Assembly: GCA_017608025.1 (NCBI GenBank)
Contig: JAFCGM010000002.1
Coordinates: forward strand, 6,250-70,249
DNA length: 64,000 bases
Reading direction: 5' to 3'
DNA from: Candidatus Pacearchaeota archaeon
GTDB taxonomy: Archaea; Nanobdellota; Nanobdellia; UBA10117; JABICX01
Program-made: the position numbers and the translations under genes
Shown here: one piece after another, positions 1 through 64,000 of the stretch
How the letters are laid out: every line of letters starts with the position of its first letter
Position numbering within the stretch: the stretch's first letter is position 1
Notes under the pieces: model-generated
What the model saw: only the letters and a program-made list of their open reading frames with translations
The model's database searches: none
Told to the model about the DNA's origin: nothing

Positions 1-15
1 CTGCTTATTAGTAAC

Positions 16-627
16 ATGACTAAATTGAGCATCTTCACAGATTTTGATAATGCTTTGGTTTCGAAGAATACGCCGATTCTGTTTAGTGAGAAATATTGTG
101 AAGAAAATCCCTTTAAGTTTGTTCATAGCATAATTATTCTTTTGTCAAAAAGGAAAAAACTGGGTGGAAAAGCTCTCAGCTTTTTAATGAATTCTGCTGG
201 GAAAAAGAAAAAAGAGTTGTGGTGCAGAGAAATTGCGCGCGGACTTAAGTTCAATGAAAAATGGCTTAAAAAATTCAAACAAATTGTTGGGAAAAAGAAG
301 ACAGATGAAGTTGAGATAATTATAATAACAAGAAATGAGGCAATTATTCCTGAACTTTTCATGAGGGACAAAGAAAATCTTGAAGTTCTGAGAAAAGCTT
401 CTGGAAGCAAATTTAAAAGCAATTACACTATAATTGGAAATAAAACTTTCAGAGAGCATGTGATTGAACATTTTGGGAAAATTAAGAATGTTAAGGGAAA
501 TCTCAATGAAATTAGAGACAAGGAAAAAATTATTCCAAACAGAGCATATTACTTTGGAGATGAAAAAGAAAAAAGCATTTTCAGAAAAAATCACAAACTT
601 AAAGAAATTAATTTTGTAGAGGTCTAG
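16..627 (+). CDS. HAD-superfamily hydrolase-like protein
   Basis: N-terminal FTDFDNAL resembles HAD motif I (DxDx[T/V]). C-terminal YFGDEKE resembles motif IV. Otherwise weak. Confidence 0.35.
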   Translation: MTKLSIFTDFDNALVSKNTPILFSEKYCEENPFKFVHSIIILLSKRKKLGGKALSFLMNSAGKKKKELWCREIARGLKFNEKWLKKFKQIVGKKKTDEVEIIIITRNEAIIPELFMRDKENLEVLRKASGSKFKSNYTIIGNKTFREHVIEHFGKIKNVKGNLNEIRDKEKIIPNRAYYFGDEKEKSIFRKNHKLKEINFVEV

Positions 628-686
628 CTGCCTTTTTCAAAAAAAGGCAAGGTGCTAAAAATTCTCGCTTCGCTCGAAAAAAGCAT
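626..686. repeat. Family-B hairpin element
   Basis: ctgcctttttcaaaaaaaggcaaggtgctaaaaattctcgcttcgctcgaaaaaagc. Related copies at 917-951, 12520-12568, 12618-12668 and 28832-28888 (reverse). Confidence 0.7.
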
Positions 687-1026
687 TTAGGAATACAAAC
701 AGTTTTTAGAGGAATTTGTAGTTAAAATCCTTCCAGGCTCGCTTGCCTGCAAAATCAGGCAGCACTTTAGTCGTATAGAGCTTCGCTGCATATAACTTTT
801 TTCTTTGGGCAAATTACTTTTTCTTTTTTAGAATGCGTAGCCGCCTTAGGCTCTGCCTTAATGGAGGTTCTTTTCCAAAGAAAGTCTAAAGAAAAGGCAA
901 AAGACCTTGAACTTGCTCTGCCTTTTTCAAAAAAAGGCAAGGTGCTAAAAAGCCATTTTGGAAAAAGCGCAAGCAGAAAAACAGGTTAATCTTGCTGAGC
1001 AGGAGTCTCTTCGCCAAAAGAACTAA

Positions 1027-1160
1027 TAGCCCCATCCGGATTTGAACCGGAGTCTCAGGCTTTCTTCGAAATCCTCCCAACCAGTTTAGTGGCTGGAAGA
1101 CCCTTTTTGAAAGGGATTTCCTCCAAAGGCCTGAATGATTGGCCGCTACACTATGGGGCT
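1027..1160 (-). tRNA. tRNA-Gln(TTG) with ~60-nt intron in anticodon loop
   Basis: Acceptor AGCCCCA/TGGGGCT. Anticodon stem CAGGC/GCCTG with loop CTTTGGA. T-arm TCCGG-TTCAAAT-CCGGA. Intron lies 3' of position 37. Confidence 0.65.
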
Positions 1161-1246
1161 GTTGTTTTTGGCTTGAGCTTCATTATTATAATCTAAGAAG
1201 CTATATATGTTGAACAATAAGAAATAAAAATCTTTTATAAAACTAA

Positions 1247-2101
1247 CTACTGGCTTAAATCCTGCTCAATAACAGAAAGTTTTTTTTGTAGTTGCTCTTT
1301 TTCATCAGTGAGTTTCTTTATTATAATTTCATTATTCAGGTCTTGAAGAATTCCTCCACATTCCTTGCATTCAAAGTTGTTCTCAAGTGCTTCTCGGTAA
1401 GTGTATTTAAGGTTACATTCTGCGCAGCTGAAAGAGTATTCAGACTCTTCCTTAAGAAGCTCTTCTCGTTTCTTTATTTCGTTTTTCACAGAGAGAATAT
1501 ATTTTTTTAGTATTTTCTCCTTGTCAATTGACCAATAGTAAATAAACCACCAGTTCTTTTTCTCGTCGCTCTTTTTTTCATAATCTGCAAAACCCCATTC
1601 TCTCAAAACATAAAGAAGCTTTCTTGCTCCATTGATTTTTATGTCCATTTTTTCTGCAATTTCATTTTCAGAAAGAACATCGTTTTTTTCCAGAAGAGAA
1701 ATTATTTTACTTAATTCTGGGGAAACATCATAATTCAGAAAATTAATAACTTCATTAATTGTAAATCTGTATTTCTTTTTTGGTTTTGGCTTTGGTTTTT
1801 GCTGAACTGTTTTTTCTGGTTTTTTAGCTGGTTTCTTTTTGGGTTTTGGAGATTTAAATTCTTTTTTTACTGCTGGTTTTTTTGGCTTAGGTTTTTGAGA
1901 AAGAGATTTTGTTTTTGAAGGTTTTTGAGAAGGAGCTTTGGATTTTTTTTGTTTTTGAAGGTTTTTGGTTTTTGAAGGTTTTTTTTGTTTTTTTGGCTTT
2001 TTTGAGGACTTTTTCAGCTTCGCTGGATTTGGCTTTTTAGGCTCTTCCATACCTACTAAAGCCCTTACAAATTTTTTTAATTTTGATTTTTTTCGCGCCA
2101 T
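1247..2101 (-). CDS. tfe: Transcription factor E (TFE/TFIIE-alpha) with ~110-aa Lys/Pro-rich N-terminal extension
   Basis: Winged-helix core followed by a C-terminal zinc ribbon CAECN...CKECGG. N-terminus is an H1-like KKPKK tail. Confidence 0.75.
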   Translation of the reverse strand: MARKKSKLKKFVRALVGMEEPKKPNPAKLKKSSKKPKKQKKPSKTKNLQKQKKSKAPSQKPSKTKSLSQKPKPKKPAVKKEFKSPKPKKKPAKKPEKTVQQKPKPKPKKKYRFTINEVINFLNYDVSPELSKIISLLEKNDVLSENEIAEKMDIKINGARKLLYVLREWGFADYEKKSDEKKNWWFIYYWSIDKEKILKKYILSVKNEIKKREELLKEESEYSFSCAECNLKYTYREALENNFECKECGGILQDLNNEIIIKKLTDEKEQLQKKLSVIEQDLSQ

Positions 2102-2162
2102 TTCAAAACAATAAGTTATTTCATAAGCATTCCAAGATAATAAATTTTTTTATATTATTGAA

Positions 2163-3365
2163 TTAACCTCCGATAAAGAACTGTATAAATGGTCCTGCAA
2201 TTGTTATTAAAAGCAAAGCCAAAGTTACGATTGAAACTGACTTGAAGATTTTCCTTGCTTTTTTCTCTTTAAGGAATTTTTTAAGAACTGCAAAAAACAT
2301 TCTTCCCCCGTCTGTCGGGCCAAGAGGAAGCAGGTTGAAAAGTCCTATTCCTATGTTTAAAATAATAATCCACTGAAACAAAACAAACAAATACCTTACA
2401 AAATACTCTCCAATGCTGTTTTTCAAGAAAGAGCGCATCTGTATCTGGCTTAAGAAAACACCTACATACGCTACTTCTGAATTTGTTGGGTTTTCCCCAG
2501 TTTCAACAGCATAAGCGCCTGAAGATGTTTTAATTAAAATTGTGTCTCCTGGTGAAATTTCAGACAGGACAGAATTAAAATCTTCTTTTGATTCAATTTG
2601 AATGTTGTTTATTGAGAAAATTTTATCATCTTGCTGAATTCCTGCAATATCTGCTGGCGCGCCTTCTTCAACAGACCAAACCACTGGGCTTTCTGACTGA
2701 ATGAAAAATGCTGATGCTCCAAAAATTACAGGATTAAATAACAACACTGCAATTAAAAGAGCAATTACTGCACCGCAAAAATTAGCAAAAGGCCCTGCTG
2801 CAAAAACCGAAAGCTTTTTTGAGAGCTTTTGCTTTTCAAGTGATTTTTCATCTGGCTCTACAAAAGCAAGAGGAAAAATAAGAAATATTCCAAGGCCTGT
2901 TGAAAGAAGTTTGAGCTGGTGCGCTCGGGCAACAATTCCGTGGCAACCTTCATGAATTACAATTACTATAAGCAATACTGGAATAAAATACTCAATTGGT
3001 ACAAACATGAAAAGAGGTGTATCTGCTGCAAATGGACCTGGTAAAACAAGCTTAACTGCTGATTCTGCAGCCAACGGATTTAAGAGAAAGCGAATAACAA
3101 GGAACACTAAGCAAAAAGATATAAAAGCCATTCCTAAAAATCCAACTCCAATTCCTGTGTATCCCCAGTATTTCCAGAAGCAGGACCTTGAAAGTCTGTC
3201 AATAAGTTTTATTCCTGCTTTTGTTCGATAAAGAAAAAGAATATATTCTCGTTGGATTTTCTTTCGGTTTTTATACAGCAAAAAGCCCACAATAGCATAG
3301 AAAAGTAAGAACAGAGTCCAACCAAAAGGATTTTTATTAAAAACAGAGATTAATACTTCAAGCAT
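2163..3365 (-). CDS. Site-2 protease (M50 family) with PDZ domain
   Basis: HEGCH (HExxH) and LPLGPTDGG (LDG) motifs. Multi-pass membrane protein. Confidence 0.8.
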   Translation of the reverse strand: MLEVLISVFNKNPFGWTLFLLFYAIVGFLLYKNRKKIQREYILFLYRTKAGIKLIDRLSRSCFWKYWGYTGIGVGFLGMAFISFCLVFLVIRFLLNPLAAESAVKLVLPGPFAADTPLFMFVPIEYFIPVLLIVIVIHEGCHGIVARAHQLKLLSTGLGIFLIFPLAFVEPDEKSLEKQKLSKKLSVFAAGPFANFCGAVIALLIAVLLFNPVIFGASAFFIQSESPVVWSVEEGAPADIAGIQQDDKIFSINNIQIESKEDFNSVLSEISPGDTILIKTSSGAYAVETGENPTNSEVAYVGVFLSQIQMRSFLKNSIGEYFVRYLFVLFQWIIILNIGIGLFNLLPLGPTDGGRMFFAVLKKFLKEKKARKIFKSVSIVTLALLLITIAGPFIQFFIGG

Positions 3366-3409
3366 AATAGTTAAAATAAACGCAATACTACTATAAAAAC
3401 CTTAACTTA

Positions 3410-3607
3410 TTATGCTTTTTTGAATTTTGTAAGCAAATCGATTTTATCAATATGGCTTAGAAAAACTGCTCTGCAGCAGTATCTTTTTATGTTCAATTCA
3501 TCAAGGACTTTTTTTGGAGCTTCTCCTTGCTCTATCCGTTTTTTGTATTCTTCCCACAAATGAGCTAAAGGTTTTCCGCAACTGAAACATCTTATTGGAA
3601 TTATCAT
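3410..3607 (-). CDS. rpoN: DNA-directed RNA polymerase subunit N (Rpb10)
   Basis: MIIPIRCFSCGK...RYCCR zinc-bundle signature. 65 aa. Confidence 0.85.
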   Translation of the reverse strand: MIIPIRCFSCGKPLAHLWEEYKKRIEQGEAPKKVLDELNIKRYCCRAVFLSHIDKIDLLTKFKKA

Positions 3608-3614
3608 TTTAACA

Positions 3615-4031
3615 TTACCTGTACGACTGCTGTCTTTTTCTTCTTGCTTTGGAGTGAGTCATTGGCTTTCTTACTTCCTTGTATCTTGTGTCTGCAACAA
3701 GCAAGGTTCTATCATAATCAATATATTTTTGCTTTAGCTCTTCTGAGCCAGTAAATTCAACAAGAGCTTTTGCAACTGAAAGGCGAATTGCATCTGTCTG
3801 GGACGAGATTCCGCCTCCAAAAACAGAGATGCTAATATCTATCTTTTTTGCACTATCTCCTGCAATTAAAATCGGTTCCTTTATTCTAAGCTGGTAAAGC
3901 TCATTTGAGTATCTTTCCAAAGGAATTTTGTTTATTTTTATTATTCCTTTTCCTTTTCTTGCTATAGCTCTTGCTACTGCTCTTTTTCTTTTTCCAGAAG
4001 TTTGAACTATTTTTTCCTTGTTCTTATTCAT
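3615..4031 (-). CDS. rps9: Ribosomal protein S9 (uS9)
   Basis: GGG...QTDAIRL...ARRKRQQSYR C-terminus. Start taken at MNKNKEK, overlapping the L13 stop. Confidence 0.85.
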   Translation of the reverse strand: MNKNKEKIVQTSGKRKRAVARAIARKGKGIIKINKIPLERYSNELYQLRIKEPILIAGDSAKKIDISISVFGGGISSQTDAIRLSVAKALVEFTGSEELKQKYIDYDRTLLVADTRYKEVRKPMTHSKARRKRQQSYR

Positions 4032-4452
4032 TGTACTTTGCTCCAAGTCTCTTTGAAATGTCCTCAACAGTAACTATCTTTGAGCGAGTGATTTTTTCCT
4101 TTGAAATCTCAGGGAAAGAAACCATTTCCGAGTTTTTAAGATTTTCTGGAACACCAATATGGCATTTTATTCTCTTGTACGCTTCCTGTCCTCTTTGCTT
4201 CTTAAAAGGAAGCATTGGCCTTATAACTCTTTTAACAAACCGGTCTGGCATTCTTGTTGTAAATGGACCATGAAAGGGATTTCTCTTTCGTTTCAAATCC
4301 AAATACTTGTGACAAACTTTGCTCTTTTCTCCAGTAAAAACAGCTTTTTCGCAATTCACAATTTCTATGTTTTCTCCTGCAAGAGCTAGCTTTGCAACTC
4401 TGGTTGCAAGCCTTCCTAAAATTAATCCTGTTGCGTCAATTACTTTTGCCAT
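4024..4452 (-). CDS. rpl13: Ribosomal protein L13 (uL13)
   Basis: MAKVIDATGLILGRLAT... conserved uL13 N-terminus. Confidence 0.85.
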   Translation of the reverse strand: MAKVIDATGLILGRLATRVAKLALAGENIEIVNCEKAVFTGEKSKVCHKYLDLKRKRNPFHGPFTTRMPDRFVKRVIRPMLPFKKQRGQEAYKRIKCHIGVPENLKNSEMVSFPEISKEKITRSKIVTVEDISKRLGAKYNE

Positions 4453-4811
4453 TAGCCAAATATCCTTATTTTATTTCCTTTTGGATTTGATTTTATTGCC
4501 TCTTCAATTGTCTGCACTTTTGAATTTGCTGATTTTATTTTTTTCAGAGCAGTTTCTGAAGCACTTATTGGTATAATTGTAACTTTCTTTTCAAGCTTTC
4601 CTCCACCAGCAAGAAGCTTTCCTAGAATAAGGAGAGTTTCTCCGTCTTTTGCAAAAGAATTTATTTTTGTGAAATTGACAATTCTCTGATTTTTTCTAGA
4701 CCTTTCAAGCTCTTCTGCAATCCTTTTCCAAATCGGAGCCTTGTTTTTTGCTGCCTGAGACTTAAGACTAGATATAAGATTCCTGGTCTGTTCTTTTGCG
4801 AGTGTTTTCAT
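4452..4811 (-). CDS. rpl18e: Ribosomal protein L18e (eL18)
   Basis: Family-typical sequence and position in the L18e-L13-S9-RpoN cluster. Confidence 0.75.
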   Translation of the reverse strand: MKTLAKEQTRNLISSLKSQAAKNKAPIWKRIAEELERSRKNQRIVNFTKINSFAKDGETLLILGKLLAGGGKLEKKVTIIPISASETALKKIKSANSKVQTIEEAIKSNPKGNKIRIFG

Positions 4812-4980
4812 TTTTTCTTGATTAATCTTCTTTTTTGAAAAGAAGATTATGCGGAGAGGAGGATTGTGTAACCCTGGGAATCCCCTTTCAAAAAGGGTCT
4901 TCCAACCTTCAAACGCATTGTGGATTGTTTTCTTGATTAATCTTCTTTTTTGAAAAGAAGATTATGCGGAGAGGAGGATT
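4812..4980. repeat. 53-bp direct repeat containing the tRNA-Leu 3' end and its downstream hairpin, flanking a 62-bp insert
   Basis: ttttcttgattaatcttcttttttgaaaagaagattatgcggagaggaggatt at 4812-4864 and 4928-4980. The insert carries the ccctttcaaaaagggtcttccaacc motif. Confidence 0.85.
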
Positions 4981-5048
4981 TGAACCCCCGTAGGCACTAA
5001 GCCATACGGTTCTTAGCCGTACCCGTTTGACCGCTCCGGCATCTCCGC
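4965..5048 (-). tRNA. tRNA-Leu (class II, long variable arm); anticodon reads AAG at standard positions
   Basis: Acceptor GCGGAGA/TCTCCGC+A. 3-bp D-stem. Anticodon stem TACGG/CCGTA with loop CTAAGAA. Variable arm TGGCTTAGTGCC. T-loop TTCAAAT. Confidence 0.7.
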
Positions 5049-5100
5049 GGAAACTTTTAGAAAAAGTTTCATCAAAAAGAAACTTCTTCATTAAAGAGTA

Positions 5101-5892
5101 TTATTTTAGTTTTGCGGAGTTTATTTCTTTTATAATTAATTCCTGGGATTTTTTCAGCAGCTCTTTTGGTGAAAGCTGACCCCAAGACTCTATCGTCATA
5201 ACAAACTCTGACTCACTGTCATTTACATTTATTCCGTCATACTTGTCTGCAACATACTTCACTTGCTCTGACGCAAGCTCTTCTTTAAGAAGTATTTCCT
5301 TATCAACTTCAAGTTTTCCAGAGTTTTCAATTATTACGCCGCTTGAGCATGCTTCAAGTATTTGTTTTTTGTTTTTTAATGCTTTTTTCTGGTCAATTTT
5401 TACTTCTGGCTTGTTAATGTAATATACAAGAGCTGGGCTCCATTTCATGTGCTCTTTCCCTTTTCCAAGAACTGCAACTGCTTCAAACACAATTTCCTGG
5501 TTTTTACCAAGCTTTGTAATGAGCATATTTGGATAAATTGGTTTTATTTTTGGGTCTGTTGTTTTTAAGTCCTTTGCATAGAATGTTCCTGGACCTTTTA
5601 AGGATGCAGACAATTTTACCTGGCATTTTGCACAGCCCTTTCCCTTGCATTTGCATGCTTCTGGCTGATTATATGTTATGATATCTGTTGACAATGGAAT
5701 AAGTCCAAGACGTTGAGCAATAATCTCATCATAAAGAGGTGATGTATTTTTTGTGAAATAAACATCTTCAATTGCCATTACTGGAACATTAAACATAATT
5801 GTTCTTCTAATGAAGTTCATTTCTGTGTGATTGGAATCTTCAAAAAGAAATTTAACTACATTGTCTTTTTCATCAATTATTTTATATTTCAT
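5101..5892 (-). CDS. rpoD: DNA-directed RNA polymerase subunit D (Rpb3-like) with Cys-rich cluster domain
   Basis: Rpb3/RpoA fold with a CKCKGKGCAKC cluster. Start taken at MKYKII. Sits in the conserved S13-S4-S11-RpoD order. Confidence 0.8.
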   Translation of the reverse strand: MKYKIIDEKDNVVKFLFEDSNHTEMNFIRRTIMFNVPVMAIEDVYFTKNTSPLYDEIIAQRLGLIPLSTDIITYNQPEACKCKGKGCAKCQVKLSASLKGPGTFYAKDLKTTDPKIKPIYPNMLITKLGKNQEIVFEAVAVLGKGKEHMKWSPALVYYINKPEVKIDQKKALKNKKQILEACSSGVIIENSGKLEVDKEILLKEELASEQVKYVADKYDGINVNDSESEFVMTIESWGQLSPKELLKKSQELIIKEINSAKLK

Positions 5893-5893
5893 T

Positions 5894-6286
5894 TTAAGGT
5901 CTCCTTCCCCGTCTTCCGCCTTTTTTTCTGCAACCGCCATGAGGAATTGGGGTAACATCTTCTATACTTCTTATTTTAAGGCCGGCTCTTGCAAGTGCTC
6001 TTATTGCGGGTTGTGCTCCAGGACCAGGGTATTTTGCTCCGTTTTGTCCGCCTTTTGCCCGAACCTTAACATGAACTTCTTTAATGCCTTTTTCAATGGC
6101 ATCCAAGGCAGCTCTTTTTGCGCAAAGCATTGCTGCTGTTGGACTTGGTTTAAGACGGTCTGACTTTACAACCTGACCGCCAGATGAAAGAGCAATTGTT
6201 TCAGAACCACTCAGATCTGTAATATGAATTATTGAATTATTATATGATGAGTAAATATGGGCTACGCCCATTTTCTGATTAGCCAT
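5894..6286 (-). CDS. rps11: Ribosomal protein S11 (uS11)
   Basis: [18 protein letters not shown]... and PHGGCR uS11 signature. Confidence 0.9.
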
Positions 6287-6821
6287 TTTTCACCTCTTTA
6301 TTTTCTGATTTGTTTACTGTTTTTTCAGTTATAATTTCCTTTAGCTTTGGGTTGAAATTTGCTGCAAACCTAACTGTATCTCCTTTTTTAACAAGATAGG
6401 ATGGAGCAGTTATTTTTTTTCCATTTACAGTGATTTTTCGATGAAGAATAAATTGTCTCGCTTGTCTTATTGAATTTGCAAGGCCCATTTTAAATATTTG
6501 TGTTTGAAGTCTTTTGTCAAGAATTGCTTTAAGTTCAAGTGCAAGAACATCGTCAATGTGAGACTCTGTTGGCAAAAGATTTAATGAACTTATTTTCTTA
6601 ATTAGTTTCTTTTCTTCTTCTGGACGGATTTCATCAGGAAGGGCAATAATTTTTCTTGCCTGCTGTTGCCAAGTTCTAAGCAAAGAAAGTGCTTTCCAAA
6701 TTTCTCTTTTGTTTGACAATCCAAACTCACGTATGAGCTTATTTTCTTCAATTATTCTCTTTGCTTCGTACGGATGTCCTGGTGTTGTGTATTTTCTCCG
6801 TAATATTTTTGGATCTCCCAT
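6279..6821 (-). CDS. rps4: Ribosomal protein S4 (uS4)
   Basis: S4 domain sequence typical of uS4. Confidence 0.9.
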
Positions 6822-6843
6822 TTTTTATCTCCTGTTTTTAAGT

Positions 6844-7326
6844 TTACTTTTTCTTGCTTACTCCAACAGTTTTTCCTTTTCCTCTTCCTGTGCCTCTGGT
6901 TCTTTGACCTCTTGCTTTTACTTTAAGGCCTTTGTCTCCGCGAGAATGCCTATATCCGCGAAAACTCTTTATTTTCTTTAAGAATTGAATATCAAATTTT
7001 TTAGTTAAATCAAGGTCTGAAGAAATAAGGTGTCTGTCTTTTCCTGTGTCCATATCCTTTCTCCGATTCAAAAGCCATTTTGGCAATTCCTGGTTTTCAA
7101 TTCCTCGAATTGTTTCTTCTATTTTTTTTATTTCCTCTGGAGTAAAATAACCGACTTTCCTTGACTTATCAATCTCCAGAATCTTGCAGACTGCATTAGA
7201 AATCATATAACCGCAACCCTTTATTTGAGCAATTGAATTGTAAATTGAAGAAGAACCCTTAATATCTCTATCCAAAATTCTAACTAGCTCCCTAAATTCT
7301 TCCTTGGGTTGAGTTTGTTCAGCCAT
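6844..7326 (-). CDS. rps13: Ribosomal protein S13 (uS13)
   Basis: DIKGSSSIYNSIAQIKGCG motif with a basic GRGKGKT C-terminus. Start taken at MAEQTQ. Confidence 0.85.
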   Translation of the reverse strand: MAEQTQPKEEFRELVRILDRDIKGSSSIYNSIAQIKGCGYMISNAVCKILEIDKSRKVGYFTPEEIKKIEETIRGIENQELPKWLLNRRKDMDTGKDRHLISSDLDLTKKFDIQFLKKIKSFRGYRHSRGDKGLKVKARGQRTRGTGRGKGKTVGVSKKK

Positions 7327-7374
7327 TTTCCAGTCCTTTTTATGAAGAAATGTAAGTATCTTCATTAAAGTTTT

Positions 7375-7430
7375 GTGCGAGGAAAAAGCTAGAACCTATT
7401 TTGGCACTAGTTCGCTTTTCAGCTCGCACC
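7375..7430 (-). promoter_or_regulatory. Long imperfect hairpin (~14 bp stem, 24-nt loop) in the leader of the S13-S4-S11-rpoD operon
   Basis: gtgcgag-gaaaaagc ... gcttttc-a-gctcgcac inverted repeat, 45 nt upstream of the S13 ATG. Confidence 0.4.
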
Positions 7431-7710
7431 TAATATTTTTTGTTAATGTGTTGTGTTTATAAAGGTTTCCTTATTTTTTTAGAAAAAGGCAGATTGCCAA
7501 AAATTTGCTCTCTGAGCAAAAATATTTTTTTGACAATTTATAGTGCACAATCGCCTGCTGAAAGCTATTGCTCAAATATATATTTTTTCGCTCCCTACAT
7601 TCTACGCAATTATTCTCATTTTTTCTTTTTGGGCAACTTATAGTGTTTTTTTCTTTAAAAAAGAAAAACCCGCGCTAAAAAGAAACTACTTTTCTAAAAA
7701 GAAATGGCAG

Positions 7711-7794
7711 CGCCAGCGGCAGGATTCGAACCTGCAAGTCCCGAAGGACACGAGGTCTCAAGCCTCGCGCAATACCAGGTTATGCGACACTGGC
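7711..7794 (-). tRNA. tRNA-Ser(TGA)
   Basis: Anticodon stem-loop CGAGG-CTTGAGA-CCTCG. Long variable arm. T-arm GCAGG-TTCGAAT-CCTGC. Acceptor GCCAGTG/CGCTGGC. Confidence 0.85.
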
Positions 7795-8036
7795 TTAAAT
7801 TTTCATAAAAAGATAAAAAGAAGTTGGTTTAAAAAAATTGCTATTCCTATTCTTTTGGTGGCAAGAGTATTGGAATTCCGTCTTTTACTCTGTAAGTGTG
7901 CTTGTTTTTGCAGGTTAGTATATTTTCTTTTTTGTTGTATTTAAGAGGAAGTTTATCAACTGGGCATGCAAGAATTTCCAAAAGCTTTTTATGGAGTTTT
8001 TTATCTGAAGTCATAGTATAATTTCCAATCTTTTAC

Positions 8037-8627
8037 TTATAAATTTTTAGATAATAAAACCTTATAACCGCTGCCGCGGTTTACGATTTCTGCATTGCCA
8101 AAGACTTCTTGCATTTTCTGTTTGTAGGATGCCGCACCGAGTTTGGTTTTGCAGACTAAATATAGTTTTCCATTTTTGCTTAGATGCTGTTTTGATTGTT
8201 CAATCCAGGAAAAGATTGTTTTCTTTCCTGCGTGTGTTGGCGGATTTGTTGCTATAATGTCGAACTTGCTGTTTTTGAGTTTTGAAAATCCGTCTGACTT
8301 AATAACATTGCATTTCATTTTGTTTAATTTGCAGTTTCTTCTGGCAAGTTTTAATGCGCGCTCATTTATATCTAACATTACAACACTGGGAATTGAAATT
8401 CTAGCGTAAATTCCAAGGAATCCATATCCGCAGCCAAGGTCGAGAAAAGATTCTGCTTGTGAAAAATCAATTGCTTCTGCTAAAAGCTGAGTGCCGCGAT
8501 CAAGCTTTCCATAAGCAAAAACTCCTGATGCAGTCTTAAACTTAAAATTAGTGTTTTTTATATTTATTATTATCTCTCTTTCTTTGTATTCTGACTTTGG
8601 CTTTTCGGTATAATAATGTTCTGTCAT
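8037..8627 (-). CDS. Class I SAM-dependent methyltransferase, small-domain (RsmC/RlmG-like) family
   Basis: LDLGCGYG SAM-binding motif I and NPPTH catalytic motif. Confidence 0.6.
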   Translation of the reverse strand: MTEHYYTEKPKSEYKEREIIINIKNTNFKFKTASGVFAYGKLDRGTQLLAEAIDFSQAESFLDLGCGYGFLGIYARISIPSVVMLDINERALKLARRNCKLNKMKCNVIKSDGFSKLKNSKFDIIATNPPTHAGKKTIFSWIEQSKQHLSKNGKLYLVCKTKLGAASYKQKMQEVFGNAEIVNRGSGYKVLLSKNL

Positions 8628-9571
8628 ATTAGCACTATTTTTGTTTTAATTGATAGCCCTCTCTTTGCTTTTAAGATTTCCTCTGAATTCATTTCTGCTT
8701 TTCCAACAACAAGAAGTTCATTGTCTTCAGACAGTACTGCTATATTTTCTCCTTTCTCAATTCTACTTTCCAAAGCAAGAATGCCGGGGGCAAAAACAGG
8801 TGAGCCGTTTTTAAGTCGAGATTTTATTGAAGAGTCTACCCAAATTTTCGGAAGGTGTGAAACAATTTTCTCTTTTTGTAAAATAATTTTTCTAAGTTCT
8901 GACTCTTTTTCTGTTTCAAGATATTTCTTGTAAATTGAAATTAATTTTTTGAATTTTATTGAATCCTTTAATTTAAAATTTGCAACCTGAATTCTATTTA
9001 AGGACTTCATGTGAGCTCCTGTTCCAAGCTTTTTTCCAATGTCGACGCAGAGTGTTCGGATGTATGTTCCTGCTTCACACCAAACACGGAAAATTGCATC
9101 TTTTTCCTTGAATTTCAGAAGATTTATTCCGTAAATTTCTCTTATTCTCCACTCTCTTTTTACTGCTGATTTTCTTGGAGGAAGTTGCTTTACTTTTCCT
9201 TCAAAAGATTTTAAAACATTAATTAGTTTTTTTCTTGAAACTTCTTTATGAATGTGCATTTCACAATCATAAACTTTGCCTGCTTTTGAAATGATTTCAG
9301 AAAGCTTTGTGGCTTTTACAAGAAGAATTGGAAGAACTCCAGAAACATTTGGATCAAGAGTTCCTGCATGACCAATGCGAGGAGTTTCAAGGGCATGAAC
9401 AAGCTTGTTGTCTATTTGCTTGCAGTAATATTTTTTGGGCTTGTCCAAATTAATCATCCCGCAATTGAAAAGTTCAGACAAAGAGTATTTTGGGAAATTT
9501 TTGCTAATTTTGAAATTGCTGTCTTTGTAAAGAACTTTACGATTTATTAATTCAAAAGGAAGGTTTTCCAT
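8624..9571 (-). CDS. cbf5: H/ACA RNP pseudouridine synthase Cbf5 (TruB family, PUA domain)
   Basis: GHAGTLDP catalytic motif with a C-terminal PUA-like region. Confidence 0.85.
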   Translation of the reverse strand: MENLPFELINRKVLYKDSNFKISKNFPKYSLSELFNCGMINLDKPKKYYCKQIDNKLVHALETPRIGHAGTLDPNVSGVLPILLVKATKLSEIISKAGKVYDCEMHIHKEVSRKKLINVLKSFEGKVKQLPPRKSAVKREWRIREIYGINLLKFKEKDAIFRVWCEAGTYIRTLCVDIGKKLGTGAHMKSLNRIQVANFKLKDSIKFKKLISIYKKYLETEKESELRKIILQKEKIVSHLPKIWVDSSIKSRLKNGSPVFAPGILALESRIEKGENIAVLSEDNELLVVGKAEMNSEEILKAKRGLSIKTKIVLI

Positions 9572-9603
9572 AATAAAAGATAAAAAAATAAGAATTAAAA
9601 AAA

Positions 9604-9948
9604 CTACTTTTTCTTCTTATCTTTCTTTTCCTTATTTTTTTCTAGACTTTGGTTTTTTCGCAGTTTTTTTGCTGAAGTTTTTGAAGTTTTCTTTTCCGCT
9701 GCCGCTTTTTTCAAAAGAGGCACTTTTATTCCTTCATTTTTCATTGCTTCTGCTACTTCTTCATGAGTTGCCTTGTTTTTTATTTTCAGAACTTTTGGCA
9801 AAAGCTGAAGGTGTTTTATGTTGCATTTTCTTCTCCTAGTGTTTCCATCAATTCTTACAAAATTATCATCAATTTTTTCAATAATAACGCACTCTCTTCC
9901 AGCATCTCTTCCTGCTATTTTAACGCATAGTCTTCCAATGTCTATCAT
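9604..9948 (-). CDS. rpl14e: Ribosomal protein L14e (eL14, KOW) with Lys-rich tail
   Basis: MIDIGRLCVKIAGRDAGRECVII KOW-type N-terminus. Confidence 0.7.
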   Translation of the reverse strand: MIDIGRLCVKIAGRDAGRECVIIEKIDDNFVRIDGNTRRRKCNIKHLQLLPKVLKIKNKATHEEVAEAMKNEGIKVPLLKKAAAEKKTSKTSAKKLRKNQSLEKNKEKKDKKKK

Positions 9949-10265
9949 ATTTTATCACTCTCCTTTTTTGCTGTCACATAATCTCTAAGTGACAAAGGGA
10001 CTTCTTCAGGGTGCAGAATTTTGAACTTGACTTTTGCCCTAAGAATCATAACTTTTCTAAAGCATTTTGTGCAAAGCTGGCCACCAAAAGGTCTTTCAGG
10101 CCGTCTCTGGCTTTTGCTTGCTCTTCTGATTTCTGAGTTTGTGCCTCTCTTCATTCCATGCAAAACTGCACCGCAAAGAGCGCATTTGTGTTTTGATGTT
10201 TTTTCTCTTCTCTTGTGTGTCGCCACACGTCTTCCAGGTGTTTTTCTTTTTATTTTTACTGCCAT
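9945..10265 (-). CDS. rpl34e: Ribosomal protein L34e (eL34)
   Basis: C4 zinc motif CALCG...CTKC with a basic N-terminus. Confidence 0.85.
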   Translation of the reverse strand: MAVKIKRKTPGRRVATHKRREKTSKHKCALCGAVLHGMKRGTNSEIRRASKSQRRPERPFGGQLCTKCFRKVMILRAKVKFKILHPEEVPLSLRDYVTAKKESDKI

Positions 10266-10360
10266 TTTATCCCTCCAAGAGCGGATAATTATAGCACAAA
10301 GAATTGATTTATAAAAGTATTGGTGGAAAATTTTAGATTATATTTTTAACAAACTGCTTT

Positions 10361-10729
10361 ATGCCATATGCAGTTGCTCATATTCTTTCAGCAGGAATTG
10401 CTGCTGACTTGATTCGGGAGTATATAATTAAGAAACATCACAAAAAATTCATAACACTTAGCACTATTCTTATTGCTGCTATTGCAAGCTTGGTTCCAGA
10501 CATTGATATTGTTGCAAAATCAATTTTAGGTTTTTTTGGTAAAAACTTTGCTTGGCTTTACCATGGAAGCATTACTCATACATTGTTTTTTGGTCTGCTT
10601 TCCATAAAATTTACCCAACTGTTCTTGCTTGAAAAAATGGGTTTATCTGCAGCTGCTTTTGACGCTGTTTTGCTTATTTCATGGCTTATCTATGAAATCA
10701 AAACAAGAAGATTAAGAGAATTTATTTAA
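10361..10729 (+). CDS. Hypothetical integral membrane protein
   Basis: Three to four predicted TM helices. No recognised motif. Confidence 0.35.
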   Translation: MPYAVAHILSAGIAADLIREYIIKKHHKKFITLSTILIAAIASLVPDIDIVAKSILGFFGKNFAWLYHGSITHTLFFGLLSIKFTQLFLLEKMGLSAAAFDAVLLISWLIYEIKTRRLREFI

Positions 10730-10808
10730 TTTGAAGTGAAAACCTTTTCAAAAGGACATTAATTTCTTTTGGCAACTTACCTTTTCTTTTCTAAAGAAAA
10801 GGCAGAGA

Positions 10809-11396
10809 TCATTTAAAATAAATTCGATTAATTACAATATCTTCAATCGGCCAGTCTAAATAATATCCCTTGCTTGTTGTAGTTGAATTCTCAATTTCAT
10901 CAACAACATCCATACCGTCAATTACTCTTCCAAAAACAGCGTAACCTGGATTTTCAGGAGATTGGTAATCTAAAAAAAGGTTGTCTGCAGTGTTTATGAA
11001 AAACTGGGATGTTGCAGAATTAGGATCATTTGTTCTTGCCATTGAAATTGTTCCTAGAACATTGCTTAAGCCATTGTTTGACTCAAGTTTAATTGGATCC
11101 TTTGTTTCTTTCTGTACTCCGTTTGGCGTAAAACCGCCCCCCTGAATCATAAATCCAGAAATGACTCTATGAAATATAAGTCCTTCATAAAACCCTGAAT
11201 TAACATACTCTTCAAAATTCTGCACAGTTATCGGCGCTTCTTTTGGATAAAGTTCAAGTTCAATATTGCCCTTTGTTGTTTCAATAACTGCAATCTTAGT
11301 GTCACTAGTCCTAAAAAGAATAACTAATGAAATAGCAAACAATAATACTAAAAACGCTACTGCAGAATAAGCTAAATATTTATCTATCTTTTTCAT
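10809..11396 (-). CDS. Cyclophilin-type peptidyl-prolyl cis-trans isomerase, membrane-anchored
   Basis: FHRVISGFMIQGGGF and SMARTNDPNSATSQFFI cyclophilin signatures. N-terminal TM helix. Confidence 0.85.
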   Translation of the reverse strand: MKKIDKYLAYSAVAFLVLLFAISLVILFRTSDTKIAVIETTKGNIELELYPKEAPITVQNFEEYVNSGFYEGLIFHRVISGFMIQGGGFTPNGVQKETKDPIKLESNNGLSNVLGTISMARTNDPNSATSQFFINTADNLFLDYQSPENPGYAVFGRVIDGMDVVDEIENSTTTSKGYYLDWPIEDIVINRIYFK

Positions 11397-12028
11397 TTTT
11401 TCTTATACAAGTAATATGAATAAAAGAACAAAAAGACAACTATGCAAATTATAGGAACAAGAACAATATATATTATCCATTGTGGAAAGAACAATCCACT
11501 AAGAAAAAGTCCTGCACAAATCTTAAAGAGAGTTGCTCCAAGTTCATGCGTCTTATTCCAAACAGTATCGCTTGATAAAGTCCATGGTGTTTTAATTCCA
11601 ATAAACCAATTTCTCTTTGCTTTTCCAAGAAGAACTCCAATAAACCAAAACAAGAAGGCCATTGCAGGAATCATAAGATATGACATATTCATCTCCAGTC
11701 CAAAATTTAACAAAATCGAAACCGCATGAATATATGCAAAGAAAACAATCAATACAATAATAAATGCATTATAGTAATTCATAAATTTCTTAACATTCCT
11801 TCGCAAAGGATCAATTTTTGGAAGTAAAATAAACAAACCGAGCATTACAGCAGAAATTATCGGCATCAAAAAAAGACCCCAAAACTTAGGCATATATCCA
11901 TTAACTTCTCCTTGAAAGTCCCAGTGACTTGCCATCTGTTCAGGCATATGCGGATAAAAATAAATTGAGAAAGCAATTGATACTAAAATAACTGCAAAAC
12001 ATACTCCTAATGTAACTTTTCGGTTCAT
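11393..12028 (-). CDS. Hypothetical polytopic membrane protein (SdpI/DUF1648-like)
   Basis: Multiple TM helices. Family assignment uncertain. Confidence 0.35.
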   Translation of the reverse strand: MNRKVTLGVCFAVILVSIAFSIYFYPHMPEQMASHWDFQGEVNGYMPKFWGLFLMPIISAVMLGLFILLPKIDPLRRNVKKFMNYYNAFIIVLIVFFAYIHAVSILLNFGLEMNMSYLMIPAMAFLFWFIGVLLGKAKRNWFIGIKTPWTLSSDTVWNKTHELGATLFKICAGLFLSGLFFPQWIIYIVLVPIICIVVFLFFYSYYLYKKK

Positions 12029-12029
12029 T

Positions 12030-12473
12030 CTAAACTACCTTCAAAAGTTTTCGAAGTACTGTTGAAAATACCAAAGAACTAATAATATATACACCAATCC
12101 AGCCCAATCCAGTTTCAAGGCTGCTTAAAGGAATATGAAATGAAAGCGGAATTACAACTGTTCCTTCAAATACAGTTCTAAGCCATGCAAAGATTGCGAA
12201 AAAAGGAATAATTGTTATGAGCATCGGCTTGAAAGACTCTTTCATGAGCTTCATATTCATGCTCATTGACTTTTTCTGAAGCTCTGCAGCTTTTTCTGGG
12301 TGAGCCTTCATCTGCTGCTGCATCTTCTTCATTTCAGATTTAAGCTCTTTCATTAAAGCTTGGTTTGTCAAAAATTTGTAGACCAAAGTTACTGCAAGAG
12401 AAAGAATTGCTGAGATTAACAAAATAGAAACCACGGGATTTTGCTGCAATATCAAAGCTAATGAATCGAACAT
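12030..12473 (-). CDS. DUF106-family membrane protein (archaeal YidC/Oxa1-like), directly downstream of secY
   Basis: Three TM helices with a coiled-coil loop. Conserved genomic position after secY in archaea. Confidence 0.55.
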   Translation of the reverse strand: MFDSLALILQQNPVVSILLISAILSLAVTLVYKFLTNQALMKELKSEMKKMQQQMKAHPEKAAELQKKSMSMNMKLMKESFKPMLITIIPFFAIFAWLRTVFEGTVVIPLSFHIPLSSLETGLGWIGVYIISSLVFSTVLRKLLKVV

Positions 12474-12514
12474 GTTCTATTTACTGACTTTTTTATATAT
12501 AATCTTTACCATTT

Positions 12515-12690
12515 TATCTTTTCAAAAAAGCTCCGCAAAATTCTCGCTTTGCTCGAAATTGAGAAAGATTAGTCTCGGTGCATGATTTTTTTGAGAGCAG
12601 TTTACTTGTCATGGAGCTTTTCAAAAAAGCTCCGCAAAATTCTCGCTTTGCTCGAAATTGAGAAAGATTAGTCTCGGTGCATGATTAAGC
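12515..12690. repeat. Two tandem ~97-bp units, each a family-B hairpin element plus a copy of the last 20-31 bp of secY
   Basis: ...gagcttttcaaaaaagctccgcaaaattctcgctttgctcgaaattgagaaag + attagtctcggtgcatgatttttttgagagcag. The genuine secY 3' end is at 12780-12812. Confidence 0.8.
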
Positions 12691-12779
12691 TTTTTTTAGA
12701 AAAAAGCTTGCAAAAAACAAAAAAATAGTTTTTCTTTGGGAAACTTACACTTTCTTTTTTCTAAAAAGAAAGGGGAGAG

Positions 12780-14171
12780 TTAGTCTCGGTGCATGATTTT
12801 TTTGAGAGCAGGATACATGTCAAATGCATGGTATTTTGCAATTTCCTCATAAAGCTTGTAAATAATCATAACTGTAAGTAAAATTCCTGTTCCACGACTC
12901 AATGCTCCGGAAATGTCTGCTAATGCTGCAAGGAAACCGACAAGCGCTCCACCCATTACAGTTAAAGCAGGAATGTATCTGTTGAGAATTGATTCAAGAA
13001 CGCGAGGGTCTCTCCTAAATCCTGGGATTTGCAATCCAGATGATAGAATTTGCTTTGCCTGAGCATCTGCGCCCATATTGGATGTCTTTACCCAAAGTAT
13101 TGAGAAGATAATTGCGCCAACAACCATAATTGAAATGTAAACCACTGTTTGCAGAATTATTTCTCCTGTTGCTGTGCCTGAAACAATTGAACGAATTATA
13201 TCTGGAGAATGAACCCATTTTACAATTCCAGAAGTTGGTGTTGAACCTTCAAAAGTTCCAAAAATCGGCATTCCTAAATTTTGGAAAAGTCTAGCAAGTA
13301 GCTGTATGTTTGCCAGCAAAGCAGCAATAAGAATAACGGGAATATTAGAACTGTAAATAAATCTTAATGGCCAGCGCATTCCATATCCGCGCACTCGGCC
13401 AAAAGAAAGTGGTATTTCAACTTTCATTGCCTGACCATAAACTGCAATTAAAAACACAACAATTGTCGCTACAATTGCTATTAAAGCAATTAATGCACCA
13501 AGAGAATCTCCCATTCCAAGGGCTTTGAAAATGTAAGGGATTTTTCCTGCAGGAATGTTTGGATTTGTTGGTGATGGCAAAGGATTAAATGCTGCAATGA
13601 AAATCTGTCGAGCAACTCCTCCTGCAATAAACAAGCTTACTCCTGATCCGAAACCCCATTTTTGAACAACCTCATCTAACAAAACTAAAAGGTAACCTCC
13701 AATAATTAGCTGTCCTACTAATCCGAGCTGAAGCCAAAGATACTGACTTGTTCCTGCAAGCTCTGCAGCAGGGGCGAGTCCACCCATAAAAACATAAATA
13801 ACAGCTTCTAAAATTATAAAGCCGATTGTGAAAACTTTTTGCATAGCCTGGAATTTCTTCTTTCCTTCCATAGTTGTAAGGTCTATATTTATTAATCCAG
13901 AACCAGCAAGAAGCTGAAGAATAATAGATGCTGTTACAATAGGACCAATACCTAAAGAAACTATTGAACCAAAACTTGCTCCAAGAATAATTGAAAGAGA
14001 TTCAAATTGAGAAAGAGCGTTTTGTCCAAGGCCTTGAAGAGGGATGTGAAGCAAAACAAAATAGAGTACTAAAACCCCTGCAGTCCATTTAAGCTTTGTT
14101 TTAAAACCAAGCTTTTTTGTCTTTGGGGAAACTATTTCAGGCAAAAATGAGTTTATTAGCTTCCAATTCAT
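12780..14171 (-). CDS. secY: Preprotein translocase subunit SecY
   Basis: 10-TM SecY/Sec61-alpha sequence. Last gene of the spc-like operon. Confidence 0.95.
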   Translation of the reverse strand: MNWKLINSFLPEIVSPKTKKLGFKTKLKWTAGVLVLYFVLLHIPLQGLGQNALSQFESLSIILGASFGSIVSLGIGPIVTASIILQLLAGSGLINIDLTTMEGKKKFQAMQKVFTIGFIILEAVIYVFMGGLAPAAELAGTSQYLWLQLGLVGQLIIGGYLLVLLDEVVQKWGFGSGVSLFIAGGVARQIFIAAFNPLPSPTNPNIPAGKIPYIFKALGMGDSLGALIALIAIVATIVVFLIAVYGQAMKVEIPLSFGRVRGYGMRWPLRFIYSSNIPVILIAALLANIQLLARLFQNLGMPIFGTFEGSTPTSGIVKWVHSPDIIRSIVSGTATGEIILQTVVYISIMVVGAIIFSILWVKTSNMGADAQAKQILSSGLQIPGFRRDPRVLESILNRYIPALTVMGGALVGFLAALADISGALSRGTGILLTVMIIYKLYEEIAKYHAFDMYPALKKIMHRD

Positions 14172-14617
14172 TGAGCATCCTCTTGATTAGTGTTTAATTT
14201 TCCTTTAAAGGATTCTATTTTTTTCCTAGCTTTTTCAGTAGCTCTGGAAACAGTAACTTCAACTTTTTCCTTGAAAAGCCCTGTTCCAAGCAACTTGTCA
14301 TAGCCAAGTTCTGTTAAATTAATTATAAATAAGTCCTTGTTCTTTTTTATTTTTTTGGCTGAAAGCCATTTTTCCAGATTTACAGCTAACTGCTCAAGAG
14401 TAATTGTTCTGATTTTTTTCTTTATGTGCGGATGCTTTTTTCTTTTTCGAAGAGTCTGTATTCCTTTAGCATGATAAGAAGTTAATTTCTGTTGTCCTCT
14501 TTTTCCTCTTCCAGCACGTCCTCTTCCACCTCTATTTCCTGCGCCTCGGTGTTTCTTTCCAGCGCCGTAGCCATGTGTTCTGCTTCCTCTTTTTTTAGCG
14601 GATTTCTTTTGCGCCAT
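14168..14617 (-). CDS. rpl15: Ribosomal protein L15 (uL15)
   Basis: GSRTHGYGAGKKHRGAGNRGGRG motif. Confidence 0.9.
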   Translation of the reverse strand: MAQKKSAKKRGSRTHGYGAGKKHRGAGNRGGRGRAGRGKRGQQKLTSYHAKGIQTLRKRKKHPHIKKKIRTITLEQLAVNLEKWLSAKKIKKNKDLFIINLTELGYDKLLGTGLFKEKVEVTVSRATEKARKKIESFKGKLNTNQEDAQ

Positions 14618-14618
14618 T

Positions 14619-15122
14619 TTATATCATTTTCCTCAGCAATTTGTTAATTTCAGAGCCTCGATATCCAAGTGCACCTCCAATTGAAAACGGCTTTTTTATT
14701 CCTGCTCTTTCAAATCCACCAATTGGTGGATGAAGTTTGAAAAAAGGTTTTATTATTTCAAAATCGCTTAGTTTTTTGTTAAGAGAAAATAAAGAGTCTG
14801 AAAGTTCCTTGAAAGAAAGCTTGTAATGGGTTTTCAAAATTTCAGAAGTTAAGGGTTTTCCACCTCTTATTTTTCCGCGCTTTTCAATAAGCAGCTGAAG
14901 TGTTTCATTGTCAATCTCTCCAAATGTGCAAAAATCCTGAATTTTCTTTATCATTCCCATGTTTGATTTAGTTGAATGAATTAAAGAGCAGCGGTTTTTC
15001 TTGTTAAGACGAAGCATTACCATAGTTTTTTCAATATTCTGATTAACATTAACATTTCCCCGCAATCTTATAACTGCGAAAAGTTTCTTTTCATGCTGTT
15101 TTTTTTGCTTTTTTTCTGCCAT
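14619..15122 (-). CDS. rpl30: Ribosomal protein L30 (uL30)
   Basis: FAVIRLRGNVNVN motif. Confidence 0.9.
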   Translation of the reverse strand: MAEKKQKKQHEKKLFAVIRLRGNVNVNQNIEKTMVMLRLNKKNRCSLIHSTKSNMGMIKKIQDFCTFGEIDNETLQLLIEKRGKIRGGKPLTSEILKTHYKLSFKELSDSLFSLNKKLSDFEIIKPFFKLHPPIGGFERAGIKKPFSIGGALGYRGSEINKLLRKMI

Positions 15123-15871
15123 TAGTTTGCTCCGAATTTAACTTTTGACTTGTTTTGAATGTGAATTTTTGTTCCGCTTTTGAAAGCTTTTGCTAAAGCA
15201 GAAATAAAGTTTATTTTCTGCCTTGTTTGGCCACTTGATTTTGACCATATGTCTTTTATTCCTGCAAGCTCAAGAACTTTCTTAATTTCCTTGTCTACAA
15301 CAAGGCCTGTTCCTTTTGGAGCTGGCTTTAGAGTTATACTTACACTTGATTCTTTTCCAGATATTTTGAAAGGAATTGAATGCGGCTCTCCGCAAGTGCA
15401 CCGCCATGAACCGCATCCCCTTAAAATCTGAATCATATTAAGCTTTGCTTTTCGAATTGCTTTTTCCTTAGCTGGAAGAGTTTCCTTTGCTTTGCCAATG
15501 CCAATACCTATATAGCCGTTTCGATTTCCAACAATAGCCATTACAGAAAAAATAGGTTTGTTTCCTTCACGTGTTTTCTTTTGGGTTTGCCGGAAAATTC
15601 TTCTTTTTCCGCCCCCAAATTTTCCTTTTGCCTGACCAATTAATATAAAATCAACTTCAAGATTTGGAATTAAAAAATCAACAATTTCTGGCTCCATTAC
15701 TTTTTTTCCAGAATTCAGAATTTGGGAAAAATCAGTAATCTTTTTTTCCTTTACTTGTCTTCCTAATTCTGTTTTAGGATTCCATGCTTCAAGCTCTGAA
15801 AATGTGTCTTCTCGTTCTTCTTTGAAGGTTTTTTTCCTTCTTTGATTGTCTTGATTTTTTTTGTATGCCAT
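15122..15871 (-). CDS. rps5: Ribosomal protein S5 (uS5)
   Basis: S5 dsRBD and C-terminal domain sequence. Confidence 0.9.
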   Translation of the reverse strand: MAYKKNQDNQRRKKTFKEEREDTFSELEAWNPKTELGRQVKEKKITDFSQILNSGKKVMEPEIVDFLIPNLEVDFILIGQAKGKFGGGKRRIFRQTQKKTREGNKPIFSVMAIVGNRNGYIGIGIGKAKETLPAKEKAIRKAKLNMIQILRGCGSWRCTCGEPHSIPFKISGKESSVSITLKPAPKGTGLVVDKEIKKVLELAGIKDIWSKSSGQTRQKINFISALAKAFKSGTKIHIQNKSKVKFGAN

Positions 15872-16380
15872 TATTTTACTTTCTCTGAATTTATTTTATT
15901 CTTAACAGAATCTATATCCTTTGATAAGTCTTTTCCTGAAACTTTTGACAAAAGCTCGTCTGAAGGAAAGATTTTTTGATCATAATTAAGGGTTAAGCTT
16001 CCAAAATCTGAAACTCCTTTTATGAAAGCAAAAAGCTTGTTTCCCTTAGTTAGTGTGTAAAGTCCAAAATCAATGACTGCTTCGTTTATTTTGTTTTTCT
16101 GAGCTTTTTTTGCCAAAAGATAACCTGTTAAGTATGCTGCAGGTCTGTTTTTTATATTATGCTTCCAGCCATATTTTATTAGTTCTGAAGATGTGCAATT
16201 CACTTTTGTTACATCTCCATTCCTGCTATAATTGATTATTTGAGCAATAAATCTCTGGTTTGTTTTCCGGACAACTAATCTTGGCTTGCCTGATTTAAGG
16301 ATATTGAACCTCTTTGCATAGTTTGTTTTATTTTGCCTTCTTCTCCTGAATTTAACTGAATATCTTGGTCCGTTTGCCAT
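15871..16380 (-). CDS. rpl18: Ribosomal protein L18 (uL18)
   Basis: Conserved uL18 N-terminus. Confidence 0.9.
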   Translation of the reverse strand: MANGPRYSVKFRRRRQNKTNYAKRFNILKSGKPRLVVRKTNQRFIAQIINYSRNGDVTKVNCTSSELIKYGWKHNIKNRPAAYLTGYLLAKKAQKNKINEAVIDFGLYTLTKGNKLFAFIKGVSDFGSLTLNYDQKIFPSDELLSKVSGKDLSKDIDSVKNKINSEKVK

Positions 16381-16381
16381 A

Positions 16382-16840
16382 TTACTTGTCTTGCTTTTTC
16401 AAAAGATTGTGCTGCCTTATATAAAGATTAAGGTGCTTCTTGCTTCTGAAAAATCCTCCTTTTATTTTCAAATAAAGTTCTCTGTAAGTATCTTTCTCAA
16501 GCTGGTCTTTATTTTTCAGGTTTTTTAAAACTTTTCTTTGACTTCTAACTTTGTTTATCCATTTTTCTTTTGGCGGGGTTCTTGCGCCTCTTTTCCCTTT
16601 CTTGCTTGCAATTCCTCTTTGCCTTCCTTTCTTTTTAGCAAGTGCTGTTGCTCTTGCCCTGTGCCTTGATGTCCCTTTTTTAGGAACTACTGTAATAATC
16701 TGTTCTTTTATTAAAGAGATTATATCACTTTTTGTTATTGCCTGCTTTACTTGCTCTCTTCCTTCTGGAGAAATCTTTACTCGGTTTTTACTTGTGTTTG
16801 CAACTTGAGAAGCAAGTTTCTTTTGGAGTTTTAGTTTCAT
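16382..16840 (-). CDS. rpl19e: Ribosomal protein L19e (eL19)
   Basis: MKLKLQKKLAS...TSRHRAR signature. Confidence 0.9.
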   Translation of the reverse strand: MKLKLQKKLASQVANTSKNRVKISPEGREQVKQAITKSDIISLIKEQIITVVPKKGTSRHRARATALAKKKGRQRGIASKKGKRGARTPPKEKWINKVRSQRKVLKNLKNKDQLEKDTYRELYLKIKGGFFRSKKHLNLYIRQHNLLKKQDK

Positions 16841-17619
16841 TTCTTATTATTCTCCTTTTTGCTATCTTGTGTTTTTGGTTTGTTTTTTGTTTCAGGCTTT
16901 TTTGATTCTGATTCTTTAGTTTGTTTGTTTTCTTTGTTAGGGGCGGTTTCTTTTGCTACAGTCCTTCTGCTGAAGGGACCCACAGCAGTGCTATCTTCGC
17001 CTGGCTCGATATCACTTTTATTTTCTTTGTTAGGGGCGGTTTCTTTTGCTGCTTTTTTTATTTTGGACAAAATCTCCTGCTTTTTCTTTTCATCAATTTT
17101 TTTCTTCTTTTTAATATCTGCAACTTCCTTGTCTTTTTTCTTCAGCTCTTCTTGTCTCTTTTTTTTCTTTTCTGCTTTTTCTTTTTTCTGCTTCTTTCTT
17201 TTTTCATAAGACTCTTTTATTTTCCTTATTTCAGAGTCAAGGTTTCTTATGTTTGAAAATGATATTTTTTTGCTTTTTGCTTTTTCGAGAATTTCAAGGC
17301 GTTTCTTGCTTCCTATTTTTGAAGACAAAATTGCGAAATTTTTCTCTGGATTGAAGTTTTTTAAATCATTGTGATTTTCAACTCTAAAAGGAGTTTTTCC
17401 TTCTTCATTTGCATGCCTTAGAATTGAAATTGTTTTGAATCCAATTGAAACCATCTTTGGTTTTCCTCGTCTTCTAAGCCTTAATTTTGACTGAACTCCG
17501 CGAGGCTTTCTCCACTTTGTTCCAAGCCGTTTTCTCCTGTGAGATTCCTGCCTTTTGAATTCTGGCATTTTCTTTTTTATTTTTTTCTTCTGCTTGGAAA
17601 GTTCTTTTAATGATTTCAT
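16837..17619 (-). CDS. rpl32e: Ribosomal protein L32e (eL32) with ~140-aa K/E-rich C-terminal tail carrying an in-frame repeat-element insertion
   Basis: eL32 core (RRKRLGTKWRKPRG...) followed by a low-complexity tail. Tail contains ...EDSTAVGPFSRRT... flanked by an exact 30-bp duplication. Confidence 0.85.
   Translation of the reverse strand: MKSLKELSKQKKKIKKKMPEFKRQESHRRKRLGTKWRKPRGVQSKLRLRRRGKPKMVSIGFKTISILRHANEEGKTPFRVENHNDLKNFNPEKNFAILSSKIGSKKRLEILEKAKSKKISFSNIRNLDSEIRKIKESYEKRKKQKKEKAEKKKKRQEELKKKDKEVADIKKKKKIDEKKKQEILSKIKKAAKETAPNKENKSDIEPGEDSTAVGPFSRRTVAKETAPNKENKQTKESESKKPETKNKPKTQDSKKENNKK
16958..17020 (-). repeat. Family-A short element (63 bp), in frame inside the eL32 tail
   Basis: gtccttCTGCTGaagggacccaCAGCAGtgctatcttcgcctggctcgatatcac, flanked by exact 30-bp direct repeats (16928-16957 / 17021-17050). 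Confidence 0.85.
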
Positions 17620-18149
17620 TGTATTTTCCTCTTATTCTTTTCAATCATATATATTCCATCCTGGAATATTCTTCTATCTTTTTTGCTCAGTCGAGTAAGA
17701 CTTTCAATTTTTGAAGCAAAATTTCCTGCTTTTTCAATTTCATGAGATTTAACTGTAATTATGTCTTTTTGGATTTCAATATTTATTCCTTGAGGAATAG
17801 TTATTTTTCTGATGTTTTTTGAGCCAATAAAATTTGAAACAGATAACTCATTTCCTTGAACTTTTACACTCATTGGAAAATGGCTTGAGCATACTTTAAG
17901 TTTGTATTCAAATTCCTCTTCAACACCCTTGAGCATGTTTTTTATATGTGAAGCAAATGTTCCAATAATTGCTTTGTTTTTTGCTGTTTTTTCAATAGGA
18001 AGTATTTTAATTTTGTTTTCCTGTTTTTTAATATGAATCCTTCGAATAGGATACGTCTTTTCAAGTGTTATTTTATCATTAGAAACAATTATTCTATTGC
18101 CTTCTATAGAAATGTTCTTGTCTTGCGGAATCTCTACTTCATCAATCAT
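17616..18149 (-). CDS. rpl6: Ribosomal protein L6 (uL6)
   Basis: Two-domain uL6 sequence. Confidence 0.9.
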   Translation of the reverse strand: MIDEVEIPQDKNISIEGNRIIVSNDKITLEKTYPIRRIHIKKQENKIKILPIEKTAKNKAIIGTFASHIKNMLKGVEEEFEYKLKVCSSHFPMSVKVQGNELSVSNFIGSKNIRKITIPQGINIEIQKDIITVKSHEIEKAGNFASKIESLTRLSKKDRRIFQDGIYMIEKNKRKIQ

Positions 18150-18150
18150 T

Positions 18151-18543
18151 TTAGTATACGTATGCTATAAGAACGCCTCCTGAATTTTCATCTTTTGCTT
18201 GAAAATGTGTTAAAAGACCTTTTGGAGTTGAAACAATAAGTCTTCCAAAATTAACTGCTGGTAGATATCTTGTCTCAAACTTCTCAAAATCATCAACACT
18301 AACTGAGAATCTTGGCTTTATGACTCCAATATTATTTATAGCATGGGACAATTCTATTTTCAAAACTCCGCCACGTGAATCTTTGTTAAACTTATAGTTT
18401 GAAATATATTTTTCCTTTTTGAGAATTTCGCAAATTTTTATAAGCAATTTTGAAGCTGGAGCTACTTCTATGTTCTTTTTTCCTGCTTTTTCAGCATTCT
18501 TTATTTTTGAAAGCGCGTTTGCAATTAAATCGTTTGATGACAT
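18151..18543 (-). CDS. rps8: Ribosomal protein S8 (uS8)
   Basis: MSSNDLIANALSKIKNAE... conserved uS8 sequence. Confidence 0.9.
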   Translation of the reverse strand: MSSNDLIANALSKIKNAEKAGKKNIEVAPASKLLIKICEILKKEKYISNYKFNKDSRGGVLKIELSHAINNIGVIKPRFSVSVDDFEKFETRYLPAVNFGRLIVSTPKGLLTHFQAKDENSGGVLIAYVY

Positions 18544-18546
18544 TTT

Positions 18547-18765
18547 TTACCTCAATTTTTTAAATCCTAATTCCTTTGCAACTTCTCTGAAACATCTTCT
18601 ACAAATGTTCAAATTGTATTTGCTTAAGTGACCTCTTTTTCCTCCGCACATTCTACATTTAGAAAGTGCTTGACCAAATTTTCGATTTTTAGGAGAGTTA
18701 TTTCTAAGAAACCTTTGTTTTTTCGTCTTTCCTGGAATTATTTTGTCTATGCCTATTTTTTTCAT
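18547..18765 (-). CDS. rps14: Ribosomal protein S14 (uS14, Zn-binding type)
   Basis: CRMCGGKRGHLSKYNLNICRRCFRE zinc motif. Confidence 0.8.
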   Translation of the reverse strand: MKKIGIDKIIPGKTKKQRFLRNNSPKNRKFGQALSKCRMCGGKRGHLSKYNLNICRRCFREVAKELGFKKLR

Positions 18766-19274
18766 TTAACTTCAACTCCCAACTCTTTTTTAGCAAAAGA
18801 TATTGAATCTTCTTTTAATATTTTATGCTTTTTAGAAATTTTTGATTTTATTTTTCTCTTTTTTATTCTAAATCCAGGTCTCTCAAGAGTAACGCAAACA
18901 TCTAGTCCTTTCATTCCAATGTCAACATCATACTTGAATCCTGGTATATCTATATATTCTGAAACTCCAAATGCAAAACCATTTTCATCAAAGCAGGACT
19001 CTGGAAGAGTGTTTTCCCTTGCTTGAAGGAGCTTCTTTAATACTTCTTCTGCTTCTTTTCCTCGCAAAGTAAGTTTTGCTCCAATAGGCATTCCTGGTCG
19101 TATATTAAAAGTTGGAACTCTTTTCTTAGCAAGGCATTGAATAGGTTTTTTGCTTGAAAACTTTGAAAGCAATTTTATTGCTTTTTTGCAGTTCTTTTCA
19201 TCATTGCCAGTTCCCATATTTAGAACTACTTTTTCAATTCTTATTTTGCGCATAGGGTTTTCTTTTTCTTCCAT
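18762..19274 (-). CDS. rpl5: Ribosomal protein L5 (uL5)
   Basis: uL5 sequence. Confidence 0.9.
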   Translation of the reverse strand: MEEKENPMRKIRIEKVVLNMGTGNDEKNCKKAIKLLSKFSSKKPIQCLAKKRVPTFNIRPGMPIGAKLTLRGKEAEEVLKKLLQARENTLPESCFDENGFAFGVSEYIDIPGFKYDVDIGMKGLDVCVTLERPGFRIKKRKIKSKISKKHKILKEDSISFAKKELGVEVK

Positions 19275-19275
19275 T

Positions 19276-19992
19276 TTAATTCAACTTTATTGCTGGCTTG
19301 TCTTTTCCAACAACAATAACATTTTTCAAATCAGCTTCAGATAAATTTCCTTTTTCATCTTTTGCTATGGCTATTTTTTGCTTTTTCAATATTCCTTTTT
19401 CAGTGATTTCTTCTAGTTTGGCAGTGCTACCTACTTTTTTTCCACCAAAAAAATACAGCAAGCTTCCTTTTTTAAGAGGAAGGGTTTCTTGCTCTTTTCT
19501 TTTTTCTGAATCATAAACAACTACGTCGCCTGTTTTGTAGTTTCCTTTGCTTACTAAAATGTTCCATCCATTCATGAAATTAAGCTGAATTTTTCCTTTT
19601 TTTATCTTTGACTTGTTTTCAATTCTAAGCAAAAGTATTTTTGCTTCTTTTTCTGGAATTTCTATGAACTTGAATTTTCGATTTTTTCCAATAACAACTC
19701 TGTAGTGCTTATTTATTTTTGGAAAAGAAATTACATCAAAAAGCCCTACTGGGAAATTTATTTCTTTTATTGAACGATTGTTAACAATAACTTCTTTATT
19801 GTAAATCAAATATTTAGCTCGTTTTCTTGAATCTGAAATTTTTAGGATTTCTGTTAAAATAACTGAAAGAGGCATTGAAGTTAATATGTTATGTGTTCCA
19901 GCAATAGGTTTTGCTATCCATTTTATTCCTTTCCTTTTTATTGGCCATGCTTTTGGTGCATTAAGCCTTGATAGATGTTGTTTCTTACTCAT
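19276..19992 (-). CDS. rps4e: Ribosomal protein S4e (eS4)
   Basis: MSKKQHLSRLNAPKAWPI... eS4 N-terminus. Confidence 0.9.
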   Translation of the reverse strand: MSKKQHLSRLNAPKAWPIKRKGIKWIAKPIAGTHNILTSMPLSVILTEILKISDSRKRAKYLIYNKEVIVNNRSIKEINFPVGLFDVISFPKINKHYRVVIGKNRKFKFIEIPEKEAKILLLRIENKSKIKKGKIQLNFMNGWNILVSKGNYKTGDVVVYDSEKRKEQETLPLKKGSLLYFFGGKKVGSTAKLEEITEKGILKKQKIAIAKDEKGNLSEADLKNVIVVGKDKPAIKLN

Positions 19993-20515
19993 TGTTTTTT
20001 CCTCCTTTTGAATCAGTTTTTACTGGCTTTATTGTTTTTGTTGATGATTTTTCAATTGCTTGCTTTCTTGTCCTTCCAGCGAAGGGACCCACGCTGGCGC
20101 TATCTTCGCCTTTGGCTCGATAGCTCTTAGATTGTGATGATTTTTCAATTGCTTGCTTTCTCTTCTTGTCAGATAAATCAATATCAATTATTTGAACATT
20201 TGAAGGAGATATTGGGTATTTAATTACTCGGCCTTCTTCTTTTTTGAATTCTGCTTTTCTGACAAAGATTTTGCTCTTTTTTAGAGACACTTTTTCAACT
20301 TCTCCAATCAATCCTTTGAATTGGCCTCTAAGGATTTTTACCTTGTCTTTAACTCGAATTGGAATGTTTCTTGTATTGTATTTTTTTCGCAAATCTTTTG
20401 AAAGTAAAGCAGACATAAACTTTCTTTTTACATGAAGCGGAGAATTGAATCGATATTTCCTCTGCTTTCTAGGCTGTTTGCTTGACTTCCATTTTTTAGA
20501 CCAAAGAGTTTTCAT
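19985..20515 (-). CDS. rpl24: Ribosomal protein L24 (uL24, KOW) with C-terminal tail carrying an in-frame repeat-element insertion
   Basis: KOW motif KVKILRGQFKG. Tail contains ...EDSASVGPFAGRT... flanked by an exact 27-bp duplication. Start taken at MKTLW. Confidence 0.85.
   Translation of the reverse strand: MKTLWSKKWKSSKQPRKQRKYRFNSPLHVKRKFMSALLSKDLRKKYNTRNIPIRVKDKVKILRGQFKGLIGEVEKVSLKKSKIFVRKAEFKKEEGRVIKYPISPSNVQIIDIDLSDKKRKQAIEKSSQSKSYRAKGEDSASVGPFAGRTRKQAIEKSSTKTIKPVKTDSKGGKNNE
20069..20134 (-). repeat. Family-A short element (66 bp), in frame inside the uL24 tail
   Basis: gtccttCCAGCGaagggacccaCGCTGGcgctatcttcgcctttggctcgatagc, flanked by exact 27-bp direct repeats (20042-20068 / 20135-20161). 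Confidence 0.85.
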
Positions 20516-20520
20516 TTTGA

Positions 20521-20925
20521 TTATAACATTATGCTTGCTGTTTTTGCCACCTGAGACCATCGATATGCAACTTCTTTTGCAATCGGACCTTTAATTAAAG
20601 TACCTTTTGGTGTTCCCAAACGAACATCACGCAAAACAATTCCTGCATTGTCCTCAAATTTAACTTTTGTTCCGTCAGGTCGGGAATATTCCTTTTTTTG
20701 CCGGACAATAACGACAGGAACAACTTGGTGCACCATGTCTGGCTTTCCTGCCTTAACAGCAACAGTAACCAAGTCAGAAACGCCTGCAGAAGCAAGCTTT
20801 CTTGTTCTTGTCTTATAACCGCGAACAGAGATTATCTGTCCAAGTCTTGCTCCTGAATTATCTGCTATGTTAATTACAGTTCCCAAAGGCATGCTTTTTG
20901 ATATTCTTGTTTTTACTGATTTCAT
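20521..20925 (-). CDS. rpl14: Ribosomal protein L14 (uL14)
   Basis: MKSVKTRISKSMPLGTVINIADNSGAR... uL14 sequence. Confidence 0.9.
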   Translation of the reverse strand: MKSVKTRISKSMPLGTVINIADNSGARLGQIISVRGYKTRTRKLASAGVSDLVTVAVKAGKPDMVHQVVPVVIVRQKKEYSRPDGTKVKFEDNAGIVLRDVRLGTPKGTLIKGPIAKEVAYRWSQVAKTASIML

Positions 20926-20936
20926 TTTTTGTCCTC

Positions 20937-21090
20937 TGTCCTTCTGCTGAAGGGACCCACAGCGGTCGTGTAAAGCTTTGCTTCACACAACGGTTTAACT
21001 CTAGTGACTGTCCTTCTGCTGAAGCCACTCATAGCAGTGCTATCTTCAGAAACAAAGTTTCCTTGATAACAGGTATTTAGCATTATAGGA
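20937..21090 (-). repeat. Two tandem family-A elements (A3a 20937-21008, A3b 21009-21090) inserted at the S17 stop / L14 start overlap
   Basis: Flanked by 26-bp direct repeats ttcattttttgtcctctgtccttctg (20921-20946 / 21091-21116) that each contain the ATGA overlap. Confidence 0.8.
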
Positions 21091-21091
21091 T

Positions 21092-21463
21092 TCATTTTTT
21101 GTCCTCTGTCCTTCTGTTTATTGAATCTATTTTTTCATATACAACAAATTTCTTTGTTTTGGAAATTGGCCTGCATTCTGCAATTTTAACTATATCTCCT
21201 TTTTTTGCATTGATATGTTCTGGAAGATGAGCTTTGACTTTTGAGCTTCTTTTTTCATATCTTTCATATTTTGGAATTTTAATGTGCCTTGACCACTTTA
21301 CTGTAACAGTTTTCATCATTTTGTCAGAAACAACTGTTCCTGTAAAGACTCTACCTCTCAGAGGTATGCTTATTTTTGGAGATTTATTATTTTTTTCCAA
21401 TTCATTCACCTTTTGCTTGGTTTTCTCGTGTTTTTTCATTTTTTTATTTTGAGCCGATCCCAT
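21092..21463 (-). CDS. rps17: Ribosomal protein S17 (uS17) with Lys-rich N-terminal extension
   Basis: uS17 OB-fold core. C-terminus ...NRRTEDKK. Confidence 0.85.
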
Positions 21464-21708
21464 GGTCTTTTTTCAATTTCTTCTCCATTTATTTCGACTT
21501 TTTCTTTTGATGGAAGAGTTATTTTAAGAGTTATGTTTTTTTTAAACAGTCTCTTAACTTTGTTTTTTGTTTTTATTTGAAGCGTATGATATGTTTCATT
21601 TACAATCTTGCCTTTTAATCCAAGATTGCACTTGTTTTTTGCCGCTGAAATTTCAGCATTAAGGCCAATTAGTTCGTGCCTTTGAATGTTTTGCTTTGTT
21701 ATTGGCAT
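21436..21708 (-). CDS. rnp1: RNase P protein component 1 (Rpp29/Pop4-like)
   Basis: Small Sm-like basic protein. Sits at the conserved archaeal position between SUI1/L29 and S17. Confidence 0.6.
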
Positions 21709-21709
21709 G

Positions 21710-22015
21710 TTATTTTATTTCAATGCTGTCTTCATTATATCCTAGCTGTATCAAGACTTCCTTTACACGATGCTTTTGGTTTCCTTGAAGTTCAATCACC
21801 TTGTCTTTTATGGTTCCACCGCAAGCAAGTTTTTGCTTTAGTTTTTTTGCAAGATCCTTTGCTTCTTTTTCTTCTGAAACTCCTTCAACAAGAGTTACAG
21901 GCTTTCCATATCTTCTTTGTGTAAGACGAATAGTTATTGTTGCTTGCTCTTTTGCAATTGTTTTGCACATGCAAAGATCTTTTGGAAGTCCGCAGACCGG
22001 ACATATGTCAGTCAT
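21710..22015 (-). CDS. Translation initiation factor SUI1 (aSUI1/eIF1)
   Basis: SUI1 domain ...TLVEGV...KLACGGT... with an N-terminal CPVCG...CMC zinc knuckle. Confidence 0.85.
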   Translation of the reverse strand: MTDICPVCGLPKDLCMCKTIAKEQATITIRLTQRRYGKPVTLVEGVSEEKEAKDLAKKLKQKLACGGTIKDKVIELQGNQKHRVKEVLIQLGYNEDSIEIK

Positions 22016-22221
22016 TATTTGTTTTTTACCTCCGTATTTTTTATGAACATTAACCTAGCAATAGTTTTTCGTATCTCACGAATTCTCCCGGCATTTTCCG
22101 GAGTTGCTCCAGCACTTATTTGGGAATTCAGCTTAAGTACTTCTTTTCGCAATTCCTCTATTTTTGAATCAATTTCCTTTGAACTCATTTTTCTTGCATC
22201 TTTTGCTCTGATTATTGCCAT
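22015..22221 (-). CDS. rpl29: Ribosomal protein L29 (uL29)
   Basis: MAIIRAKDARKMSSKEIDSKIEELRKEVLKL. The 14 upstream codons in the ORF track are the repeat element, not protein. Confidence 0.85.
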   Translation of the reverse strand: MAIIRAKDARKMSSKEIDSKIEELRKEVLKLNSQISAGATPENAGRIREIRKTIARLMFIKNTEVKNK

Positions 22222-22303
22222 TGTCCTTCTGCTGAAGGGACCCACAGCAGCTCTACCGAGCAAAGCTCGATAGCGCGAATGGATTCCTTAGTTTTTTTCC
22301 TCC
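22222..22303 (-). repeat. Family-A full-length element (A4) occupying the whole S3-L29 junction
   Basis: Minus-sense: GGAGGaaaaaaaCTAAGGAAtccatTCGCGCTATCgagctttgctcggtagagctgctGTGGGTCCCTTCagcaGAAGGACA then ATG. Its first 16 nt encode the S3 C-terminus and stop. Confidence 0.85.
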
Positions 22304-23124
22304 TTTTTAGATTTGGGTTTTGATTTTTTGGTTTTTTCTTCAGATTTCTTTTCTTCTTTTTTTGTTTCTGATATTTTTGCTGGTTTTGATTTTTCTTTCT
22401 CAACTTCCTTAGATTTTGCTGATTTTGCTGATTTTGCTGATTTTTCAGCTTGATTTTCAGCTTCTTTAGCAGAGATTTCCTCTTTTGAAATGAGGTTTCC
22501 TTTTTCATCTACCTCTTCAACATGAATTGTTTTGAACTTGACTTTGTCTGGAAGCGGAGTATTTGGAAGCATTATCTTAACTTTAATTCCAACTGCTCCG
22601 GACTTTGTATTTGCAACCATTGTTGCTGAATCAACAAGGTCTTGAGCTACATGTCCACATTTCTTCATATATCCATTATAAAATCTCCAAACCCGGGATC
22701 TCTGGCTTGGAACTTTTCCAGATATTTTTATTTCGCAACCCATTGCTCCTGCTTTCATTACATTTGAAAGGCTGTTATATGAAATAGGTTTAAATCTTCG
22801 GATTCCGAAATTTTCAAGTTTGAATAATATGTTTCTTGCAATTACTTTTGCATTTAAGTTAGGTTCCTGAATTTCACGAACTTCTATTTGAGGATTTTCA
22901 AGCTTAAAAGTATTTTTTAGTATTTTTGTTAGGTCTTTAATTGTTTCTCCGCCCCTTCCAATTATTAATCCAGGTTTTACTGCTTCAATAATTACTTTTT
23001 CTCCAAGAGGTGTTTTTTCAAAATAAATTCCTCCAATTCCTGCTCTGGAACTTATTCTGCTTTCTATTTTGTTCTTTATATACAATTCATTAATCTTGTT
23101 TTTAATAAATTCCCGCTCTATCAT
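22288..23124 (-). CDS. rps3: Ribosomal protein S3 (uS3) with K/E-rich C-terminal tail
   Basis: KH domain GRGGETIKDL. The last 5 codons and the stop lie inside repeat element A4. Confidence 0.9.
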   Translation of the reverse strand: MIEREFIKNKINELYIKNKIESRISSRAGIGGIYFEKTPLGEKVIIEAVKPGLIIGRGGETIKDLTKILKNTFKLENPQIEVREIQEPNLNAKVIARNILFKLENFGIRRFKPISYNSLSNVMKAGAMGCEIKISGKVPSQRSRVWRFYNGYMKKCGHVAQDLVDSATMVANTKSGAVGIKVKIMLPNTPLPDKVKFKTIHVEEVDEKGNLISKEEISAKEAENQAEKSAKSAKSAKSKEVEKEKSKPAKISETKKEEKKSEEKTKKSKPKSKKEEKN

Positions 23125-23606
23125 TTCTTAACCTCTTTTTTATTGGTTTTTTCTTCTTTCTTTTTTCCTGTTTTTGACTCAATCACAACTTCAAAATGTG
23201 CTATTTTCCTTTTTCTGCCTCTGTGCCTTCCATAGTGCCAAGAGGTTGGTCCTTTTTGCGCAGAAGCGTGAATTATAATAAGGTCTTTTTCATCAAATCC
23301 TTTTTCAAGTGCATTTGAAACTGCAGCATACACTACTTTTTTTATTTCATGCACTGTTTTGACAGGATATCTTCCTGTTGCTATTTTTCCTCTTCGATGA
23401 GGTATGCTTTTGTAAAACTTTTTGTAAGGCACAGGCATTTTCTTTTCAAGAATCCAGTCCAGCTCTCTTTTAACTCTCTTTATTTCTTTTCCTTTCAAAA
23501 AATTAGCAACTTCAATAGCCTTTTTTCTTGATATTGGCAAGTTAAGGCCTACTGCTCTAGCCATTCTTTCTTTGTTGAATTCCTGAAATACATAATTGTA
23601 TGCCAT
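23121..23606 (-). CDS. rpl22: Ribosomal protein L22 (uL22)
   Basis: uL22 sequence. Confidence 0.9.
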   Translation of the reverse strand: MAYNYVFQEFNKERMARAVGLNLPISRKKAIEVANFLKGKEIKRVKRELDWILEKKMPVPYKKFYKSIPHRRGKIATGRYPVKTVHEIKKVVYAAVSNALEKGFDEKDLIIIHASAQKGPTSWHYGRHRGRKRKIAHFEVVIESKTGKKKEEKTNKKEVKK

Positions 23607-23684
23607 TGTCTTTAAAGCAAAGGACTTGCGCGGGCTCTACCGAGCAAACTCGATAGCGCGAAAGTTCCTTAGTTTTTTGCCTCC
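23607..23684 (-). repeat. Family-A variant element (A5) between S19 and L22, abutting the L22 ATG
   Basis: GGAGGcaaaaaaCTAAGGAACTTTCGCGCTATCgagtttgctcggtagagcccgcgcaagtcctttgctttaaagaca then ATG. Confidence 0.75.
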
Positions 23685-23703
23685 TTTTTAAGATATTTCA
23701 TTT

Positions 23704-24099
23704 TTACTTTACACTTAATGCTTTGGAACCTTTTGTTGCTCCGATTCCTGGAGCTTTATGAGATACTTCTTTTCTTGTTCTTACAAATTCACCGATTCTG
23801 TGACCGGTTTTTTCTGCGTCAAGCTCCACTGTTAAGAACTCTTTTCCATTGTAAACAAGAAGCTTAACTCCAAACAAATCTGGAGTTATTATTAAATCTC
23901 GAACATGAGTTTTGATTGGCTTTGGATTACTTTGCTCTTTTCTTTTCTTGATTTTTTCAATTAATTTTTTCTGCTCAGGAGTATAGCCTCTTTTCAAAGA
24001 TCGCCTTGCTCTTGAATCAAGAAGCTGCATTATTTCCTGACGGGTTAACTTAACAAGTTCCTCTTCTGTTTTTCCTTTGAATTTGAATACTTTTGCCAT
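23704..24099 (-). CDS. rps19: Ribosomal protein S19 (uS19)
   Basis: ...GKEFLTVELDAEKTGHRIGEF... uS19 signature. Confidence 0.9.
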   Translation of the reverse strand: MAKVFKFKGKTEEELVKLTRQEIMQLLDSRARRSLKRGYTPEQKKLIEKIKKRKEQSNPKPIKTHVRDLIITPDLFGVKLLVYNGKEFLTVELDAEKTGHRIGEFVRTRKEVSHKAPGIGATKGSKALSVK

Positions 24100-24180
24100 T
24101 GTCCTTCTAACAAGTTCTTTGTTTGCTAGCCTCCATTATTATTTTTCTATTTATCATTTTTTTACTTGCCGCGTCCTGCT

Positions 24181-24240
24181 CCCTTTTCTTTAGAAAAGAA
24201 AAGGTAAGTTTCCAAAAGAAACTTTTTTGAGCATTGTTAT
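24181..24240. repeat. Family-E palindromic element inserted between L2 and S19 with ~30-bp target duplication
   Basis: cccttttctttagaaaagaaaaggtaagtttccaaaagaaac, flanked by tatcatttttttacttgccgcgtcctg at 24151-24177 and 24243-24269. Confidence 0.75.
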
Positions 24241-24251
24241 CTATCATTTTT

Positions 24252-24965
24252 TTACTTGCCGCGTCCTGATTTTTTAGCTGAAAGCATTCCAACTTTCTGT
24301 CCTGGTGAACGTCCTTTTCTTCTTACAGTTGTTGATGTAGGTCTGTGCCTTCTGTGCGTTCCACCGTGTGGGTGGTCAACTGCGTTCATTGCAACTCCTT
24401 TTACTTTTGAAACAAGCTTGTTTTTTGCTTTTCTTTTGTGGTATGAGTTTCCAGCCTTTATTAAAGGCTTGTTTTTAACTCCAACTCCTGCAACTACTCC
24501 AAGAGATGCATAGCATTCTGGATTTAGTTTTATTTGCCTTTTTGAAGGCATCTTAATTACAATATTTTTCTTTTCTTTTGCAACCAATATTCCAGAAGCT
24601 CCTGCTGCTCTCAAAAGCTTTCCATTTTGTCCTGGAACTTTTTCTATGTTGAAAACTCTTGCTCCGATAGGAATGTCTTTCAAAGCAATTGCATTTCCAA
24701 CTGAAGAGTCTTTTCCTCCATAAAAAACTGTTTGTCCAACTTTGATTCCCATTGGTGCTGGAAGCAAACACATTTGATCATCTTCATATTTTACTATCAT
24801 TAGTGGAGCTGAGTGTCCTACAGAGTTTACAATATCAATAACCTCCCCCTGAAGTATTTCTTTGGACTTAATTGGGTAACGAATTTCTCCAAAATAACGG
24901 TGGCTTGGAGACTTATATCTAGGTGAGCCTTTTCCTCTTCTTTGCGTAATAAGCCTTTTTCCCAT
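24252..24965 (-). CDS. rpl2: Ribosomal protein L2 (uL2)
   Basis: uL2 sequence with a GGTHRRHRP-type C-terminus. Start taken at MGKRLITQRRGKG. The 11 upstream codons in the ORF track are the repeat element. Confidence 0.9.
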   Translation of the reverse strand: MGKRLITQRRGKGSPRYKSPSHRYFGEIRYPIKSKEILQGEVIDIVNSVGHSAPLMIVKYEDDQMCLLPAPMGIKVGQTVFYGGKDSSVGNAIALKDIPIGARVFNIEKVPGQNGKLLRAAGASGILVAKEKKNIVIKMPSKRQIKLNPECYASLGVVAGVGVKNKPLIKAGNSYHKRKAKNKLVSKVKGVAMNAVDHPHGGTHRRHRPTSTTVRRKGRSPGQKVGMLSAKKSGRGK

Positions 24966-25074
24966 GTCCTTCTCGCGAAGGGACCCACTCAGCCGCAAAA
25001 TCGGCTGGCGCTTTCATCAGGCAGATGTTGGTCTGATGCCTGATAGCGCGAAAGTTCCTTAGTTTTTTGCCTCC
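24966..25074 (-). repeat. Family-A long element (A6, 109 bp) between L23 and L2, abutting the L2 ATG
   Basis: GGAGGcaaaaaaCTAAGGAACTTTCGCGCTATCaggcatcagaccaacatctgcctgatgaaagcgccagccgATTTTGcggctgagtGGGTCCCTTCgcgaGAAGGAC then ATG. Confidence 0.85.
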
Positions 25075-25099
25075 ATTATTTTTATCATTATTCTTCTCC

Positions 25100-25363
25100 T
25101 TATACTAATCCTAATTTTGAAGTTATGTCTGCTGCAGGTGTTTCTGCGCTTAATTTAATATATGCTTTTTTCTTGCCATTCATTGTTTTTTGTGTTCTAA
25201 CATTAAGGACTTTTATGTCAAAAGCCTTTTCTGCAGCCCATTTTATTGACCTTTTTGTTGCATTCTTGTCTACAATGAATATGAGGCAGTTTTCTGCTTC
25301 CATTTCCCTAACTGCTTTTTCTGTGCTTAATGGATATTTGATTATTAAATAAGGGTCATTCAT
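25100..25363 (-). CDS. rpl23: Ribosomal protein L23 (uL23)
   Basis: uL23 sequence. Confidence 0.9.
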   Translation of the reverse strand: MNDPYLIIKYPLSTEKAVREMEAENCLIFIVDKNATKRSIKWAAEKAFDIKVLNVRTQKTMNGKKKAYIKLSAETPAADITSKLGLV

Positions 25364-26172
25364 TTGAAAATCCTCCTTTCTTCAAGCTCTTTTATTGCGT
25401 TCTCACTCCATATTACAAGCCTTCCTGGAACTGCGCCCGGAGCAAGAAGCTCTGCATTCAAGTCAGAAACTGCTGAAATTTCAGTGCCGAGAATGTTTTT
25501 TGCTGACTTTTGAAGAGGGCATTTTTTTGAAACTACAAAAAGAGGACCTTTTTTTATTTTGTATTTTCTTCCTCTCATTGTTGATATTCCTGGTCTTATT
25601 TTTTTCTTAGAAGTTCTTTTTATTTCGCTTTCAAGTTTTATTTTGCTTAAAAAATTAAGCACATCCTTTGTTTTTGATAAAGACTCTATTTTTGATTCAA
25701 TAATAATTGGAAATTCATTTATCTCTGAAATTCTGTGATTTCTTTTTTCAACTAATTCTTTTCTTGCTGTTGCAGCAATTGCTGAGCAAATTGCAAGCTT
25801 TCTTTCTTTTTTGTTTATTTTTTGAGAGAAATTTTTTTCTGATTTTGGTGGAAATGCTTTTCTTCCTCCAACAGCATTTGCAACAAAAGCTCCTGCCCAT
25901 CCAAACCTGCTTCCGCGATGCCACATTATCTTTCTTTTTATTCTTGAAATTCCATAACCATAGGTTGTTCTATACTTTCTTCTTCTTTTTGGTGTTGCCT
26001 CTCCTTGCTTTGTTCCTGCAAGAGGGTCTGCTCCATATTTTTGCCTTGAATTGCTCTGAATTGAAAGAACTGCTCTTTTTATAAGCTCAGGTCTAATTTC
26101 TTCTGAAAATTGAATAGGTAATTCTATCTGCGATTTTTTCTGGCCTGTGATTGAATAAACTGATGCTTTCAT
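25360..26172 (-). CDS. rpl4: Ribosomal protein L4 (uL4)
   Basis: uL4 sequence. Confidence 0.9.
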   Translation of the reverse strand: MKASVYSITGQKKSQIELPIQFSEEIRPELIKRAVLSIQSNSRQKYGADPLAGTKQGEATPKRRRKYRTTYGYGISRIKRKIMWHRGSRFGWAGAFVANAVGGRKAFPPKSEKNFSQKINKKERKLAICSAIAATARKELVEKRNHRISEINEFPIIIESKIESLSKTKDVLNFLSKIKLESEIKRTSKKKIRPGISTMRGRKYKIKKGPLFVVSKKCPLQKSAKNILGTEISAVSDLNAELLAPGAVPGRLVIWSENAIKELEERRIFK

Positions 26173-26173
26173 T

Positions 26174-27172
26174 TTAATTTCCCTGCTGACTCCTTAAATT
26201 AATTGAAAGAAGCTCTGGTGCTTCTATGCTTTTTTTATGAGCTCGTTTAGGAGTTGTTAATCTTATTTGCCTTTTCTTTGGTCCGGGAATTGAACCTGAC
26301 AAAAGAATATATTTTCCAGATATTTTTCCATAATTAATTATTCCTCCAGAAGGAGTTATTTTATTTTCAGATTCAGATGAAATTCTAAGAATTTTCTTGT
26401 TGTGCTCTGTTCGAGTGTGATATCCTGTTTGTCCTGGATGAGCAACCCTCCATGTTTTTGCATCCCAATTTCCAAGTGTTCCAATTCTTCTTCTTCCTTT
26501 TTCTGCTTTGTGAGACTTGAGCTTCACATGGAATCTTTTAACAACGCCCTGAAGTCCTTTTCCAGTTGTTACAGCGTGAACATCAACAAATTCGCCTTCT
26601 TTGAAAACCTTTGAAATATCAATTTCAGTTCCAAGAATTTCCTTTGCATAATTAAACTTTTCAGAAACATTATTTCCGCCAATTGCTATTTCCATTAAAT
26701 CTGGTTTTTTCTTCAACTTTATTTTTTCAGGTTTTGTATACGCAAGAACGCGGATGTCGGAAAATTCAGAAATTTTATCTTCAATTTGTTTGATTTTTTG
26801 CTGTTCAGTTTTCTTTTTCGGAAGCTTTAGCTTTCGCTTAAGTTCAATGTCAATTGAATCAGCCCAAACTTCAAAGCAAGGTTTCAAGCCATAACTATCT
26901 TTTTTGTAAGCTCTTATTGCAAGAACTTTCATTTCAGGGACTTCAACAATTGTTACTGGCCTTCTTATTTCTTCTCCTTTTCTTGAAGATTTTTTTGCAG
27001 ATTCAACATATAAAACATGAGTCATTCCTGCTTTGTATCCAGTAAAACTGAGAAGCTTTGCAGTCTTACCAAAATTCCAGTTTCTTACCCGAGGATAAAT
27101 CCTTCTAGCTCTTTTCCGATGCCAAAATTGAAGGCTTCCTCTTCTTGGTCTCTTTCTTTTAATATGACCCAT
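26174..27172 (-). CDS. rpl3: Ribosomal protein L3 (uL3)
   Basis: uL3 sequence. First gene of the operon. Confidence 0.9.
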   Translation of the reverse strand: MGHIKRKRPRRGSLQFWHRKRARRIYPRVRNWNFGKTAKLLSFTGYKAGMTHVLYVESAKKSSRKGEEIRRPVTIVEVPEMKVLAIRAYKKDSYGLKPCFEVWADSIDIELKRKLKLPKKKTEQQKIKQIEDKISEFSDIRVLAYTKPEKIKLKKKPDLMEIAIGGNNVSEKFNYAKEILGTEIDISKVFKEGEFVDVHAVTTGKGLQGVVKRFHVKLKSHKAEKGRRRIGTLGNWDAKTWRVAHPGQTGYHTRTEHNKKILRISSESENKITPSGGIINYGKISGKYILLSGSIPGPKKRQIRLTTPKRAHKKSIEAPELLSINLRSQQGN

Positions 27173-27376
27173 TGTTCACTTCTGTTAGTTTTTATGAGTA
27201 TTATGTGTTGTTTTTAAAGTTTGTTGTTTGCAAACTTTTCGTCAAAATCTAATTACTACGACGGCAGAAATATCATCTGTTACAGGGGTAGAATATAAGA
27301 AAAATAAAGTGTTTATAAATATTTTGTTTTTTTTCCGCGAACGCTTTTTTCAAAAGGGTTTATATAAATGTTTGAT

Positions 27377-27922
27377 TTAAAATAGTTCATCAGCACGTTT
27401 CCGTACTTTTTTATCTATGTTTCTAGTTGATAATATAATATTCTCAAGATTTTGTTTTAAATCAACAAATTGCCTATCTTTAATTCCTTTATTTTCTAAA
27501 ACACGTTTATATAAATTAAAAACACGATTAAGATTTACAAAATGCTTTCCTTTTGAATATATAACATTACTTTGATTTACAATAAATGGAAAGTCAAAAG
27601 TTCTTCCTGTTTTTCCAAGTTTATCTGTAGCTTCTGAATAAGCCTCATTAATATTCCAAATAAGTGCACGCATTGCACCTATATCCAAAACAAAATAATT
27701 AATTTCACCTGTCTGAAGATCTACAGCCTTAGCGACACCAGATAATTCATACATAAAATCAATACTTCCTGGAAGATCTCTATTTTTTAAATAATGCTTA
27801 TATTCATCAAGAAATTCTTCTTTTGTACAGCTTACAGCATGTTTTAGTTTAAAATTAAATAACGGGTCTTTTGTAAGACAATTCCACAAATCATGATTAT
27901 CTTCCCAACTTTTAGCTTCCAT
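27377..27922 (-). CDS. Hypothetical protein (orphan, inside an AT-rich gap)
   Basis: 181-aa ORF with no recognised motif. Flanked by very AT-rich spacers between the L3 operon start and tfs. Confidence 0.35.
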   Translation of the reverse strand: MEAKSWEDNHDLWNCLTKDPLFNFKLKHAVSCTKEEFLDEYKHYLKNRDLPGSIDFMYELSGVAKAVDLQTGEINYFVLDIGAMRALIWNINEAYSEATDKLGKTGRTFDFPFIVNQSNVIYSKGKHFVNLNRVFNLYKRVLENKGIKDRQFVDLKQNLENIILSTRNIDKKVRKRADELF

Positions 27923-28096
27923 TTATATACTATAATATATAAATAAATTATAATTTTTATTTAAAAAAGTTACTATTTAGGAGTAACACTGCTTTTTCTT
28001 TTGCAAAGAAAAGGTAAATCGATAAAAGAAGCAAATTATTCTTTTTTCAGAAATAGTTTTCTCTAATTTTCAGCCAGCGCTTTTTCTAAAGAAAAA

Positions 28097-28396
28097 TTAT
28101 TCGTATTCCCGCCATGTGTGCTTGCACTTTACGCATCTGAAGAAAGTTGTTTCAGGTTCATCTGAAGCGCGTGTTTGCTGGGTCCACCAAAAAGCTGTTT
28201 CATATCCGCATTTTGGGCATTCTTGTTTTGTTGTTGGAAGTGTTGCTTCTTCTTTTTCAAAAACGCCTTTTCCTTCTTGGCTTTCAGAAATTTTTTCTGT
28301 TAATTTTATGTCTCCTTTTTTGGAAAAACCGCATTCACAGACCAGTTTTCCGTTGTTAGGCACTAAAATACTCCCGCATTTTGGACAGATTTGCAT
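28097..28396 (-). CDS. tfs: Transcription factor S / RNAP subunit M (TFIIS-type zinc ribbon)
   Basis: N-terminal CPKCG...C zinc ribbon. C-terminal CPKCG...AFWWTQQTRASDEPETTFFRCVKCKHTWREY TFIIS signature. Confidence 0.85.
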   Translation of the reverse strand: MQICPKCGSILVPNNGKLVCECGFSKKGDIKLTEKISESQEGKGVFEKEEATLPTTKQECPKCGYETAFWWTQQTRASDEPETTFFRCVKCKHTWREYE

Positions 28397-28562
28397 GGTT
28401 TTCCTAAAAAGCCTATTCTAATTTAAAAGTGTTTCTATAGAAAAAAATAGAACACTAACTATAATATGTAAAAAAAGTAAGTATCACAAATTGTCAAATC
28501 CATAATTATATCTGCTACAGGATTTATTTTACTTTAAAAAGTGTTTGTATTCCCAAAGCTTT

Positions 28563-28656
28563 CTTAGAAAGAAAGCTTGCAAAGAACAACATTTTTCTTA
28601 GAAAGAAAGCTTGCAAAGAACAACATTTTTCTTAGAAAGAAAGCTTGCAAAAAATT
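28563..28656. repeat. Tandem repeat, 34-bp unit x ~2.8, each unit a palindrome (gctttctt-aga-aagaaagc)
   Basis: cttagaaagaaagcttgcaaagaacaacattttt repeated head-to-tail. Confidence 0.85.
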
Positions 28657-28661
28657 GAAAT

Positions 28662-28714
28662 TTTAGAAAAAGCGGCTAGGACTACATCTAAGGCGGCTAC
28701 GCCTTCTGCGGAAA
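28662..28714 (-). ncRNA. Candidate small RNA or conserved intergenic element, family D copy 1
   Basis: Near-identical 53-bp copy of 32318-32370: tttagaaaaagcggctaggactRcRtctaaggcggctacgccttctgcggaaa. Minus-sense would end in T5. Confidence 0.3.
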
Positions 28715-28889
28715 AATAGCTCTTTTTCTTTTCGAGAACATTTTCTTTTTCAAAAGAAAAGGTTCAAGCGAGCCCGGAGGGATTCGATTACCTCGGCAAA
28801 CCCTTTAAAAAAGTGTTTGCATTCCCAAATGTTTTTTTCGAGCGAAGCGAGACTTTTTAGCAACTTGCCTTTTTTTGAAAAAGGCAGAG

Positions 28890-29052
28890 CGAGCCCGGAG
28901 GGATTCGAACCCTCGATCTACAGCTAACTCCAGCACATTAAAGTCTTTTAGCTTATCTTTGCAGGCATCGCATTTTGTTTGCCTGCTCAAAGCGCCAGCC
29001 AATTTTGCGGCTGTAGGAGGCTGTCGCCCTATCCAGACTAGGCTACGGGCCC
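28890..29052 (-). tRNA. tRNA-Arg(CCT) with 88-nt intron at 37/38; the intron carries a family-A repeat module
   Basis: Acceptor GGGCCCG/CGGGCTC. Anticodon stem ACAGC/GCTGT with loop CTCCTA^A. T-arm GAGGG-TTCGAAT-CCCTC. Intron contains CAGCCG-CAAAAT-TGGCTG plus a long stem. Confidence 0.65.
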
Positions 29053-29585
29053 AGTTAAAGAAAACTGCAATATCTTAATAAAACTTGCCAATTCACTACC
29101 GAAATTCTTTAATCTATGTGTTTCTATAAAATTAACATGAAAAACAAACATAGATTAATTGCTTTCTTTTTAGTACTTGTTTTTGTAGTAAGCTTCTTGT
29201 TTTTTGGAAGGATTTTCAGCATAATAGATTCTCTTTCTGATTTAACAGGCGCGGAAATTCTAAAGACTCCAGAAGAAAAGTCAGAAGAATACTCATCTGT
29301 CTGCGAGCAGAAAGACTTTTCAAAAAATTATCGCGACTGTATTTACTGGGAACAGGAAGGGGAAAAACAAGATTCTCTTTCAAAGCTTTCAGACGAAGCA
29401 GTGGAATCTTTTTGCAAAGAGCTATTTAGAATTTACAAAACTTGCGAATAGAAACATTTTTAACTGATATTTTGGGTTTAACTCATATCAGATTTGCTCT
29501 GAGCTAACTTTCGACTGTTGAACAGCAGCGGGATGTCTTTGCCAGCGCTTTTCTGAAAAGAGATATGCATCATGATCTAATGCTC

Positions 29586-29678
29586 CTTCTCGTGAAGGGA
29601 GTTACATGCGGCTGCAAAATCAGCCGGCACTTTCATCAGGCAACAAAGTACGATGCCTGATTGTGATTCACGAACACA
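29586..29678 (-). repeat. Family-A structured repeat element (copy A7), directly 5' of tRNA-Gly
   Basis: tccttctcgtgaaggga...gcggctg-CAAAAT-cagccg...ttcacgaa. Flanked by a duplicated ~20-bp tRNA-Gly 5' segment (29565-29585 / 29680-29700). Confidence 0.7.
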
Positions 29679-29681
29679 TAT

Positions 29682-29753
29682 GCACCGATGATCTAATGGC
29701 TATGATTCGAGCCTTCCAAGCTCGCTGTCTGGGTTCGATTCCCAGTCGGTGCA
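29682..29753 (+). tRNA. tRNA-Gly(TCC)
   Basis: Acceptor GCACCGA/TCGGTGC+A. Anticodon stem-loop CGAGC-CTTCCAA-GCTCG. T-arm CTGGG-TTCGATT-CCCAG. T6 terminator follows. Confidence 0.85.
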
Positions 29754-30221
29754 TTTTTTGTGATTTCAAAAATCAGCAAAATTCATTAGAAAAAATTTCA
29801 TTAAAAAAGCAGTAGCGCCTGAGAAGATTTGAACAGAACCCCTTTAAAAAAGGGTCTTCCAACCCCAAAAACTGATTGAAGCTAAAAAAGCAAGATTAAA
29901 AAGTGTGATTTTGTTTTTTCTTAATCTAAAACTGAGTTCATTATCTTTTCAAGTTGTAAAATCATGACTGGGTTGAGGTCCTTCTTCAATGTATAGTCTT
30001 ATCATTTCATCTTGTGATTTTTTAATTAAATTAAAGAGTTTATTATTTTTCTCATAGATATTATTTTGTTTTAATTCTATAAACGAATGTGTTATATAAA
30101 GTTTAAAAAGTTAATTAAATTATATAAAAAAGAATCTTTTTAAAATATCTAAACAATACTTGCATTCCAAATATTGTTTTTCTTTGGGCAACTTGCACTT
30201 TCTTTTTCTAAAAGAAAGGGC

Positions 30222-30340
30222 AGCGCCTGGGGAGATTTGAACTCCCGACATCTTGCTTTCTCGTTTTTTCTGTTAATATTTTTGCGCGAAGCAGAAACGA
30301 GTTACGAGGCAAGCGCTCTACCAGACTGAGCTACAGACGC
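30222..30340 (-). tRNA. tRNA-Thr(CGT) with ~46-nt intron
   Basis: Acceptor GCGTCTG/CAGGCGC. D-arm GCTC-AGTCTGGTA-GAGC. Anticodon stem CTTGC/GCAAG with loop CTCGTAA. T-arm GGGAG-TTCAAAT-CTCCC. Confidence 0.75.
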
Positions 30341-30432
30341 AAGGTTGTATAAAAAACTTAAGCAAAATACTTTTTTTAATTGTATGGTTTTCAAAACAAA
30401 CAAATATAAGGTTTTAATTTTAGAATTTATTT

Positions 30433-30969
30433 ATGGACAATCTTCTGGATGATATATTTGAAAAAAGGGAAGAAGAGCAACGACAGGAAGCTAAAAAGTA
30501 TGTTGAACTTGTTCATCAAGCAAGAAAGGAAATTGATTTGGCAGACCATCTTTTTAATGTTACTTACAACGCAATCAAAGACTTGAAAATGCTTGCTGCA
30601 ATTGAAGACCACATAATAAAATCAAGTTTCTGTGCTTTGAACTCTCTTTTGGAGTATCTTCGCCAAAAACATAAGATTGAAGCATTTTCAACAAACAAAT
30701 CTGTAATGGTTGACTTGTTTGAGAGAAAAGTTATTGGTAAGTATAATTCTTTTGAGCTTAATGACATTCATTTTCTGAACAGACTAATTGACCTTGAGCA
30801 TTACATGAAAAACAGCACACTAAGATTCAAAAGAGGGACTTCTTATGTTCTTGCTTTGCCAGATTATTCAATAAAATCACTTAACTCAGATATTGTAAAA
30901 AACCATTTGTCTGTATCCAATGACTTTGTTTCTCGAGTAGAAAAAGAGTTAAATAATAATGAAGATTAA
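30433..30969 (+). CDS. Hypothetical protein
   Basis: 178-aa ORF with no recognised motif. Confidence 0.35.
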   Translation: MDNLLDDIFEKREEEQRQEAKKYVELVHQARKEIDLADHLFNVTYNAIKDLKMLAAIEDHIIKSSFCALNSLLEYLRQKHKIEAFSTNKSVMVDLFERKVIGKYNSFELNDIHFLNRLIDLEHYMKNSTLRFKRGTSYVLALPDYSIKSLNSDIVKNHLSVSNDFVSRVEKELNNNED

Positions 30970-30995
30970 TTGATATTAATGCTTTTGGGGTTAAA

Positions 30996-31373
30996 ATGGA
31001 TAAATTTGAAGAAATTGAAAAAAAAATATCTTTTGCAGAGTTTTTAATTGGAAGAGGTTCAAAAGAATATTCTGTTGGTGCAATAAAGCATGTTATTTCT
31101 GCTGCGCAGATTCTTGTACAGCAAATAACAAGCTTGAATGAATACGATGCAAAAAGCCCGCAAATTGCAAAATCATCTCTTAAAAAATTCAAAGAAGATG
31201 AAATAAAAGATTTTTCTAAATTCTACCAGAAACTTCTTACAAAAGAAGAAAAATCTCATATTACTCCTCAAGAAGTTGAAGAAGACATACAGAAACTTAA
31301 GAAATTTACTGAGATAGCTAAAAGAATGAAAGGAAATAATGAAAAAAGGCACAATTTTTTTCGGGAAGTTTAA
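30996..31373 (+). CDS. Hypothetical protein
   Basis: 125-aa, alpha-helical, K/E-rich. Co-oriented with the 30433 ORF. Confidence 0.35.
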   Translation: MDKFEEIEKKISFAEFLIGRGSKEYSVGAIKHVISAAQILVQQITSLNEYDAKSPQIAKSSLKKFKEDEIKDFSKFYQKLLTKEEKSHITPQEVEEDIQKLKKFTEIAKRMKGNNEKRHNFFREV

Positions 31374-32096
31374 TTATCCTACGTAGCTCAAATCTTTACT
31401 CTTTTTTGCAAGGTCTTTTTTTCCTCTAAGTCCTTCTTTTAAAATCGCCTTGATTTTTGTTTCTGTTTCTTCTGCTTTTTTCAAAAGAGGCCGTACATCA
31501 ATTTTTAAAGCTAAATAGTTGTTCAGAACTTTTACAATTTCTGCTGCTGCTCTGCTGTCTGGAAGCTTTGATGTTGTTTCTGCAAAGATGTAAGTTAAGG
31601 GCAGTTTTTTTGGAGCTCTTAGCATTAAAGAACCTGTAACTCCTAAAACAGCGCCTTCCTTAAGTTCAGAGTAACCTAATTTTTTCAGCTTTTTCTCAAT
31701 TGCTTCTTTGTTTGAGTGGTAGAATGGGCTGCTGATTTTTTTCTTTGTAAATGGAGCATTAACTCCTTCTATACTTATTACTTCTTTTGCCTTTACTTTT
31801 TTTGAAAATTGAATAATTGTATCTGCAATTTTCCATTCTAAACCATTAACATCTGTAATTGCGTGAAGCAAAATAAGATTGTTTTTATTGTCATAAAAAA
31901 TTTCAAAAGGTCTTCTTAATTCTCCCTTGTGAATTGTAGCAATTGGAGCAAGCTTATCTGAAACAATTTTTCCAATTGGCTTTGCTTTCAAATTTTCAAT
32001 AAGATATTCCATAGCTATTGTGCTAACATATCCAAGACCAGGAAAACCTTCAATTATAATTGGATTTTTTGGAATTTTTTCAAGAGAAACTTCCAT
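31374..32096 (-). CDS. PAC2-family protein (proteasome-assembly-chaperone-like)
   Basis: IIIEGFPGLGYVSTIAMEYL N-terminal signature of the PAC2/COG1938 family. Start taken at MEVSLE. Confidence 0.5.
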   Translation of the reverse strand: MEVSLEKIPKNPIIIEGFPGLGYVSTIAMEYLIENLKAKPIGKIVSDKLAPIATIHKGELRRPFEIFYDNKNNLILLHAITDVNGLEWKIADTIIQFSKKVKAKEVISIEGVNAPFTKKKISSPFYHSNKEAIEKKLKKLGYSELKEGAVLGVTGSLMLRAPKKLPLTYIFAETTSKLPDSRAAAEIVKVLNNYLALKIDVRPLLKKAEETETKIKAILKEGLRGKKDLAKKSKDLSYVG

Positions 32097-32206
32097 TGTA
32101 TTATAAAAATATATATAATGGTTTATATAATTTGTTGAAAAAATTTCTAAAAGTTTCATCAAAAATAAAAGGAAATATTTATAAATCGCATATTTTACTT
32201 AGATTT

Positions 32207-32316
32207 TAGCGGTCATAGCCCAGGGGTTCACCTGTTCCCATTTCGAACACAGAAGTTAAGCCCTGGTACGTTCCCGGTTGTACTGCATTTATGTGGGAAT
32301 CCGGGAAAGCTGCTAC
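32207..32316 (+). rRNA. rrf: 5S rRNA (stand-alone, not linked to 16S/23S in this window)
   Basis: GCGGTCATAGCCCAGGGGTTCACCTGTTCCCATTTCGAACACAGAAGTTAAGCCC... with terminal helix I pairing, followed by T6. Confidence 0.8.
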
Positions 32317-32317
32317 T

Positions 32318-32370
32318 TTTTTAGAAAAAGCGGCTAGGACTGCGTCTAAGGCGGCTACGCCTTCTGCGGA
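32318..32370 (-). ncRNA. Candidate small RNA or conserved element, family D copy 2
   Basis: Second copy of the family-D 53-mer, directly after the 5S terminator. Followed by the palindrome gaaacttttggaaaaagtttc also found at the tRNA-Leu 5' flank. Confidence 0.3.
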
Positions 32371-32459
32371 AACTTTTGGAAAAAGTTTCATCAAAAACAG
32401 AATCATATTTTTACATTATCTCTTTTCCATATTGATTTTAGTTAAGATTCTTTAGTGCA

Positions 32460-32540
32460 GTCCTTTTAGCTAAGAGACCCACGCTGGCGACAAACATTGG
32501 TTATGAAAAGTCGCATAAGCTCTTAAATTATTTCTTTTTC
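32460..32540 (-). repeat. Degenerate family-A element flanked by diverged ~30-bp direct repeats
   Basis: gtccttttagctaagagacccacgctggcg... between attgattttagttaagattctttagtgca and atgttaattttaactaagactctttggtgca. Confidence 0.5.
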
Positions 32541-32645
32541 ATGTTAATTTTAACTAAGACTCTTTGGTGCATTTTTTGAATAAATGCTTTTTTGTCATCC
32601 ATTTCAGAAGCTTCATAATAAAACAAAAATAAAAATTAAATTTGT

Positions 32646-32990
32646 TTGATACGGGTTCAAAAACTTTATATTAAATTACAGAAAAGGAAAAAAATGGATA
32701 TTAACACTTTCGGATATGCAGCAGTTATGTATTTTTCCGAAGACCAAGAAAATGTTTTTTTTGAAACATCAAAAGGTTATTTAATAAGCCAGGAAAATTC
32801 TCTTTCATCAAGACTTTTGAGGCAGAGCCTGTTGAAGCCAAAATCAAAGCAAGTAAAATTTGAATTTAATGGGAGCACTATTAAGATTTATATTGATTCT
32901 GGTTTTGGAAATCCAAAAGAAATTATTTTTCGAGATGTAAGTAGGGATCACAAAATGGATGAAGGTTCCTTATTTATGCGCGCAGCATAA
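32646..32990 (+). CDS. Hypothetical protein (probable start at MDINTF, nt 32694)
   Basis: No recognised motif. Confidence 0.3.
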   Translation: MIRVQKLYIKLQKRKKMDINTFGYAAVMYFSEDQENVFFETSKGYLISQENSLSSRLLRQSLLKPKSKQVKFEFNGSTIKIYIDSGFGNPKEIIFRDVSRDHKMDEGSLFMRAA

Positions 32991-34303
32991 TGGAAGATTT
33001 AGTTATAAAAAACGCAAAGATTTTAACTATGAATAAAAATTCTGATATTCTGAATAATTCGTGGATTTCTGTTAAAGGAAATTTAATTTCTGGAATTGGA
33101 AACATGGAAGCACCAAAAGCAAAAAAAATGATTGACTGTAATGGCAAACTTGTTATGCCAGGATTAATCAATGTTCATACTCATGCTTCTATGAACTTGC
33201 TGAGAGGAGTTGCAGATGACTTGCCTCTGCAAGAGTGGCTTTTTAATCATATTTTTCCAATTGAAAACAAATTCATTAACAAAGAGTTTGTTTATTGGGG
33301 GACTAAGCTAGCAATTGCAGAAATGCTTTTGTCAGGAACAACAACTTTTGTTGATATGTATTTTGAAAAAAACGAAGCTGCAAGAGCATGTGAAGATTCT
33401 GGAATTCGAGGGATTATTTCCTGGGCAGCACTTAATTTGCCAACAAAAGAAAATCCAGACAAAATAGCAAAAAAAAGTGAGGACTTCATAAATAAATGGA
33501 AAAAAAGTTCTCTTGTTATTCCTGCTGTTGGACCTCATTCAGTTTACACCTGCTCTGAAAAACTTCTCAAAAAAATGAAAGAAGTTTCAGACAAGCATAG
33601 TTGCATTTACCACATTCATGTCTCAGAAACTGAGAAAGAGAACAAAGAACATTTTAAGAAACATAAAAAATCACCAATCAAATATCTAAATGATTTGAAT
33701 ATTTTGTCTGAAAAAACTCTTGCTGCTCATTGTGTTCATCTTGACAAAAAAGATATTGAAATTATAAAAAACAAAAATGTTCGAGTTGCATATAATCCAG
33801 AAAGCAATGCAAAACTTGCTTCAGGCATTGCACCAGTAAGAGTACTGCTAGAAAATGGAGTTACAGTTGGAATTGGAACTGACGGAGTTGCAAGCAACAA
33901 CAACCTCAATCTGTTTGAGGAAATGAAATTTGCAAGCTTAATTCAAAAAGCCAATGAAATGGATGCAACAGTTTTACCTGCAAAAAAAATTGTGGAAATG
34001 GCTACAATTGACGGAGCAAAATGCCTTGGTCTGGAAAAAGAGATTGGCTCTATTGAAAAAGGAAAAAAAGCTGACTTAATTGTTTTAGATACAAAAAAAC
34101 CACATATGTTTCCAGAGTATAACACTTATTCAAATATAGTTTATTCTGCAAACGGAAGTGAAGTTGAAATAGTAATTGTTAATGGAAAAGTCCTTGTTGA
34201 AAATCAGAAGATAATTTCTTTTGATTTAAATGAAGTTATGAAGAAATGCAGAGATATTGTTGAAAAAATAAGAAAATTCAAAGAAGCTTCAAGTCAGAAA
34301 TAA
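32990..34303 (+). CDS. Amidohydrolase-family deaminase (MTA/SAH deaminase MtaD-like, COG0402)
   Basis: Metal-binding HTH at the start of GLINVHTHASM, internal HIHVSE, and a C-terminal GTDG-type aspartate motif. Confidence 0.7.
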   Translation: MEDLVIKNAKILTMNKNSDILNNSWISVKGNLISGIGNMEAPKAKKMIDCNGKLVMPGLINVHTHASMNLLRGVADDLPLQEWLFNHIFPIENKFINKEFVYWGTKLAIAEMLLSGTTTFVDMYFEKNEAARACEDSGIRGIISWAALNLPTKENPDKIAKKSEDFINKWKKSSLVIPAVGPHSVYTCSEKLLKKMKEVSDKHSCIYHIHVSETEKENKEHFKKHKKSPIKYLNDLNILSEKTLAAHCVHLDKKDIEIIKNKNVRVAYNPESNAKLASGIAPVRVLLENGVTVGIGTDGVASNNNLNLFEEMKFASLIQKANEMDATVLPAKKIVEMATIDGAKCLGLEKEIGSIEKGKKADLIVLDTKKPHMFPEYNTYSNIVYSANGSEVEIVIVNGKVLVENQKIISFDLNEVMKKCRDIVEKIRKFKEASSQK

Positions 34304-34679
34304 TTTCATCAATTTTTTCTTCTTTGTCTGGGCCAATTGCTAAAGCAGTATATGTTCCTGAATTTATTTGAGTTTTTCCTGCGTCCTGAATTACTGCAGT
34401 AATTAAATTACTGTCTTCTGCTTTTTGCTTGTATTTAAATAATTCAGATTTTGATGCAACTTTCAAGACAATTTTTTTCATTCCCTGATTTCGCCAATGT
34501 TTCACTGAGAAAGGGTCTGATTTTAAAACAGCTTCAACAGATGCATGGCTTGCTTGGGAAGCAATTTTTCCCTTTTTCATTTTCAAATCAGTTCTAATAA
34601 GAATTGCTTGCTTATATTCTTTTGATCTCATTTTCTTTTTCAGAGTTTTTATTATTCCCACAACAACTAAAATTAACAT
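34278..34679 (-). CDS. pth2: Peptidyl-tRNA hydrolase, archaeal type (PTH2)
   Basis: ...KQAILIRTDLKM...QASHASVEAV...TAVIQDAGKTQI... PTH2 signature. Confidence 0.85.
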   Translation of the reverse strand: MLILVVVGIIKTLKKKMRSKEYKQAILIRTDLKMKKGKIASQASHASVEAVLKSDPFSVKHWRNQGMKKIVLKVASKSELFKYKQKAEDSNLITAVIQDAGKTQINSGTYTALAIGPDKEEKIDEIISDLKLL

Positions 34680-34709
34680 TTAGAATTTAAAAAGATAATG
34701 TGTTTAGCT

Positions 34710-35894
34710 TCATTCATACTTTAAAGCGTCAGTGGGTTTCAGTTTGGCTGCTTTATATGCTGGCAGTGCTCCAGATGCTGCTCCGACAATTGCTGCAAAT
34801 AATATGCTTGTAATTATAATAGTTGGATTTATATAAACATTAAAATGAAATGGAAATGAAGAAGAAAATACTTCCATTGACTTTGCAAGAAGAGTTCCAA
34901 GAAAAGCTCCGATTGCTCCTCCGAGAAGGCCGAAAATTGCTGATTCAATCAGGAAAATCATCATAATATCTTTTCTTCCAGCGCCGATTGCCTTCATTAT
35001 TCCTATTTCTTTTGTTCTTTCAAGAACTGCAGTATACATTGTGTTCATTATTCCTATGCTTCCAACAAGGAGAGATATTGCAGCAACACCAACAAGAACA
35101 AAATTGATTATTCCCAGAATTGAATTTACTTGCTCAAGAATGTCTGCAGAAGTCATTACAATTAAGTCATCATCATTTCTTGCTCTTTTAATTTTTAGTT
35201 CAGCCTTATCTGCAACAGTCTCCACATCAAGCCCACTTCTTACTAATGCAGATATTGCGGCAATTTCATCTTTGCCTGAAATTTCAATTAGGTCGTCGTC
35301 AGAAACATAAACCTGCATATCGTCCTGAGAGCTTCCAATTTCCTCGAGAATTCCCACAACAACATATTTTTCTCCGTTTAAGTAAACTCTATTTTTAACA
35401 TGAATATCTTCATCAAAAATTTCATGAGCAACCAAATGTCCAAGCACTACTGATCTAGAATCCCCTTTTTCAATCCAGTGCCCATCGATTAATTCAAGCC
35501 CCATTTTCTTCAAAAGGTCAGGGTTACTAAGTTCAAAAGAGGCTGCTGTAACATATGCTTCATTGTCGTGAAATTCAATTTTTGCAGAAGTTACTCTTGT
35601 AGGTATTATTTCTTCAATTTCAGGCATTGACTGCAGGGTGCTTACATCTTTTTCAGTTATTATTTCTCCTCCAAAATTCATTGAACTCATCATGTTCTTT
35701 GGAGTTATAAAAATCATATTTGTGCCAAAGGATTCAAACTGCTCTTCAATTGATTGAGAAAGGGACTGGCTTAAGGTGAGAAGAGAAGTTATAGCAGCAA
35801 TTCCAATAATAATTCCAATAACAGTAAGCCAGCTGCGAAGCTTTCTATGTGAAATGCTTCTCAAAGCTAACCAGACATATTCAAGTATTTGCAT
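34710..35894 (-). CDS. ABC transporter permease, FtsX/MacB-like
   Basis: N-terminal TM helix, large extracytoplasmic domain, C-terminal 3-TM FtsX fold. Confidence 0.8.
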   Translation of the reverse strand: MQILEYVWLALRSISHRKLRSWLTVIGIIIGIAAITSLLTLSQSLSQSIEEQFESFGTNMIFITPKNMMSSMNFGGEIITEKDVSTLQSMPEIEEIIPTRVTSAKIEFHDNEAYVTAASFELSNPDLLKKMGLELIDGHWIEKGDSRSVVLGHLVAHEIFDEDIHVKNRVYLNGEKYVVVGILEEIGSSQDDMQVYVSDDDLIEISGKDEIAAISALVRSGLDVETVADKAELKIKRARNDDDLIVMTSADILEQVNSILGIINFVLVGVAAISLLVGSIGIMNTMYTAVLERTKEIGIMKAIGAGRKDIMMIFLIESAIFGLLGGAIGAFLGTLLAKSMEVFSSSFPFHFNVYINPTIIITSILFAAIVGAASGALPAYKAAKLKPTDALKYE

Positions 35895-36842
35895 TTATTT
35901 TTTCAGCATTTTCTTTTTTCTTATTCTTCTATAAATGAAGAATCCTGTTACTGCAATTACTGCAAACAAAAAATATATTCCATATGGCGCTGGTTTTTGG
36001 GCTAAACCATATTTGTATAGGTCTTTCTGAGAATACACGCGAATATCTATTGTCTGCTCATCCATGTAACTTCTACTGTTTGCATCAGTATATTCAAGTG
36101 TAAATGGAAGAGTTATTATTTTAGTTTCAGGATTTTTTGAATCTGATTTAAAATAAATGTCAAAAACTGCAGTTTCAAAATCATCTGACTCAAGTTCGCC
36201 AACATAAACTTCGTGCGGTGAAAGAACAATGTATTCATCTGTTTCATCAAGTGTTATTGTCAGGTATTTTGTATTTAGTGAGCCTTTATTTACAATGTTT
36301 GTTGTAATTCTTGATTTCTTGTTAAATGATACAGAATCCAAATCTTCAATTCCCACATCAACCCTTGGCTCTCCACCAGTTTTCACTGTTATTGTCACAG
36401 ATGTTTTTTTCATTTCTTTTTCACATTCGCTGTCGCTACATGAAATAAATTCAAGAGAATAATCTCCTGCTTTTGTGTTCTCATTTACAAAAAGCCTGTA
36501 ATCAAGAAGCTTATTCGAATTTGTTCCGATGATTCCTGTGCTTTTTATTGAATCTTCTCCCGGAACAAGGGAAAACGGATATTCTGGATTTACTTTTATG
36601 TATGCATTATCCAATTGCTCATTTCCAATATTCTGGACAGATATCCAAACGCGCAGAGTGTTGTCTGGCTCAGCAGGAACTGGGTCGTAGTCCTTAAGCA
36701 CAACCTTAACATCTGCATTTTCAGCTACAAGGGCCATTGCCGCAAACGGAACTATTACTAAAATTGTAAAAAGTGCGAAAAGCACTTTAATTGCTTTTTT
36801 CATTTTCAACTCTCCCATCTTTAAGATAAAACACTTTCTCAT
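35895..36842 (-). CDS. Exported protein with C-terminal membrane anchor (ABC-transporter-associated)
   Basis: Signal-like N-terminus, beta-rich body, C-terminal TM helix plus RRIRKKK. Co-transcribed with the permease and ATPase. Confidence 0.4.
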   Translation of the reverse strand: MRKCFILKMGELKMKKAIKVLFALFTILVIVPFAAMALVAENADVKVVLKDYDPVPAEPDNTLRVWISVQNIGNEQLDNAYIKVNPEYPFSLVPGEDSIKSTGIIGTNSNKLLDYRLFVNENTKAGDYSLEFISCSDSECEKEMKKTSVTITVKTGGEPRVDVGIEDLDSVSFNKKSRITTNIVNKGSLNTKYLTITLDETDEYIVLSPHEVYVGELESDDFETAVFDIYFKSDSKNPETKIITLPFTLEYTDANSRSYMDEQTIDIRVYSQKDLYKYGLAQKPAPYGIYFLFAVIAVTGFFIYRRIRKKKMLKK

Positions 36843-39009
36843 CTCGAGCTAATTTTTCGAAACGAGAATCGTGAGTTACGATTATTAATGTCTTATTTTT
36901 GTTTTTCCACAAATCAATTAAAATCTTCACAATCTTTTTTCCTGTTTTTGAATCAAGATTTCCTGTTGGCTCATCAGCAAGAATTATTTCTGGATCGTTT
37001 GCAAGAGAGCGGGCAATTGCAACTCTTTGTTGCTCTCCGCCAGACATTTCAGAAGGAAGATGATTTTTTCTGTGCTCAAGGCCAACTATATCCAAAAGCT
37101 CTGATGCTCTTTTAATTCGCTCTTCTTTAGATATATTCTGAAAGACCATTGTAAGAGCAACATTTTCAATTGCAGTAAGGCTTTGAATCAAGTTGAATTT
37201 CTGAAATACAAATCCTATTTTGCTTCCACGAATTTGTGCAAGCTCTGACTCTTCAAGAGAGGAAATGTCTTTTCCATTAAGATATATTTTGCCTTTTGTT
37301 GGAACATCAAGGCATCCAATCATGTTCATTGCTGTAGAATTATGAACAATAAACTCATTTGCTATAAAATTATCTGCACCAGGAACAGTTATGTCATAAA
37401 CTGTTGTCTTTTTATTTATTTTTTTGACTGCAATAACCTTATCCCAAAAAATATCTGAGTCGATTAACGCAGAAAGTTTATCTGTATTGATTTTGTTTTC
37501 TGAAAGAAGATTATTAATCAATTTTAATTTATTCACTGAAGGATTAATTCTTTTAGACTCATATGGATTAAGAACTTTATGAATTCTTCTTGATACTTTT
37601 ACTTTAGACTCTCTTCTAACTTTCTGTAATAATTCTCCACAAGGAATTACATCTACATTCGTATTCTCTTTGTTTTTTAAGTGGCTAAGAAGCCTTTTTT
37701 TCTTATCTGATGAAATAAAGCCAATGTGCTTCTCATACAATTTAAGATTGTTCAATCCAGAAATAGATAATAAATAATAAAATCTATTTGTTTTTTTATT
37801 AAATTTTTTGGGGAGTCTAGAAACAATTCCATACCTCAGAAGCAAATAATTTAATTGAGTGATAAGGTCTTTGCTTGCAAGAGTTATTGCTACTTCTTTT
37901 TTGTTTTTTGAAACATAACCATCACAATCAAACAATGCCCTAATAAAAGCAGCAATTTCTTTGTTAGAACATCTAAAAACAAATTCCGGCAGTTTTATTT
38001 TTCTTGATTTAAGATTTAGAGGAAAATTAAATATTTTATTGAAAAAAATAAGTAAGACCTTATTATTAACAGCTAATCTTGTATCCATAAATTTTTTTGC
38101 ATCAACTTCAAAAATTCGATTTACTAAATAAGAAAATCTCTCATTTATTTTTGGGTCTAAATTTGTAAATTTTATTCCATCCTTATCTAAATTTCCATCT
38201 CCTGCAATAAAGCCATATAGCTCCATTAAATCTTTAGAAATCTTTTTCGGCATTCTTACTTTATTGTGCGAACCTGCAGGAGTTATATAAAAATTACACT
38301 TATATTCAGAAATATCTGTACCACAGTAATCCATAATTTTCTTAAAATTCTCCAATGAAATATTATTATTATGTTTCCAAGCATCATAACTAAAGTAATT
38401 AAATTTCAGTTTCTTGCATAATTCCTTTCCAGAAATCTTTGAATTTTTGAGAAGTTTTCGGATTAATTTGCTTGAATCAAAGAGATATAATCTTTTGTTT
38501 GCACTTGCAAGTTTTAGCAAATCAATTTCTTGTTTTTTTGGTTTTGTATTTATTTTTCTTGCTGTGGCAACAAAAATTCCTTTTTTAAGATTTGTTGCGC
38601 GAATTTCACTGAAGCCATTAGAATCTAAAGTGAAAAAGGGATGTTCTGGAGTACTTACTATTTTTTTGCCTGAAGAAGTTGTAATTTCATAAATCTGATT
38701 CGCTTCTCGTTTATAAAAATCAGAGACTCTGAAAGGTTTAATTTTATTGGATTTTCTATCTAATGCAAGAACTTTATATTTCTTATATTTTCTTTCAAAA
38801 TCTTTTAGATTTATTAAAGAGCCATCTTCCAAAAACAATTTAGTGTCTCCAGTAAGGCATTTTCCACTGCCTGATGGGCCCATTATAACAACAAAATCTC
38901 CTTGATTTACTTTAAGGCTTAGGCCTCGGAGTGCTGGAACTTCCACTGCACCCATTTTATAAATCTTCCAAGCATCTTTGATTTTAATAAGTGTTTTTGA
39001 GGAAGTCAT
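36787..39009 (-). CDS. ABC transporter ATP-binding protein (MacB/LolD-type) interrupted by a 507-aa intein
   Basis: Extein N-part ends GPSGSGK, then intein CLTGDTK...IVHN, then extein resumes [16 protein letters not shown]-like SGGEQQR, Walker B ILADEPT and H-loop all present. Confidence 0.85.
37339..38859 (-). other. Intein with LAGLIDADG homing-endonuclease domain, inserted in the Walker A P-loop (GSGK^ST)
   Basis: Block A Cys1 (CLTGDTKL), LAGLIDADG pair [11 protein letters not shown] / [12 protein letters not shown], terminal HN followed by +1 Ser. Confidence 0.8.
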
Positions 39010-39315
39010 TGCAAGATATTATATTAATTATCGAATATATATTTATTGTCTGTTCGAAACATTTATATATTACAGAATACACTTTTAACTACTTAAAAAT
39101 GGTAATTGGAAACATCATTGTTTATAATTTAAGCAATGGATATGGGCTGAATTTCTCTAGCATGTTTGAAGGAGACTGCAATATGATAAACAATGGGCAG
39201 TGCTTTCATGGAGAAGTTTCTGAAAGATATATTGAAAAGGAATTTTCAAAAATAAATTCATATCATTTCGCAGATAAAGGTTAATTTTTTATTAACTCAT
39301 TTATATTGTTTTTCA

Positions 39316-40692
39316 ATGCTAGGCAAACTTTCTCTAATCGGATTAATTGTTGCTATTTGTGGATTTGCACTAATGTATTTAAGGCTTTTTCCGCAATTTT
39401 CTATTATTATTGCACTAATTGGTGGTGGGATTGCTGTTTTTTCTGTTGTTGCATGGATAATAAAGCACAATTCTCAAAAGATAGATGTGGACTTTAAAGA
39501 CAGTATGTTAAGCAAAACATTTGAAACCGAAGAAAAAGGATTAAAAAGAATTTTCAAGTGGGCTGCAAGAGATCGAGGAAATTTAAGAATTCTTTCAAAA
39601 GAAAGCAGAAGCATTGGTGATGATTTGTCTAGCGCTTCAAAGGAAGTGGAAAAAGAAAAGCAGGATGCTTTGGAAAAAATTGAAGAAATAAAAGAAATTG
39701 ATGCTAAAATTAATGAAATTAATAATAAAATAAAAAGTGCTGCTGAAAATGGATTTGAAGGAAATGCTGTTAAATCTCTTCAGGAAGAAAAAGAAAAATT
39801 ATTGGAGAAAAGAAAAAATCTTGCTAGAGCATATGAAAAAGAAGTTAGTGAATTTAAAGAAGCAAAGGAAGAACGCCTTGAGAAAGTCAAAGAAATTTTA
39901 AAAAAACTACAGCAATTCAGGCAAAAAATAAATACATTTGAAACAAAATTTGATATTCATTCAAAAAAAATTGTTAGTCTTGGAAATAAATTTTTGGGCA
40001 TAAATTCAGAAAAAAGTGCTGAAGATTTGAAAAAAGAAATATCAAAAAAATTGAGGCAAGAGCAAGAAGATGCTATTTCCCAATTAAAAAACTCTCGCGG
40101 AATTAAAAAATTTCTAAAAGACAAAAACATATCAAAACTGTCTGACCTTGCTACCTTGAATATTGGCAGGGTTAATGATGATTTTGAAAACATAGGAATA
40201 AAAGCAAAAAATATTGTGGAAAATTCAAAAAAATATTTTGAAATAATTCATCCGCAAGCTGAACAATTTTCAAAAAATGCTGTTATTTTTTCAAAAGCTC
40301 TTGACAAACAAAAAGAAAGAATTGTTGATGTTGAAAATCTCTGTGAAGAAATTGTAAAAAATCCGCAGATGGCAACTGAAGAAAATTTTCAGAAAATAAC
40401 AAAAGGAATGGATATAATTGGAAACTCTTTGAAAGTTCTGAGCAAAAGGGAAAAAATCCAAGTAAAACTTATTGGCCAAATTCTTCGCCTTAATAAAGAA
40501 ATGGGGGCTACGTTTGATGAAGATTTTTCAAATTTAAAAAAATATCTAAATGATATTGTAAAAGTTAGTGAAAAAACTATTATGAGAGCTATTGCTAAAA
40601 AGGATATTAAAGAAGGTGCAATTGATTCAAAAAGTCCGAGAGATAATTTAGATGTTAAAAAAGCAATTGATGAAGGTCTTGAAATAACTTAA
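39316..40692 (+). CDS. Membrane-anchored coiled-coil protein
   Basis: Two N-terminal TM helices, then ~400 aa of K/E-rich heptad-like sequence. Confidence 0.4.
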   Translation: MLGKLSLIGLIVAICGFALMYLRLFPQFSIIIALIGGGIAVFSVVAWIIKHNSQKIDVDFKDSMLSKTFETEEKGLKRIFKWAARDRGNLRILSKESRSIGDDLSSASKEVEKEKQDALEKIEEIKEIDAKINEINNKIKSAAENGFEGNAVKSLQEEKEKLLEKRKNLARAYEKEVSEFKEAKEERLEKVKEILKKLQQFRQKINTFETKFDIHSKKIVSLGNKFLGINSEKSAEDLKKEISKKLRQEQEDAISQLKNSRGIKKFLKDKNISKLSDLATLNIGRVNDDFENIGIKAKNIVENSKKYFEIIHPQAEQFSKNAVIFSKALDKQKERIVDVENLCEEIVKNPQMATEENFQKITKGMDIIGNSLKVLSKREKIQVKLIGQILRLNKEMGATFDEDFSNLKKYLNDIVKVSEKTIMRAIAKKDIKEGAIDSKSPRDNLDVKKAIDEGLEIT

Positions 40693-41663
40693 TCAAACTT
40701 CATAATTCTGTCTTTGAAGTCTTTTTTAATTAACAAACAAACTCTGCTGCGTGGGTGCTCGTCAATTATTTTCCAATTAAGTTTTTTTGCAAGTTTTTTT
40801 GAAAATTCCTGAATATCTTTGTGATATGGCATTGCTTCTTTTGGCATTCTTTTTCTTGATGCCCCCACCCACATATAAGCCTTGATTTCAACCATTGTTT
40901 TTTCATCATTTTCTGCTGCTTTTTTAATCAAGTCGGCATAATCTTTTATGTGAGAATCATTAAATCCTTTCATTAAGGTGATTCTAAGAACTTTTCTGCA
41001 ATTAAGTTCTGGCAAAAGTTTTAGGGTTTCTTGGATTTTTTCCCAGGAATCCTTAATCAAAGGAATATTTATTTTTTTGTGCTCCTCTTTTCTCGGAGTG
41101 TCTATTGAAACATAAAGCTGTGTTGGGAGGGCATTTTCTTTTTTCAGTTTTTTGAGCATTTCTGGAACTGAACCGTTTGTTACAAGGAATGTTGTTTTTC
41201 CACGAGAATGAATTTCCTTTATTAACTCTGGAAGTTTTTTATAGAGCGTTGGTTCTCCTGTTAAAGAAATTGCAAAATGCATTGGCTCTTGGGCTTGCTT
41301 GAATTTTTTCTGATCTACATCAGCATTTCCTCCGAAACCAGAGAGTTTTCTTCTCTGGGCTATGATGCAGGCATCAATTATTTCTTTTGGTGAATCAACA
41401 TCAGAAGGCATTGAAATTCCCTGATTAAGTTCGTGGGCGCGCCAGCAGTATCTGCACTTGAAATTGCAGTAGCCGGTTGCAGGAGACATCTGGCAGCAAA
41501 GGTGGCTTCTTATTCCGTAAAACTGCTGCTTGTAACAAACTCCCTGCCCCAAAAGAGACTTTTTACACCATGAACAAATTTCAACAGAAGTGTGCGCTCC
41601 AACTACTTCATAATGCATATTTTCCAATGAATCTTTTAGTTTCTTATCCATCGATTTCATCAT
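40689..41663 (-). CDS. taw1: Radical-SAM tRNA wyosine-biosynthesis enzyme Taw1/TYW1
   Basis: CNFKCRYCWR radical-SAM cluster motif plus an N-terminal ...VGAHTSVEICSWCKKSL...CYK..FYGI.SH.C segment, the auxiliary-cluster region typical of TYW1. Confidence 0.7.
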   Translation of the reverse strand: MMKSMDKKLKDSLENMHYEVVGAHTSVEICSWCKKSLLGQGVCYKQQFYGIRSHLCCQMSPATGYCNFKCRYCWRAHELNQGISMPSDVDSPKEIIDACIIAQRRKLSGFGGNADVDQKKFKQAQEPMHFAISLTGEPTLYKKLPELIKEIHSRGKTTFLVTNGSVPEMLKKLKKENALPTQLYVSIDTPRKEEHKKINIPLIKDSWEKIQETLKLLPELNCRKVLRITLMKGFNDSHIKDYADLIKKAAENDEKTMVEIKAYMWVGASRKRMPKEAMPYHKDIQEFSKKLAKKLNWKIIDEHPRSRVCLLIKKDFKDRIMKFD

Positions 41664-41910
41664 CTATAGTCTGATAAGATTTAGAATATTTTTTACCATT
41701 AACGTCAAGGCATTTCCATACATAATATAAAATTAAAGAACCTGTAAGAGTTAATCCTACATTTGCAGCAACAGTAAGTGGTACTGAATCTCCATATTCA
41801 AGAGTTCCATTCTTTACATAATTAATTGCTTCAACAGAAATTGGAAGTAAACTTGAAACTGCTAAATGTGGAAGGTATTGTTTTAAACCCATAATAATTT
41901 TTCTAACCAA
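41644..41910 (-). CDS. Small membrane protein
   Basis: Two TM helices. Confidence 0.3.
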   Translation of the reverse strand: MVRKIIMGLKQYLPHLAVSSLLPISVEAINYVKNGTLEYGDSVPLTVAANVGLTLTGSLILYYVWKCLDVNGKKYSKSYQTIDDEIDG

Positions 41911-41950
41911 AAAAACCTTTTAAAGCTATTGGTTAAAGCGGCTTTGACGA

Positions 41951-42937
41951 TTAAAACGCCTGTTTATAGTCAGGAGCGTCTCTTGGCGAAAAATCAATCT
42001 CAATATCAAAAGAAAAAATAGCTTTCACCAAAATACAAATATTATAAACCAAACATTTCAAATACAATTCATTTACTTGAGATTCAAAGTTCTTAAAATA
42101 TAATTTAGCACCAAACTTACGCTTTAATGCACTGAAGCTTGCTTCTACATTAGACCTTTTGTGATAGTGCTTATAGAATTTACTTCTATTCTTACGGAAC
42201 AGTTCCAATGAAGTTTTCCAAACACCGCTTTTTCTCTTCATTCCACAATTACTTCTGAAAGGAATATATGGAACGCCACCATAATGATGAACCGTCTCTA
42301 AATTATGCCTAGAAGAATATGCTTTATCTCCTAATACTTCATCAATCTTGAAATTCTCAGCAGTTCTTGAAACTAACTTATCAAATTCAGGAGAATCATG
42401 ACATTCACCTGTAGTAATTTCAAGAGAAGTAATTACATTCGTAAAAATCCCACACATTGCATGACATTTAACAAATTTATGCCTGTCATTATATCCGACT
42501 CTTGAATCAAACCATCTCTCATAACTATTAGTTGAGAATCCAGTCGAATCAACTGCAAACCTAGTCTCCAAGTATTTCAAAGGCATAGCAGACATCATAA
42601 GTAAATAATTCAATGTTGGGGTCAAAGATTTTCTTCTCATGTAGTCCGTAACAGAAGAATGATGTGGGACTTTTTTAATATATCCCATATCTTTGAGAAA
42701 CCATAATTGAGATGTAAGTGTTCTTGAAGGCATCCCAAAATATAACTTCATAGCTAGGCAGAAGATTACATCCTTTTGATTGTGCATTGGACGACCTTTT
42801 TTCTTTATTGGTTCCGATACAGTTTCATCCAATAGATTTCTGAGGATTTCAACAAAGAGTCTACCTTCCTTAGTTTGCGCTTTATTGTAGGAAGTCCAGT
42901 CTCTATCTTTTGTGAATTCTTTAATTTTTGATTGCAT
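41951..42937 (-). mobile_element. IS5/IS4-superfamily DDE transposase gene (IS ends not resolved)
   Basis: DDE_Tnp_1-like blocks FAVDSTGF, LGDKAYSS, EASFSALKRKFG. Confidence 0.7.
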
Positions 42938-42959
42938 TTTTCTTTAATTTCCATTTTTG

Positions 42960-43090
42960 ATATATAGACTTTATTAGTCTAATATCTCATTATTATTAGT
43001 CTTTATAAATATTTCGAAAATGTTACTATCTTAGACTAATAACTTTTAGACTAACGAAACATTAATATATGTTTAATTAGACTATTATAT
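42960..43090. repeat. Iteron-like array of TAGACTAAT / ATTAGTCTA motifs, with palindrome tagactttattagtcta
   Basis: At least 5 copies in 130 bp, directly upstream of two small regulatory-type genes. Confidence 0.5.
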
Positions 43091-43306
43091 ATGAACGAAA
43101 AGATTCCTAAAAACGTGTTAAAGGAACTAGAATTTAAGGTTGACAAGAAGCCAATTAGGATTGCTGGAAAAATCATCGCAGAAGCTCATCAAGTTTCAAT
43201 TCGGCTTCCAAAAGAGATTAAAGCTGAATTGGATTTGTCTCAAGGTTCTCATCCTTGCGAGATTGAACTTATTGATAATAAAACATTGAAGGTGCATATA
43301 AAATGA
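43091..43306 (+). CDS. Small hypothetical protein (possible AbrB/SpoVT-like DNA binder)
   Basis: 71 aa. Its stop overlaps the next ORF's start (ATGA). Confidence 0.3.
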   Translation: MNEKIPKNVLKELEFKVDKKPIRIAGKIIAEAHQVSIRLPKEIKAELDLSQGSHPCEIELIDNKTLKVHIK

Positions 43307-43506
43307 AACCAAATTTAAAACCTATTGGAAATAAAGTACTTAGGGTTGTTGTTAATAGACGGACATTTATCAGTACAAAAGAAGTTGCTGAAAAGTCGGG
43401 CGTTTCTTGGAATACTGCTCTAACTTACTTGAGGAAGTTTTACAATAAAGGTTGGTTGTCTAAGAAGTCTGTTGGGAATCGGACTTATTGGAAGGCTAGA
43501 GTGTAA
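43303..43506 (+). CDS. Small winged-helix DNA-binding protein
   Basis: ...FISTKEVAEKSGVSWNTALTYLRKF... helix-turn-helix pattern. Confidence 0.45.
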   Translation: MKPNLKPIGNKVLRVVVNRRTFISTKEVAEKSGVSWNTALTYLRKFYNKGWLSKKSVGNRTYWKARV

Positions 43507-43534
43507 AAAAAAGAAAAATATGACTGAATAAAAT

Positions 43535-43840
43535 TTATTCATATTCAGGCAATTTTCCCAAGTTATCCTCAGCAGTATTATTTCTATCAGTTCTTATGAA
43601 TTTAATATTTCCAATAGTAACAATACCTACATCTTCTCCGTTTTTCCATTTATTATTCTTAAGTGTTGCCGTAACAAATGTTTTTCCGCTTTCAATTAAT
43701 TCAACAACTTTCTCTCTTTTTATTCTTCGTTCATTTGAGAGTTTCTCTCCAGTATCATCTCTAACTTTAACTTCGAGAATATGTCGTTTTTCATCTCTAA
43801 ATTTTACGCCTACGATTGCATAATCCGCCCATTTATCCAT
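43535..43840 (-). CDS. DUF3892-like small protein
   Basis: ...ADYAIVGVKF...ILEVKV... pattern. Low confidence. Confidence 0.3.
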   Translation of the reverse strand: MDKWADYAIVGVKFRDEKRHILEVKVRDDTGEKLSNERRIKREKVVELIESGKTFVTATLKNNKWKNGEDVGIVTIGNIKFIRTDRNNTAEDNLGKLPEYE

Positions 43841-43920
43841 TTAAATCACTATACATCTATTCTTATATCTATTTATAAAAGATTATAGCATTTAAAGTAT
43901 ACTTACTTAAACAGACAAAT

Positions 43921-44358
43921 TTAGAATGTTGTCTTACTTAAATCAATATCTTCTTCTTTTGGATAATATCTTTTTATTTCTTTAAATAACGCATTCAAAT
44001 CATGTAGATAATCACTAACTTCATTAGAAGTAAAATTTGCTTCATAAAAATTTTGATGTAATCCCTTCATATTCCGAATATATTTTCTTAGATATTCTTT
44101 TTTAATTTCTTTCACAAATTCATACATATAATCTATTACTTCTTTATGTTCAGTTAAGCGAATATTACGTGTAATTGCTAATGCTTTTAACGCTAATACG
44201 AAAGAACCCCAGAAAAATTCTGATGCTTTTTCAGGTCTGGTCTCTAGAAATTTAATACCATTCTCATAATATAAATCACTTTTATCTTTATAATGTATAA
44301 AATTTAGTAGTGCTTCACTACTCAATTTTGAGGAAGTTTCCATCTTTATCAAATACAA
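43921..44358 (-). CDS. Hypothetical protein
   Basis: 145-aa ORF with no motif. Confidence 0.3.
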   Translation of the reverse strand: MYLIKMETSSKLSSEALLNFIHYKDKSDLYYENGIKFLETRPEKASEFFWGSFVLALKALAITRNIRLTEHKEVIDYMYEFVKEIKKEYLRKYIRNMKGLHQNFYEANFTSNEVSDYLHDLNALFKEIKRYYPKEEDIDLSKTTF

Positions 44359-44636
44359 TTATCTTGAGTTTCTCTTCAACAATTCCAATATCAACTGATA
44401 CCCTCCAATTTTTATTTCCATTTGGAGGAGCTAATTTAACAACTTTGACCCAGCTATATCCTAATTTCTTTAATCGTTCGATTGCCTTATCCGCAATTAT
44501 TTCTGATGTTACTGTCATAATAAACACCTCTTTGGAACTTTTTATCATAAGAAAGATATTTAAGGATTATGATATTCAAAAGTGACCAAAAAGTTGACTT
44601 CCATACTATTATCTAAACAAATCAAGTATAAAAAGA

Positions 44637-45245
44637 TTATTCACAAACCTCTTCAGTCCTGAACTTTGTAACAGGTCGTGTTTTCTCAACATCTCTGTAT
44701 CGAATTACATTCTCACAGACTTGCTTTGTAGGGATTTCTTCAACATCAAAGTCAGTATAAACCTCTTCAGTAGGAATGTTCTTTACATATTCCCACATAA
44801 AAGTCTGTTCGTCTTCTGGTTCGATGTAATGTCTACGAATTCCACCATCAACTTCTCCACTCATGCCTTGGAAAGTCATTCTGAAAGCCCATCGTCCACC
44901 TTCATCATCCATATTTTTTAGGATAAATGTATAAATATTTTTATCTTTGACGCATTCCCATTCCTTGCAGTCTCTAGTCCAAAAACTTTCTTCAATACAG
45001 TTCTGTTCAATACATACAGTTTCCATATTTACTCCCTGAATAACCTTTGATTTTAAATTAACCGTCTCACATTCTTTGCTTGTGTAAGGTTCGCTTTCGG
45101 TGTAGGTTTCATTAAATTCATACGCTATTTGAACCTCACGACATTCAGGTACAATCGGAAGTGAAACCGTTTGCCCACCCGTAAGACAACCACTAAACAG
45201 AACGATTGTTAAGATTGAGAATATGACAATAAGTGCGGATTTCAT
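44637..45245 (-). CDS. Cys-rich secreted lipoprotein
   Basis: Signal peptide with a lipobox-like LFSGC, plus many Cys/Glu residues. Confidence 0.45.
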   Translation of the reverse strand: MKSALIVIFSILTIVLFSGCLTGGQTVSLPIVPECREVQIAYEFNETYTESEPYTSKECETVNLKSKVIQGVNMETVCIEQNCIEESFWTRDCKEWECVKDKNIYTFILKNMDDEGGRWAFRMTFQGMSGEVDGGIRRHYIEPEDEQTFMWEYVKNIPTEEVYTDFDVEEIPTKQVCENVIRYRDVEKTRPVTKFRTEEVCE

Positions 45246-45624
45246 ATAATTAATGTTTATGTATATTTATTTAAAGTTTATTATAGTTGAATATTTTGGG
45301 AAAGTATTCTTTATTTGATAAAAGAGTTTATTTTTTATAAAATTACTGAGAAAGGGAAGACTGTTCTTGAATTAATTTAGAAATTTATTAATTATTTAAG
45401 TATAACTAAAAGGATTGTAGCTATCGCTAAGCCCCATGTAGCAAAAACAAGCCATTTAGTCCACTTAAACATTTTATATTGAAGATATAAACTATGTAAT
45501 TCTTTTTCATGGTTATCTGCATGTCCATAAAAATTATACGGTTTTTTTCTAAGACTCATTACACCTTCATAGAATTCTTTCATAAATCTAAGAAATCCTT
45601 TATCAAGCGTTCCTTTATCTTCCA

Positions 45625-46104
45625 TCATACAGCACCAATCTTATCAAAATCAATATCTCTTTTTTTAGTTAAGTCTTCAGGAATCCGATATTCTTCCCAT
45701 CTCACTTTTTTCTTTTGTATGGCTTCTTTTAAATTCTGTTCAATCGGAGACAACCATGATTTTCCACTTTTTATTTCAACAAAAACAACTTCTTCAATTT
45801 CTTTCTTATCCATACCTTTGAATACAATTAAGTCGATTGGCTTTCCTACAAATCTACATTCAGTAGGTAAATGCTTAAAATCTGGAAGGAATGGTGCTAA
45901 TTGCTCGGAAAATTGACCTCCGAGAACTGCTCTTGACTTTAGAATTGCATCTTTTCTTTGGTTTGGAAGTTCAGATTCCCAGTATATATCTCGTTTGAAA
46001 GCTCCACTTTTCTGTCCGAAGTTGTATGCTGCGATGATACCAATTAGGAACAATGCGATTACTATTATAATTATGAATTCCATTAAAAACAAGTAGCTAC
46101 GCAA
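45625..46104 (-). CDS. Membrane-anchored PD-(D/E)xK nuclease-fold protein
   Basis: N-terminal TM helix. IDLIVF...VVFVEIKSGKS fits the D...ExK motif. Confidence 0.4.
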   Translation of the reverse strand: MRSYLFLMEFIIIIVIALFLIGIIAAYNFGQKSGAFKRDIYWESELPNQRKDAILKSRAVLGGQFSEQLAPFLPDFKHLPTECRFVGKPIDLIVFKGMDKKEIEEVVFVEIKSGKSWLSPIEQNLKEAIQKKKVRWEEYRIPEDLTKKRDIDFDKIGAV

Positions 46105-46155
46105 ACGTTAAAAGTCTTTATTTTTCGCCAAGAGCAAGTTAGTTTGTATTATTCG

Positions 46156-46860
46156 TCAAAGCTGGTTAAAGCATCTCTTGAAGTTCTTTTCGATCTGTTC
46201 CTCAACATCTTCTGGGGAGAACTTCTTTATTCTGGCAATCTCCCTAATTACTTTTTTTATGCTTGTTTTTGGGTTGTCTGTTATATACGGGAAATCTGTT
46301 TCTGTTAAGATTCGCGAAAGAGGAACTATTTCAACTAGCTTCTTAACTTCTGGATACTTGAAGATGAAAGTGTTGATTGAAAAGTAGAATTTAGACTTTA
46401 TGTCTTCAATTAATTCTGGGTTTCCTGTGTATGAATGAATTACTGCCTTTCCATTATAATTTTTAAGCATTTTTGCAACTACTCCTTCTGCCTGCCTGCA
46501 GTGTATAATCACTGGCTTGTTTATCTGCTTTGCAAGCTTCAGAATTTCGCTGAAGTATTTTTTGTGCACAGGCCTTTCTGTTTTTGATGAATATTTATAG
46601 TCAAGCCCTACTTCGCCGACTGCGACTATTTTGTTTTTTTTATTTTTTATTTCTTCAAACTCGGCATAAATTTCCTTTTCAAGATATTCGGAAAATCTTG
46701 TTGGATGGAAACCGATTGCTGCAAAAACATTTTCATATTTTTCAGAAAATTTTAGAACTTCTTTATTTGACTCTGGGTCAAGACCGTTTACTATTACAGG
46801 AATGTTCTTGTATTTTTTAAAATCTTTTTCTTTTGCATGTGAATGTGCGTCGTATAGCAT
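46156..46860 (-). CDS. tatD: TatD-family deoxyribonuclease/hydrolase
   Basis: MLYDAHSHA..., HCRQAEG, VIHSYTG and TETDFPYI TatD motifs. The upstream extension in the ORF track is repeat-derived. Confidence 0.8.
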   Translation of the reverse strand: MLYDAHSHAKEKDFKKYKNIPVIVNGLDPESNKEVLKFSEKYENVFAAIGFHPTRFSEYLEKEIYAEFEEIKNKKNKIVAVGEVGLDYKYSSKTERPVHKKYFSEILKLAKQINKPVIIHCRQAEGVVAKMLKNYNGKAVIHSYTGNPELIEDIKSKFYFSINTFIFKYPEVKKLVEIVPLSRILTETDFPYITDNPKTSIKKVIREIARIKKFSPEDVEEQIEKNFKRCFNQL

Positions 46861-46914
46861 TACACAATAACCTCGATTATTACTCTTATTAATGAGTAAT
46901 GTATGTACCAGTCC

Positions 46915-46980
46915 TTCTAGCCAAGGGACACAAGCTGGTCGTGTACAGCAGAGCTGCACACAACTTAAACCTTAATCTCA
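46915..46980 (-). repeat. Family-A short element (66 bp) flanked by 39-bp direct repeats
   Basis: ttctagccaagggacacaagctggtcgtgtacagcagagctgcacacaac... between attattactcttRttaatgagtaatgtatgtaccagtcc copies at 46876 and 46981. Confidence 0.7.
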
Positions 46981-47019
46981 ATTATTACTCTTGTTAATGA
47001 GTAATGTATGTACCAGTCC

Positions 47020-47078
47020 GTTTCGCCCGGACTGTGCGAAAGCGCATTGCTTCGCAATGCACTATACTTTTATTTCAG
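47020..47078. repeat. Family-C structured element (copy 1), nested next to the family-A copy
   Basis: gtccg-tttcgcc-cggac hairpin plus gcgcattgc-ttc-gcaatgcac hairpin. 96 bp between flanking repeat copies. Confidence 0.65.
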
Positions 47079-47832
47079 TTATTACTCTTGTTAATGAATG
47101 ATGTACATACCATTCAAACTCATTTATTACATTATATTTTGATAGGTCTAATTTAAGGGTTTTGGGTCGAATGAAAATTATCTTGTGATTTTTCTTCACG
47201 ATTTTATGTGCTTCTTCTAAAAAAGAGTTGTAAAGAGTTTTTATTTTTTTGCCGGCGAGAGTCGAGCTTTTTCCATATGGAGGATCGCAAACAATTGCTT
47301 CAATTTTATCAGAGAACAATGAAGATATGTTTGTAGCATCTCCAATAATCACCTGCCAATCTTTTCCTTCCCTTATGTTATATTTATCAGAATAAAATCT
47401 AAGATTGGTTTTGGAAGCTTGTGCAGCTTTCCATTTAATATCTATTCCTATTCCTTTAATTCCAAGAATAGCACTTTCCAAAATAATAGAACCTGTTCCG
47501 CAAAAGGGATCTACAATTTGATTCTTAGCTTCAGACAAGTTAATTAAAAGACGGGCAAGCTTTGGTTTTAGTGCTGTTGGATGAAATGCTGGCTTTTTCT
47601 GAGGTTCTCGGTCCAGAAACTGACCAGATTTTCTTTCCCATATGCAATAATCATTTAAGTAAGCTTTTTTTATTCCTGCGCTTTTTACACACAAATCAAT
47701 TATTTTCTTAGAAGGAATTTTTTTGCTGAAAAATACATAATTTTCTTTTAATTTAGAATTAACATTAAAAAGGATATCAACCTCCCGCTTAAATGCGGAC
47801 AGGTTTTCTCCAGAAATTCTCAGCTTAATCAT
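47062..47832 (-). CDS. tRNA (guanine-N2)-methyltransferase, Trm11/Trm-G10-like
   Basis: DPFCGTGS (motif I) and DPPYG (motif IV). Confidence 0.6.
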   Translation of the reverse strand: MIKLRISGENLSAFKREVDILFNVNSKLKENYVFFSKKIPSKKIIDLCVKSAGIKKAYLNDYCIWERKSGQFLDREPQKKPAFHPTALKPKLARLLINLSEAKNQIVDPFCGTGSIILESAILGIKGIGIDIKWKAAQASKTNLRFYSDKYNIREGKDWQVIIGDATNISSLFSDKIEAIVCDPPYGKSSTLAGKKIKTLYNSFLEEAHKIVKKNHKIIFIRPKTLKLDLSKYNVINEFEWYVHHSLTRVITEIKV

Positions 47833-48044
47833 TTATTTTCTTTTCTTTAAGAGCATCTTTTCGATTTTCTTGTCAAGTGAAATACCTTTTTCTACAAGGT
47901 GCTCAATTTTGCTGTCCATTTTGGAAAGTTTTCTATCCATAAGGACAATGTATCTAAGGCTCCACACTATTCCAAGAAGTAATCCTAAAATTGCTCCATT
48001 TAAAATTAGGTCACCAACACCAATAGCCATAATTTACCTCCAGA

Positions 48045-48440
48045 TTATTCTGCTTCCTCTTCCAAAGACTCTTTTTCCTTTTCTCTGTAAACAGAAGCAA
48101 AAGATGGAGTTGCTACTAAAAAATTCTCTCCAAATCCTGCGATGTCTCCGTCATTTGCTTCCAGAGTCTTCTTTAGCTTTTCAATTGCCCTTTTCAAAGC
48201 AAGTCTATCTTTCTCTCTCAGAGGAGCAATATTTATCAAAGCAATTGTATATCCTTCACGTATTGCATGAATTATATCTTTGACATCTTCAAATTTTTCA
48301 AGTTTGAAAGGTCGTACGTTTATTTTTGCTTTGGATTGTTTAACATTAGCCTCAAGCTCAACATATTCATCGCCAAGCTCTATCTCTTTGTCTTTCTTGA
48401 AAAGACTTGAAATATTTCCAAAAATCTTTGATTTATCCAT
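48045..48440 (-). CDS. sepF: Cell-division protein SepF homologue
   Basis: ...DVKDIIHAIREGYTIALINIAPLREKDRLALKRAIEKL...GDIAGFGENFLVATP SepF/DUF552 pattern. Confidence 0.6.
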   Translation of the reverse strand: MDKSKIFGNISSLFKKDKEIELGDEYVELEANVKQSKAKINVRPFKLEKFEDVKDIIHAIREGYTIALINIAPLREKDRLALKRAIEKLKKTLEANDGDIAGFGENFLVATPSFASVYREKEKESLEEEAE

Positions 48441-48506
48441 CTAAATCACCTTTAACTAATTGTTTAATGATTTTGTTTTAATAAAAGGTTTTTGCTTGCT
48501 GAGTAA

Positions 48507-48761
48507 TTATTTATTCAAGTCCTCAAGCAAGAAGGCTAAATTGTAAATTTGAGTTCTGACCAGGGGCGACAAGTTTGGGTCCTGGCTTAATTCATCTGTT
48601 TTCTGAATTGCAGAATCAATCTTTACACCAAGCTCAATTTCTTCATTGTCAAAAGAAGCTTTTATTATCTTAAGGCTTTCCTTTACGTTTCGAGGGACTG
48701 AGCAGTCTTCACATAACTCGTTTATTAGTTCCAGCACTTCTGAGATGTCTGCATCATCCAT
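48507..48761 (-). CDS. Small acidic hypothetical protein (UPF0147-like)
   Basis: 84 aa, alpha-helical. Confidence 0.3.
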   Translation of the reverse strand: MDDADISEVLELINELCEDCSVPRNVKESLKIIKASFDNEEIELGVKIDSAIQKTDELSQDPNLSPLVRTQIYNLAFLLEDLNK

Positions 48762-48770
48762 TTTAACTCC

Positions 48771-49130
48771 TTATTTTAGAGACTTCATTAGTTCTGCTTG
48801 TATTTTTTCAAGCTCCTCTTTTGTGGAATTCTCTTCTTTTTCAATATTTTTTATTCTAGAATCTAATTCATCTTTTCTATGATTTAACTCTTTCTGAATT
48901 TCATCGCGTGTTCTTTTAAGCATTAGCTGACCAGAAATCTTGTAAACAGTTTTGTCAGAAGGTCGAAGCTCATTTAAAGCATTTTCAATTTCAAGTTTTT
49001 CTGTTTGAATTTCCTGAATTTGCGAAGAAAGTGTTTGCATCTTTTGCTGAAGAACTTGAAGCTGCATGAATTTATGCTGCAATTCCTGTTGCTTTTTTTC
49101 ATCTTTTTTCTGCTCTTTTTGTTTTGCCAT
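48771..49130 (-). CDS. pfdB: Prefoldin beta subunit
   Basis: Coiled-coil/beta-hairpin/coiled-coil layout. Q-rich heptads. Confidence 0.65.
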   Translation of the reverse strand: MAKQKEQKKDEKKQQELQHKFMQLQVLQQKMQTLSSQIQEIQTEKLEIENALNELRPSDKTVYKISGQLMLKRTRDEIQKELNHRKDELDSRIKNIEKEENSTKEELEKIQAELMKSLK

Positions 49131-49368
49131 TTTTATTTATCTCTTTCCATATCTTTTCAACAATGGAAATTTGAGTAGTTATGGAAGACATTACTGCCCG
49201 AAAAGCAGTAGCGTCTTTAGCTTTGACATTTATTGTCACTGAGTTTCCAAGCTTTTTCAAAGTGTATTTTGCTCGGGAAGTTTTGAAATCCTTTTCTGGC
49301 TCGAGAATCTGTCGTATGCCTTTGATAAGCTCAGAGCTATCTTTTATTTTTATTTTGGCTTCAAACAT
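49099..49368 (-). CDS. Pcc1-like KEOPS subunit (tentative)
   Basis: ~85-aa alpha/beta protein ...VKAKDATAFRAVMSSI... Sits at the position commonly next to pfdB. Confidence 0.4.
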   Translation of the reverse strand: MFEAKIKIKDSSELIKGIRQILEPEKDFKTSRAKYTLKKLGNSVTINVKAKDATAFRAVMSSITTQISIVEKIWKEINKNGKTKRAEKR

Positions 49369-49374
49369 TATTAT

Positions 49375-49512
49375 TTAACGTGCCTTAACTTTTTTAAGCA
49401 CTGGCGGTCTAGATTTTACAAGTATTCTTGAACCGCAATATGGACAAATAATTCTTCTTCTAATGCTTTTGGGATCAATTTCTTTTCCGCACTCAAAACA
49501 TTTATATGCCAT
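49375..49512 (-). CDS. rpoP: DNA-directed RNA polymerase subunit P (Rpb12), 45 aa, missed by the ORF track (<60 aa)
   Basis: Minus-strand translation MAYKCFECGKEIDPKSIRRRIICPYCGSRILVKSRPPVLKKVKAR*, a C4 zinc ribbon. Confidence 0.8.
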   Translation of the reverse strand: MAYKCFECGKEIDPKSIRRRIICPYCGSRILVKSRPPVLKKVKAR

Positions 49513-49526
49513 TTTAACTTTGAATA

Positions 49527-49748
49527 TTAAACCTTAATTTCAGGAGAATATGCTTTTGCTGCGAATTTTGAATTACAGCTTTTGCAATACCAAATTCCTG
49601 CTGAAATTCTTTTTACAGACTTTTTAAAGCAAAAAGGGCATTTCTGCTTTTTCTTTAGAATAGATTCTATTTTCAAAACTCGTTTTTTTATTCCAAAACC
49701 ATATCTTGCGCCAAATCTTCCCGTAGAACCTAAAGTTTTAAGAGCCAT
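49527..49748 (-). CDS. rpl37ae: Ribosomal protein L37ae (eL43)
   Basis: GRFGARYG...CPFC...CKSC zinc ribbon. Confidence 0.9.
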   Translation of the reverse strand: MALKTLGSTGRFGARYGFGIKKRVLKIESILKKKQKCPFCFKKSVKRISAGIWYCKSCNSKFAAKAYSPEIKV

Positions 49749-49873
49749 TTTTTCTCCTTATTTTCAATTACTTTTAAAGAGTATTTAAAAGCTTTTCTCT
49801 CCCTTTTCTTTAGAAAAGAAAAGGTAAGTTTCCAAAAGAAAACAATTTTAACTCTTACCAATAATTTATTTCC

Positions 49874-50566
49874 ATGAAAACTTTGTTTGTTCCTGTTTAT
49901 TCAGAAAAAGAAATTTCAGATTTGCTGGAAAAATCTTTGAAAAAACTGAAAAGCAATAAATCTGTAGCAATATTCACAACAATCCAGCACATAAAAAAAT
50001 TGAAAGAAGCTGAAGAATTTTACAAAAAAAATGGGTTTAATACTGAAGTTTTGAAATCCATTAAAAAATCTAGCCAGGGAATAAAAGCAAAAGAAAAAGG
50101 CCTGGTTCTTGGGTGTGATGCAAGCGGAGCAGGAAAAGCAAAATCAGAAATTATTATTTACATTGGATCTGGAAACTTTCATCCAGCAGGAATTTTTCTT
50201 AATTCTGGAAAAAAAGTTCTGCAATTAAATCCTGAAACAAAAGAAATTGGATTTTTTGATGAAAAGGAAATTCAGAAATTCCTTGCAAAAAAAGCAGCAA
50301 GAATGCAAAAACTAAAAGATGCAAAAAAAGTCGGAATTTGGATATCAACCAAACCCGGCCAGTTCAATGAAAATCTGGCAAGACAAATTAAAAAAAAGCT
50401 TGAAAAGCAGGAAAAGAAAGTTTTTGTTTTTGTCTCTGATATGTTATCTGCTGAAGAAATGCTAAATTTTCGGGATATTGAAGTATGGGTAAATACTGCG
50501 TGTCCGAGGATTGTTGAGGATCAAGAAAAGTTTCCAAAAACGATTGTAAATGCTGAAGAGATATAA
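49874..50566 (+). CDS. dph2: Diphthamide synthesis protein Dph2-like (short form)
   Basis: Three-subdomain repeats with conserved Cys (LVLGCDASG, NTACPR). Confidence 0.6.
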   Translation: MKTLFVPVYSEKEISDLLEKSLKKLKSNKSVAIFTTIQHIKKLKEAEEFYKKNGFNTEVLKSIKKSSQGIKAKEKGLVLGCDASGAGKAKSEIIIYIGSGNFHPAGIFLNSGKKVLQLNPETKEIGFFDEKEIQKFLAKKAARMQKLKDAKKVGIWISTKPGQFNENLARQIKKKLEKQEKKVFVFVSDMLSAEEMLNFRDIEVWVNTACPRIVEDQEKFPKTIVNAEEI

Positions 50567-50606
50567 TCGCAATACTTATAAACCCATTAAAACAAGAAAT
50601 AGTAAA

Positions 50607-50864
50607 ATGGCATTTAACCCTGTTGTTGAAGAGTTATCTAAGAATGAACTTAAAGTTATTTTCAAGAACATTGACAATGGATTCTGCAATCTTTTAAAAA
50701 AGAAACTGTGGTCTTACAAAGAAACAACTTCAACAGGTTTTCGAGTTACTCATTCTGAAGTTGGTGTTGTTGAATTTTTTCTAAAAACAAAAGGAAAAGA
50801 TGCAAAAAAAGTCTGGAACCAGGCAATCTCTGACCTTTCAAAAGATTTTTCAAAAATTAAATGA
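50607..50864 (+). CDS. rpoL: DNA-directed RNA polymerase subunit L (Rpb11)
   Basis: ...KVIFKNIDNGFCNLLKKKL...GFRVTHSEVG...LKTKG... RpoL pattern. Start taken at MAFNPV. Confidence 0.7.
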   Translation: MAFNPVVEELSKNELKVIFKNIDNGFCNLLKKKLWSYKETTSTGFRVTHSEVGVVEFFLKTKGKDAKKVWNQAISDLSKDFSKIK

Positions 50865-51415
50865 AACTTTCTGAAAAGCAAAAAAAAGAAATTCTAACTG
50901 TTGCAAGAAAAGTAATAGCTTCTGAATTCAAGAAAAATGAGAGTCTCGAAATTTCTTCTTCACTAAGAGAAGTTATTTCAAAGATTGGTGGAATTTATGT
51001 TACATTGAAAAAAAATAACAAACTCCGAGGAAGAAGCGGAAGTGCTGAACAGGAAATTTTAGGAAAGTCTCTTATTGAGCATTCAAAGAAAGCTGCTTTT
51101 GAAGACCAAAGATTCAATCCAGTTCAAAAGGACGAACTTGATGAAATTAAAATTGAGCTTGTAATAATTTCAGAACTTGAAGCTGTTTCTGGAGAAGATG
51201 CTGTTGAAAAAATCAATATTGGTAAAACTGGAATTATATTAAAAAGTGGTGCTTATTCTTCTGTTATTTTACCAAATGAAGCAAAAGAAAAAAATTGGGA
51301 CAAGAAAGAGCTTCTTGAACAGGCCTGCATAAAAGCTGGTTTGCTTCCAGATGCTTGGCTAGATGTTACAACCACAATATATTTATTTCATGGAGAAGTA
51401 ATTTCAGAAGAATGA
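50861..51415 (+). CDS. AMMECR1-domain protein
   Basis: Full-length AMMECR1 fold (...GGIYVTLKK...LRGRSGS...CIKAGL...). Confidence 0.8.
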   Translation: MKLSEKQKKEILTVARKVIASEFKKNESLEISSSLREVISKIGGIYVTLKKNNKLRGRSGSAEQEILGKSLIEHSKKAAFEDQRFNPVQKDELDEIKIELVIISELEAVSGEDAVEKINIGKTGIILKSGAYSSVILPNEAKEKNWDKKELLEQACIKAGLLPDAWLDVTTTIYLFHGEVISEE

Positions 51416-51999
51416 AGCTTAGCACGGAAATAGGTTCTGAAAAAATAAAGAGCATTCTGAAGAGAATTTGGAAATTTCTTATTTATGACCAGTCAATATG
51501 GTCTTATCTTGCTGATGCTGTAATTATAATTATAGTGGGAAAATTTATTATTCTTCCTGTTCTTGGTCTCTTTTTAGGTACTCCGTTACCTGTTGTTGGC
51601 GTGACAAGCTCTTCAATGGACCATTATGGAAAAGATTTTGATTCTTGGTGGGAAGAAAATCGAGATTGGTACTTAGAAAGAAACATAAACAAAGAGGAAT
51701 TTGAGAATTTTGATTTTAACAATGGTTTTAAAAAAGGCTCTGGGCTAGTTTTAGTTGGGGTAGATAAAAAAGAACTATGTGTTGGTGATGTTATTGTTTT
51801 TTCGTCTCCAAAAGGCCCAATAATTCATCGCATTATTTCAAAAGAACCGCTGCAAACAAAAGGGGATGCAAATTCTGGGCAATTGGCTTTTGAAAAGGAA
51901 ATTTCAGAAGAAAGAATTGAAGGAAAGGCTGTTGTTTGGATTCCATTGGTTGGATGGCCAACAGCAATTGTTGAAGATATTAAAGGAATTGCAAAATGA
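51409..51999 (+). CDS. Signal peptidase I (archaeal Sec11-type)
   Basis: TM anchor, catalytic Ser box VVGVTSSSM, GDVIVF, HRII, KGDANSG. Confidence 0.75.
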   Translation, partial: RMKLSTEIGSEKIKSILKRIWKFLIYDQSIWSYLADAVIIIIVGKFIILPVLGLFLGTPLPVVGVTSSSMDHYGKDFDSWWEENRDWYLERNINKEEFENFDFNNGFKKGSGLVLVGVDKKELCVGDVIVFSSPKGPIIHRIISKEPLQTKGDANSGQLAFEKEISEERIEGKAVVWIPLVGWPTAIVEDIKGIAK

Positions 52000-52328
52000 A
52001 ATCTGGAAAAAAAATTGCAAAAGAAAGAATTAACATTCTTTTTCGAGAAGCTGAAAAAATTTTTAATGAAAATCCTGCTCTTTCAAAAAGATATGTTTTT
52101 ATTGCAAGAAAAATCGCTATGAAAAGCAATATAAAACTAAGTTCTGAGCAGAAAAGAAAAGTATGCAAAAAGTGCAGGGCTTTTCTTTTTCCTGGAAAAA
52201 ACTGTATTGTTCGAACAAATTCAAAAACAAAATCTGTTGAATATCTTTGCAAGGATTGTGGAAATAAAAATCGATACGGATATTCTAAAGAAAAAAGTTC
52301 TTTGAGAAGGCGCTCGCTGAAAGAATAA
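51996..52328 (+). CDS. rnp4: RNase P protein subunit Rpp21 (Rpr2)
   Basis: CKKCRAFLFPGKNCIVR...CKDCG zinc ribbon with a basic N-terminus. Confidence 0.8.
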   Translation: MKSGKKIAKERINILFREAEKIFNENPALSKRYVFIARKIAMKSNIKLSSEQKRKVCKKCRAFLFPGKNCIVRTNSKTKSVEYLCKDCGNKNRYGYSKEKSSLRRRSLKE

Positions 52329-52505
52329 CTTTAAATCTGCTGGCTTTTCTTTTAGAAAAAGAAAACCTAAGTTGCCAAAAGAAAACTAATTAATTCTGAA
52401 AGAATAACTTTAAATCTGCTGGCTTTTCTTTTAGAAAAAGAAAACCTAAGTTGCCAAAAGAAAACTAATTAATTCTGAAAGAATAACTTTAAATCTAGTG
52501 AGTGT
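52316..52505. repeat. 85-bp direct repeat x2.2 that begins inside the Rpp21 stop region; each unit contains a family-E element
   Basis: gaaagaataactttaaatctgctggcttttcttttagaaaaagaaaacctaagttgccaaaagaaaactaattaattct x2, plus a third 20-bp partial. Confidence 0.85.
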
Positions 52506-52517
52506 TTAAAATATTTA

Positions 52518-52787
52518 ATGAAAAGAGAATTAATTCCGGCAATTCAAATTGGCTTGACTTTAGCTATTTTTTGGAGTTTAGTTTTCTTTTTTTCAACAAT
52601 CCTACATATACTTACTGGATATCCTGGTGCTGGATTCCTAAATGTTTTCAAAAGCATATATCTTGGTTACAACATATCCTGGGGCGGTGCAGTTGTTGGT
52701 CTAATTTGGGCTTTTATTGACGGCTTCTTGGTTGGATACATTTTTGTAAGAATTTATGAAATAATTGGAAAAAAGATAAATCCTTAA
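52518..52787 (+). CDS. Small membrane protein
   Basis: Three TM helices. Confidence 0.35.
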   Translation: MKRELIPAIQIGLTLAIFWSLVFFFSTILHILTGYPGAGFLNVFKSIYLGYNISWGGAVVGLIWAFIDGFLVGYIFVRIYEIIGKKINP

Positions 52788-52805
52788 AAACTTCAAAGCA
52801 GAGCT

Positions 52806-52862
52806 GTCCGTCTCGCCCGGACTGTGCGGAAGCGCACATACGCTAACGCGTAGTGCACTGTA
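52806..52862. repeat. Family-C structured element (copy 2)
   Basis: gtccgtctcgcccggactgtgcggaagcgcacatacgctaacgcgtagtgcactgta. Same hairpin positions as copy 1, with compensatory changes. Confidence 0.65.
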
Positions 52863-53546
52863 TTATAAGTAGTGTTTTTCTTGATTGGAAGAAGAATAAG
52901 CTATTTCTCCGAATTCGCAATACTGGCAGGTTGCGTCCATGGAAATCCAATTCTGAGTTTCCTTGTACTTCGCTCTTGCTTCTGGAATTTCTGCTTGGAC
53001 ATAAACATGGCCTGGAACAAAAACCAATCGCGTTCTAATTCCAATTGCTTCAAGAAGAGTTGAAAGAAGTACTGATGCGTCGTCGCAATCTCCACCCTGA
53101 TTTACAAGAGACTCTTTTGCTGTTTTTATGTATTCAAATGCTTTTGGATCTGAGATATAATTAAAATTCTGCTTTACAAAGTAAAAGATTGCTTTTGCCT
53201 GGCAAGTTTTGCTTCCTGATGGGCAATTTGATTCTGACACAATTCTGTCTGCAATTCCTTTTATCTCTGAATCCACAATAATATATTCTTTGTAATTTGA
53301 GGAATTAATTCTTGAGTATTTCATATTTGAATAAACAACATCCTTGATTTTAGGAATGTTTTGCGGGGACGGGTCAAGAGGGATTATGTAATATGAAACA
53401 AGAGACACTAAAAAAACAAAAATTAGGAATCCTGCAATAATGTATTTGAATCCAGATTTCTTAAATTTTGTCCAAGTATCTTCTATTTCATCTTCTGCAT
53501 CTTCAGCAAAATCCTCAATATCCTCCCAGAAATTGTCTTTTTTCAT
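52863..53546 (-). CDS. Transglutaminase-like cysteine-protease-fold membrane protein
   Basis: GGDCDDASVLLSTLLEAIGI...GH Cys-His core. N-terminal TM helix. Confidence 0.65.
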   Translation of the reverse strand: MKKDNFWEDIEDFAEDAEDEIEDTWTKFKKSGFKYIIAGFLIFVFLVSLVSYYIIPLDPSPQNIPKIKDVVYSNMKYSRINSSNYKEYIIVDSEIKGIADRIVSESNCPSGSKTCQAKAIFYFVKQNFNYISDPKAFEYIKTAKESLVNQGGDCDDASVLLSTLLEAIGIRTRLVFVPGHVYVQAEIPEARAKYKETQNWISMDATCQYCEFGEIAYSSSNQEKHYL

Positions 53547-53755
53547 ATTATTTTTATTAATTTGGTTGAAGAGCTTAGTCCGCGAATTATTTCAACCTTG
53601 CAGTTTAATTGCTTTTCAAGGAATTTTATCAAATGCTGGTTGGCTTTTCCCTGAATGGGCTTTGCTTTTATAGCAATTCTAATGAAACCCTTTTCTTTTT
53701 CCAAAATTTCGTCTTTTTTTGCATTTGCTTTTACTTTTACTTTAATTATTTCCAT
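53543..53755 (-). CDS. DUF167/YggU-family protein
   Basis: MEIIKVKVKANAKKDEI...IRIAIKAKPIQGKANQHLIKFL pattern. Confidence 0.6.
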   Translation of the reverse strand: MEIIKVKVKANAKKDEILEKEKGFIRIAIKAKPIQGKANQHLIKFLEKQLNCKVEIIRGLSSSTKLIKII

Positions 53756-54278
53756 TTGACCAAATTTCCTCAAAATATGCGTTGTACTTCTCAGCAATTG
53801 TTCTTGATTTTATTAAAATATTTGCCTCATTATTTCTGTTAAGAGAGTAATAACGCCAGTTTGAAGAGCCGAGTATTGTTGTTTCTGAATCAATAATTAT
53901 CAGCTTTGCATGAGTTGTCTGGGCGGTGCCGTCATACTTGACTGAAATATTGTTCTTTCTTAAATATTTAACTGCTTTTTCAATCTCTTCTGGATATTCG
54001 TCAAAGATTACTTTCACATCAATGCCACAGGATTTTGCAGAAGCAAGAGCTTCTAGAATTTGATTTGCTGAAGAGTCTGGATAAGAATTATAGTATGTGG
54101 CAGAGAACATTGCAACATAAATAGACTCATCTGCCTTGTTTATTTCATTTAGAAGTGCAGGAACATAATCTCGGTTATTTATAACTTGTATTTCTGTAGA
54201 GGTTTGGTAGAAAATAAAAAAAACAAGCGGGAGGGAAAGCAATAAAGCAATTAAGATTATGTGTTTGTTTTTCATCAT
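53742..54278 (-). CDS. Secreted PLD-superfamily (HKD) nuclease/phosphodiesterase
   Basis: HAKLIIIDSETTILGSSNW (HxK(x)4D(x)6GSxN) with a signal peptide. The ATGATG start abuts a family-A element. Confidence 0.75.
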   Translation of the reverse strand: MMKNKHIILIALLLSLPLVFFIFYQTSTEIQVINNRDYVPALLNEINKADESIYVAMFSATYYNSYPDSSANQILEALASAKSCGIDVKVIFDEYPEEIEKAVKYLRKNNISVKYDGTAQTTHAKLIIIDSETTILGSSNWRYYSLNRNNEANILIKSRTIAEKYNAYFEEIWSNGNN

Positions 54279-54395
54279 CTGTCCTTCTGCTGAAGCCATC
54301 CACAGAGCCCTTTTGGAAAAAGCGCTCGCGGAAAACGGCAAATGCGGTCGTGTAAAGCTTTGCTTCACACACGGTTTAATTCTGGTTTTAGTCCT
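54279..54395 (-). repeat. Family-A element (copy A9) filling the thrS-PLD intergenic region
   Basis: ctgtccttctgctgaagccatccacag...gcggtcgtgtaaagctttgcttcacacacgg... The gtgtaaagc/gcttcacac hairpin is shared with A3a. Confidence 0.7.
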
Positions 54396-54412
54396 TATTC
54401 TAAAGATATTGC

Positions 54413-56119
54413 TTATTTCTTTTTTTCTACTTCAGTTTGGACTTGCTTAATAAAGTCTTTTGGACTTACTCCGAACTTTGGCTTTGTGCCATGCTTTCGA
54501 ACTGCAAGAGTTTTTGCTTTGAGCTCTTTTTCTCCAACTACAATTATGTAAGGAATTTTCTCAATTTCAGCATCTCTTATTCTTGACTGAACAGTTTCAT
54601 CTCTGAAATCTTCTTTAATTCTGATATTATATTTACGTAGCTCTTTTGCGATTTTTTGTGCATAAGGTATAAGCTTTTCATTCATGTTGATGATTACTGC
54701 CTGAGTTGGAGCAAGCCAAAGCGGAAATGCACCTTCTGTCTGCTCAATCAAAATTCCGAGGAATCTTTCCATGGAACCGAAAACAGTTCTATGTAGCATA
54801 ACAATTCTGTGCTTTTTGTTATCTTTTCCAATATAATTCATGTCAAATCTTTCTGGAAAATTGAAGTCGAGCTGAATTGTTCCAAGCTGCCAATATCTTC
54901 CTAATTTGTCTTTTGCATGGAAGTCGAGTTTTGGGCCATAGAAAGCACCATCTCCTTTATTGACTTTATACTTCATTTTTGTTTTCTTTAGAACTTTTTC
55001 AAGAGTGTATTCTGCTTTTTTCCAAATTGCATCTGAGCCAATGTATTTTTTGGGTTTTGTTGAAAATTCTATTTTCACATTTGTCAATCCAAAGATTTTG
55101 TAGATTTCTTTAATTAGATTAACTAATTTAATTATTTCATCCACTACTTGGTCTTCTCTGCAAAAAATATGCGCGTCGTCTTGAGTTGCAGCGCGAACTC
55201 TGAACAGACCTGAGAGATTTCCTGAGAGCTCGTTTCTGTATATTGTTCCAAATTCTGCAAATCTCAATGGCAAATCGCGATAGCTTCGTGGTTGAGAATT
55301 GTAAATATAAACATGGCCTGGGCAGTTCATTGGCTTTATTCCGTAAACCTGGTCGTCAACTTCAGAAAAGAACATTTCTTCGCGGTATTTCTCATAGTGG
55401 CCTGATTTTTTCCACAATTCGATTTTGTAAATATGGGGAGTGTAAACTAAATCATATCCTTTTTCCAGTAACTTGTTTTTCATGAATTCCTCTATTTTGT
55501 AGCGGACAAATCCTAGTTTTGGGTGAAACAAAGGAAGTCCTGGACCAAGGTCTTCATGGAAACTGAACAAATCAAGCTTTGAATTTATTTTACGATGATC
55601 GTTTTTTGGAAGCTTTTTTTCCACATACGCTTTTACTTGTTTTTTCTGCTTTTTTGCTGACTCATCTGTTTTAAGCAAAGGAAGAGATTCTGCATTTCCA
55701 AACCGAATTTCGCGGCTGAGCTCTGCGAGAGGGTGGCCTTTTACATGAATGTCAAACTCCTTATACCAGCCAAATGGTGCTTTTTTAACTTGCTTGAAGG
55801 ATTTTTTCAGATTTTTTTCAATTGAATTTATTAAATTATCTGCAGTTGTTGGAGAACTGGGAATTGTGGTTAAATGAACATATGGGTATAGCATTATGTT
55901 TTCAGCTTTTACTTGTTTTGACATTTTCTTTATTTCATCTACTGCTTGCTTAGTGATTTTTTCCATATAATCTTCATCGCCTTTTTCAGCAGATGCAAAA
56001 ACAGTTATACATTCCTTCATTTCCTGCTTAGAATTTTTCTTTACGTTTTCAGCGTCTTTAATTGCCTTTCTTCTTGCAATAACTTCTATGCTTTTTGAAT
56101 GTAGCATTAATAATTTCAT
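54413..56119 (-). CDS. thrS: Threonyl-tRNA synthetase
   Basis: Class-II motifs and ThrRS catalytic core with a C-terminal anticodon-binding domain. Start taken at MKLLML. The upstream 14 codons are repeat element A8. Confidence 0.9.
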   Translation of the reverse strand: MKLLMLHSKSIEVIARRKAIKDAENVKKNSKQEMKECITVFASAEKGDEDYMEKITKQAVDEIKKMSKQVKAENIMLYPYVHLTTIPSSPTTADNLINSIEKNLKKSFKQVKKAPFGWYKEFDIHVKGHPLAELSREIRFGNAESLPLLKTDESAKKQKKQVKAYVEKKLPKNDHRKINSKLDLFSFHEDLGPGLPLFHPKLGFVRYKIEEFMKNKLLEKGYDLVYTPHIYKIELWKKSGHYEKYREEMFFSEVDDQVYGIKPMNCPGHVYIYNSQPRSYRDLPLRFAEFGTIYRNELSGNLSGLFRVRAATQDDAHIFCREDQVVDEIIKLVNLIKEIYKIFGLTNVKIEFSTKPKKYIGSDAIWKKAEYTLEKVLKKTKMKYKVNKGDGAFYGPKLDFHAKDKLGRYWQLGTIQLDFNFPERFDMNYIGKDNKKHRIVMLHRTVFGSMERFLGILIEQTEGAFPLWLAPTQAVIINMNEKLIPYAQKIAKELRKYNIRIKEDFRDETVQSRIRDAEIEKIPYIIVVGEKELKAKTLAVRKHGTKPKFGVSPKDFIKQVQTEVEKKK

Positions 56120-56193
56120 TGTCCTTCTAGTGACGGGACCCACGCTGGCTTTACTGAACAAGCTTGATAGCGCGAAAGTTCCTTATGTCCTCC
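56120..56193 (-). repeat. Family-A element (copy A8), forming the thrS 5' leader
   Basis: Minus-sense: GGAGGacataaggaacTTTCGCGCTATCaagcttgttcagtaaagccagcGTGGGTCCCgtcactaGAAGGACA then ATG. A TTTATA box abuts its 5' end at 56194-56200. Confidence 0.75.
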
Positions 56194-56364
56194 TATAAAT
56201 TGTTTAGAAATACGGCTATTTAAATTATTCTCCGTTGCCCTCAATAAAATTAATGGGCGACAAAAGCGCCAGCTGATTTCGCGGCTGTGTGGGGCACTCA
56301 CCGTTAATAGCCATAAAATTCTTTATTGAAGAAGATTTAAAAGGTTTGTTGTAAAAAGCAGATT

Positions 56365-57648
56365 ATGGCTAAGATTAAAATCATAACTTATGGGTGTTCT
56401 GCAAATCAGGCAGATTCTGAAGCAATGGCTTTTTTTCTGGAAAAAAAAGGTCATGAACTTGTTGATGAGAATCAAGATTTAACCATACTAAATACTTGCA
56501 CTGTAAAAAGCCCTACTGAAAACAAAATTTTAAAGAAAATCAAAGAGCTGGATGAAAAAGGAGAAAAAATAATTGTTTCTGGTTGCATTCCGCAAGCTGA
56601 AAAGGATTATGCAGAAACAAAGCTTAAAAAATTTTCAATTGTAGGTGTTTTTGACATAGACAGAATTGCTGAGGCAGTTGAAAAAACCCTTGGTAATAAA
56701 AGAGTAGTGTTTTTATCAGGAACTGCTGAGAATAAGCGAAACTTAGAGAGAAAAAGAAGATGCTCTTTAATTGAAATTCTTCCAATTTCAGAGGGGTGTT
56801 TGGGAAATTGCGCATACTGCAAAACAAAGCAAGCTAGAGGAAATCTAGTTTCATTTAATTTAACTTATCTAGTTAAGCAAGCAAGGAAAGCAATTAAATC
56901 TGGGGCAAAAGAAATTTGGATTACTTCGCAAGATACTGGTTGCTATGGGTATGATATTGGAGAAACTTTGCCGAAGTTGATTGAAAAGATAACTAAAATT
57001 AAAGGAGATTTTAGAATTCGAATTGGAATGATGAATCCAAATTTTGCAAAAAAAATTTTACCTGAATTGATTAAAGTTTTGAAAAACAAAAAAGTTTTCA
57101 AGTTTATTCATATTCCAGTTCAGTCTGGTAACAACAGAATTTTGAAAAAAATGAATAGAAATTATTTTGTTGAAAATTTTAAAGAGATTATAACTCAGCT
57201 TCGAAAGAAAATTCCTGAAATAAGCATCGCTACCGATGTAATTTTGGGATTTCCAGGAGAAACTAAAGAAAGTTTTATGGAAACAGTTGAATTAATAAAC
57301 TGGCTTAAGCCAGATGTTTTGAATATCAGCAGATATTGGGAACGGCCTGGAACAGAATCTGCAAAAATGAGTAAGAAACTTCATACTAGAGAAACAAAAG
57401 AGTTGTCTCGGCAAATGTCTAGTCTTTTCAAGAAAATTGCTTTTGAAAAAAACAAAAAGCAAATTGGAAAAGAGTATTTTGTTTTTGTCGATGAAATTGG
57501 CAAGAAGGGGAGCTTTATTTCCAGAAATGATTTTTACAAACCTATTGTAATAAAATCAAATAAAGATTTGCTTGGAAACAGAATCAAAGTCAAAATAACA
57601 AAAGCTAAGTCAGAGTATCTTATATCTGAGAAGGTTTTGGGAAAATAA
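56365..57648 (+). CDS. MiaB-like tRNA methylthiotransferase (e-MtaB/CDKAL1-type)
   Basis: UPF0004 domain Cys triad, radical-SAM CLGNCAYC, TRAM domain. Confidence 0.85.
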   Translation: MAKIKIITYGCSANQADSEAMAFFLEKKGHELVDENQDLTILNTCTVKSPTENKILKKIKELDEKGEKIIVSGCIPQAEKDYAETKLKKFSIVGVFDIDRIAEAVEKTLGNKRVVFLSGTAENKRNLERKRRCSLIEILPISEGCLGNCAYCKTKQARGNLVSFNLTYLVKQARKAIKSGAKEIWITSQDTGCYGYDIGETLPKLIEKITKIKGDFRIRIGMMNPNFAKKILPELIKVLKNKKVFKFIHIPVQSGNNRILKKMNRNYFVENFKEIITQLRKKIPEISIATDVILGFPGETKESFMETVELINWLKPDVLNISRYWERPGTESAKMSKKLHTRETKELSRQMSSLFKKIAFEKNKKQIGKEYFVFVDEIGKKGSFISRNDFYKPIVIKSNKDLLGNRIKVKITKAKSEYLISEKVLGK

Positions 57649-57708
57649 CAAAAGCTAAGTCTAAATGTTTGATTTCATAATAAAAAAGAAAAAAATAAAA
57701 GAGAGATT

Positions 57709-58017
57709 TTACCTCCGTCTTCGTCTTTTTAGGTGTTCGATACCTCTTTTCTTTACAACAGCTTTGTTTATTTTGTTTGGCATCCAGTCTGGTGCATTTG
57801 ATGGTGCACTAACTTGCTTTCTTGAGCCAACAAAAATGTGAACTCTGTCTCTTCCTCTCTCTCTAAGTCTAATGTCCTTGAATCCACGAGTTGCTGCTTT
57901 CAAAGCTGCTTGTCTTGGTTGTCTTCCTGTAAAGACGTGGTTTGTGTCTTTTCCTCTTTTATCTTGTAAAACAAAATATCTTACGTTTCCGCTACTTCTT
58001 CGTCTCATGAAGTTCAC
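57709..58017 (-). CDS. Chromosomal protein MC1
   Basis: ...RYFVLQDKRGKDTNHVFTGRQPRQAALKAATRG...IRLRERGRDRVHIFVG...APSNAPDWMPNKINKAVVKK matches MC1 along its length. Confidence 0.8.
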   Translation of the reverse strand: MNFMRRRSSGNVRYFVLQDKRGKDTNHVFTGRQPRQAALKAATRGFKDIRLRERGRDRVHIFVGSRKQVSAPSNAPDWMPNKINKAVVKKRGIEHLKRRRRR

Positions 58018-58168
58018 CTATTAAATAAGAAGACAGACTAGTATATAAAGTGTTCGATTGCGGAGCACGATTTTTGGCAAAAACGACAAACTTCTTAGTA
58101 GTAAAAATTAGCTAAAAAACAGACTGCGGAGCTAGAATAAGTTATCACTGTTGAAAAAAATAAAAAAA

Positions 58169-58597
58169 TTATTTGAGACTGAAGATTTTCACGTCGCCAA
58201 ATAATGGAATTTTCCATAGTTTTCCCTTGAGTGCCTGTATTAGTGCTATTATTGAAATAATTCCGAGCACTAGAAGCAGAATCCATGCAACAAACAAAGT
58301 AATAGCTCCTATGAAAAAAGCAGGTGCTAAAAGTATGTTCAGAATCCAGGTTGCTAGAATAATTATTACTTCCAGAAGGAAAATGTTAATTCCCTGTTCT
58401 AAATGAAATTTAACAAACCGGTTTCTCTTTCTAACACCAACAAAAGGTATTAAAACAAGAACGCTTAAGTAGGAGAAAACAGCTGTTAGTAATTCTTCTC
58501 CATCCAATCTTTTGGAAGCAACTTTCTTTCTTGAAGAAGCTCTTTTTGTTGCTCTTATTTTTCTAGTTGTTCTTTTTGCTACTTTTCTTTTAGCCAT
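58169..58597 (-). CDS. DUF4870-like membrane protein with Arg/Lys-rich N-terminus
   Basis: Three TM helices and ...FVKFHLEQGINIF... motif. Confidence 0.45.
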   Translation of the reverse strand: MAKRKVAKRTTRKIRATKRASSRKKVASKRLDGEELLTAVFSYLSVLVLIPFVGVRKRNRFVKFHLEQGINIFLLEVIIILATWILNILLAPAFFIGAITLFVAWILLLVLGIISIIALIQALKGKLWKIPLFGDVKIFSLK

Positions 58598-58663
58598 TAT
58601 TAATGCCTCTACATAAATATAAGATGTTAAAAAATATAAAAGTAACGGAAATTAAAAAGCCTG

Positions 58664-59413
58664 CTACTGGTTTTCAATTCGCGGAGCCAGAATAAAGGAC
58701 ATGCTTAGCTTATCAAGAGCTTTGAAGTCAATTCTCAAAGGATAATCTTGGCTGAATTTAATAGTTGCAGTATCAGAAATTGTTGAGGCTTTTGCTATTT
58801 TCTTTAAATATTCTATTGAGTATATTGATTTTGATTCTTCTTTTACATTCAAATTTACAAGAACATCTTTGCTTTCTTTGTTTATATTAATTTCAACTTT
58901 GCTGCTCTTTTCCCCAGCCATTAATTTTATTTCATCTTTTGTTGCATGAAAAGTTAAGGCATCACCAACAACGCTTGCATCTTCAATATAATCCTTAAAC
59001 TCATTTGCATCTATTTCAATTTCTGCATTGAAATTAAGAGATGGTATATTCTTTTCACCGCCTTCTTTTTCAAGAAGAGGGATTTTAAATTTTTTTGAAG
59101 TTTTTCCAGAAAAAGAAATTAGCAATGCGCTTTCATCTGTTGAAAAGGAAATTGAATCTCCTGTTTTTGCTCTTTTCAAAGCCATTTTAAGTGTTTCAAC
59201 ATTCACTGTAATTTCTTCTTCACTTTCAACTTTGTATTCTGTAAATGCTGAAGGCAAGATATTCAGAATTACCATTGAAATATTTGCAGGGTCCATTGCA
59301 ACCAGCTTAAAGCCGTCTTTTGTGATTTTGAAAGTTGCTTCTGCAATAAAATCAGATATTACATTTGTTGCATTTGAGAAAAATTTAGCATCATCTAGTT
59401 TAAGACTAAACAT
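58664..59413 (-). CDS. pcn: DNA polymerase sliding clamp PCNA
   Basis: Two-domain PCNA fold, 249 aa, typical N-terminus MFSLKLDDAKFF. Confidence 0.9.
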   Translation of the reverse strand: MFSLKLDDAKFFSNATNVISDFIAEATFKITKDGFKLVAMDPANISMVILNILPSAFTEYKVESEEEITVNVETLKMALKRAKTGDSISFSTDESALLISFSGKTSKKFKIPLLEKEGGEKNIPSLNFNAEIEIDANEFKDYIEDASVVGDALTFHATKDEIKLMAGEKSSKVEININKESKDVLVNLNVKEESKSIYSIEYLKKIAKASTISDTATIKFSQDYPLRIDFKALDKLSMSFILAPRIENQ

Positions 59414-59720
59414 ATTATCACCTATAAGTTATAGAACTGAAACTTAGTATTTAATAATTTTGTAAGTAAAGAAAATAATGTTTTACTAAACAAAAGCCCT
59501 TTTTAGAAAAAGCTGTTGTGGAAAGATGAAAAATTAAACAAAAGGAATCCAGGAGGGGATATTCGCCTCTGACGCTGCTTTAGCAATCATTGGTGCAACA
59601 ACAACAATTGTTATGATTATTGCTATAATTATTGCAGTTACAAAACCAATTGCAATTCCCTTAAAGAAACTGCCATAGTCAACTATCATATTAAGAATAA
59701 GAAATATATTCTATATAAAA

Positions 59721-60053
59721 CTATTGCTCAAGAAAAACCTTATTGTAAAGCTCAACATCAATGTCTGAAAAGTCCTGAACAATTTCTGCCTGAAGCTCAA
59801 TGTCATCTCCTTCTCCCCAAATTTTTCCAATAACTCTAACAATACTTCCTGTTCCTATCTTCTTATACTGCTCTTCATCTTTCATTAAAGCATTTATTTT
59901 TCCTGTGCCGTCATCAAGAAGAATTGAGAACACTGCGTCTTCTTTTCCAAGGACAGTGCCTAGAACTGCTATTCTGTCCATGTCTTTGTTTATGTCTGAA
60001 ATCTTAACATTTTTTGCTGGTGCTCTTTTCTGGAACTTTTTTTCTTCTGGCAT
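59721..60053 (-). CDS. OB-fold nucleic-acid-binding protein
   Basis: ...RIAVLGTVLGKEDAVFSILLDDGTGKINAL... OB-fold-like pattern. Confidence 0.35.
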   Translation of the reverse strand: MPEEKKFQKRAPAKNVKISDINKDMDRIAVLGTVLGKEDAVFSILLDDGTGKINALMKDEEQYKKIGTGSIVRVIGKIWGEGDDIELQAEIVQDFSDIDVELYNKVFLEQ

Positions 60054-60149
60054 GTACTATCCTAAAACTCTCAGTTAAAAAAACTTTGTTTACTTCAGAA
60101 GAGTGCTTTATTAAGGTACTAGCTAACTTTTCCTTTTGGAAAGAAAAAG

Positions 60150-61604
60150 TTAACCTTTTACAACAACAAAAGGAATTAATCGAGCTACTTTTTTCGCAAT
60201 TCCTGTTTCATGCATAACTTTTATTACTTCCTCAACATCCTTGTACGCTTGCGGTGCTTCCTCAAGCAGTCCTTTTTTGTCGTGGCTGAGTACAATTATG
60301 TTTTTGGATTTCAACTCTGCTGTTAATGACTGGGAGTTTATTTTTCTTTTTGCTGCGTTGCGAGAGAGAATGCGGCCAGCTCCGTGGCATGCTGAGCCAA
60401 ATGTTTCATCCATTGCTTTTTGAGTTCCCTTAAGAATGTAAGAAGCAGTTCCCATTGTTCCTCCAATTAAAACAGGTTGTCCGATTTCTCTGTATTTTTC
60501 TGGAATTTCAGTTCTGCCCGGTCCAAAAGCGCGAGTTGAGCCTTTTCGATGGACAAGAATTTTTTTGGTTTTTCCATTTATAGTGTGCTCTTCAATTTTG
60601 GCAGTGTTGTGCGCAACTTCATAAAGAGTTTTTATTTTTTCAGGCTTTAAATTGAAAGCTTGTGCAAGAGTTTTGCGTGCAAGATGAGCAATAACCTGCC
60701 GGTTTGCAAATGCGCAATTTATTCCGGCCTTAACTGCAGAGAAATACTTTTTCCCTTCTGGAGAATTTATTGGAGCACAAACCAACTCCTTGTCTGGAAT
60801 TTTGATTTTGTATTTTCTAACTGCTTTTGCAAGGTCTTTTGTGTAATCCATTCCAATTTGATGCCCCAGGGCTCGGGAGCCGCAGTGAAAAGAAATTAGC
60901 ACCTGATTTTCCTTAATTCCATAGGCTTGTGCTGCTTTTTTATCAAAAATTTTATCAACCACTTGCAGTTCAATATAGTGATTTCCAGAACCAAGAGTTC
61001 CTGTTTGGGAAAACTGGCGCTGCTTTGCTCGCTGGGAAACTGCTTTTGGGTCTGCTCCTGAGATTTTGCCGTTTTCCTCAATAAATTCAAGGTCTTGTTT
61101 TATTCCATAACCTTTTTTTATTGCAAATTCAGCACCTTCAACAAGAAGATTATCAATTTCATTTAAAGAAAGCTTAATTTTTCCTCCAACACCCAAGCCT
61201 GCAGGAATATTGTCATAAAGCAGTTTGGCAATTTCCTTTTCTCGGCCATTAAAATCAGATTTTTTAAGAGGTGTTGCCATTGTGCGAACGCCGCAATTTA
61301 TGTCAAAACCAATGCCACCCATTACAATTACGCCTTTTTCCAAGTCAAATGCTGCTACTCCGCCAATTGGAAATCCATAACCCACATGAATATCTGGATT
61401 TGCAATTACTGGCTTTTCAACTCCAGGCAGTTTTGCTATGTTCTTTAATTGCTGAAGAGAGTTCCATTCTGAATTTTCACTATTTAGCAAGCTCTTGATT
61501 TTCCTGCTAGCGTAAATCCTAGCTGGAACTGCCATTTTCTCTTCCTGGAACTCCCAGACATGTTTTCTTATTTGTTTCATCTTTCCACATCTTTGGTTTT
61601 TCAT
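60150..61604 (-). CDS. rtcB: RNA-splicing ligase RtcB (tRNA ligase)
   Basis: GYGFPIGGVAAFD, DINCGVR, HCGSRALGH, HNTAK and GTM motifs. Confidence 0.9.
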   Translation of the reverse strand: MKNQRCGKMKQIRKHVWEFQEEKMAVPARIYASRKIKSLLNSENSEWNSLQQLKNIAKLPGVEKPVIANPDIHVGYGFPIGGVAAFDLEKGVIVMGGIGFDINCGVRTMATPLKKSDFNGREKEIAKLLYDNIPAGLGVGGKIKLSLNEIDNLLVEGAEFAIKKGYGIKQDLEFIEENGKISGADPKAVSQRAKQRQFSQTGTLGSGNHYIELQVVDKIFDKKAAQAYGIKENQVLISFHCGSRALGHQIGMDYTKDLAKAVRKYKIKIPDKELVCAPINSPEGKKYFSAVKAGINCAFANRQVIAHLARKTLAQAFNLKPEKIKTLYEVAHNTAKIEEHTINGKTKKILVHRKGSTRAFGPGRTEIPEKYREIGQPVLIGGTMGTASYILKGTQKAMDETFGSACHGAGRILSRNAAKRKINSQSLTAELKSKNIIVLSHDKKGLLEEAPQAYKDVEEVIKVMHETGIAKKVARLIPFVVVKG

Positions 61605-61671
61605 CTCTTCTCACATAATTGTCAAGTGACAGCGAGATGTTTTTTTGCTAGTTTTTTCTGAAAAAAAGCTG

Positions 61672-62079
61672 TTATACATCAACAATTGTTCTTGCAATAA
61701 ATTTGTTTGCTTTTTTAATTACACTAAGCTGCGAATATGTTGCTGCTTTTACTTCGGTTTTTAGTTCTGTTTTTTTTGAGATTTTTTCGCCATATGCAGT
61801 TGCATGCAGTTTGCTTTTTTCTATTCTGACTTTGAATTTTGAAAACATTATTCTTTTCAAAGAAGACAAAGAAAGGAGTTCATTTAAAAATTCAACAAAA
61901 AGCTCTTCAGTGTTTTCTGCTGAAACAGAAAAAGAAACCTGATTTTTTAGTTTTACTTTTGAAATATCTACCATAATTTCAAACATTGCCTTTGCTGCTT
62001 CTTCAAATGCTGTTGAAAGAGTTGAACCTGTTCCTTGTATTCCAATATCTGCCAGATGCTCAAAATGCTTATATGCCAT
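61672..62079 (-). CDS. Archease (RtcB activator)
   Basis: MAYKHFEHLADIGIQG... archease N-terminus. Confidence 0.85.
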   Translation of the reverse strand: MAYKHFEHLADIGIQGTGSTLSTAFEEAAKAMFEIMVDISKVKLKNQVSFSVSAENTEELFVEFLNELLSLSSLKRIMFSKFKVRIEKSKLHATAYGEKISKKTELKTEVKAATYSQLSVIKKANKFIARTIVDV

Positions 62080-63199
62080 TTTTACCTGCCTTTTCCATGT
62101 AGAGAAGAACTCTTTGCTTGAATTTAAGCCAGTCCTGCTTTTTTACTGTTGCTCCTGCTGCTGGAGCATGGCCGCCTGCTGCAGAGCCTTCAAGACCTTT
62201 TGTTGCATATTCTAGTAGCTTGCTGACTTTAACTGCGCGCTTTGATTTTCCTGCTTCCTGATTTCTTGCAGAAATTTTTATGTCTCCATACTGATTTGCT
62301 GGGCTAAAAACAAGAACAACTTTTTTCGGAAATTTCCTTATACTGAGTTTGTTTACAAGAGGGCTTTTTATTCGGAACCTGCTGTTTATTTCAACAAACA
62401 TAATATTCAAATCTGGAAAATCTTCTGTAAATTTTTCATAATTTTTGTAATAAAAATTTATTTCATCTTCAACTTTTTTGGAGAGCTTATTTAATTTAGA
62501 ATTAATGATTTCATCAAGATTTTCTGCAGTGTAAAGTGTTTCAAATGCAAGCTGAAGCTTTGGAGGGTTTGCTGCATCTGCTGCAGACAATATTGAAACT
62601 GCTCTTCCGATTTTTGTTTTGAAAATATCGTTCTGCCATTTTATTCCCTGTTTTTTCATTTCCTGACGAACAAATGATTTGAATGTTTGTAAATTGTTGT
62701 CTGCAATTATTCCCAATGAAGCAATCCACTTGAATTCTGAAATATCTTGAATTTCAGAGAAAAGGTCGTAAATCATTTTTGCTGCACAGTATTGGGAGCC
62801 TTCTTCTTTTGGCTTAAGCATTGGTGCCTTAATTAAGGTTGTTTTTTTAGAATTTACATTATGATAAAATTCATGATGGTCAACAATCAAAATGTCTGCG
62901 AATTTTTCAGCGTCTTTTATTTGCTCTGGAATTTGGTCAAAGGCCTGGTCAGTTACAATTATTTTTGTAACTTTCCGCTCTTTGAAATACTCTAATGTTT
63001 CTTCTGTAAAGCAGGAACGGGTGTGTTGGAACTGAAGGATTTGCGGAGTTATTTTTTTGATTTTTTCTAAGCACTTGTAAACCAAAACTCCTGAAGATAT
63101 TCCATCCACATCAATGTCAGGCATTACTGCAATTACATCTTTTTCTGAAATTAAATTAATGAATTTTTTAAATCGAGAGATAGCTTGCTTTTTTGCCAT
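62069..63199 (-). CDS. DHH-family phosphoesterase (RecJ/Cdc45/GAN-like)
   Basis: DIDVDGISSG, DHH (IVDHH) and a DHHA1-like C-terminus (GGHAPAAG). Confidence 0.7.
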   Translation of the reverse strand: MAKKQAISRFKKFINLISEKDVIAVMPDIDVDGISSGVLVYKCLEKIKKITPQILQFQHTRSCFTEETLEYFKERKVTKIIVTDQAFDQIPEQIKDAEKFADILIVDHHEFYHNVNSKKTTLIKAPMLKPKEEGSQYCAAKMIYDLFSEIQDISEFKWIASLGIIADNNLQTFKSFVRQEMKKQGIKWQNDIFKTKIGRAVSILSAADAANPPKLQLAFETLYTAENLDEIINSKLNKLSKKVEDEINFYYKNYEKFTEDFPDLNIMFVEINSRFRIKSPLVNKLSIRKFPKKVVLVFSPANQYGDIKISARNQEAGKSKRAVKVSKLLEYATKGLEGSAAGGHAPAAGATVKKQDWLKFKQRVLLYMEKAGKNGI

Positions 63200-63331
63200 A
63201 AAATAATTAAAACAAGAACAAATATAATTCTATTGATTGCTTTTCATTATTATATAGTAAGCTTCATAGCACATATTAAAAAGAGCGTATGCATCCATGA
63301 AATAAAGCAAGAGCTAACAAAATAAAATTGT

Positions 63332-63979
63332 TTAATTCAGAGAGTTTCGCGCTTTCTTAAGTCCTTTTTCATCATTTACCGGTATCCAGTTTTCAGCAGG
63401 AATTTCAATTGAATACAAAAGGTTTTTTTCAGCTAAAACTGGAGCAACAACTTCTTCATATTCAACAGGTATTTTTTCCATGTCAATTAAGTTTTCAAAA
63501 TAAGAATATGCTTCTGGTTCAAAAATAAACATTCCAGTGTTGAGTGAAACATTTAAGTAAGGTTTTTCTTCAAAATAAAAAACAAAATTGCTCTCTGACT
63601 TTTTAACAACTCCGTAATCGCATTTCATCTTGTCTGTTACAATTACTGAAGAAATGCATCCTTTTTCCTTTCCAGCAAGATGCTCAGCTACAAACTGGTG
63701 AGGATTTCTTTTAAGGAACAAGTCATCTGGAAAAACAATTAAGCAAGGTCTTTCCTTGTCAATCAAACCCATTTTCAGCGCATTTTTCATTGCTCCACCC
63801 TTTCCAAGTCTTTGAGATTCTATGAAAAATTTTGCATTTGGAGCAAGAGATTTTTGATTTACAAAATTTTGGATTTTTTCTCCGCCCTTTCCAAGAAGAA
63901 ATACAAAGTCTTGAAAACCTTCTTCTTTGAATGGCTCTAAACAATATTCAAGAAGAGTTTTGTTATTTATGTTAATCAA
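63332..63979 (-). CDS. Sugar-phosphate nucleotidyltransferase (N-terminus beyond window end)
   Basis: NTP_transferase fold fragments (...LLGKGGE..., ...VFPDDLF...). Confidence 0.5.
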   Translation of the reverse strand: MININNKTLLEYCLEPFKEEGFQDFVFLLGKGGEKIQNFVNQKSLAPNAKFFIESQRLGKGGAMKNALKMGLIDKERPCLIVFPDDLFLKRNPHQFVAEHLAGKEKGCISSVIVTDKMKCDYGVVKKSESNFVFYFEEKPYLNVSLNTGMFIFEPEAYSYFENLIDMEKIPVEYEEVVAPVLAEKNLLYSIEIPAENWIPVNDEKGLKKARNSLN

Positions 63980-64000
63980 AGCTTTTGGAAGTTCTCCTGT

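Follow-up and report, generated by a model that had tools for sequence, protein, structure and literature searches.

An in-frame hairpin repeat insertion with a target duplication in the ribosomal protein uL24 gene of an archaeon

Genes for ribosomal proteins rank with the most conserved known, and the genomes of DPANN archaea with the most compact. Extragenic palindromes of the REP/BIME type are associated with a RAYT (IS200/IS605-like) gene and produce no target duplication. To our knowledge, intron gain does not produce target duplications either, and SINE/LINE-type elements are not known in archaea. The Rickettsia palindromic elements are short palindromic repeats, many of which are inserted in frame in protein genes, where they encode a conserved peptide that is tolerated (PMC10969869). 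Prokaryotic MITEs and terminator-like repeats, such as the Sulfolobus MITEs, Correia and SPRITE, are small and multicopy, have flanking direct repeats and include in-frame fusions (PMC10969869). Long and variable direct repeats of 8-514 bp have been described for IS1634 and IS1549, for which no mechanistic model was given, and the IS1634 family was described as diverse in archaea (PMC2266710).

In the uL24 gene analysed here, a hairpin repeat specific to the lineage is inserted in frame and accompanied by a target duplication, a description that we regard as secure. In outcome, the closest analogue of this repeat family, here called E, is the Rickettsia palindromic element, and MITEs are also among its nearest analogues. 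In E and the Rickettsia elements alike, a palindromic or hairpin repeat lies in frame in a small genome and its peptide is tolerated by the host protein; an in-frame palindromic-repeat insertion adding a conserved peptide was found in uL24 and in a second ribosomal protein gene, eL32. However, the Rickettsia elements are bacterial and about 150 bp long, whereas E is archaeal, measures 44-100 bp, has a ragged end and target duplications of 19-55 nt, and lies in most of its copies at gene junctions and not within genes. No sequence relation of E to the Rickettsia families was found in the search of Rfam 15, and the host of E is an archaeon.

All sequence data used in this work were metagenome-assembled contigs. 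The window, that is, the whole 64-kb stretch of DNA that was analysed, has a GC content of 33% and contains a full archaeal ribosomal-protein operon on the minus strand. The uL24 product had 853 homologues, the named ones being from Woesearchaeota, and the closest among the 120 matches listed were only 72% identical, so that the lineage is sparsely sampled. The host is a Woesearchaeota-like DPANN archaeon. The uL24 locus is organised as follows:

19985..20515, minus strand: uL24 (L24/L26e) coding sequence with the insertion (Pfam PF16906 and PF00467), starting at M16 of ORF 19985..20560
20135..20161, minus strand: the target copy nearer the gene start (copy 1), coding for RKQAIEKSS, which corresponds to the conserved SDKKRK-A-EK segment of relatives
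20069..20134, minus strand: inserted 66-bp core of the E family, 22 codons (QSKSYRAKGEDSASVGPFAGRT), with nothing alignable in the aligned homologues
20042..20068, minus strand: target copy 2 (the duplicate), identical to copy 1 at 27/27 bases by direct reading

The initial annotation had reported an exact 27-bp repeat and a 66-bp core, 93 bp in total, and direct reading confirmed it: the repeat TGATGATTTTTCAATTGCTTGCTTTCT occurs at 20042-20068 and 20135-20161, with a start-to-start distance of 93 bp. Both copies lie inside the minus-strand ORF 19985..20560, and the GC-rich core between them (20069-20134) sits in the Lys-rich C-terminal tail of uL24. The product reads ...RKQAIEKSS-QSKSYRAKGEDSASVGPFAGRT-RKQAIEKSS.... 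Given a per-base match probability of about 0.28 at 33% GC, an exact repeat of 27 nt has a chance of about 1e-15, and this one cannot have arisen by chance. The true start of uL24, as placed by alignment, is M16 at position 20515, which gives a protein of 176 aa (191 aa for the whole ORF), compared with 126-165 aa in relatives. Nearly all relatives among the 120 matches listed measure 124-165 aa, and their Lys-rich tails vary in length. When uL24 was aligned with ten relatives, the first RKQAIEKSS coincided with the conserved SDKKRK-A-EK segment and the following 31 residues had no counterpart.

Three syntenic Woesearchaeota operons (L100, L103 and L104) contained no match to the E motif or model, and their uL24 tails carried no insert. 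Their gene junctions overlap or are separated by a few nt; the exception is in L100, where a spacer of 62 nt lies between uS19 and uL22. In L100, the uS17/uL14 overlap is ATGA and the uS3/uL29 overlap is TAATG; both junctions are split by E in the window. Since the aligned homologues lack the insert and the syntenic operons are free of E, the 93 bp of uL24 represent an insertion and not ancestral sequence. We conclude with high confidence that a single insertion event in the host lineage added a 66-bp E copy and a 27-bp local duplicate.

The uL24 feature had initially been described as the second of two homologous in-frame 93-bp insertions, the other being in eL32. This proved correct, as the two share the same architecture and the eL32 core can be aligned with the uL24 core along its entire length. 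The eL32 gene (ORF 16837..17619) has a 30-bp exact repeat, or 34 bp at 33/34 identity, with a spacing of 93 bp, and both genes read E in the same frame, as GEDS(A/T)(S/A)VGPF(A/S)(G/R)RT. In the 64 kb of the window, 11 canonical and 3 diverged E copies of 44-100 nt were found; as small, non-coding and multicopy sequences, these 14 copies resemble MITEs. With a covariance model of the 32-nt 5' module, 11 E copies, each on the plus strand, reached 31-46 bits, and the rest of the window stayed at 15 bits or less. The E copies outside uL24, and a related intron, are:

16924..17050, minus strand: E copy in eL32, with repeats 16924-16957 and 17017-17050 (33/34 identical, 93 bp apart) and E core 16958-17016
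20921..21116, minus strand: two tandem E copies between uS17 and uL14, with an exact 26-bp flanking repeat, 170 bp apart
22221..22290, minus strand: long-form E separating the uS3 stop codon from the uL29 ATG, no flanking repeat
23606..23690, minus strand: diverged long-form E before uL22
24964..25077, minus strand: long-form E with an extra hairpin (M2) before uL2
29563..29698, plus strand: E copy in the tRNA-Gly leader; the initial ~21 nt of the tRNA are duplicated as its flank, with a spacing of 115 bp
32418..32571, plus strand: E copy downstream of the 5S rRNA gene, flanked by 42-nt repeats that have diverged (81% identity) and are spaced by 112 bp
46860..47115, minus strand: two E copies after the methyltransferase gene 47062..47832, with gene-end repeats
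54278..54395, minus strand: E copy before the PLD-like gene 53742..54368
56119..56201, minus strand: long-form E before the ThrRS gene (54413..56161)
28926..29013, minus strand: 88-nt bulge-helix-bulge intron of tRNA-Arg(CCU), ~50 nt of it homologous to E modules

E has a fixed end, which reads GTCCTTC on the plus strand and ...GAAGGAC on the gene strand, and a ragged one, the inserted length being 44-94 nt. Central hairpins have been swapped between copies and vary from copy to copy, which makes E a mosaic. The uL22 and uL2 copies contain GGAGGCAAAAAACTAA, which resembles the uS3 end; here a donor flank has apparently been carried along.

Outside the window, a profile of the encoded peptide, run against 1.84 billion representatives, returned one real extra locus (P0123) and one false match, a PKD-like repeat protein. 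P0123 led to L105, a 157-kb contig from a JGI metagenome that holds two E copies, one in an X-E-X arrangement (target, E, duplicated target) at the Rrp4/Rrp41 junction and one long form before eS28, as well as a 32-nt duplicate of a gene end at a distance of 130 bp. L105 belongs, like the related contig L103, to JGI sample 3300033148, and it may or may not come from the same organism as the window. A protein search with P0123 returned only itself, and no candidates came from 5.8 billion proteins when all four open E frames served as peptide queries. The DNA pattern of the E core had 95 single matches in GTDB genomes, from unrelated bacteria that are mostly high in GC and all attributable to chance, 4 single chance matches in JGI metagenomes and 0 in IMG/VR; the contig of the window is itself absent from the scanned GTDB, JGI and IMG/VR collections. 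Literature searches did not find a description of the element. The E family is a real finding, undescribed in the searched libraries and moderately surprising as an in-frame palindromic repeat in archaeal ribosomal proteins.

Splicing was considered for the uL24 insert. E modules occur inside a tRNA intron: the ~50 nt in question share homology with the M2 and hairpin modules of the uL2 and tRNA-Gly copies, and the 88-nt tRNA-Arg intron that contains them is a genuine archaeal bulge-helix-bulge intron in a host with long tRNA introns, RtcB and archease. The 93 nt could accordingly be an intron that is removed from the uL24 mRNA by the archaeal splicing endonuclease and the RtcB ligase, the direct repeat blurring its boundaries. 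Both RtcB and archease are encoded in the window, and removal of the 5'UTR copies would restore a normal spacing between Shine-Dalgarno and ATG. However, a scan of the mRNA strand of uL24 and eL32 for bulge-helix-bulge motifs (hBHBh' or relaxed) gave 0 matches, and the same scan recovered as controls the 88-nt tRNA-Arg intron and an unannotated 61-nt tRNA-Gln intron, which ARAGORN confirmed after in-silico splicing. Unlike such introns, the uL24 and eL32 inserts are accompanied by target duplications; both also stay in frame and uninterrupted, something not required of an intron, and excision of the uS3/uL29 copy at the conserved ends would delete the uS3 stop codon. An intron in uL24 is thus very improbable. 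As the 93-nt insert is a multiple of three, keeps the frame open and has no splice motif, it is most likely translated into 31 extra residues, with a predicted peptide such as GEDSASVGPFAGR.

Three hairpins can be drawn in the uL24 core:

20076..20097, unstranded: stem A hairpin, CCAGCG (20076-20081), loop AAGGGACCCA, CGCTGG (20092-20097)
20070..20088, plus strand: alternative hairpin B, GTCCTT/AGGGAC with a 7-nt loop, overlapping stem A
20099..20124, unstranded: central hairpin GCTATC...GATAGC with an inner GCC/GGC stem

Because they overlap, hairpins A and B are mutually exclusive. The GTCCTT of hairpin B is the fixed end of the E family; its few compensatory variants are CTCC/GGAG at 29583 and GTCCG/CGGAC at 47016 and 52806, hairpin B being otherwise conserved. 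For stem A, 87.9% of the cells in the alignment of 11 E copies were paired and 14 cells were changed on both sides. None of 500 shuffles reached the observed score, controls in which the partner was moved by 1-3 columns gave 18-55% pairing, and L105 contributed another type of stem A pair. It is therefore well supported that the 6-bp stem around AAGGGACCCA is under structural constraint.

The initial annotation had noticed that the stem is CCAGCG/CGCTGG in uL24 and CTGCTG/CAGCAG in eL32, and 4/6 pairs indeed differ on both sides, the peptide changing from FSRRT in eL32 to FAGRT in uL24. From this it had deduced selection on nucleic-acid structure. The constraint itself is upheld by the 11 copies, but its place is not. 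The 3' arm CGCTGG of uL24 is common to the E copies at 32460 and 56121, and the compensatory differences separate E subfamilies, which means that the constraint acted on the lineage of the element and not within uL24. We hold with high confidence that these differences were inherited from different E subfamilies and that the hairpin matters for the element, not for uL24. The covariation also proposed for a second stem (gctatc/gatagc) is not real: the 5' arm GCTATC is identical in both genes and the 3' arms, GATAGC in uL24 and GATATC in eL32, differ by a single one-sided change that turns a C-G pair into a C.U mismatch.

The strand on which E folds gave conflicting signals. Pairing was better on the plus strand, antisense to uL24, for both stem A (87.9 vs 75.8%) and stem B (90.9 vs 74.2%), whereas the central hairpins and the minimum free energy favoured the mRNA strand in 8/10 E copies. 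A single folded strand was considered and rejected, the wobble-pair evidence being opposite in different helices. A scan of the window with Rfam 15 at gathering thresholds found only the 5S rRNA and five tRNAs and no match to E, and a permissive Rfam scan of 16800-25200 gave only chance-level matches. Readings of the hairpins as K-turn, C/D box, H/ACA or hammerhead fitted poorly on inspection and had no Rfam matches. An origin of E from tRNA-Ser or tRNA-Gly was also discarded, as the local similarities reached only p ~0.02 before correction for 70 comparisons.

Relative to the gene, the 11 E copies that accompany protein genes (nine from the window plus two from L105) share one orientation, and the copies near stable-RNA genes have the opposite relation. 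On the plus sense, the long form terminates in CCTTAG and a run of six or seven T, resembling an archaeal terminator, and the shared orientation may reflect selection against this CCTTAG-T6 end within mRNA. In six copies the end lies 0-3 nt ahead of a start codon, which moves the Shine-Dalgarno sequence 70-100 nt upstream. Such positions, the uniform orientation (11/11), the covariation of stem A, the terminator-like CCTTAG + T end and the similar long forms before uL2 in the window and eS28 in L105 are what one would expect if E were a functional structured RNA kept in place by selection, as a cis-regulatory leader or processing signal of ribosomal-protein operons on the mRNA strand, or as an antisense or terminator-like RNA on the opposite strand. 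Such a role is nevertheless improbable, because E copies also occur in coding tails, in a tRNA leader, downstream of 5S rRNA and after gene ends, and E is missing from the three related operons. The conflicting strand signals, the lack of an Rfam family and the swapping of central hairpins between copies also argue against it.

Eight flanking duplications were significant, seven around E copies (21-55 nt) and one around an unrelated module:

24148..24268, minus strand: unrelated terminator-like hairpin module E2 between uL2 and uS19, with a 31-bp repeat (30/31), 90 bp apart

No target duplication was detected at five E copies that abut start codons. The 26-bp repeat at uS17/uL14 carries the uS17 stop codon, the uL14 ATG (ATGA overlap) and the Shine-Dalgarno sequence, and a 10-nt match to the end of E lies within the duplicated target at this site. 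The last ~48 nt of the methyltransferase gene, stop codon included, are present in three copies with spacings of 105 and 97 bp, and the 31-bp target repeat of E2 contains the uL2 stop codon. The same layout, with an insert between two copies of a target X, was seen elsewhere at the SecY end (three copies), at the Rpp21 end (three copies) and at the 3' ends of tRNA-Arg and tRNA-Leu. As a general trait of this genome, flanking target duplications within the window measured 19-70 nt. A stop codon, an overlapping start codon or the end of a tRNA is usually part of what is duplicated, so that both neighbouring genes remain intact.

Repeats can mislead assemblers, and as the window is an assembled contig its X-E-X arrangements might be produced by metagenome assembly. 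This is hardly credible given more than 12 independent sites with different target sequences, the retention of reading frames and gene signals, and the same layout in L105. Moreover, at the older events the target copies have diverged and are 81-87% identical.

Over 12 events in the window, the distance between target copies was 103 ± 13 nt, with a CV of 12%, compared with 45% for the length of the duplication and 33% for that of the insert. Insert and duplication lengths were anticorrelated in these events (r = -0.80, permutation p = 0.0004). As a length of the element, a fixed unit of 93 nt is not borne out: inserts range from 44 to 94 nt, and the nearly constant quantity is the sum of insert and target duplication. 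Among the exact local repeat pairs of the window, 9/20 were spaced 79-121 nt apart (p = 5e-6 against a uniform spread). With the same count, which took direct repeats of at least 14 nt, L100 and L104 had none against the 20 of the window, and L103 had three with spacings of 27-54 nt.

A non-autonomous, MITE-like DNA transposon, mobilised by a transposase elsewhere in the genome that makes long and variable staggered cuts, would account for small, multicopy elements flanked by target duplications, and recent activity is suggested by the exactness of the duplications at uL24, uS17 and E2. Like E, MITEs and terminator-like repeats are small, multicopy, non-coding and often intergenic, with flanking direct repeats. 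For long and variable direct repeats there is the precedent of IS1634/IS1549 (PMC2266710), which share with E target duplications of unexplained mechanism. These, however, are autonomous, measure 1.5-2 kb and possess a transposase and inverted-repeat ends, neither of which is linked to E. In the window, E lacks terminal inverted repeats, varies in length and is not accompanied by an insertion sequence whose ends match it: the ends of the uL24 copy (TGTCCTTCC... and ...CTCTTAGATTG) and of the eL32 copy (ACAGTCCTTC... and ...CACTTTTA) are not reverse complements, and E2 has no terminal inverted repeats either. Where a MITE would show a short target duplication of fixed length, those found here measure 19-70 nt, ten times longer than usual, and vary, trading off against insert length.

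A single transposase, of the IS5 family, is encoded in the window (41951..42937). Its presence could speak for a transposon, but the candidate ends of this element (41841-41860 and 43192-43211) are unlike those of E, and it was rejected as the mobiliser. The ragged end, the inserts of 44-94 nt and the occurrence of the same flanking duplications around unrelated modules (E2 and the tRNA trailers) also argue against a transposon, and one of fixed length would not yield a near-constant sum of anticorrelated lengths. We thus consider transposition rather unlikely. E also differs from REP/BIME in lying within genes and having long duplications, and the 40 ORFs that were scanned included no Y1 or HUH transposase. 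Off-target integration of a CRISPR-like or Cas1 kind, casposons and duplication of an integrase att site were set aside on the grounds of variable duplication lengths, related inserts and no fixed ruler.

The best joint explanation, to which we assign a probability of about 0.45, is that E was inserted with its local duplicate by means of a templated patch of fixed length and not by a classical transposase. One part of a new strand of about 100 nt would be templated on local sequence, which would yield the duplicate X, and the other part on a hairpin module from another place, with the same end of E reached every time; the patch would then be joined beside the original X. Such a process would account for one end being fixed and the other ragged, for the nearly constant sum of insert and duplication, and for the same layout around unrelated modules. 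As the duplication preserves stop codons, overlapping starts, Shine-Dalgarno sequences and tRNA ends, events could survive in a genome with almost no intergenic DNA. The model is drawn from 12 events in one window, and we know of no direct precedent that could be cited. The five E copies next to start codons that showed no target duplication, and the 10-nt match to the end of E within the uS17 target, speak against it. The data fit a fixed-length templated patch better than a transposase acting on defined ends, although this preference is not secure, and that E spread by copy-and-paste patches rather than by a classical transposase on two defined ends is proposed with moderate to low confidence.

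E recalls SINE/LINE elements in its fixed 3' and ragged 5' ends on the gene strand, its variable target duplications and its apparent donor flank, but no A-rich tail was seen and no reverse transcriptase is encoded in the window; a constant sum of insert and duplication is not a property of retroposons. GC skew was discarded as an indicator of replication direction, as gene orientation dominates the signal.

The templated patch might even belong to an undescribed type of DNA addition in this archaeal lineage, in which a strand of fixed length (~100 nt), templated on local sequence and on a hairpin or terminator-like module, is incorporated in tandem; this broader claim is doubtful. The strand would have the size of archaeal Okazaki fragments, or might instead be a short cDNA. 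If it were true, seamless insertions would duplicate gene ends, and hairpin modules would reach operon junctions, tRNA flanks and in-frame tails of ribosomal proteins. Repeats would then spread, and protein tails grow, in DPANN archaea by a sequence-independent process driven by a polymerase or templated by RNA. A near-constant period of 100 nt with duplicated gene ends would point to an insertion mechanism outside the current transposon classes.

Whatever its route, a selfish or templated repeat has entered ribosomal protein genes repeatedly without loss of function. If confirmed, E would stand beside the Rickettsia palindromic elements as their archaeal counterpart and would offer a route by which the Lys-rich tails of ribosomal proteins grow. 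Inserts of this type also yield spurious ORFs and N-terminal extensions in the annotation of MAGs.

Events in which an insert lies between two copies of a duplicated target sequence X (X-insert-X) have an almost constant period in the window, the distance between the target copies being 103 ± 13 nt (n = 12 events). Duplication length and insert length each span a wide range and are negatively correlated with each other (r = -0.80, p = 0.0004, n = 12 events).

The insert at the uL2/uS19 junction, designated E2, is unrelated to E, the dispersed GC-rich hairpin-forming repeat family.

Window 24148-24268: E2 insertion, terminator-like hairpin module TTTCTTTTGGAAACTTACCTTTTCTTTTCTAAAGAAAAGGGAG

It is flanked by a 31-bp duplicate containing the stop codon of uL2; the two copies are 30/31 identical and lie 90 bp apart. 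About eight more E2-like copies were found elsewhere in the window, mostly directly downstream of genes and tRNAs.

The 3' ends of genes and tRNAs in the window also recur 79-121 nt downstream, the copies being separated by hairpin modules, as listed below.

Window 12518-12797: duplicated SecY gene end
Window 52317-52496: duplicated Rpp21 gene end
Window 28767-28908: duplicated tRNA-Arg 3' end
Window 4813-4980: duplicated tRNA-Leu 3' end

The ends of the SecY and Rpp21 genes are each present in three copies, the former including a 70-nt exact repeat at 99 bp spacing and the latter having a period of 79. For the tRNAs, 21 nt of the tRNA-Arg 3' end recur 121 bp away, and 53 nt comprising the tRNA-Leu 3' end and trailer recur 115 bp away.

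Modules of E type are also present inside a tRNA gene. The tRNA-Arg(CCU) gene (28890-29052, minus strand) carries a canonical 88-nt bulge-helix-bulge intron at 29013-28926, and these modules lie within it. A 61-nt intron (1122-1062) is carried by the tRNA-Gln(UUG) gene at about 1028-1160 (minus strand). Unspliced, this gene was detected by neither Rfam nor ARAGORN; in-silico splicing recovers the tRNA.

The E copies located upstream of uL22 and uL2 have 36 nt in common (23652-23687 and 25042-25077, 97% identity). This stretch includes GGAGGCAAAAAACTAAGG, which is similar to the C-terminal end of uS3 with its stop codon (KKEEKN*), and looks like a donor flank that was transported with E. It gives rise to the mini-ORFs MKYLKKEAKN* and MIKIMEAKN*. 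Spurious ORFs and N-terminal extensions in the window arise from E copies, for example those listed below.

Window 22015-22263: spurious extension from E, MLGRAAVGPFSRRT fused to uL29
Window 24252-24998: spurious TTG-start extension of uL2, from E
Window 20922-21095: spurious 57-aa ORF in the uS17/uL14 interval, from E

Gene callers have deposited such E-derived ORFs as proteins, namely P0121 and P0123.

A related pattern is found in a different Woesearchaeote, on contig L103, whose syntenic operon has no match to E.

L103 7380-7492, 8370-8500 and 13395-13500: three regions that show this pattern

A cassette of about 105 nt is common to the 3' ends of uL22 and eL32 (about 95% identity, estimated by eye). 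Within it lie the hairpin GAAACTTTTAGAAAAAGTTTC (peptide KKLLEKVSS) and an ATGA overlap of stop and start codons. The uS3 tail has two copies of the hairpin-containing part of the cassette, forming a 41-nt repeat with a spacing of 54 nt. In the window, this hairpin is found between genes, at 5050 and 32369. The tails of ribosomal proteins seem to act generally as a sink for hairpin modules of this kind.

Two E copies are present in L105, a 157-kb contig from a JGI metagenome.

L105 5815-5955, 9990-10130 and 13948-14110: three sites with relevant features

A long-form E precedes eS28, immediately 3' of the L7Ae gene, and another copy lies at the Rrp4/Rrp41 junction, accompanied by a diverged duplicate of that junction. 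Furthermore, 32 nt of the end of a beta-CASP gene are duplicated exactly, 130 bp away.

Other repeats and mobile elements were also observed. An ABC-type ATPase gene (window 36787-39009, minus strand) is split by an intein, which bears a homing endonuclease domain of the LAGLIDADG type; the RtcB gene contains an intein in L103 and none in the window (60150..61604). An IS5-family transposase gene (41951..42937) lies within 41841-43211. Its candidate inverted repeats, each 20 nt long and located at 41841 and 43192, bear no relation to the ends of E. A further GC-rich repeated hairpin module, GCGGCTAGGACT...TAAGGCGGCTACGCCTTCTGCGG, occurs at 32324-32380, 28671-28722 and 828-870, 3' of the 5S rRNA gene and close to two tRNA genes. 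Finally, the region 28560-28661 holds three tandem copies of the 34-nt unit TTTCTTAGAAAGAAAGCTTGCAAAGAACAACATT.

What the first reader, a model, noticed from the sequence alone, without database searches (positions are those of the whole stretch)
20921..21116. Tandem element pair inserted exactly at the S17-stop / L14-start ATGA overlap, with both gene ends regenerated by a 26-bp duplication
ttcattttttgtcctctgtccttctg occurs at 20921-20946, carrying the L14 ATG, and at 21091-21116, carrying the S17 TGA. Between them lie 144 bp made of two family-A elements. Natively S17 ends ...aac aga agg aca gag gac aaa aaa tga, so the element terminus CAGAAGGACA is identical to native S17 coding sequence. 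Either the element originated from this junction or it inserts by microhomology at (C)AGAAGGACA-like sites. The insertion uncouples translationally coupled genes while leaving both intact.
Basis: seen in the sequence. Interest (0 to 1): 0.8.

Follow-up and report, generated by a model that had tools for sequence, protein, structure and literature searches.

The report
Repeat insertion splitting S17/L14 junction
Two copies of a small hairpin-forming repeat recently landed exactly on the overlapping stop/start of two essential ribosomal protein genes in a DPANN-type archaeon; a 26-base copy of the target rebuilt both gene ends, and this is one of at least ten local insertions in the window that each add about 105 bases, which points to an insertion mechanism not yet described.

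Summary
An exact 26-nt direct repeat (20921-20946 and 21091-21116) flanks 144 nt made of two family-A elements, between intact S17 and L14 genes on the minus strand. Three related genomes have S17 and L14 overlapping with no spacer, so this is an insertion.

- The family is older than this junction: a relative carries a copy between S19 and L22.
- The other repeat-flanked copies show no AGAAGGAC microhomology at their targets.
- The genes are probably not uncoupled. The duplication creates a 57-codon ORF whose start overlaps the S17 stop and whose stop overlaps the L14 start, which could relay translation as described for mycobacterial MIRUs.

The wider result is new. At least ten other short inserts in the window, from unrelated repeat families, are flanked by target duplications of 19-83 nt. 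Insert plus duplication is nearly constant at 105 ± 11 nt (r = -0.90). Two family-A copies sit in frame inside the L24 and L32e tails.

I favour a host DNA-synthesis template switch that adds a patch of roughly 100 nt. That mechanism is inferred, not shown. No transposase, reverse transcriptase or Cas1 that could explain it lies in the window.

The parts
21092..21463 (-). S17 (uS17) gene, intact; its last 8 codons and TGA lie in the S17-proximal repeat copy
   Evidence: ORF; 1026 S17 homologues, PF00366; alignment
20521..20925 (-). L14 (uL14) gene, intact, 134 aa as in relatives
   Evidence: ORF; the L14 genes of L003, L005 and L008 are also 134 aa
21091..21116 (.). S17-proximal copy of the 26-nt target duplication. 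On the minus strand it reads CAGAAGGACAGAGGACAAAAAATGAA: the S17 tail and TGA, plus a duplicated ribosome-binding site and ATG that start ORF57
20921..20946 (.). L14-proximal copy of the 26-nt target duplication: the working ribosome-binding site and ATG of L14, plus the duplicated S17 tail and TGA that end ORF57
20947..21090 (-). 144-nt insert between the two repeat copies
   Evidence: absent from relatives
21008..21090 (-). Family-A unit 1 (S17-proximal, 83 nt), a variant 3' module ending CAGAAGGACAG at 21018-21008
   Evidence: profile hit 21039-21008, E = 3.8e-6; 38 nt at 89% identity to the L32e copy and 20 nt identical to the 54279 copy
20936..21007 (-). Family-A unit 2 (L14-proximal, 72 nt): a 5' hairpin GUUGUGUGAAGC-AAA-GCUUUACACGAC, then the 3' module. 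Its last 11 nt are the first 11 nt of the repeat copy
   Evidence: profile hit 20966-20936, E = 7.5e-9; hairpin 97% identical over 37 nt to 54344-54379; fold
20922..21095 (-). 57-codon bridging ORF (MNPIML...AVGPFSRRTEDKK). Its ATG overlaps the S17 TGA and its TGA overlaps the L14 ATG
   Evidence: called as a protein in public annotation of the same 109-kb contig (P0121); no homologues elsewhere
20936..20966 (-). Conserved 3' module: hairpin P1 (variable stem, conserved loop UGGGUCCCUU) or the alternative hairpin P2 (GUCCCUUC/GAAGGAC), which pairs the loop with the tail in front of the start codon
   Evidence: alignment A3; 5 of 6 P1 pairs show compensatory changes and the covariation score exceeds 500/500 shuffles
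20042..20161 (-). Second recent family-A insertion: a 66-nt element with a 27-nt exact target duplication, in frame in the L24 C-terminal tail
   Evidence: segment absent from relatives' L24
16928..17050 (-). Third recent family-A insertion: a 63-nt element with a 30-nt exact target duplication, in frame in the L32e C-terminal tail
   Evidence: segment absent from the relative's L32e
24152..24268 (-). Same architecture with an unrelated insert: 63 nt (20 nt not found elsewhere in the window plus a 43-nt hairpin repeat identical to 49799-49841) with a 27-nt duplication that includes the L2 stop codon
22221..22287 (-). Resident family-A copy filling the S3 stop (TAA) to L29 ATG spacer; no flanking repeat
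23607..23668 (-). Resident, diverged family-A copy in the S19-L22 spacer, the position that is also occupied in relative L003
24964..25061 (-). Resident family-A copy filling the L23 stop to L2 ATG spacer
32411..32571 (-). Older family-A insertion: 63 nt flanked by a decayed 49-nt duplication (81% identical), period 112
46860..47124 (-). Older tandem array of family-A-like units with 55-nt decayed duplications, periods 105 and 97

Best explanation
WHAT IT IS (shown). The 170 extra nucleotides at the S17/L14 junction are a recent duplicative insertion. They consist of two units of a lineage-specific, non-coding, hairpin-forming repeat (family A, about 63-100 nt) plus a second copy of 26 nt of target. 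Family A normally sits in the sense orientation as an intercistronic spacer: stop TAA, then GGAAC...GAAGGACA, then ATG. It does so in this Woesearchaeota-like archaeon and in at least one relative. The duplicated 26 nt contain the S17 tail and TGA together with the L14 ribosome-binding site and ATG. Both essential genes are therefore rebuilt.

CONSEQUENCE (structure shown, function inferred). The insert is spanned by a 57-codon ORF joined to both genes by ATGA overlaps. Termination-reinitiation coupling could pass from S17 to ORF57 to L14.

HOW IT GOT THERE (inferred, about 0.4). The event belongs to a genome-wide class in which a patch of about 105 nt is added. The patch consists of x nt copied from elsewhere (16-100 nt, usually a hairpin module) followed by 105 minus x nt re-copied from the target (19-83 nt). 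I read this as a template switch during DNA synthesis: the nascent strand leaves the target, copies part of a donor repeat, then re-anneals upstream of where it left, so that it copies that stretch of target a second time. At this locus it would have re-annealed on the 11 nt (CAGAAGGACAG) shared by the donor end and the S17 tail. The total tract length would be limited to roughly the size of an archaeal Okazaki fragment. The 170 nt here most likely reflect two such events, of 98 and 72 nt.

The confidence of 0.55 is for the whole statement: about 0.9 for the insertion, duplication and family assignment, about 0.5 for the relay of translational coupling, and about 0.4 for the template-switch mechanism.
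For: Insertion and recency:
- The 26-nt repeat is exact and none is expected by chance.
- Three independent relatives have S17 and L14 overlapping with no spacer.

Family and orientation:
- All 11 significant copies lie in the same sense as the genes on the minus strand.
- A copy sits in L003 between S19 and L22.
- The P1 stem covaries in 5 of 6 pairs, exceeding 500/500 shuffles.
- The sense strand folds more stably in 8 of 11 copies.

Bridging ORF and free L14 ribosome-binding site. The MIRU precedent is in PMC12548453.

General phenomenon:
- The window holds 14 local exact repeats of at least 20 nt within 400 nt, against 0 in shuffles.
- There are none in about 19 kb of relatives' operons.
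- Spacings of exact local repeats cluster at 90-121 nt, with 9 pairs.
- In 10 events other than this one, duplication plus insert is 105.5 ± 11 nt, while the duplication ranges 19-83 nt and the insert 16-100 nt. r = -0.90 and no permutation in 20,000 gave as small a spread.
- Unrelated inserts share the architecture.
- One insert is composite: 20 nt without a match in the window plus 43 nt of repeat.
- Older copies have decayed duplications of 81-87% identity, so these are real evolutionary events.
- No Cas1, reverse transcriptase, Y1/RAYT or IS1634-type gene is found among the ORFs scanned, only an IS5 transposase.
Against: - No donor copy identical to either unit lies in the window, so the switch points cannot be read directly.
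- Apart from this locus and the 46909 array, the junctions show no evident microhomology.
- The two in-gene family-A inserts have nearly the same ends (within about 3 nt; 63 and 66 nt). Four young events have duplications of 26-30 nt. Both facts would also fit a dedicated enzyme that cuts the target with a long stagger.
- The 170-nt period here lies outside the 90-121 range unless two events are assumed, and the 72-nt one is short.
- All evidence comes from one metagenome-assembled contig, and no reads could be examined.
- The link to Okazaki fragment size rests on my recollection of archaeal fragment lengths (about 100 nt). It was not tested.
- Five resident copies have no long duplication at all, so a second route of insertion, or complete decay of the duplications, must be assumed.
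Confidence: 0.55

Rival explanations
1. A dedicated enzyme acting in trans, such as a transposase or integrase encoded elsewhere in the genome, inserts defined short elements after cutting the two target strands 20-80 bp apart. Gap filling then yields the long duplications, as with IS1549/IS1634 or Cas1-Cas2 full-site integration.
For: - Four young events have duplications of 26, 27, 27 and 30 nt.
- Inserts of 62-66 nt recur in four events.
- The family-A ends are reproducible to within about 3 nt.
- IS1549/IS1634 make variable repeats of 8-514 bp by an unknown mechanism (PMC2266710).
- Pyrococcus furiosus Cas1-Cas2 integrates off-target at sites 30-31 bp apart (PMC6698737).
Against: - The inserts are unrelated sequences with no shared termini and no terminal inverted repeats.
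- Duplications range from 19 to 83 nt and are inversely tied to insert length. Neither model predicts this.
- Inserts of 62-100 nt are far longer than the 37-bp spacers and pre-spacer used in the P. furiosus study.
- No such gene is present among the window ORFs scanned; the only transposase is IS5 family.
Confidence: 0.25
2. RNA-mediated retro-insertion. Transcribed hairpin modules are reverse-transcribed at a nicked target, as for SINEs. A second nick 20-80 nt away gives duplications of variable length, and the RNA 3' end (CAGAAGGACAG) anneals to the S17 tail to prime synthesis.
For: - All copies are in the sense orientation of the local genes on the minus strand.
- The structure favours the sense strand.
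- The duplications vary in length.
- At this locus 11 nt are shared between the element's 3' end and the target.
- Inserts carry extra flanking sequence at the 5' side.
Against: - No reverse transcriptase is found among the window ORFs scanned.
- There is no A-tail or other 3' signature, and no 3' microhomology at the other targets.
- The constant sum of insert and duplication is not predicted.
- About 80% of the window is transcribed from the minus strand by my rough estimate from the ORF map, so the orientation bias is weak evidence.
Confidence: 0.12
3. One reading: the element arose from this junction, or it targets (C)AGAAGGACA-like sites by microhomology.
For: - The duplicated target begins with the element's own 11-nt terminus.
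- The duplication in the 46860-47124 array also begins with the element end GGACTGG.
- A lone TTAGAAGGACA-ATG precedes S19.
- Relative L003 has a similar tail and ribosome-binding-site context (AAGACAGAGGTCAAAAATAATG) at another junction. The terminus may therefore descend from a captured gene junction.
Against: - The L24, L32e, 5S-flank and tRNA-Gly-flank targets lack the motif.
- The family is present in L003 at S19/L22, while the S17/L14 junction of L003 has no such motif.
Confidence: 0.15
4. Assembly artefact: the repeat-insert-repeat structures are mis-joins in a metagenome assembly, with a period close to read length.
For: The data come from a single MAG contig. The period of about 100 nt is in the range of short-read lengths, and no reads were available.
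Against: - Repeat lengths vary from 19 to 83 nt rather than matching a k-mer size.
- Older examples have diverged repeat copies of 81-87% identity, which an assembler cannot produce.
- Both in-gene inserts are 93 nt and in frame.
- The 170-nt insert is in the one phase that links two ATGA overlaps by an open frame.
- A path through repeat, insert and repeat requires reads that cover both junctions.
Confidence: 0.04
5. Not an insertion but an ancient regulatory spacer of the operon, for example a ribosomal-protein or L7Ae binding site, whose flanks happen to be similar.
For: The 3' module is conserved between two genomes, lies directly before start codons, and has a covarying stem.
Against: - The S17/L14 spacer is absent from all three relatives.
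- A 26-nt exact duplication of coding sequence is not explained.
- There is no Rfam match.
- The kink-turn resemblance does not hold in register.
Confidence: 0.03

Closest known systems
MIRU (mycobacterial interspersed repetitive units)
   Same: Both are short (40-100 bp) repeats found between co-oriented genes of operons, in the gene orientation and sometimes in tandem. MIRUs insert at start codons so that an ORF inside the repeat is coupled to the flanking gene with a 4-nt overlap (PMC12548453; PMC3184786). Here ORF57 has ATGA overlaps at both ends.
   Different: There is no sequence relationship, and the host is an archaeon. MIRU sites show only tetranucleotide direct repeats, against 19-83 nt here. 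Here the coupling ORF is created by duplication of the target, not carried by the element.
RPE (Rickettsia palindromic elements) and other repeats fused in frame into genes
   Same: Small palindromic repeats inserted in frame inside protein-coding genes and translated (PMC3184786). Family A sits in frame in the L24 and L32e tails and adds 31 residues to each.
   Different: RPEs are about 105-146 bp, bacterial and unrelated in sequence. To my knowledge they are not described with long target duplications or a constant period.
MITEs and REP/BIME-type hairpin repeats
   Same: Non-autonomous, multi-copy, hairpin-forming and mostly intergenic. Family A is modular, as BOX or BIME elements are.
   Different: Family A has no terminal inverted repeats. 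Its duplications are 19-83 nt rather than a fixed 2-10 bp. REPs make no duplication and depend on a RAYT gene, which was not seen in the window.
IS1549/IS1634 insertion sequences
   Same: The only prokaryotic elements I know of that produce long duplications of variable length (8-514 bp), by an unexplained mechanism (PMC2266710).
   Different: Those are 1.5-2 kb autonomous elements with inverted repeats and their own DDE transposase. Here the inserts are 16-100 nt, have no common ends, and have no such transposase nearby.
Off-target full-site integration by CRISPR Cas1-Cas2
   Same: It produces an insert flanked by a duplication of about 30 bp (PMC6698737). Four events here have duplications of 26-30 nt.
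   Different: Spacer and repeat lengths are each fixed by the integrase. Here they vary widely and compensate each other. No cas genes or CRISPR array lie in the window.
Templated insertions by replication template switching (FoSTeS/MMBIR; from my own knowledge)
   Same: An insert copied from elsewhere plus a re-copied stretch of the target, with shared bases at a switch point. At this locus 11 nt are shared.
   Different: This process is described mainly in eukaryotes and E. coli as a rare rearrangement. It is not described as a recurrent process with a tract limit of about 105 nt that spreads particular hairpin repeats.

Membership tests
MITE | Terminal inverted repeats | tested here: not met
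   The ends are 5' TAAGGAAC or TAAGAG... and 3' ...GAAGGACA, which are not complementary. No terminal inverted repeat was reported for 20700-21400 or seen in the aligned copies.
MITE | Short target site duplication of fixed length (2-10 bp) | tested here: not met
   Duplications are 26, 27 and 30 nt (exact) and 20-55 nt (decayed) for family A.
MITE | Small, non-coding, multi-copy | tested here: met
   11 copies of 57-108 nt in 64 kb.
MIRU-like intercistronic repeat (functional analogy only) | Lies between co-oriented genes of an operon, in the gene orientation | tested here: met
   The junctions S17/L14, S3/L29, L23/L2, S19/L22 and ThrRS/PLD all carry copies in the sense orientation.
MIRU-like intercistronic repeat (functional analogy only) | An internal ORF whose start and stop overlap the flanking genes' stop and start by 4 nt | tested here: met
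   ORF 21095..20922 overlaps S17 (ends at 21092) and L14 (starts at 20925). Translation was not tested.
MIRU-like intercistronic repeat (functional analogy only) | Sequence homology to mycobacterial MIRUs | not tested
   No comparison was run. The host is an archaeon with 33% GC, so membership is not claimed.
REP/RAYT or IS200/IS605-derived hairpin element | Hairpin ends, strict strand bias, insertion without target duplication | tested here: inconclusive
   Hairpins and 11/11 strand bias are met. Five resident copies have no duplication, but six loci have long ones.
REP/RAYT or IS200/IS605-derived hairpin element | Cognate Y1 (HUH) transposase gene in the genome | not testable with these tools
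   None was found among the window ORFs scanned. The rest of the genome is not available. RAYT genes are reported in some Nanobdellota (bioRxiv 10.64898/2026.05.13.725050).
Cas1-Cas2 off-target integration | Fixed duplication length (the repeat length) and fixed insert length (the spacer length) | tested here: not met
   Duplications are 19-83 nt, inserts 16-100 nt, and the two are inversely correlated.
IS1634/IS1549-type insertion | Element with inverted repeats mobilised by an IS1634-family DDE transposase | tested here: not met
   There are no inverted repeats. The only transposase (41951-42937) is IS5 family at 167.7 bits, and scores 17.4 bits against IS1634 with a cut-off of 100.
Any described RNA family (Rfam 15) | Match to a covariance model | tested here: not met
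   There were no matches in 20000-22400 apart from two chance-level ones (E about 8). With gathering thresholds the whole window gives only tRNAs and 5S rRNA.
Kink-turn (L7Ae-binding) motif | A 3-nt bulge followed by tandem sheared G.A pairs, in register with both flanking helices | tested here: not met
   The hairpin GCUAUC-GA-GCC-AAA-GGC-GAA-GAUAGC has a 2x3 internal loop (fold). Forcing a Kt-7-like register breaks the outer helix. This was judged by inspection only.

The most novel reading that the evidence does not exclude
This archaeon has a previously undescribed way of inserting DNA. Each event adds a patch of about 105 nt, made of a variable piece of foreign sequence (usually a hairpin repeat) plus a compensating length of re-copied target. 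The mechanism would be either chimeric Okazaki-sized synthesis tracts or an unknown enzyme with a ruler. Because the re-copied target regenerates stop codons, ribosome-binding sites, start codons and tRNA ends, small structured repeats can colonise essential, tightly packed operons. This creates new intercistronic spacers, relay ORFs and protein tails.
Probability: 0.35. Interest if true: 0.85.

Novelty: new variant of a known kind. Interest (0 to 1): 0.66.

Why it matters
Small dispersed repeats are known in bacteria, but how most of them move is not.

- **A quantitative signature.** The insertions here leave a constant period of about 105 nt, with the duplicated target trading off against the insert length. 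This constrains the mechanism and can be tested in any closely related genomes or read sets.
- **How an essential operon tolerates insertions.** The long duplication rebuilds both gene ends and creates a bridging ORF. This shows how a translationally coupled ribosomal protein operon can accept insertions.
- **A route to new genome features.** It suggests how new intercistronic RNA structures, small ORFs and C-terminal protein extensions arise in reduced DPANN genomes.
- **A practical warning for annotators.** A spurious 57-aa protein is already in the public annotation, and L24 and L32e each carry 31 extra residues.

Tried and rejected
- **Rfam.** Gathering thresholds on the whole window and permissive thresholds on 20000-22400 found nothing relevant.
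- **Pattern scans for relatives.** Exact scans for GTCCTTCNNNNGAAGGGACCCAC gave one high-GC chance hit each in genome contigs and metagenome contigs and none in viral contigs. The window's own contig and the L003 genome are evidently not in those collections, so these scans say little about distribution.
- **Peptide search.** A search with the element's translated peptides found only the 57-aa ORF of the same contig.
- **Exact look-up of the window's S17.** It failed. Cluster look-up gave no names.
- **Homologue sampling.** An L22 homologue search found only two relatives above 60% identity, so the lineage is thinly sampled.
- **Kink-turn idea.** Rejected because the register does not fit.
- **Full H-type pseudoknot.** Rejected because P1 and P2 share nucleotides and leave no connecting loop. 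I treat them as alternative hairpins.
- **IS5 element at 41951-42937.** Its inverted repeats are unrelated to family A.
- **Promoter and terminator scan.** It uses bacterial consensus sequences and found nothing in the insert on the minus strand. Archaeal promoters were not assessed.
- **GC skew.** It follows coding strand only and gives no replication direction.
- **Bulge-helix-bulge splicing of the in-gene copies.** Considered because a tRNA intron carries a related module, but not tested. The A-rich direct repeats cannot pair with each other.
- **Literature searches.** Searches for long target duplications in archaeal MITEs and for Woesearchaeota repeats found no description of this.
Full report
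**Context.** The window (33% GC) carries an archaeal ribosomal protein cluster on the minus strand: L3, L4, L23, L2, S19, L22, S3, L29, SUI1, Rpp29, S17, L14, L24, S4e and onward to SecY. S17 homologues carrying a source name are labelled Woesearchaeota or Nanoarchaeota. The nearest is 76% identical.

**Check of the observation.** The 26-mer TTCATTTTTTGTCCTCTGTCCTTCTG occurs exactly twice, at 20921-20946 and 21091-21116. There are no further matches with up to 3 mismatches and none in 100 shuffles.
- In coding orientation the sequence reads ...AATAAA [CAGAAGGACAGAGGACAAAAAATGAA] 144 nt [CAGAAGGACAGAGGACAAAAAATGAA] ATCAGT....
- The first copy ends S17 ([11 protein letters not shown]). The second carries the GAGGA ribosome-binding site and the ATG of L14.
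- The 144 nt are two units of one repeat family, in register 72 nt apart. Both are found by a profile of the family's 3' module.

**It is an insertion.** I recovered the same operon from three independent relatives.
- In L003/L004 and in L005-L007, S17 and L14 overlap by ATGA. In L008/L009 they overlap by 20 nt.
- The L003 junction reads GAAAAAATCGAGGAAAACAAAAAATGAAGTCAGTAAAAAC.
- With one repeat copy and the insert removed, the window reads GAAAAAATAGATTCAATAAACAGAAGGACAGAGGACAAAAAATGAAATCAGTAAAAAC.
- So the ancestral state was a plain ATGA overlap.
- The window's S17 tail has 18 extra nucleotides that include CAGAAGGAC. From the logic of the duplication, that motif was already in the target when the insertion occurred.

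**The element family.** Eleven significant copies lie in the window, all in the same orientation, which is the sense of the minus-strand genes.
- They are modular: variable 5' hairpins followed by a conserved 3' module, NNNNNN-UGGGUCCCUU-NNNNNN-AAGGACA.
- The variable flanks form a stem (P1) with compensatory changes in 5 of 6 pairs. The covariation score is 0.30 against 0.115 in shuffles and exceeds 500/500 shuffles.
- The conserved loop is complementary to the conserved tail (P2). Because P1 and P2 share nucleotides and leave no connecting loop, I read them as alternative hairpins rather than a pseudoknot.
- The sense strand folds more stably in 8 of 11 copies. There is no Rfam match.
- Five 'resident' copies fill a spacer exactly from a stop codon to the next ATG (C-TAA-GGAAC...GAAGGACA-ATG). 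They lie at S19/L22, S3/L29, L23/L2, upstream of ThrRS, and at ThrRS/PLD. None has a flanking repeat.
- Relative L003 has a copy at S19/L22 with the same 3' module directly before the L22 ATG. The family therefore predates this genome and did not arise at the S17/L14 junction.
- The relatives' other junctions are tight.

**Long target duplications are the rule here.**
- Family A in the L24 tail: a 66-nt insert with a 27-nt exact repeat.
- Family A in the L32e tail: a 63-nt insert with a 30-nt exact repeat.
- Both add 93 nt, in frame and in the same reading frame (...GEDSxxVGPFxxRT...). Both segments are missing from relatives' proteins.
- Older copies have decayed repeats: 49 nt at 81% identity around 32460-32522, about 20 nt around 29583-29677, and 55 nt at 87% in the 46860-47124 array.
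- Unrelated inserts show the same architecture. Examples are a 63-nt piece with a 27-nt duplication that contains the L2 stop codon, inserts behind tRNA-Leu (53-nt repeat) and another tRNA (21-nt repeat), and two nested events behind SecY.
- The window has 14 local exact repeats of at least 20 nt, against none in shuffles and none in about 19 kb of relatives' operons.

**The period rule.**
- Spacings of local exact repeats cluster at 90-121 nt, with nine pairs.
- For ten events other than the finding, duplication plus insert is 105.5 ± 11 nt. The duplication spans 19-83 nt and the insert 16-100 nt. r = -0.90, and none of 20,000 permutations gave as small a spread.
- The event list was curated by me after the fact: nested events were resolved by hand.
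- The S17/L14 period of 170 nt fits as 98 + 72, which suggests two events. Because the 11-nt CAGAAGGACAG is present at the element ends and in the target, the split between insert and duplication is ambiguous (26 + 72 or 15 + 83 for the first event).

**Consequences at the locus.**
- The duplication also copies the ribosome-binding site, ATG and TGA.
- A 57-codon ORF (21095..20922) therefore starts on the ATGA that ends S17 and stops on the ATGA that starts L14. This works because 170 = 3n + 2 and the family has an open frame.
- The L14 ribosome-binding site is unpaired in the predicted fold.
- So 'uncoupling' is not the likeliest outcome, although translation of ORF57 is untested.

**Mechanism.**
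- Shown: a duplicative insertion. The architecture is shared by unrelated inserts. There are no inverted repeats. One insert is composite. The period is constant. No candidate enzyme lies in the window; there is only an IS5 transposase.
- Inferred: a host DNA-synthesis template switch that adds a tract of about 100 nt, part donor and part re-copied target. At this locus the 11 shared nucleotides would serve as the return point.
- I put this at about 0.4.
- A dedicated long-stagger integrase or transposase gets about 0.25. Precedents are IS1549/IS1634 with 8-514-bp repeats (PMC2266710) and Cas1-Cas2 off-target sites 30-31 bp apart (PMC6698737).
- Retro-insertion gets about 0.12.
- An assembly artefact is unlikely because the older duplications have diverged and the inserts respect reading frames.

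**Verdict.** The element is a new, lineage-restricted member of the broad class of small structured dispersed repeats, with MIRU and RPE as functional analogues. Its insertion signature appears to be undescribed.

Noticed in passing
window 28890-29052 (-), compared with 24984-25052 and 29604-29668: An intron-containing tRNA gene (163 nt; found by Rfam but not by ARAGORN) carries in its intron the same two-hairpin module as two family-A copies (CAGGCATC...TGCCTG and AAAGCGCCAGCCNATTTTGCGGCTG). The module lies in the opposite genomic orientation.
   Followed up: partly
window 4813-4980 and 28767-28908: The 3' ends of two tRNA genes are duplicated 115 and 121 nt downstream (53-nt and 21-nt exact repeats), with 62- and 100-nt hairpin-module inserts between. 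This is the same repeat-insert-repeat architecture as the finding and resembles miniature att sites.
   Followed up: partly
window 12518-12811: There are three copies of the SecY 3' end (32, 19 and 32 nt) behind the gene. They resolve into two nested events with periods of 99 and 112 nt.
   Followed up: partly
window 24100-24112 (-): A lone TTAGAAGGACA-ATG, the family-A 3' terminus, lies directly before the S19 start without the rest of the element. It may be a decayed copy or a motif related to the ribosome-binding site.
   Followed up: no
window 36787-39009 (-): A 740-aa ABC/SMC-type ATPase is interrupted by an intein with a LAGLIDADG homing endonuclease domain.
   Followed up: no
window 41951-42937 (-): An IS5-family transposase gene (NF033579, 167.7 bits) with imperfect inverted repeats at about 41841 and 43211. 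It is unrelated to family A.
   Followed up: partly
window 28560-28661 and 52317-52496: Head-to-tail tandem repeats of 34 nt (3 copies) and 79 nt (2.3 copies, exact) lie in intergenic regions made of the same pool of hairpin modules.
   Followed up: no
L003 429-1288: In the closest relative's contig the L22 ORF is 217 aa (161 aa in the window) and is followed directly by L29. No S3 gene lies between them. This may be a deletion, a fusion or a mis-assembly.
   Followed up: no
window 60150-62079 (-): RtcB RNA ligase and its activator archease are adjacent. This is relevant only because many intron-containing tRNAs and structured repeats are present.
   Followed up: no
window 22015-22287 (-): The S3 stop codon, the 66-nt resident element and the L29 ATG are all in one reading frame with no other stop. 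Readthrough of the TAA would fuse S3 to L29. Gene callers may start L29 at an upstream TTG inside the element.
   Followed up: no

Follow-up and report, generated by a model that had tools for sequence, protein, structure and literature searches.

The junction between the S3 and L29 genes in the large ribosomal-protein (r-protein) operon of an uncultured archaeon is occupied by a structured sequence that recurs in the surrounding DNA. This raises the question of whether the sequence, which we call Family A, is a regulatory leader that belongs to the operon or a mobile element that has inserted into it. The initial annotation of this DNA had allowed for a MITE-like parasite, a dispersed cis-regulatory leader such as an r-protein or L7Ae operator, or both. 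Our analysis covers one genome carrying Family A, of which 64 kb was studied (hereafter the window), an AT-rich stretch with a G+C content of about 33%. The r-protein operon lies on the minus strand, extending from L3 (27172) to past L18 (15871), and its gene order is syntenic with that of relatives. The named relatives of the L3 protein are labelled 'Candidatus Woesearchaeota / Nanoarchaeia archaeon', and the host is described here as a Woesearchaeota-like DPANN archaeon. Its genome is almost gap-free and adjacent genes overlap.

Using repeat finding, BLAST and direct reading, we recovered every previously listed copy at its position or within a few bases of it. The 3′ module GTGGGTCCCTTC-N4-GAAGGAC, which had been proposed as a conserved terminus, gave nine matches in the window at up to three mismatches, against 0.01 expected, and all nine were on the minus strand. 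The proposed 5′ terminus, GGAGG-N7-TAAGGAAC-TTTCGCGCTATC, was likewise found in the S3/L29, S19/L22 and L23/L2 copies, and it is truncated in the thrS copy. The covariance model recommended in the initial annotation was then built from seven Family A copies. With E values of 8e-19 to 0.005 it recovered 11 window copies, including four outside the training set, and all 11 were on the minus strand. Rfam, searched both at the gathering threshold and by E-value, contains no family matching Family A beyond chance level; the initial annotation likewise knew of no annotated archaeal element family with this architecture.

The basic Family A unit measures about 57-66 nt and is composed of hairpin H1 or H4, a stem around GUGGGUCCCUU and the tail GAAGGAC-A/T. 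This 3′ terminus is constant in at least nine copies, while modules H1 to H5 and the 3′ module are combined differently in each copy and are also found alone and inverted. The 5′ ends (GAGCTATCGAG or TAAGGAAC) are not complementary to the 3′ end GAAGGACA, and the inverted repeats are internal hairpins only. A short form has an apparently defined 5′ end, GAGCTATCGAG, in three copies. Of approximately 13 copies, seven or eight lie within the 8-kb r-protein operon, in sense orientation throughout, a pattern that an RNA-level role could also explain. Family A also occurs within coding sequence, as a neighbour of tRNA and 5S genes, and in unremarkable intergenic DNA.

The S3/L29 copy (22222-22287, minus strand) is 66 nt long, carries two hairpins and the 3′ tail GAAGGACA, and scored 73 bits. 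It exactly fills the gap between the S3 stop codon (22288-22290) and the L29 ATG (22219-22221), and its reading frame matches both S3 and L29. The element had been thought not only to fill this junction but also to encode the end of S3. The coordinates are right: the S3 ORF ends at 22288, and bases 22303-22288 are the last five S3 codons and the stop. However, the S3 gene end (...AAGGAGGAAAAAAACTAA) has its equivalent in the element-free relative L106 (...AAGGAGACTAAAAAATAA); since GGAGG...TAA is present there as well, it is native S3, and the inserted piece is 22222-22287.

The 3′ end of the element had been placed directly at several start codons, and we measured distances to the ATG of 0 nt for L29, L22 and thrS, -1 nt for L2 and +1 nt for a PLD-like gene; the short version ahead of S19 also ends 0 nt from the ATG. 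The L22 copy (23607-23702, minus strand) has a 5′ extension with a 10-codon mini-ORF (ATGAAATATCTTAAAAAGGAGGCAAAAAACTAA). The L23-L2 copy (24966-25099, minus strand) takes up the whole 134-nt spacer as a long variant with additional H2 and H3 hairpins and a 9-codon mini-ORF. The S19 copy (24100-24150, minus strand) is an internally shortened version, GGAGGC...TTAGAAGGACA-ATG, whose 5′ extension is common to the L2 copy. In the L22, L2 and S19 copies the common extension holds a mini-ORF that ends in ...GGAGGCAAAAAAC-TAA and resembles an r-protein gene end. Outside the operon, the thrS leader copy (56120-56193, minus strand) ends at the ATG, and the thrS/PLD-like copy (54279-54395, minus strand), a long variant with H4 and H5, ends 1 nt ahead of the ATG of the PLD-like gene. 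A transduced S3 gene end as the origin of the extension in the L22 and L2 copies was considered and downgraded: S3 is the best match, by a marginal score of 34 vs 30.

A copy had also been reported within a tRNA intron. The location is correct, but the approximately 92-nt intron of tRNA-Arg(CCT) does not contain a full copy; it holds the two internal hairpin modules H2 and H3 only, in reverse orientation (28955-29017, plus strand). A solo H3 module (56263-56298, plus strand) lies separately from these.

We then compared the Family A sites with orthologous loci of relatives, as the initial annotation had advised. The closest comparison locus, L001, covers 5 kb with 79% L3 identity; L106 and L107 show 70% L24 identity, with the entire operon covered by L106, and L104 and L105 show 57% identity. 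The L23/L2 spacer is 134 nt here vs 9 nt in L001 and 1 nt in L106. The S3/L29 junction in L106 reads TAAATG, with no spacer. The S17 and L14 genes overlap by 4 nt in L104 and L106, where the called junction in L106 is ATGAATG, and the methyltransferase and TatD genes overlap in L104. L2/S19 is compact or overlapping too among L001, L104 and L106. Overall, the junctions are compact or overlapping in L001, L104, L106 and L107, and the r-protein operons of the relatives are gap-free. Run on 49 kb of syntenic DNA drawn from the genomes of four Woesearchaeota-like relatives, the covariance model found no Family A match, and BLAST likewise found none. The Family A sites are therefore empty in relatives, indicating lineage-specific insertion rather than a conserved leader. 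The L24 protein also differs in length, with 176 aa here (from the conserved start) vs 126-154 aa in nearly all of the more than 100 listed homologues, one of which has 165 aa.

Searches for a second genome with Family A, limited to contig collections, metagenomes, viral contigs and proteins, did not find one. A scan of 596 Gb of genome contigs with TGGGTCCCTTCNNNNGAAGG, which is too short a pattern, returned only single chance matches in unrelated bacteria. A metagenome scan with a 19-base pattern gave one GC-rich chance match, and scans of viral contigs gave nothing except one chance match in a giant-virus bin. A protein search with concatenated element translations produced no match at E <= 10, an outcome probably due to a flood of low-complexity words, and an exhaustive search with a 57-aa element ORF retrieved only itself and two unrelated repetitive proteins. 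As 64 kb of one genome was seen and no second carrier was found, we infer mobility by genome comparison rather than from observed movement. Taken together, these results make it likely that Family A is a lineage-specific, non-autonomous, mosaic hairpin mobile DNA element that inserts with a long, variable target duplication.

The duplications flank most Family A copies. They usually measure 16-53 nt (approximately 0-53 nt overall), and their length is different at every site. The alignment of L24 shows how they are to be read. The RK.A.EK motif is present once in the protein of six relatives and twice here, with 22 element-encoded residues between the two occurrences; the L32e alignment has the same pattern, with the target motif doubled around the insert. 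Because the L24 motif is single in relatives and doubled here, the direct repeats are target duplications and not parts of the element. The constant 3′ end of the element lies at the duplication.

At S17/L14, a tandem pair of elements (20947-21090, minus strand) is enclosed by a 26/26-nt duplication (20921-20946, 21091-21116) that holds the ATGA overlap. The L24 copy (20069-20134, minus strand) is in-frame and stop-free, and its 27/27-nt duplication (20042-20068, 20135-20161) encodes RKQAIEKSS twice. The L32e copy (16958-17016, minus strand) is also in-frame, with a 33/34-nt duplication (16924-16957, 17017-17050) encoding AKETAPNKEN twice. The tRNA-Gly copy (29583-29680, minus strand) consists of H2, H3 and a degenerate 3′ module and adjoins the 5′ end of tRNA-Gly; beyond the element (~29563-29582) lies a second, slightly decayed version of the ~18 nt that begin the tRNA, together with 2 upstream nt. 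Near the 5S rRNA gene, a degenerate copy (32460-32522, minus strand) is bordered by a 40/49-nt duplication with 82% identity (32411-32459, 32523-32571). The methyltransferase/TatD site (46915-47074, minus strand) comprises a Family A copy (46915-46972) and a degenerate relative, E′ (47016-47074). These separate three occurrences of the last ~16 codons of the methyltransferase gene (47075-47112, 46973-47019 and 46868-46914), with duplications matching at 44/47 and 33/38 nt; it is the same gene end that overlaps the TatD start in L104. No clear target duplication was identified for the five or six start-codon-adjacent copies.

Both coding copies lengthen their gene by 93 nt (element plus duplication), that is, by 31 codons each. 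They share the element frame (..GEDS.AVGPF.RRT) and contain no stops. The predicted peptides spanning the inserts are GEDSASVGPFAGR in L24 and GEDSTAVGPFSR in L32e. As the two copies are in-frame and stop-free, they should be translated. The element is open in two of its three frames, so that the shared frame alone is weak evidence. At S17/L14, an open ORF of 57 codons (20922-21095) leads from the duplicated L14 ATG through both tandem elements to a duplicated TGA that overlaps the real L14 start; it is annotated as a gene (P0241) in the source genome.

We further surveyed the window for direct repeats with a length of 16 nt or more and a spacing of 40-250 nt. We identified 22 of them, vs 0-2 in ten shuffled sequences, and the same census in relatives gave five in 47 kb, none of the five around an insert. 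Nearly all 22 repeats of the window bracket a short insert, and many of these inserts belong to families other than Family A. At least three or four other short families have the same layout of duplication, insert of ~60 nt and duplication. From the tRNA-Leu 3′ end to the L18e start, a 53-nt duplication surrounds a 62-nt hairpin element. At the L2 end, a 30/31-nt duplication surrounds a 59-nt hairpin termed family F. The end of secY has three occurrences, a 21-nt duplication of the tRNA-Arg 3′ end surrounds a 100-nt element, and at 52.3 kb a perfect X-F-X-F-X array was found. The inserts measure 57-66 nt in nine cases, the others being 2 x 72, 93, 100 and 105 nt. The identity between the duplicates spans 100% to 82%, indicating that the process acted repeatedly and that some events look recent. 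The initial annotation was silent on target duplications, on the in-frame, translatable copies in L24 and L32e, and on other families sharing this layout.

That long target duplications are common to several families is the most interesting aspect of this locus, and the common signature points to one insertion process. We tentatively raise the possibility, which we hold to be rather less probable than otherwise, that an undescribed DPANN insertion machinery pastes ~60-nt hairpin cassettes of several unrelated families with 16-53-nt target duplications. It could represent a new kind of archaeal mobile element, possibly target-primed at a 3′ hairpin, and would have been active enough to colonise the r-protein operon and two r-protein coding sequences. 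To our knowledge, the combination of tiny non-coding cassettes, several families, an archaeon and a position inside the ribosomal operon is undescribed.

The internal hairpins had been said to differ by compensatory changes between copies. Such changes do occur, although in small number. One stem, which surrounds the GTGGGTCCCTT loop and encloses GUGGGUCCCUU, is found either as CUGCUG/CAGCAG or as CCAGCG/CGCUGG, each of them fully complementary. Four of its pairs are changed on both sides; its covariation score was 0.317 vs 0.188 for shuffles, with one of 500 shuffles reaching 0.317, and slid controls scored much lower. The CAGCCG/CGGCTG hairpin (H3) shows two double changes between the L2 and the 29.6-kb copies, and the GTGTGAAGC hairpin shows one. 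The competing hairpin GUCCCUUC/GAAGGAC is invariant and does not covary. G·U pairs are confined to the sense strand; H1 has a sense-strand U·G, and via G·U on the transcribed strand the reverse-oriented H3 copies remain paired. The folds are of modest energy, their z-scores being about -2 and, for the thrS copy, near 0. Two or three independent events per helix support the view that the hairpins of Family A have been maintained on one strand, as far as can be read from base changes, and are equally compatible with a requirement for RNA and for single-stranded DNA.

Based on these observations, we propose the following course of events. Family A copies would be pasted in a single orientation, with 16-53 nt of target duplicated on both sides in most cases. 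Duplications this long and variable suggest either breaks with a wide stagger that differs from site to site, or target-primed copying that proceeds from the fixed hairpin end. In an almost gap-free genome, the surviving insertions would be those that leave both neighbouring genes intact. One class of survivors may be junction insertions, where the duplication would restore the end of the upstream gene and the ribosome-binding region of the downstream gene. Another may be inserts that are in-frame and stop-free and would simply be translated, located in the Lys/Glu-rich, disordered tails of L24 and L32e, and a further class may be inserts exactly between a stop codon and the following ATG. The maintained hairpins suggest that one strand is important in its single-stranded form, whether in mobilisation or in how the mRNA behaves.

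Both the cutting or copying mechanism and a trans-acting enzyme are putative. Pfam and NCBIfam scans of 50 proteins, covering the non-ribosomal ORFs of at least 100 aa and part of the shorter ones, detected one IS5-family transposase (41951-42937), an intein-bearing ABC ATPase, RtcB and a Holliday-junction-resolvase-like nuclease. Among these 50 proteins of the window, no reverse transcriptase, HUH enzyme/RAYT or Cas1 was found. This result weighs against the mobile-element reading, as do the missing terminal inverted repeats and the start-codon-adjacent copies with no clear duplication. The IS5 transposase was rejected as the mobiliser; it has no termini in common with Family A, and the IS5 family is known for short duplications. 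Template switching through consistent junction microhomology was also set aside: microhomology was found at S17/L14 only.

Given that the element abuts start codons, the alternative that it regulates translation has to be weighed. In six genes, AGAAGGACA lies 0-1 nt upstream of the ATG, and no GGAGG or GAGG is present at the normal spacing, which is 6-11 nt in other internal cistrons. 'Fused to start codons' is thus a true description of these six genes, and selection could account for it in an operon where an insert does no harm only between a stop and the following ATG. Because the six genes have no normally spaced Shine-Dalgarno sequence, an acquired role in translation initiation is possible; a regulatory role of these copies is likewise possible but unsupported. 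The specific proposal that they are cis-acting translational leaders, original or co-opted, with the tail AGAAGGACA as an atypical ribosome-binding context, appears unlikely to us. Such leaders might gate access to the start codon through mutually exclusive pairings, GUCCCUUC/GAAGGAC against the covarying stem (via its loop), or might couple translation to the element through an upstream mini-ORF or the stop of the upstream gene. The arrangement agrees with this in several respects: four of the six genes encode essential r-proteins, the CAGCAG/CGCUGG segment takes part in both alternative structures, of which one covaries, the mini-ORFs ahead of L22, L2 and S19 end at the 5′ base of the structure, the 57-codon open ORF at S17/L14 spans both ATGA overlaps, and the operon is enriched for copies, all in sense orientation there. 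However, the orthologous junctions in relatives (57-79% protein identity) all lack the element, which therefore is not an ancestral regulator, and the element also sits within two ORFs, beside tRNA-Gly and 5S, and reversed in the tRNA intron. The Rfam result and the low fold z-scores likewise speak against leaders, and the exact stop-ATG placement is what selection alone leaves in a spacer-free operon. The proposal of a dispersed cis-regulatory leader or r-protein operator was consequently not upheld. Its L7Ae variant was rejected too: the GA/GAA internal loop of a kink-turn is present in the L24 and L32e copies only, and the same hairpin is fully paired elsewhere. A promoter within the element was also dismissed; the -26 region is GC-rich.

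Insertion of a mobile element is thus the preferred reading, and the remaining alternatives concern how the copies arose or what becomes of them. Copying of an RNA with a hairpin-fixed 3′ end at a nicked target would be a retroposon-like sub-variant of this reading, for which we see a small chance. Under this model, the 3′ end should be constant, the 5′ ends should vary or be extended, and the target duplications should differ in length. The GAAGGAC-A/T end is indeed constant in at least nine copies, with 5′ parts that differ or carry flank resembling r-protein gene ends, and duplication lengths range from 0 to 53 nt. Moreover, all copies have a single orientation, G·U is tolerated on the sense strand only, and at S17/L14 a 10-nt identity between the 3′ end of the element and the start of the duplicated target is what target priming gives. 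Against this, the 64 kb contain no reverse transcriptase, the short form seems to have a defined 5′ end (GAGCTATCGAG, three copies), and the 5′ differences are module swaps and not simple truncations. The 5′ extension is barely more similar to the S3 end than to other gene ends (34 vs 30), and family F, with the same insertion signature, occurs in both orientations. We also know of no such element in archaea, which we counted against it. It is much less probable still that the inserts are removed or skipped, as bulge-helix-bulge introns or by translational bypass between the duplications, leaving the proteins and the operon effectively unchanged. Family modules do occur in a tRNA intron, an RtcB ligase gene is nearby, identical flanking duplications could in principle act as matched take-off and landing sites, and each coding insert adds exactly 93 nt. 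Yet the minimum-free-energy folds show neither a border-joining helix nor a bulge-helix-bulge, with the A-rich flanks unpaired; the intron copy is reversed and partial; other families with equal duplications sit in non-coding DNA; and the coding copies are open in frame, so that removal is not needed. A search for bulge-helix-bulge introns in six copies with flanks found the borders unpaired in both minimum-free-energy and centroid folds. Least probable of all, and in our view very improbable, is misassembly of this metagenome-assembled contig. In its favour, the genome is from an uncultured organism, and the contig of the closest relative stops right after L2, so repeats do disturb such assemblies. 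Assemblers, however, collapse repeats and do not build insert-plus-duplication structures. In addition, the copies and duplications vary in age (100% to 82% identity), reading frames are kept, typical reads are longer than the elements, and the gene order is otherwise perfectly syntenic with relatives.

Among known systems, the Rickettsia palindromic elements (RPEs) are in-frame palindromic inserts in protein genes whose inserted peptide is tolerated (PMC10969869). Family A resembles them as a short palindromic repeat spread in one lineage, in-frame in unrelated or conserved genes and in non-coding DNA; here, in-frame, stop-free inserts were found in the conserved L24 and L32e, and relatives are without them. 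The likeness is one of mode of insertion only: RPEs are bacterial, approximately 100-150 bp long and have no long target duplications reported, whereas Family A is ~57-120 nt, modular and mostly intercistronic. REP/BIME sequences are likewise mosaics of 20-40-nt imperfect hairpins, intercistronic, with strand-specific structure and units that are also single or inverted. However, REPs are strictly extragenic, insert without duplicating the target and go together with RAYT (IS200/IS605-like) transposases. Since two Family A copies are inside ORFs, Family A is not a REP in the strict sense; no RAYT was seen among the 50 scanned window proteins. Like Family A, classical MITEs such as Sulfolobus SM elements, Correia and ERIC are small, structured, non-coding sequences present in multiple copies, and both can become fused to ORFs or change how neighbouring genes are expressed. 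Family A is, in addition, missing at orthologous sites in relatives. MITEs, however, have terminal inverted repeats that match a parent IS and short duplications of fixed length, and Family A has neither, so it is not a classical MITE. The MITE-like parasite of the initial annotation is therefore right in substance, given the empty orthologous sites, the target duplications and the varied locations, but not as a textbook MITE. R-protein leaders and operators are also structured RNAs directly ahead of r-protein start codons; these keep a single position across relatives and imitate an rRNA site, whereas Family A occurs at many junctions, also outside the operon. With SINE-like elements it has in common a constant 3′ end and a target duplication of variable length.

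The closest parallel for the duplications themselves is found in larger units. IS1634/IS1549 have target duplications of 8-514 bp, for which there is 'no mechanistic model' (PMC2266710), and restriction-modification gene units of several bacteria likewise have a long variable target duplication (PMC2853133). In IS1634, IS1549 and IS1630, and in the restriction-modification units of Helicobacter, Haemophilus and others, the duplications are tens of bases long, vary between sites and were checked against a related empty site. The Family A duplications are also tens of bases long, variable between sites and single-copy in relatives. Those units, however, are kilobase-sized and gene-carrying, whereas Family A and its companions are ~60-nt non-coding cassettes of several families in an archaeon. 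A phenomenon so far seen in large bacterial units thereby becomes testable in many small, recent events of one genome, and the shared signature of a ~60-nt insert and a long variable duplication points to one insertion process without a known enzyme.

Streamlined archaeal r-protein operons are among the most compact and conserved genome stretches, and this one took seven or eight selfish copies. Two are probably read into L24 and L32e, and four others part essential cistrons from normal ribosome-binding sites. Family A thus shows how much insertion streamlined genomes tolerate, and that long target duplications can render junction insertions harmless. Moreover, the start codons adjacent to the element provide a natural experiment on archaeal initiation without a normally spaced Shine-Dalgarno sequence.

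A second repeat family in the window, family F, is unrelated in sequence to Family A, the ~60-nt hairpin-forming repeat, and comprises CCTTTTCTTTTCTAAAGAAAAGG, which is a T-rich palindrome, and then TAAGTTKCCAAAAGAAA. Its copies were identified in both orientations at 7618-7663, 10763-10805, 12725-12770, 24179-24237, 27989-28031, 30173-30224, 49799-49841, 52339-52395 and 52418-52474, and most of them are located directly 3′ of genes and tRNAs. Family F looks like a mobile bidirectional terminator. Within the spacer between the ribosomal-protein genes L2 and S19, the copy at 24179-24237 is bracketed by a 30/31-nt duplication, which includes the stop and the last five codons of L2. We also found a perfect tandem array at 52317-52496 (unit 79 nt, 2.3 units) with the order X-F-X-F-X, where X is 22 nt of local sequence and F is a 57-nt family F element.

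Duplications of gene ends were also detected at secY and at tRNA genes. The secY 3′ end (...AAAAAAATCATGCACCGAGACTAA) occurs three times downstream of secY, at 12518-12827; one separator between these copies is an F-like element (12687-12779), and the others are a pair of elements, 100% identical to each other, at 12518-12568 and 12617-12667, which belong to a third family and have relatives at 649-679 and 43382-43412. At 4813-4980, the tRNA-Leu 3′ end is duplicated together with a hairpin and the ribosome-binding region of L18e (53/53 nt), and between the two copies lies a 62-nt element whose hairpin reads GGAAGACCCTTTTTGAAAGGGGATTCC; its relatives are found at 1084-1127 and 29828-29870. At 28767-28908, 21 nt from the tRNA-Arg(CCT) 3′ end are duplicated on either side of a 100-nt element, and this element occurs a second time, inverted, at 628-718 (88% complementary over 91 nt). 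Two intron-containing tRNA genes, at 28890-29052 and 30222-30340, were detected by Rfam and missed by ARAGORN; the former, tRNA-Arg(CCT), carries a ~92-nt intron at position 37/38 that is mostly composed of Family A hairpin modules.

An IS5-family DDE transposase gene is present at 41951-42937; its inverted repeats and target duplication were not definable, and it has no sequence in common with the short repeat families of the window. An ABC-type ATPase gene (36787-39009) is interrupted by an intein carrying a LAGLIDADG homing-endonuclease domain. Seven ORFs of 178-458 aa (16-627, 27377-27922, 30433-30969, 35895-36842, 39316-40692, 44637-45245 and 51412-51999) had no match in the Pfam search, and the three of them run against NCBIfam gave nothing significant; each of the seven could be an unrecognised mobility protein.

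One type of hairpin is common to families A and F, the further short family H and the 91-nt family: its 5′ arm is rich in pyrimidines and its 3′ arm in purines (CCCTTC/GAAGG, CTTTTC/GAAAAG, CCCTTT/AAAGGG and CCTTTTT/AAAAAGG). The loci concerned are 4866-4927, 22222-22250, 24179-24237 and 28788-28887. Such hairpins could be a recognition feature common to the families, or simply oligo-T terminators. Downstream of the tRNA-Arg region, the 34-nt unit TTTCTTAGAAAGAAAGCTTGCAAAGAACAACATT is tandemly repeated at 28560-28661 (2.7 repeats, 100% identity), and a related copy lies at 12691-12724.
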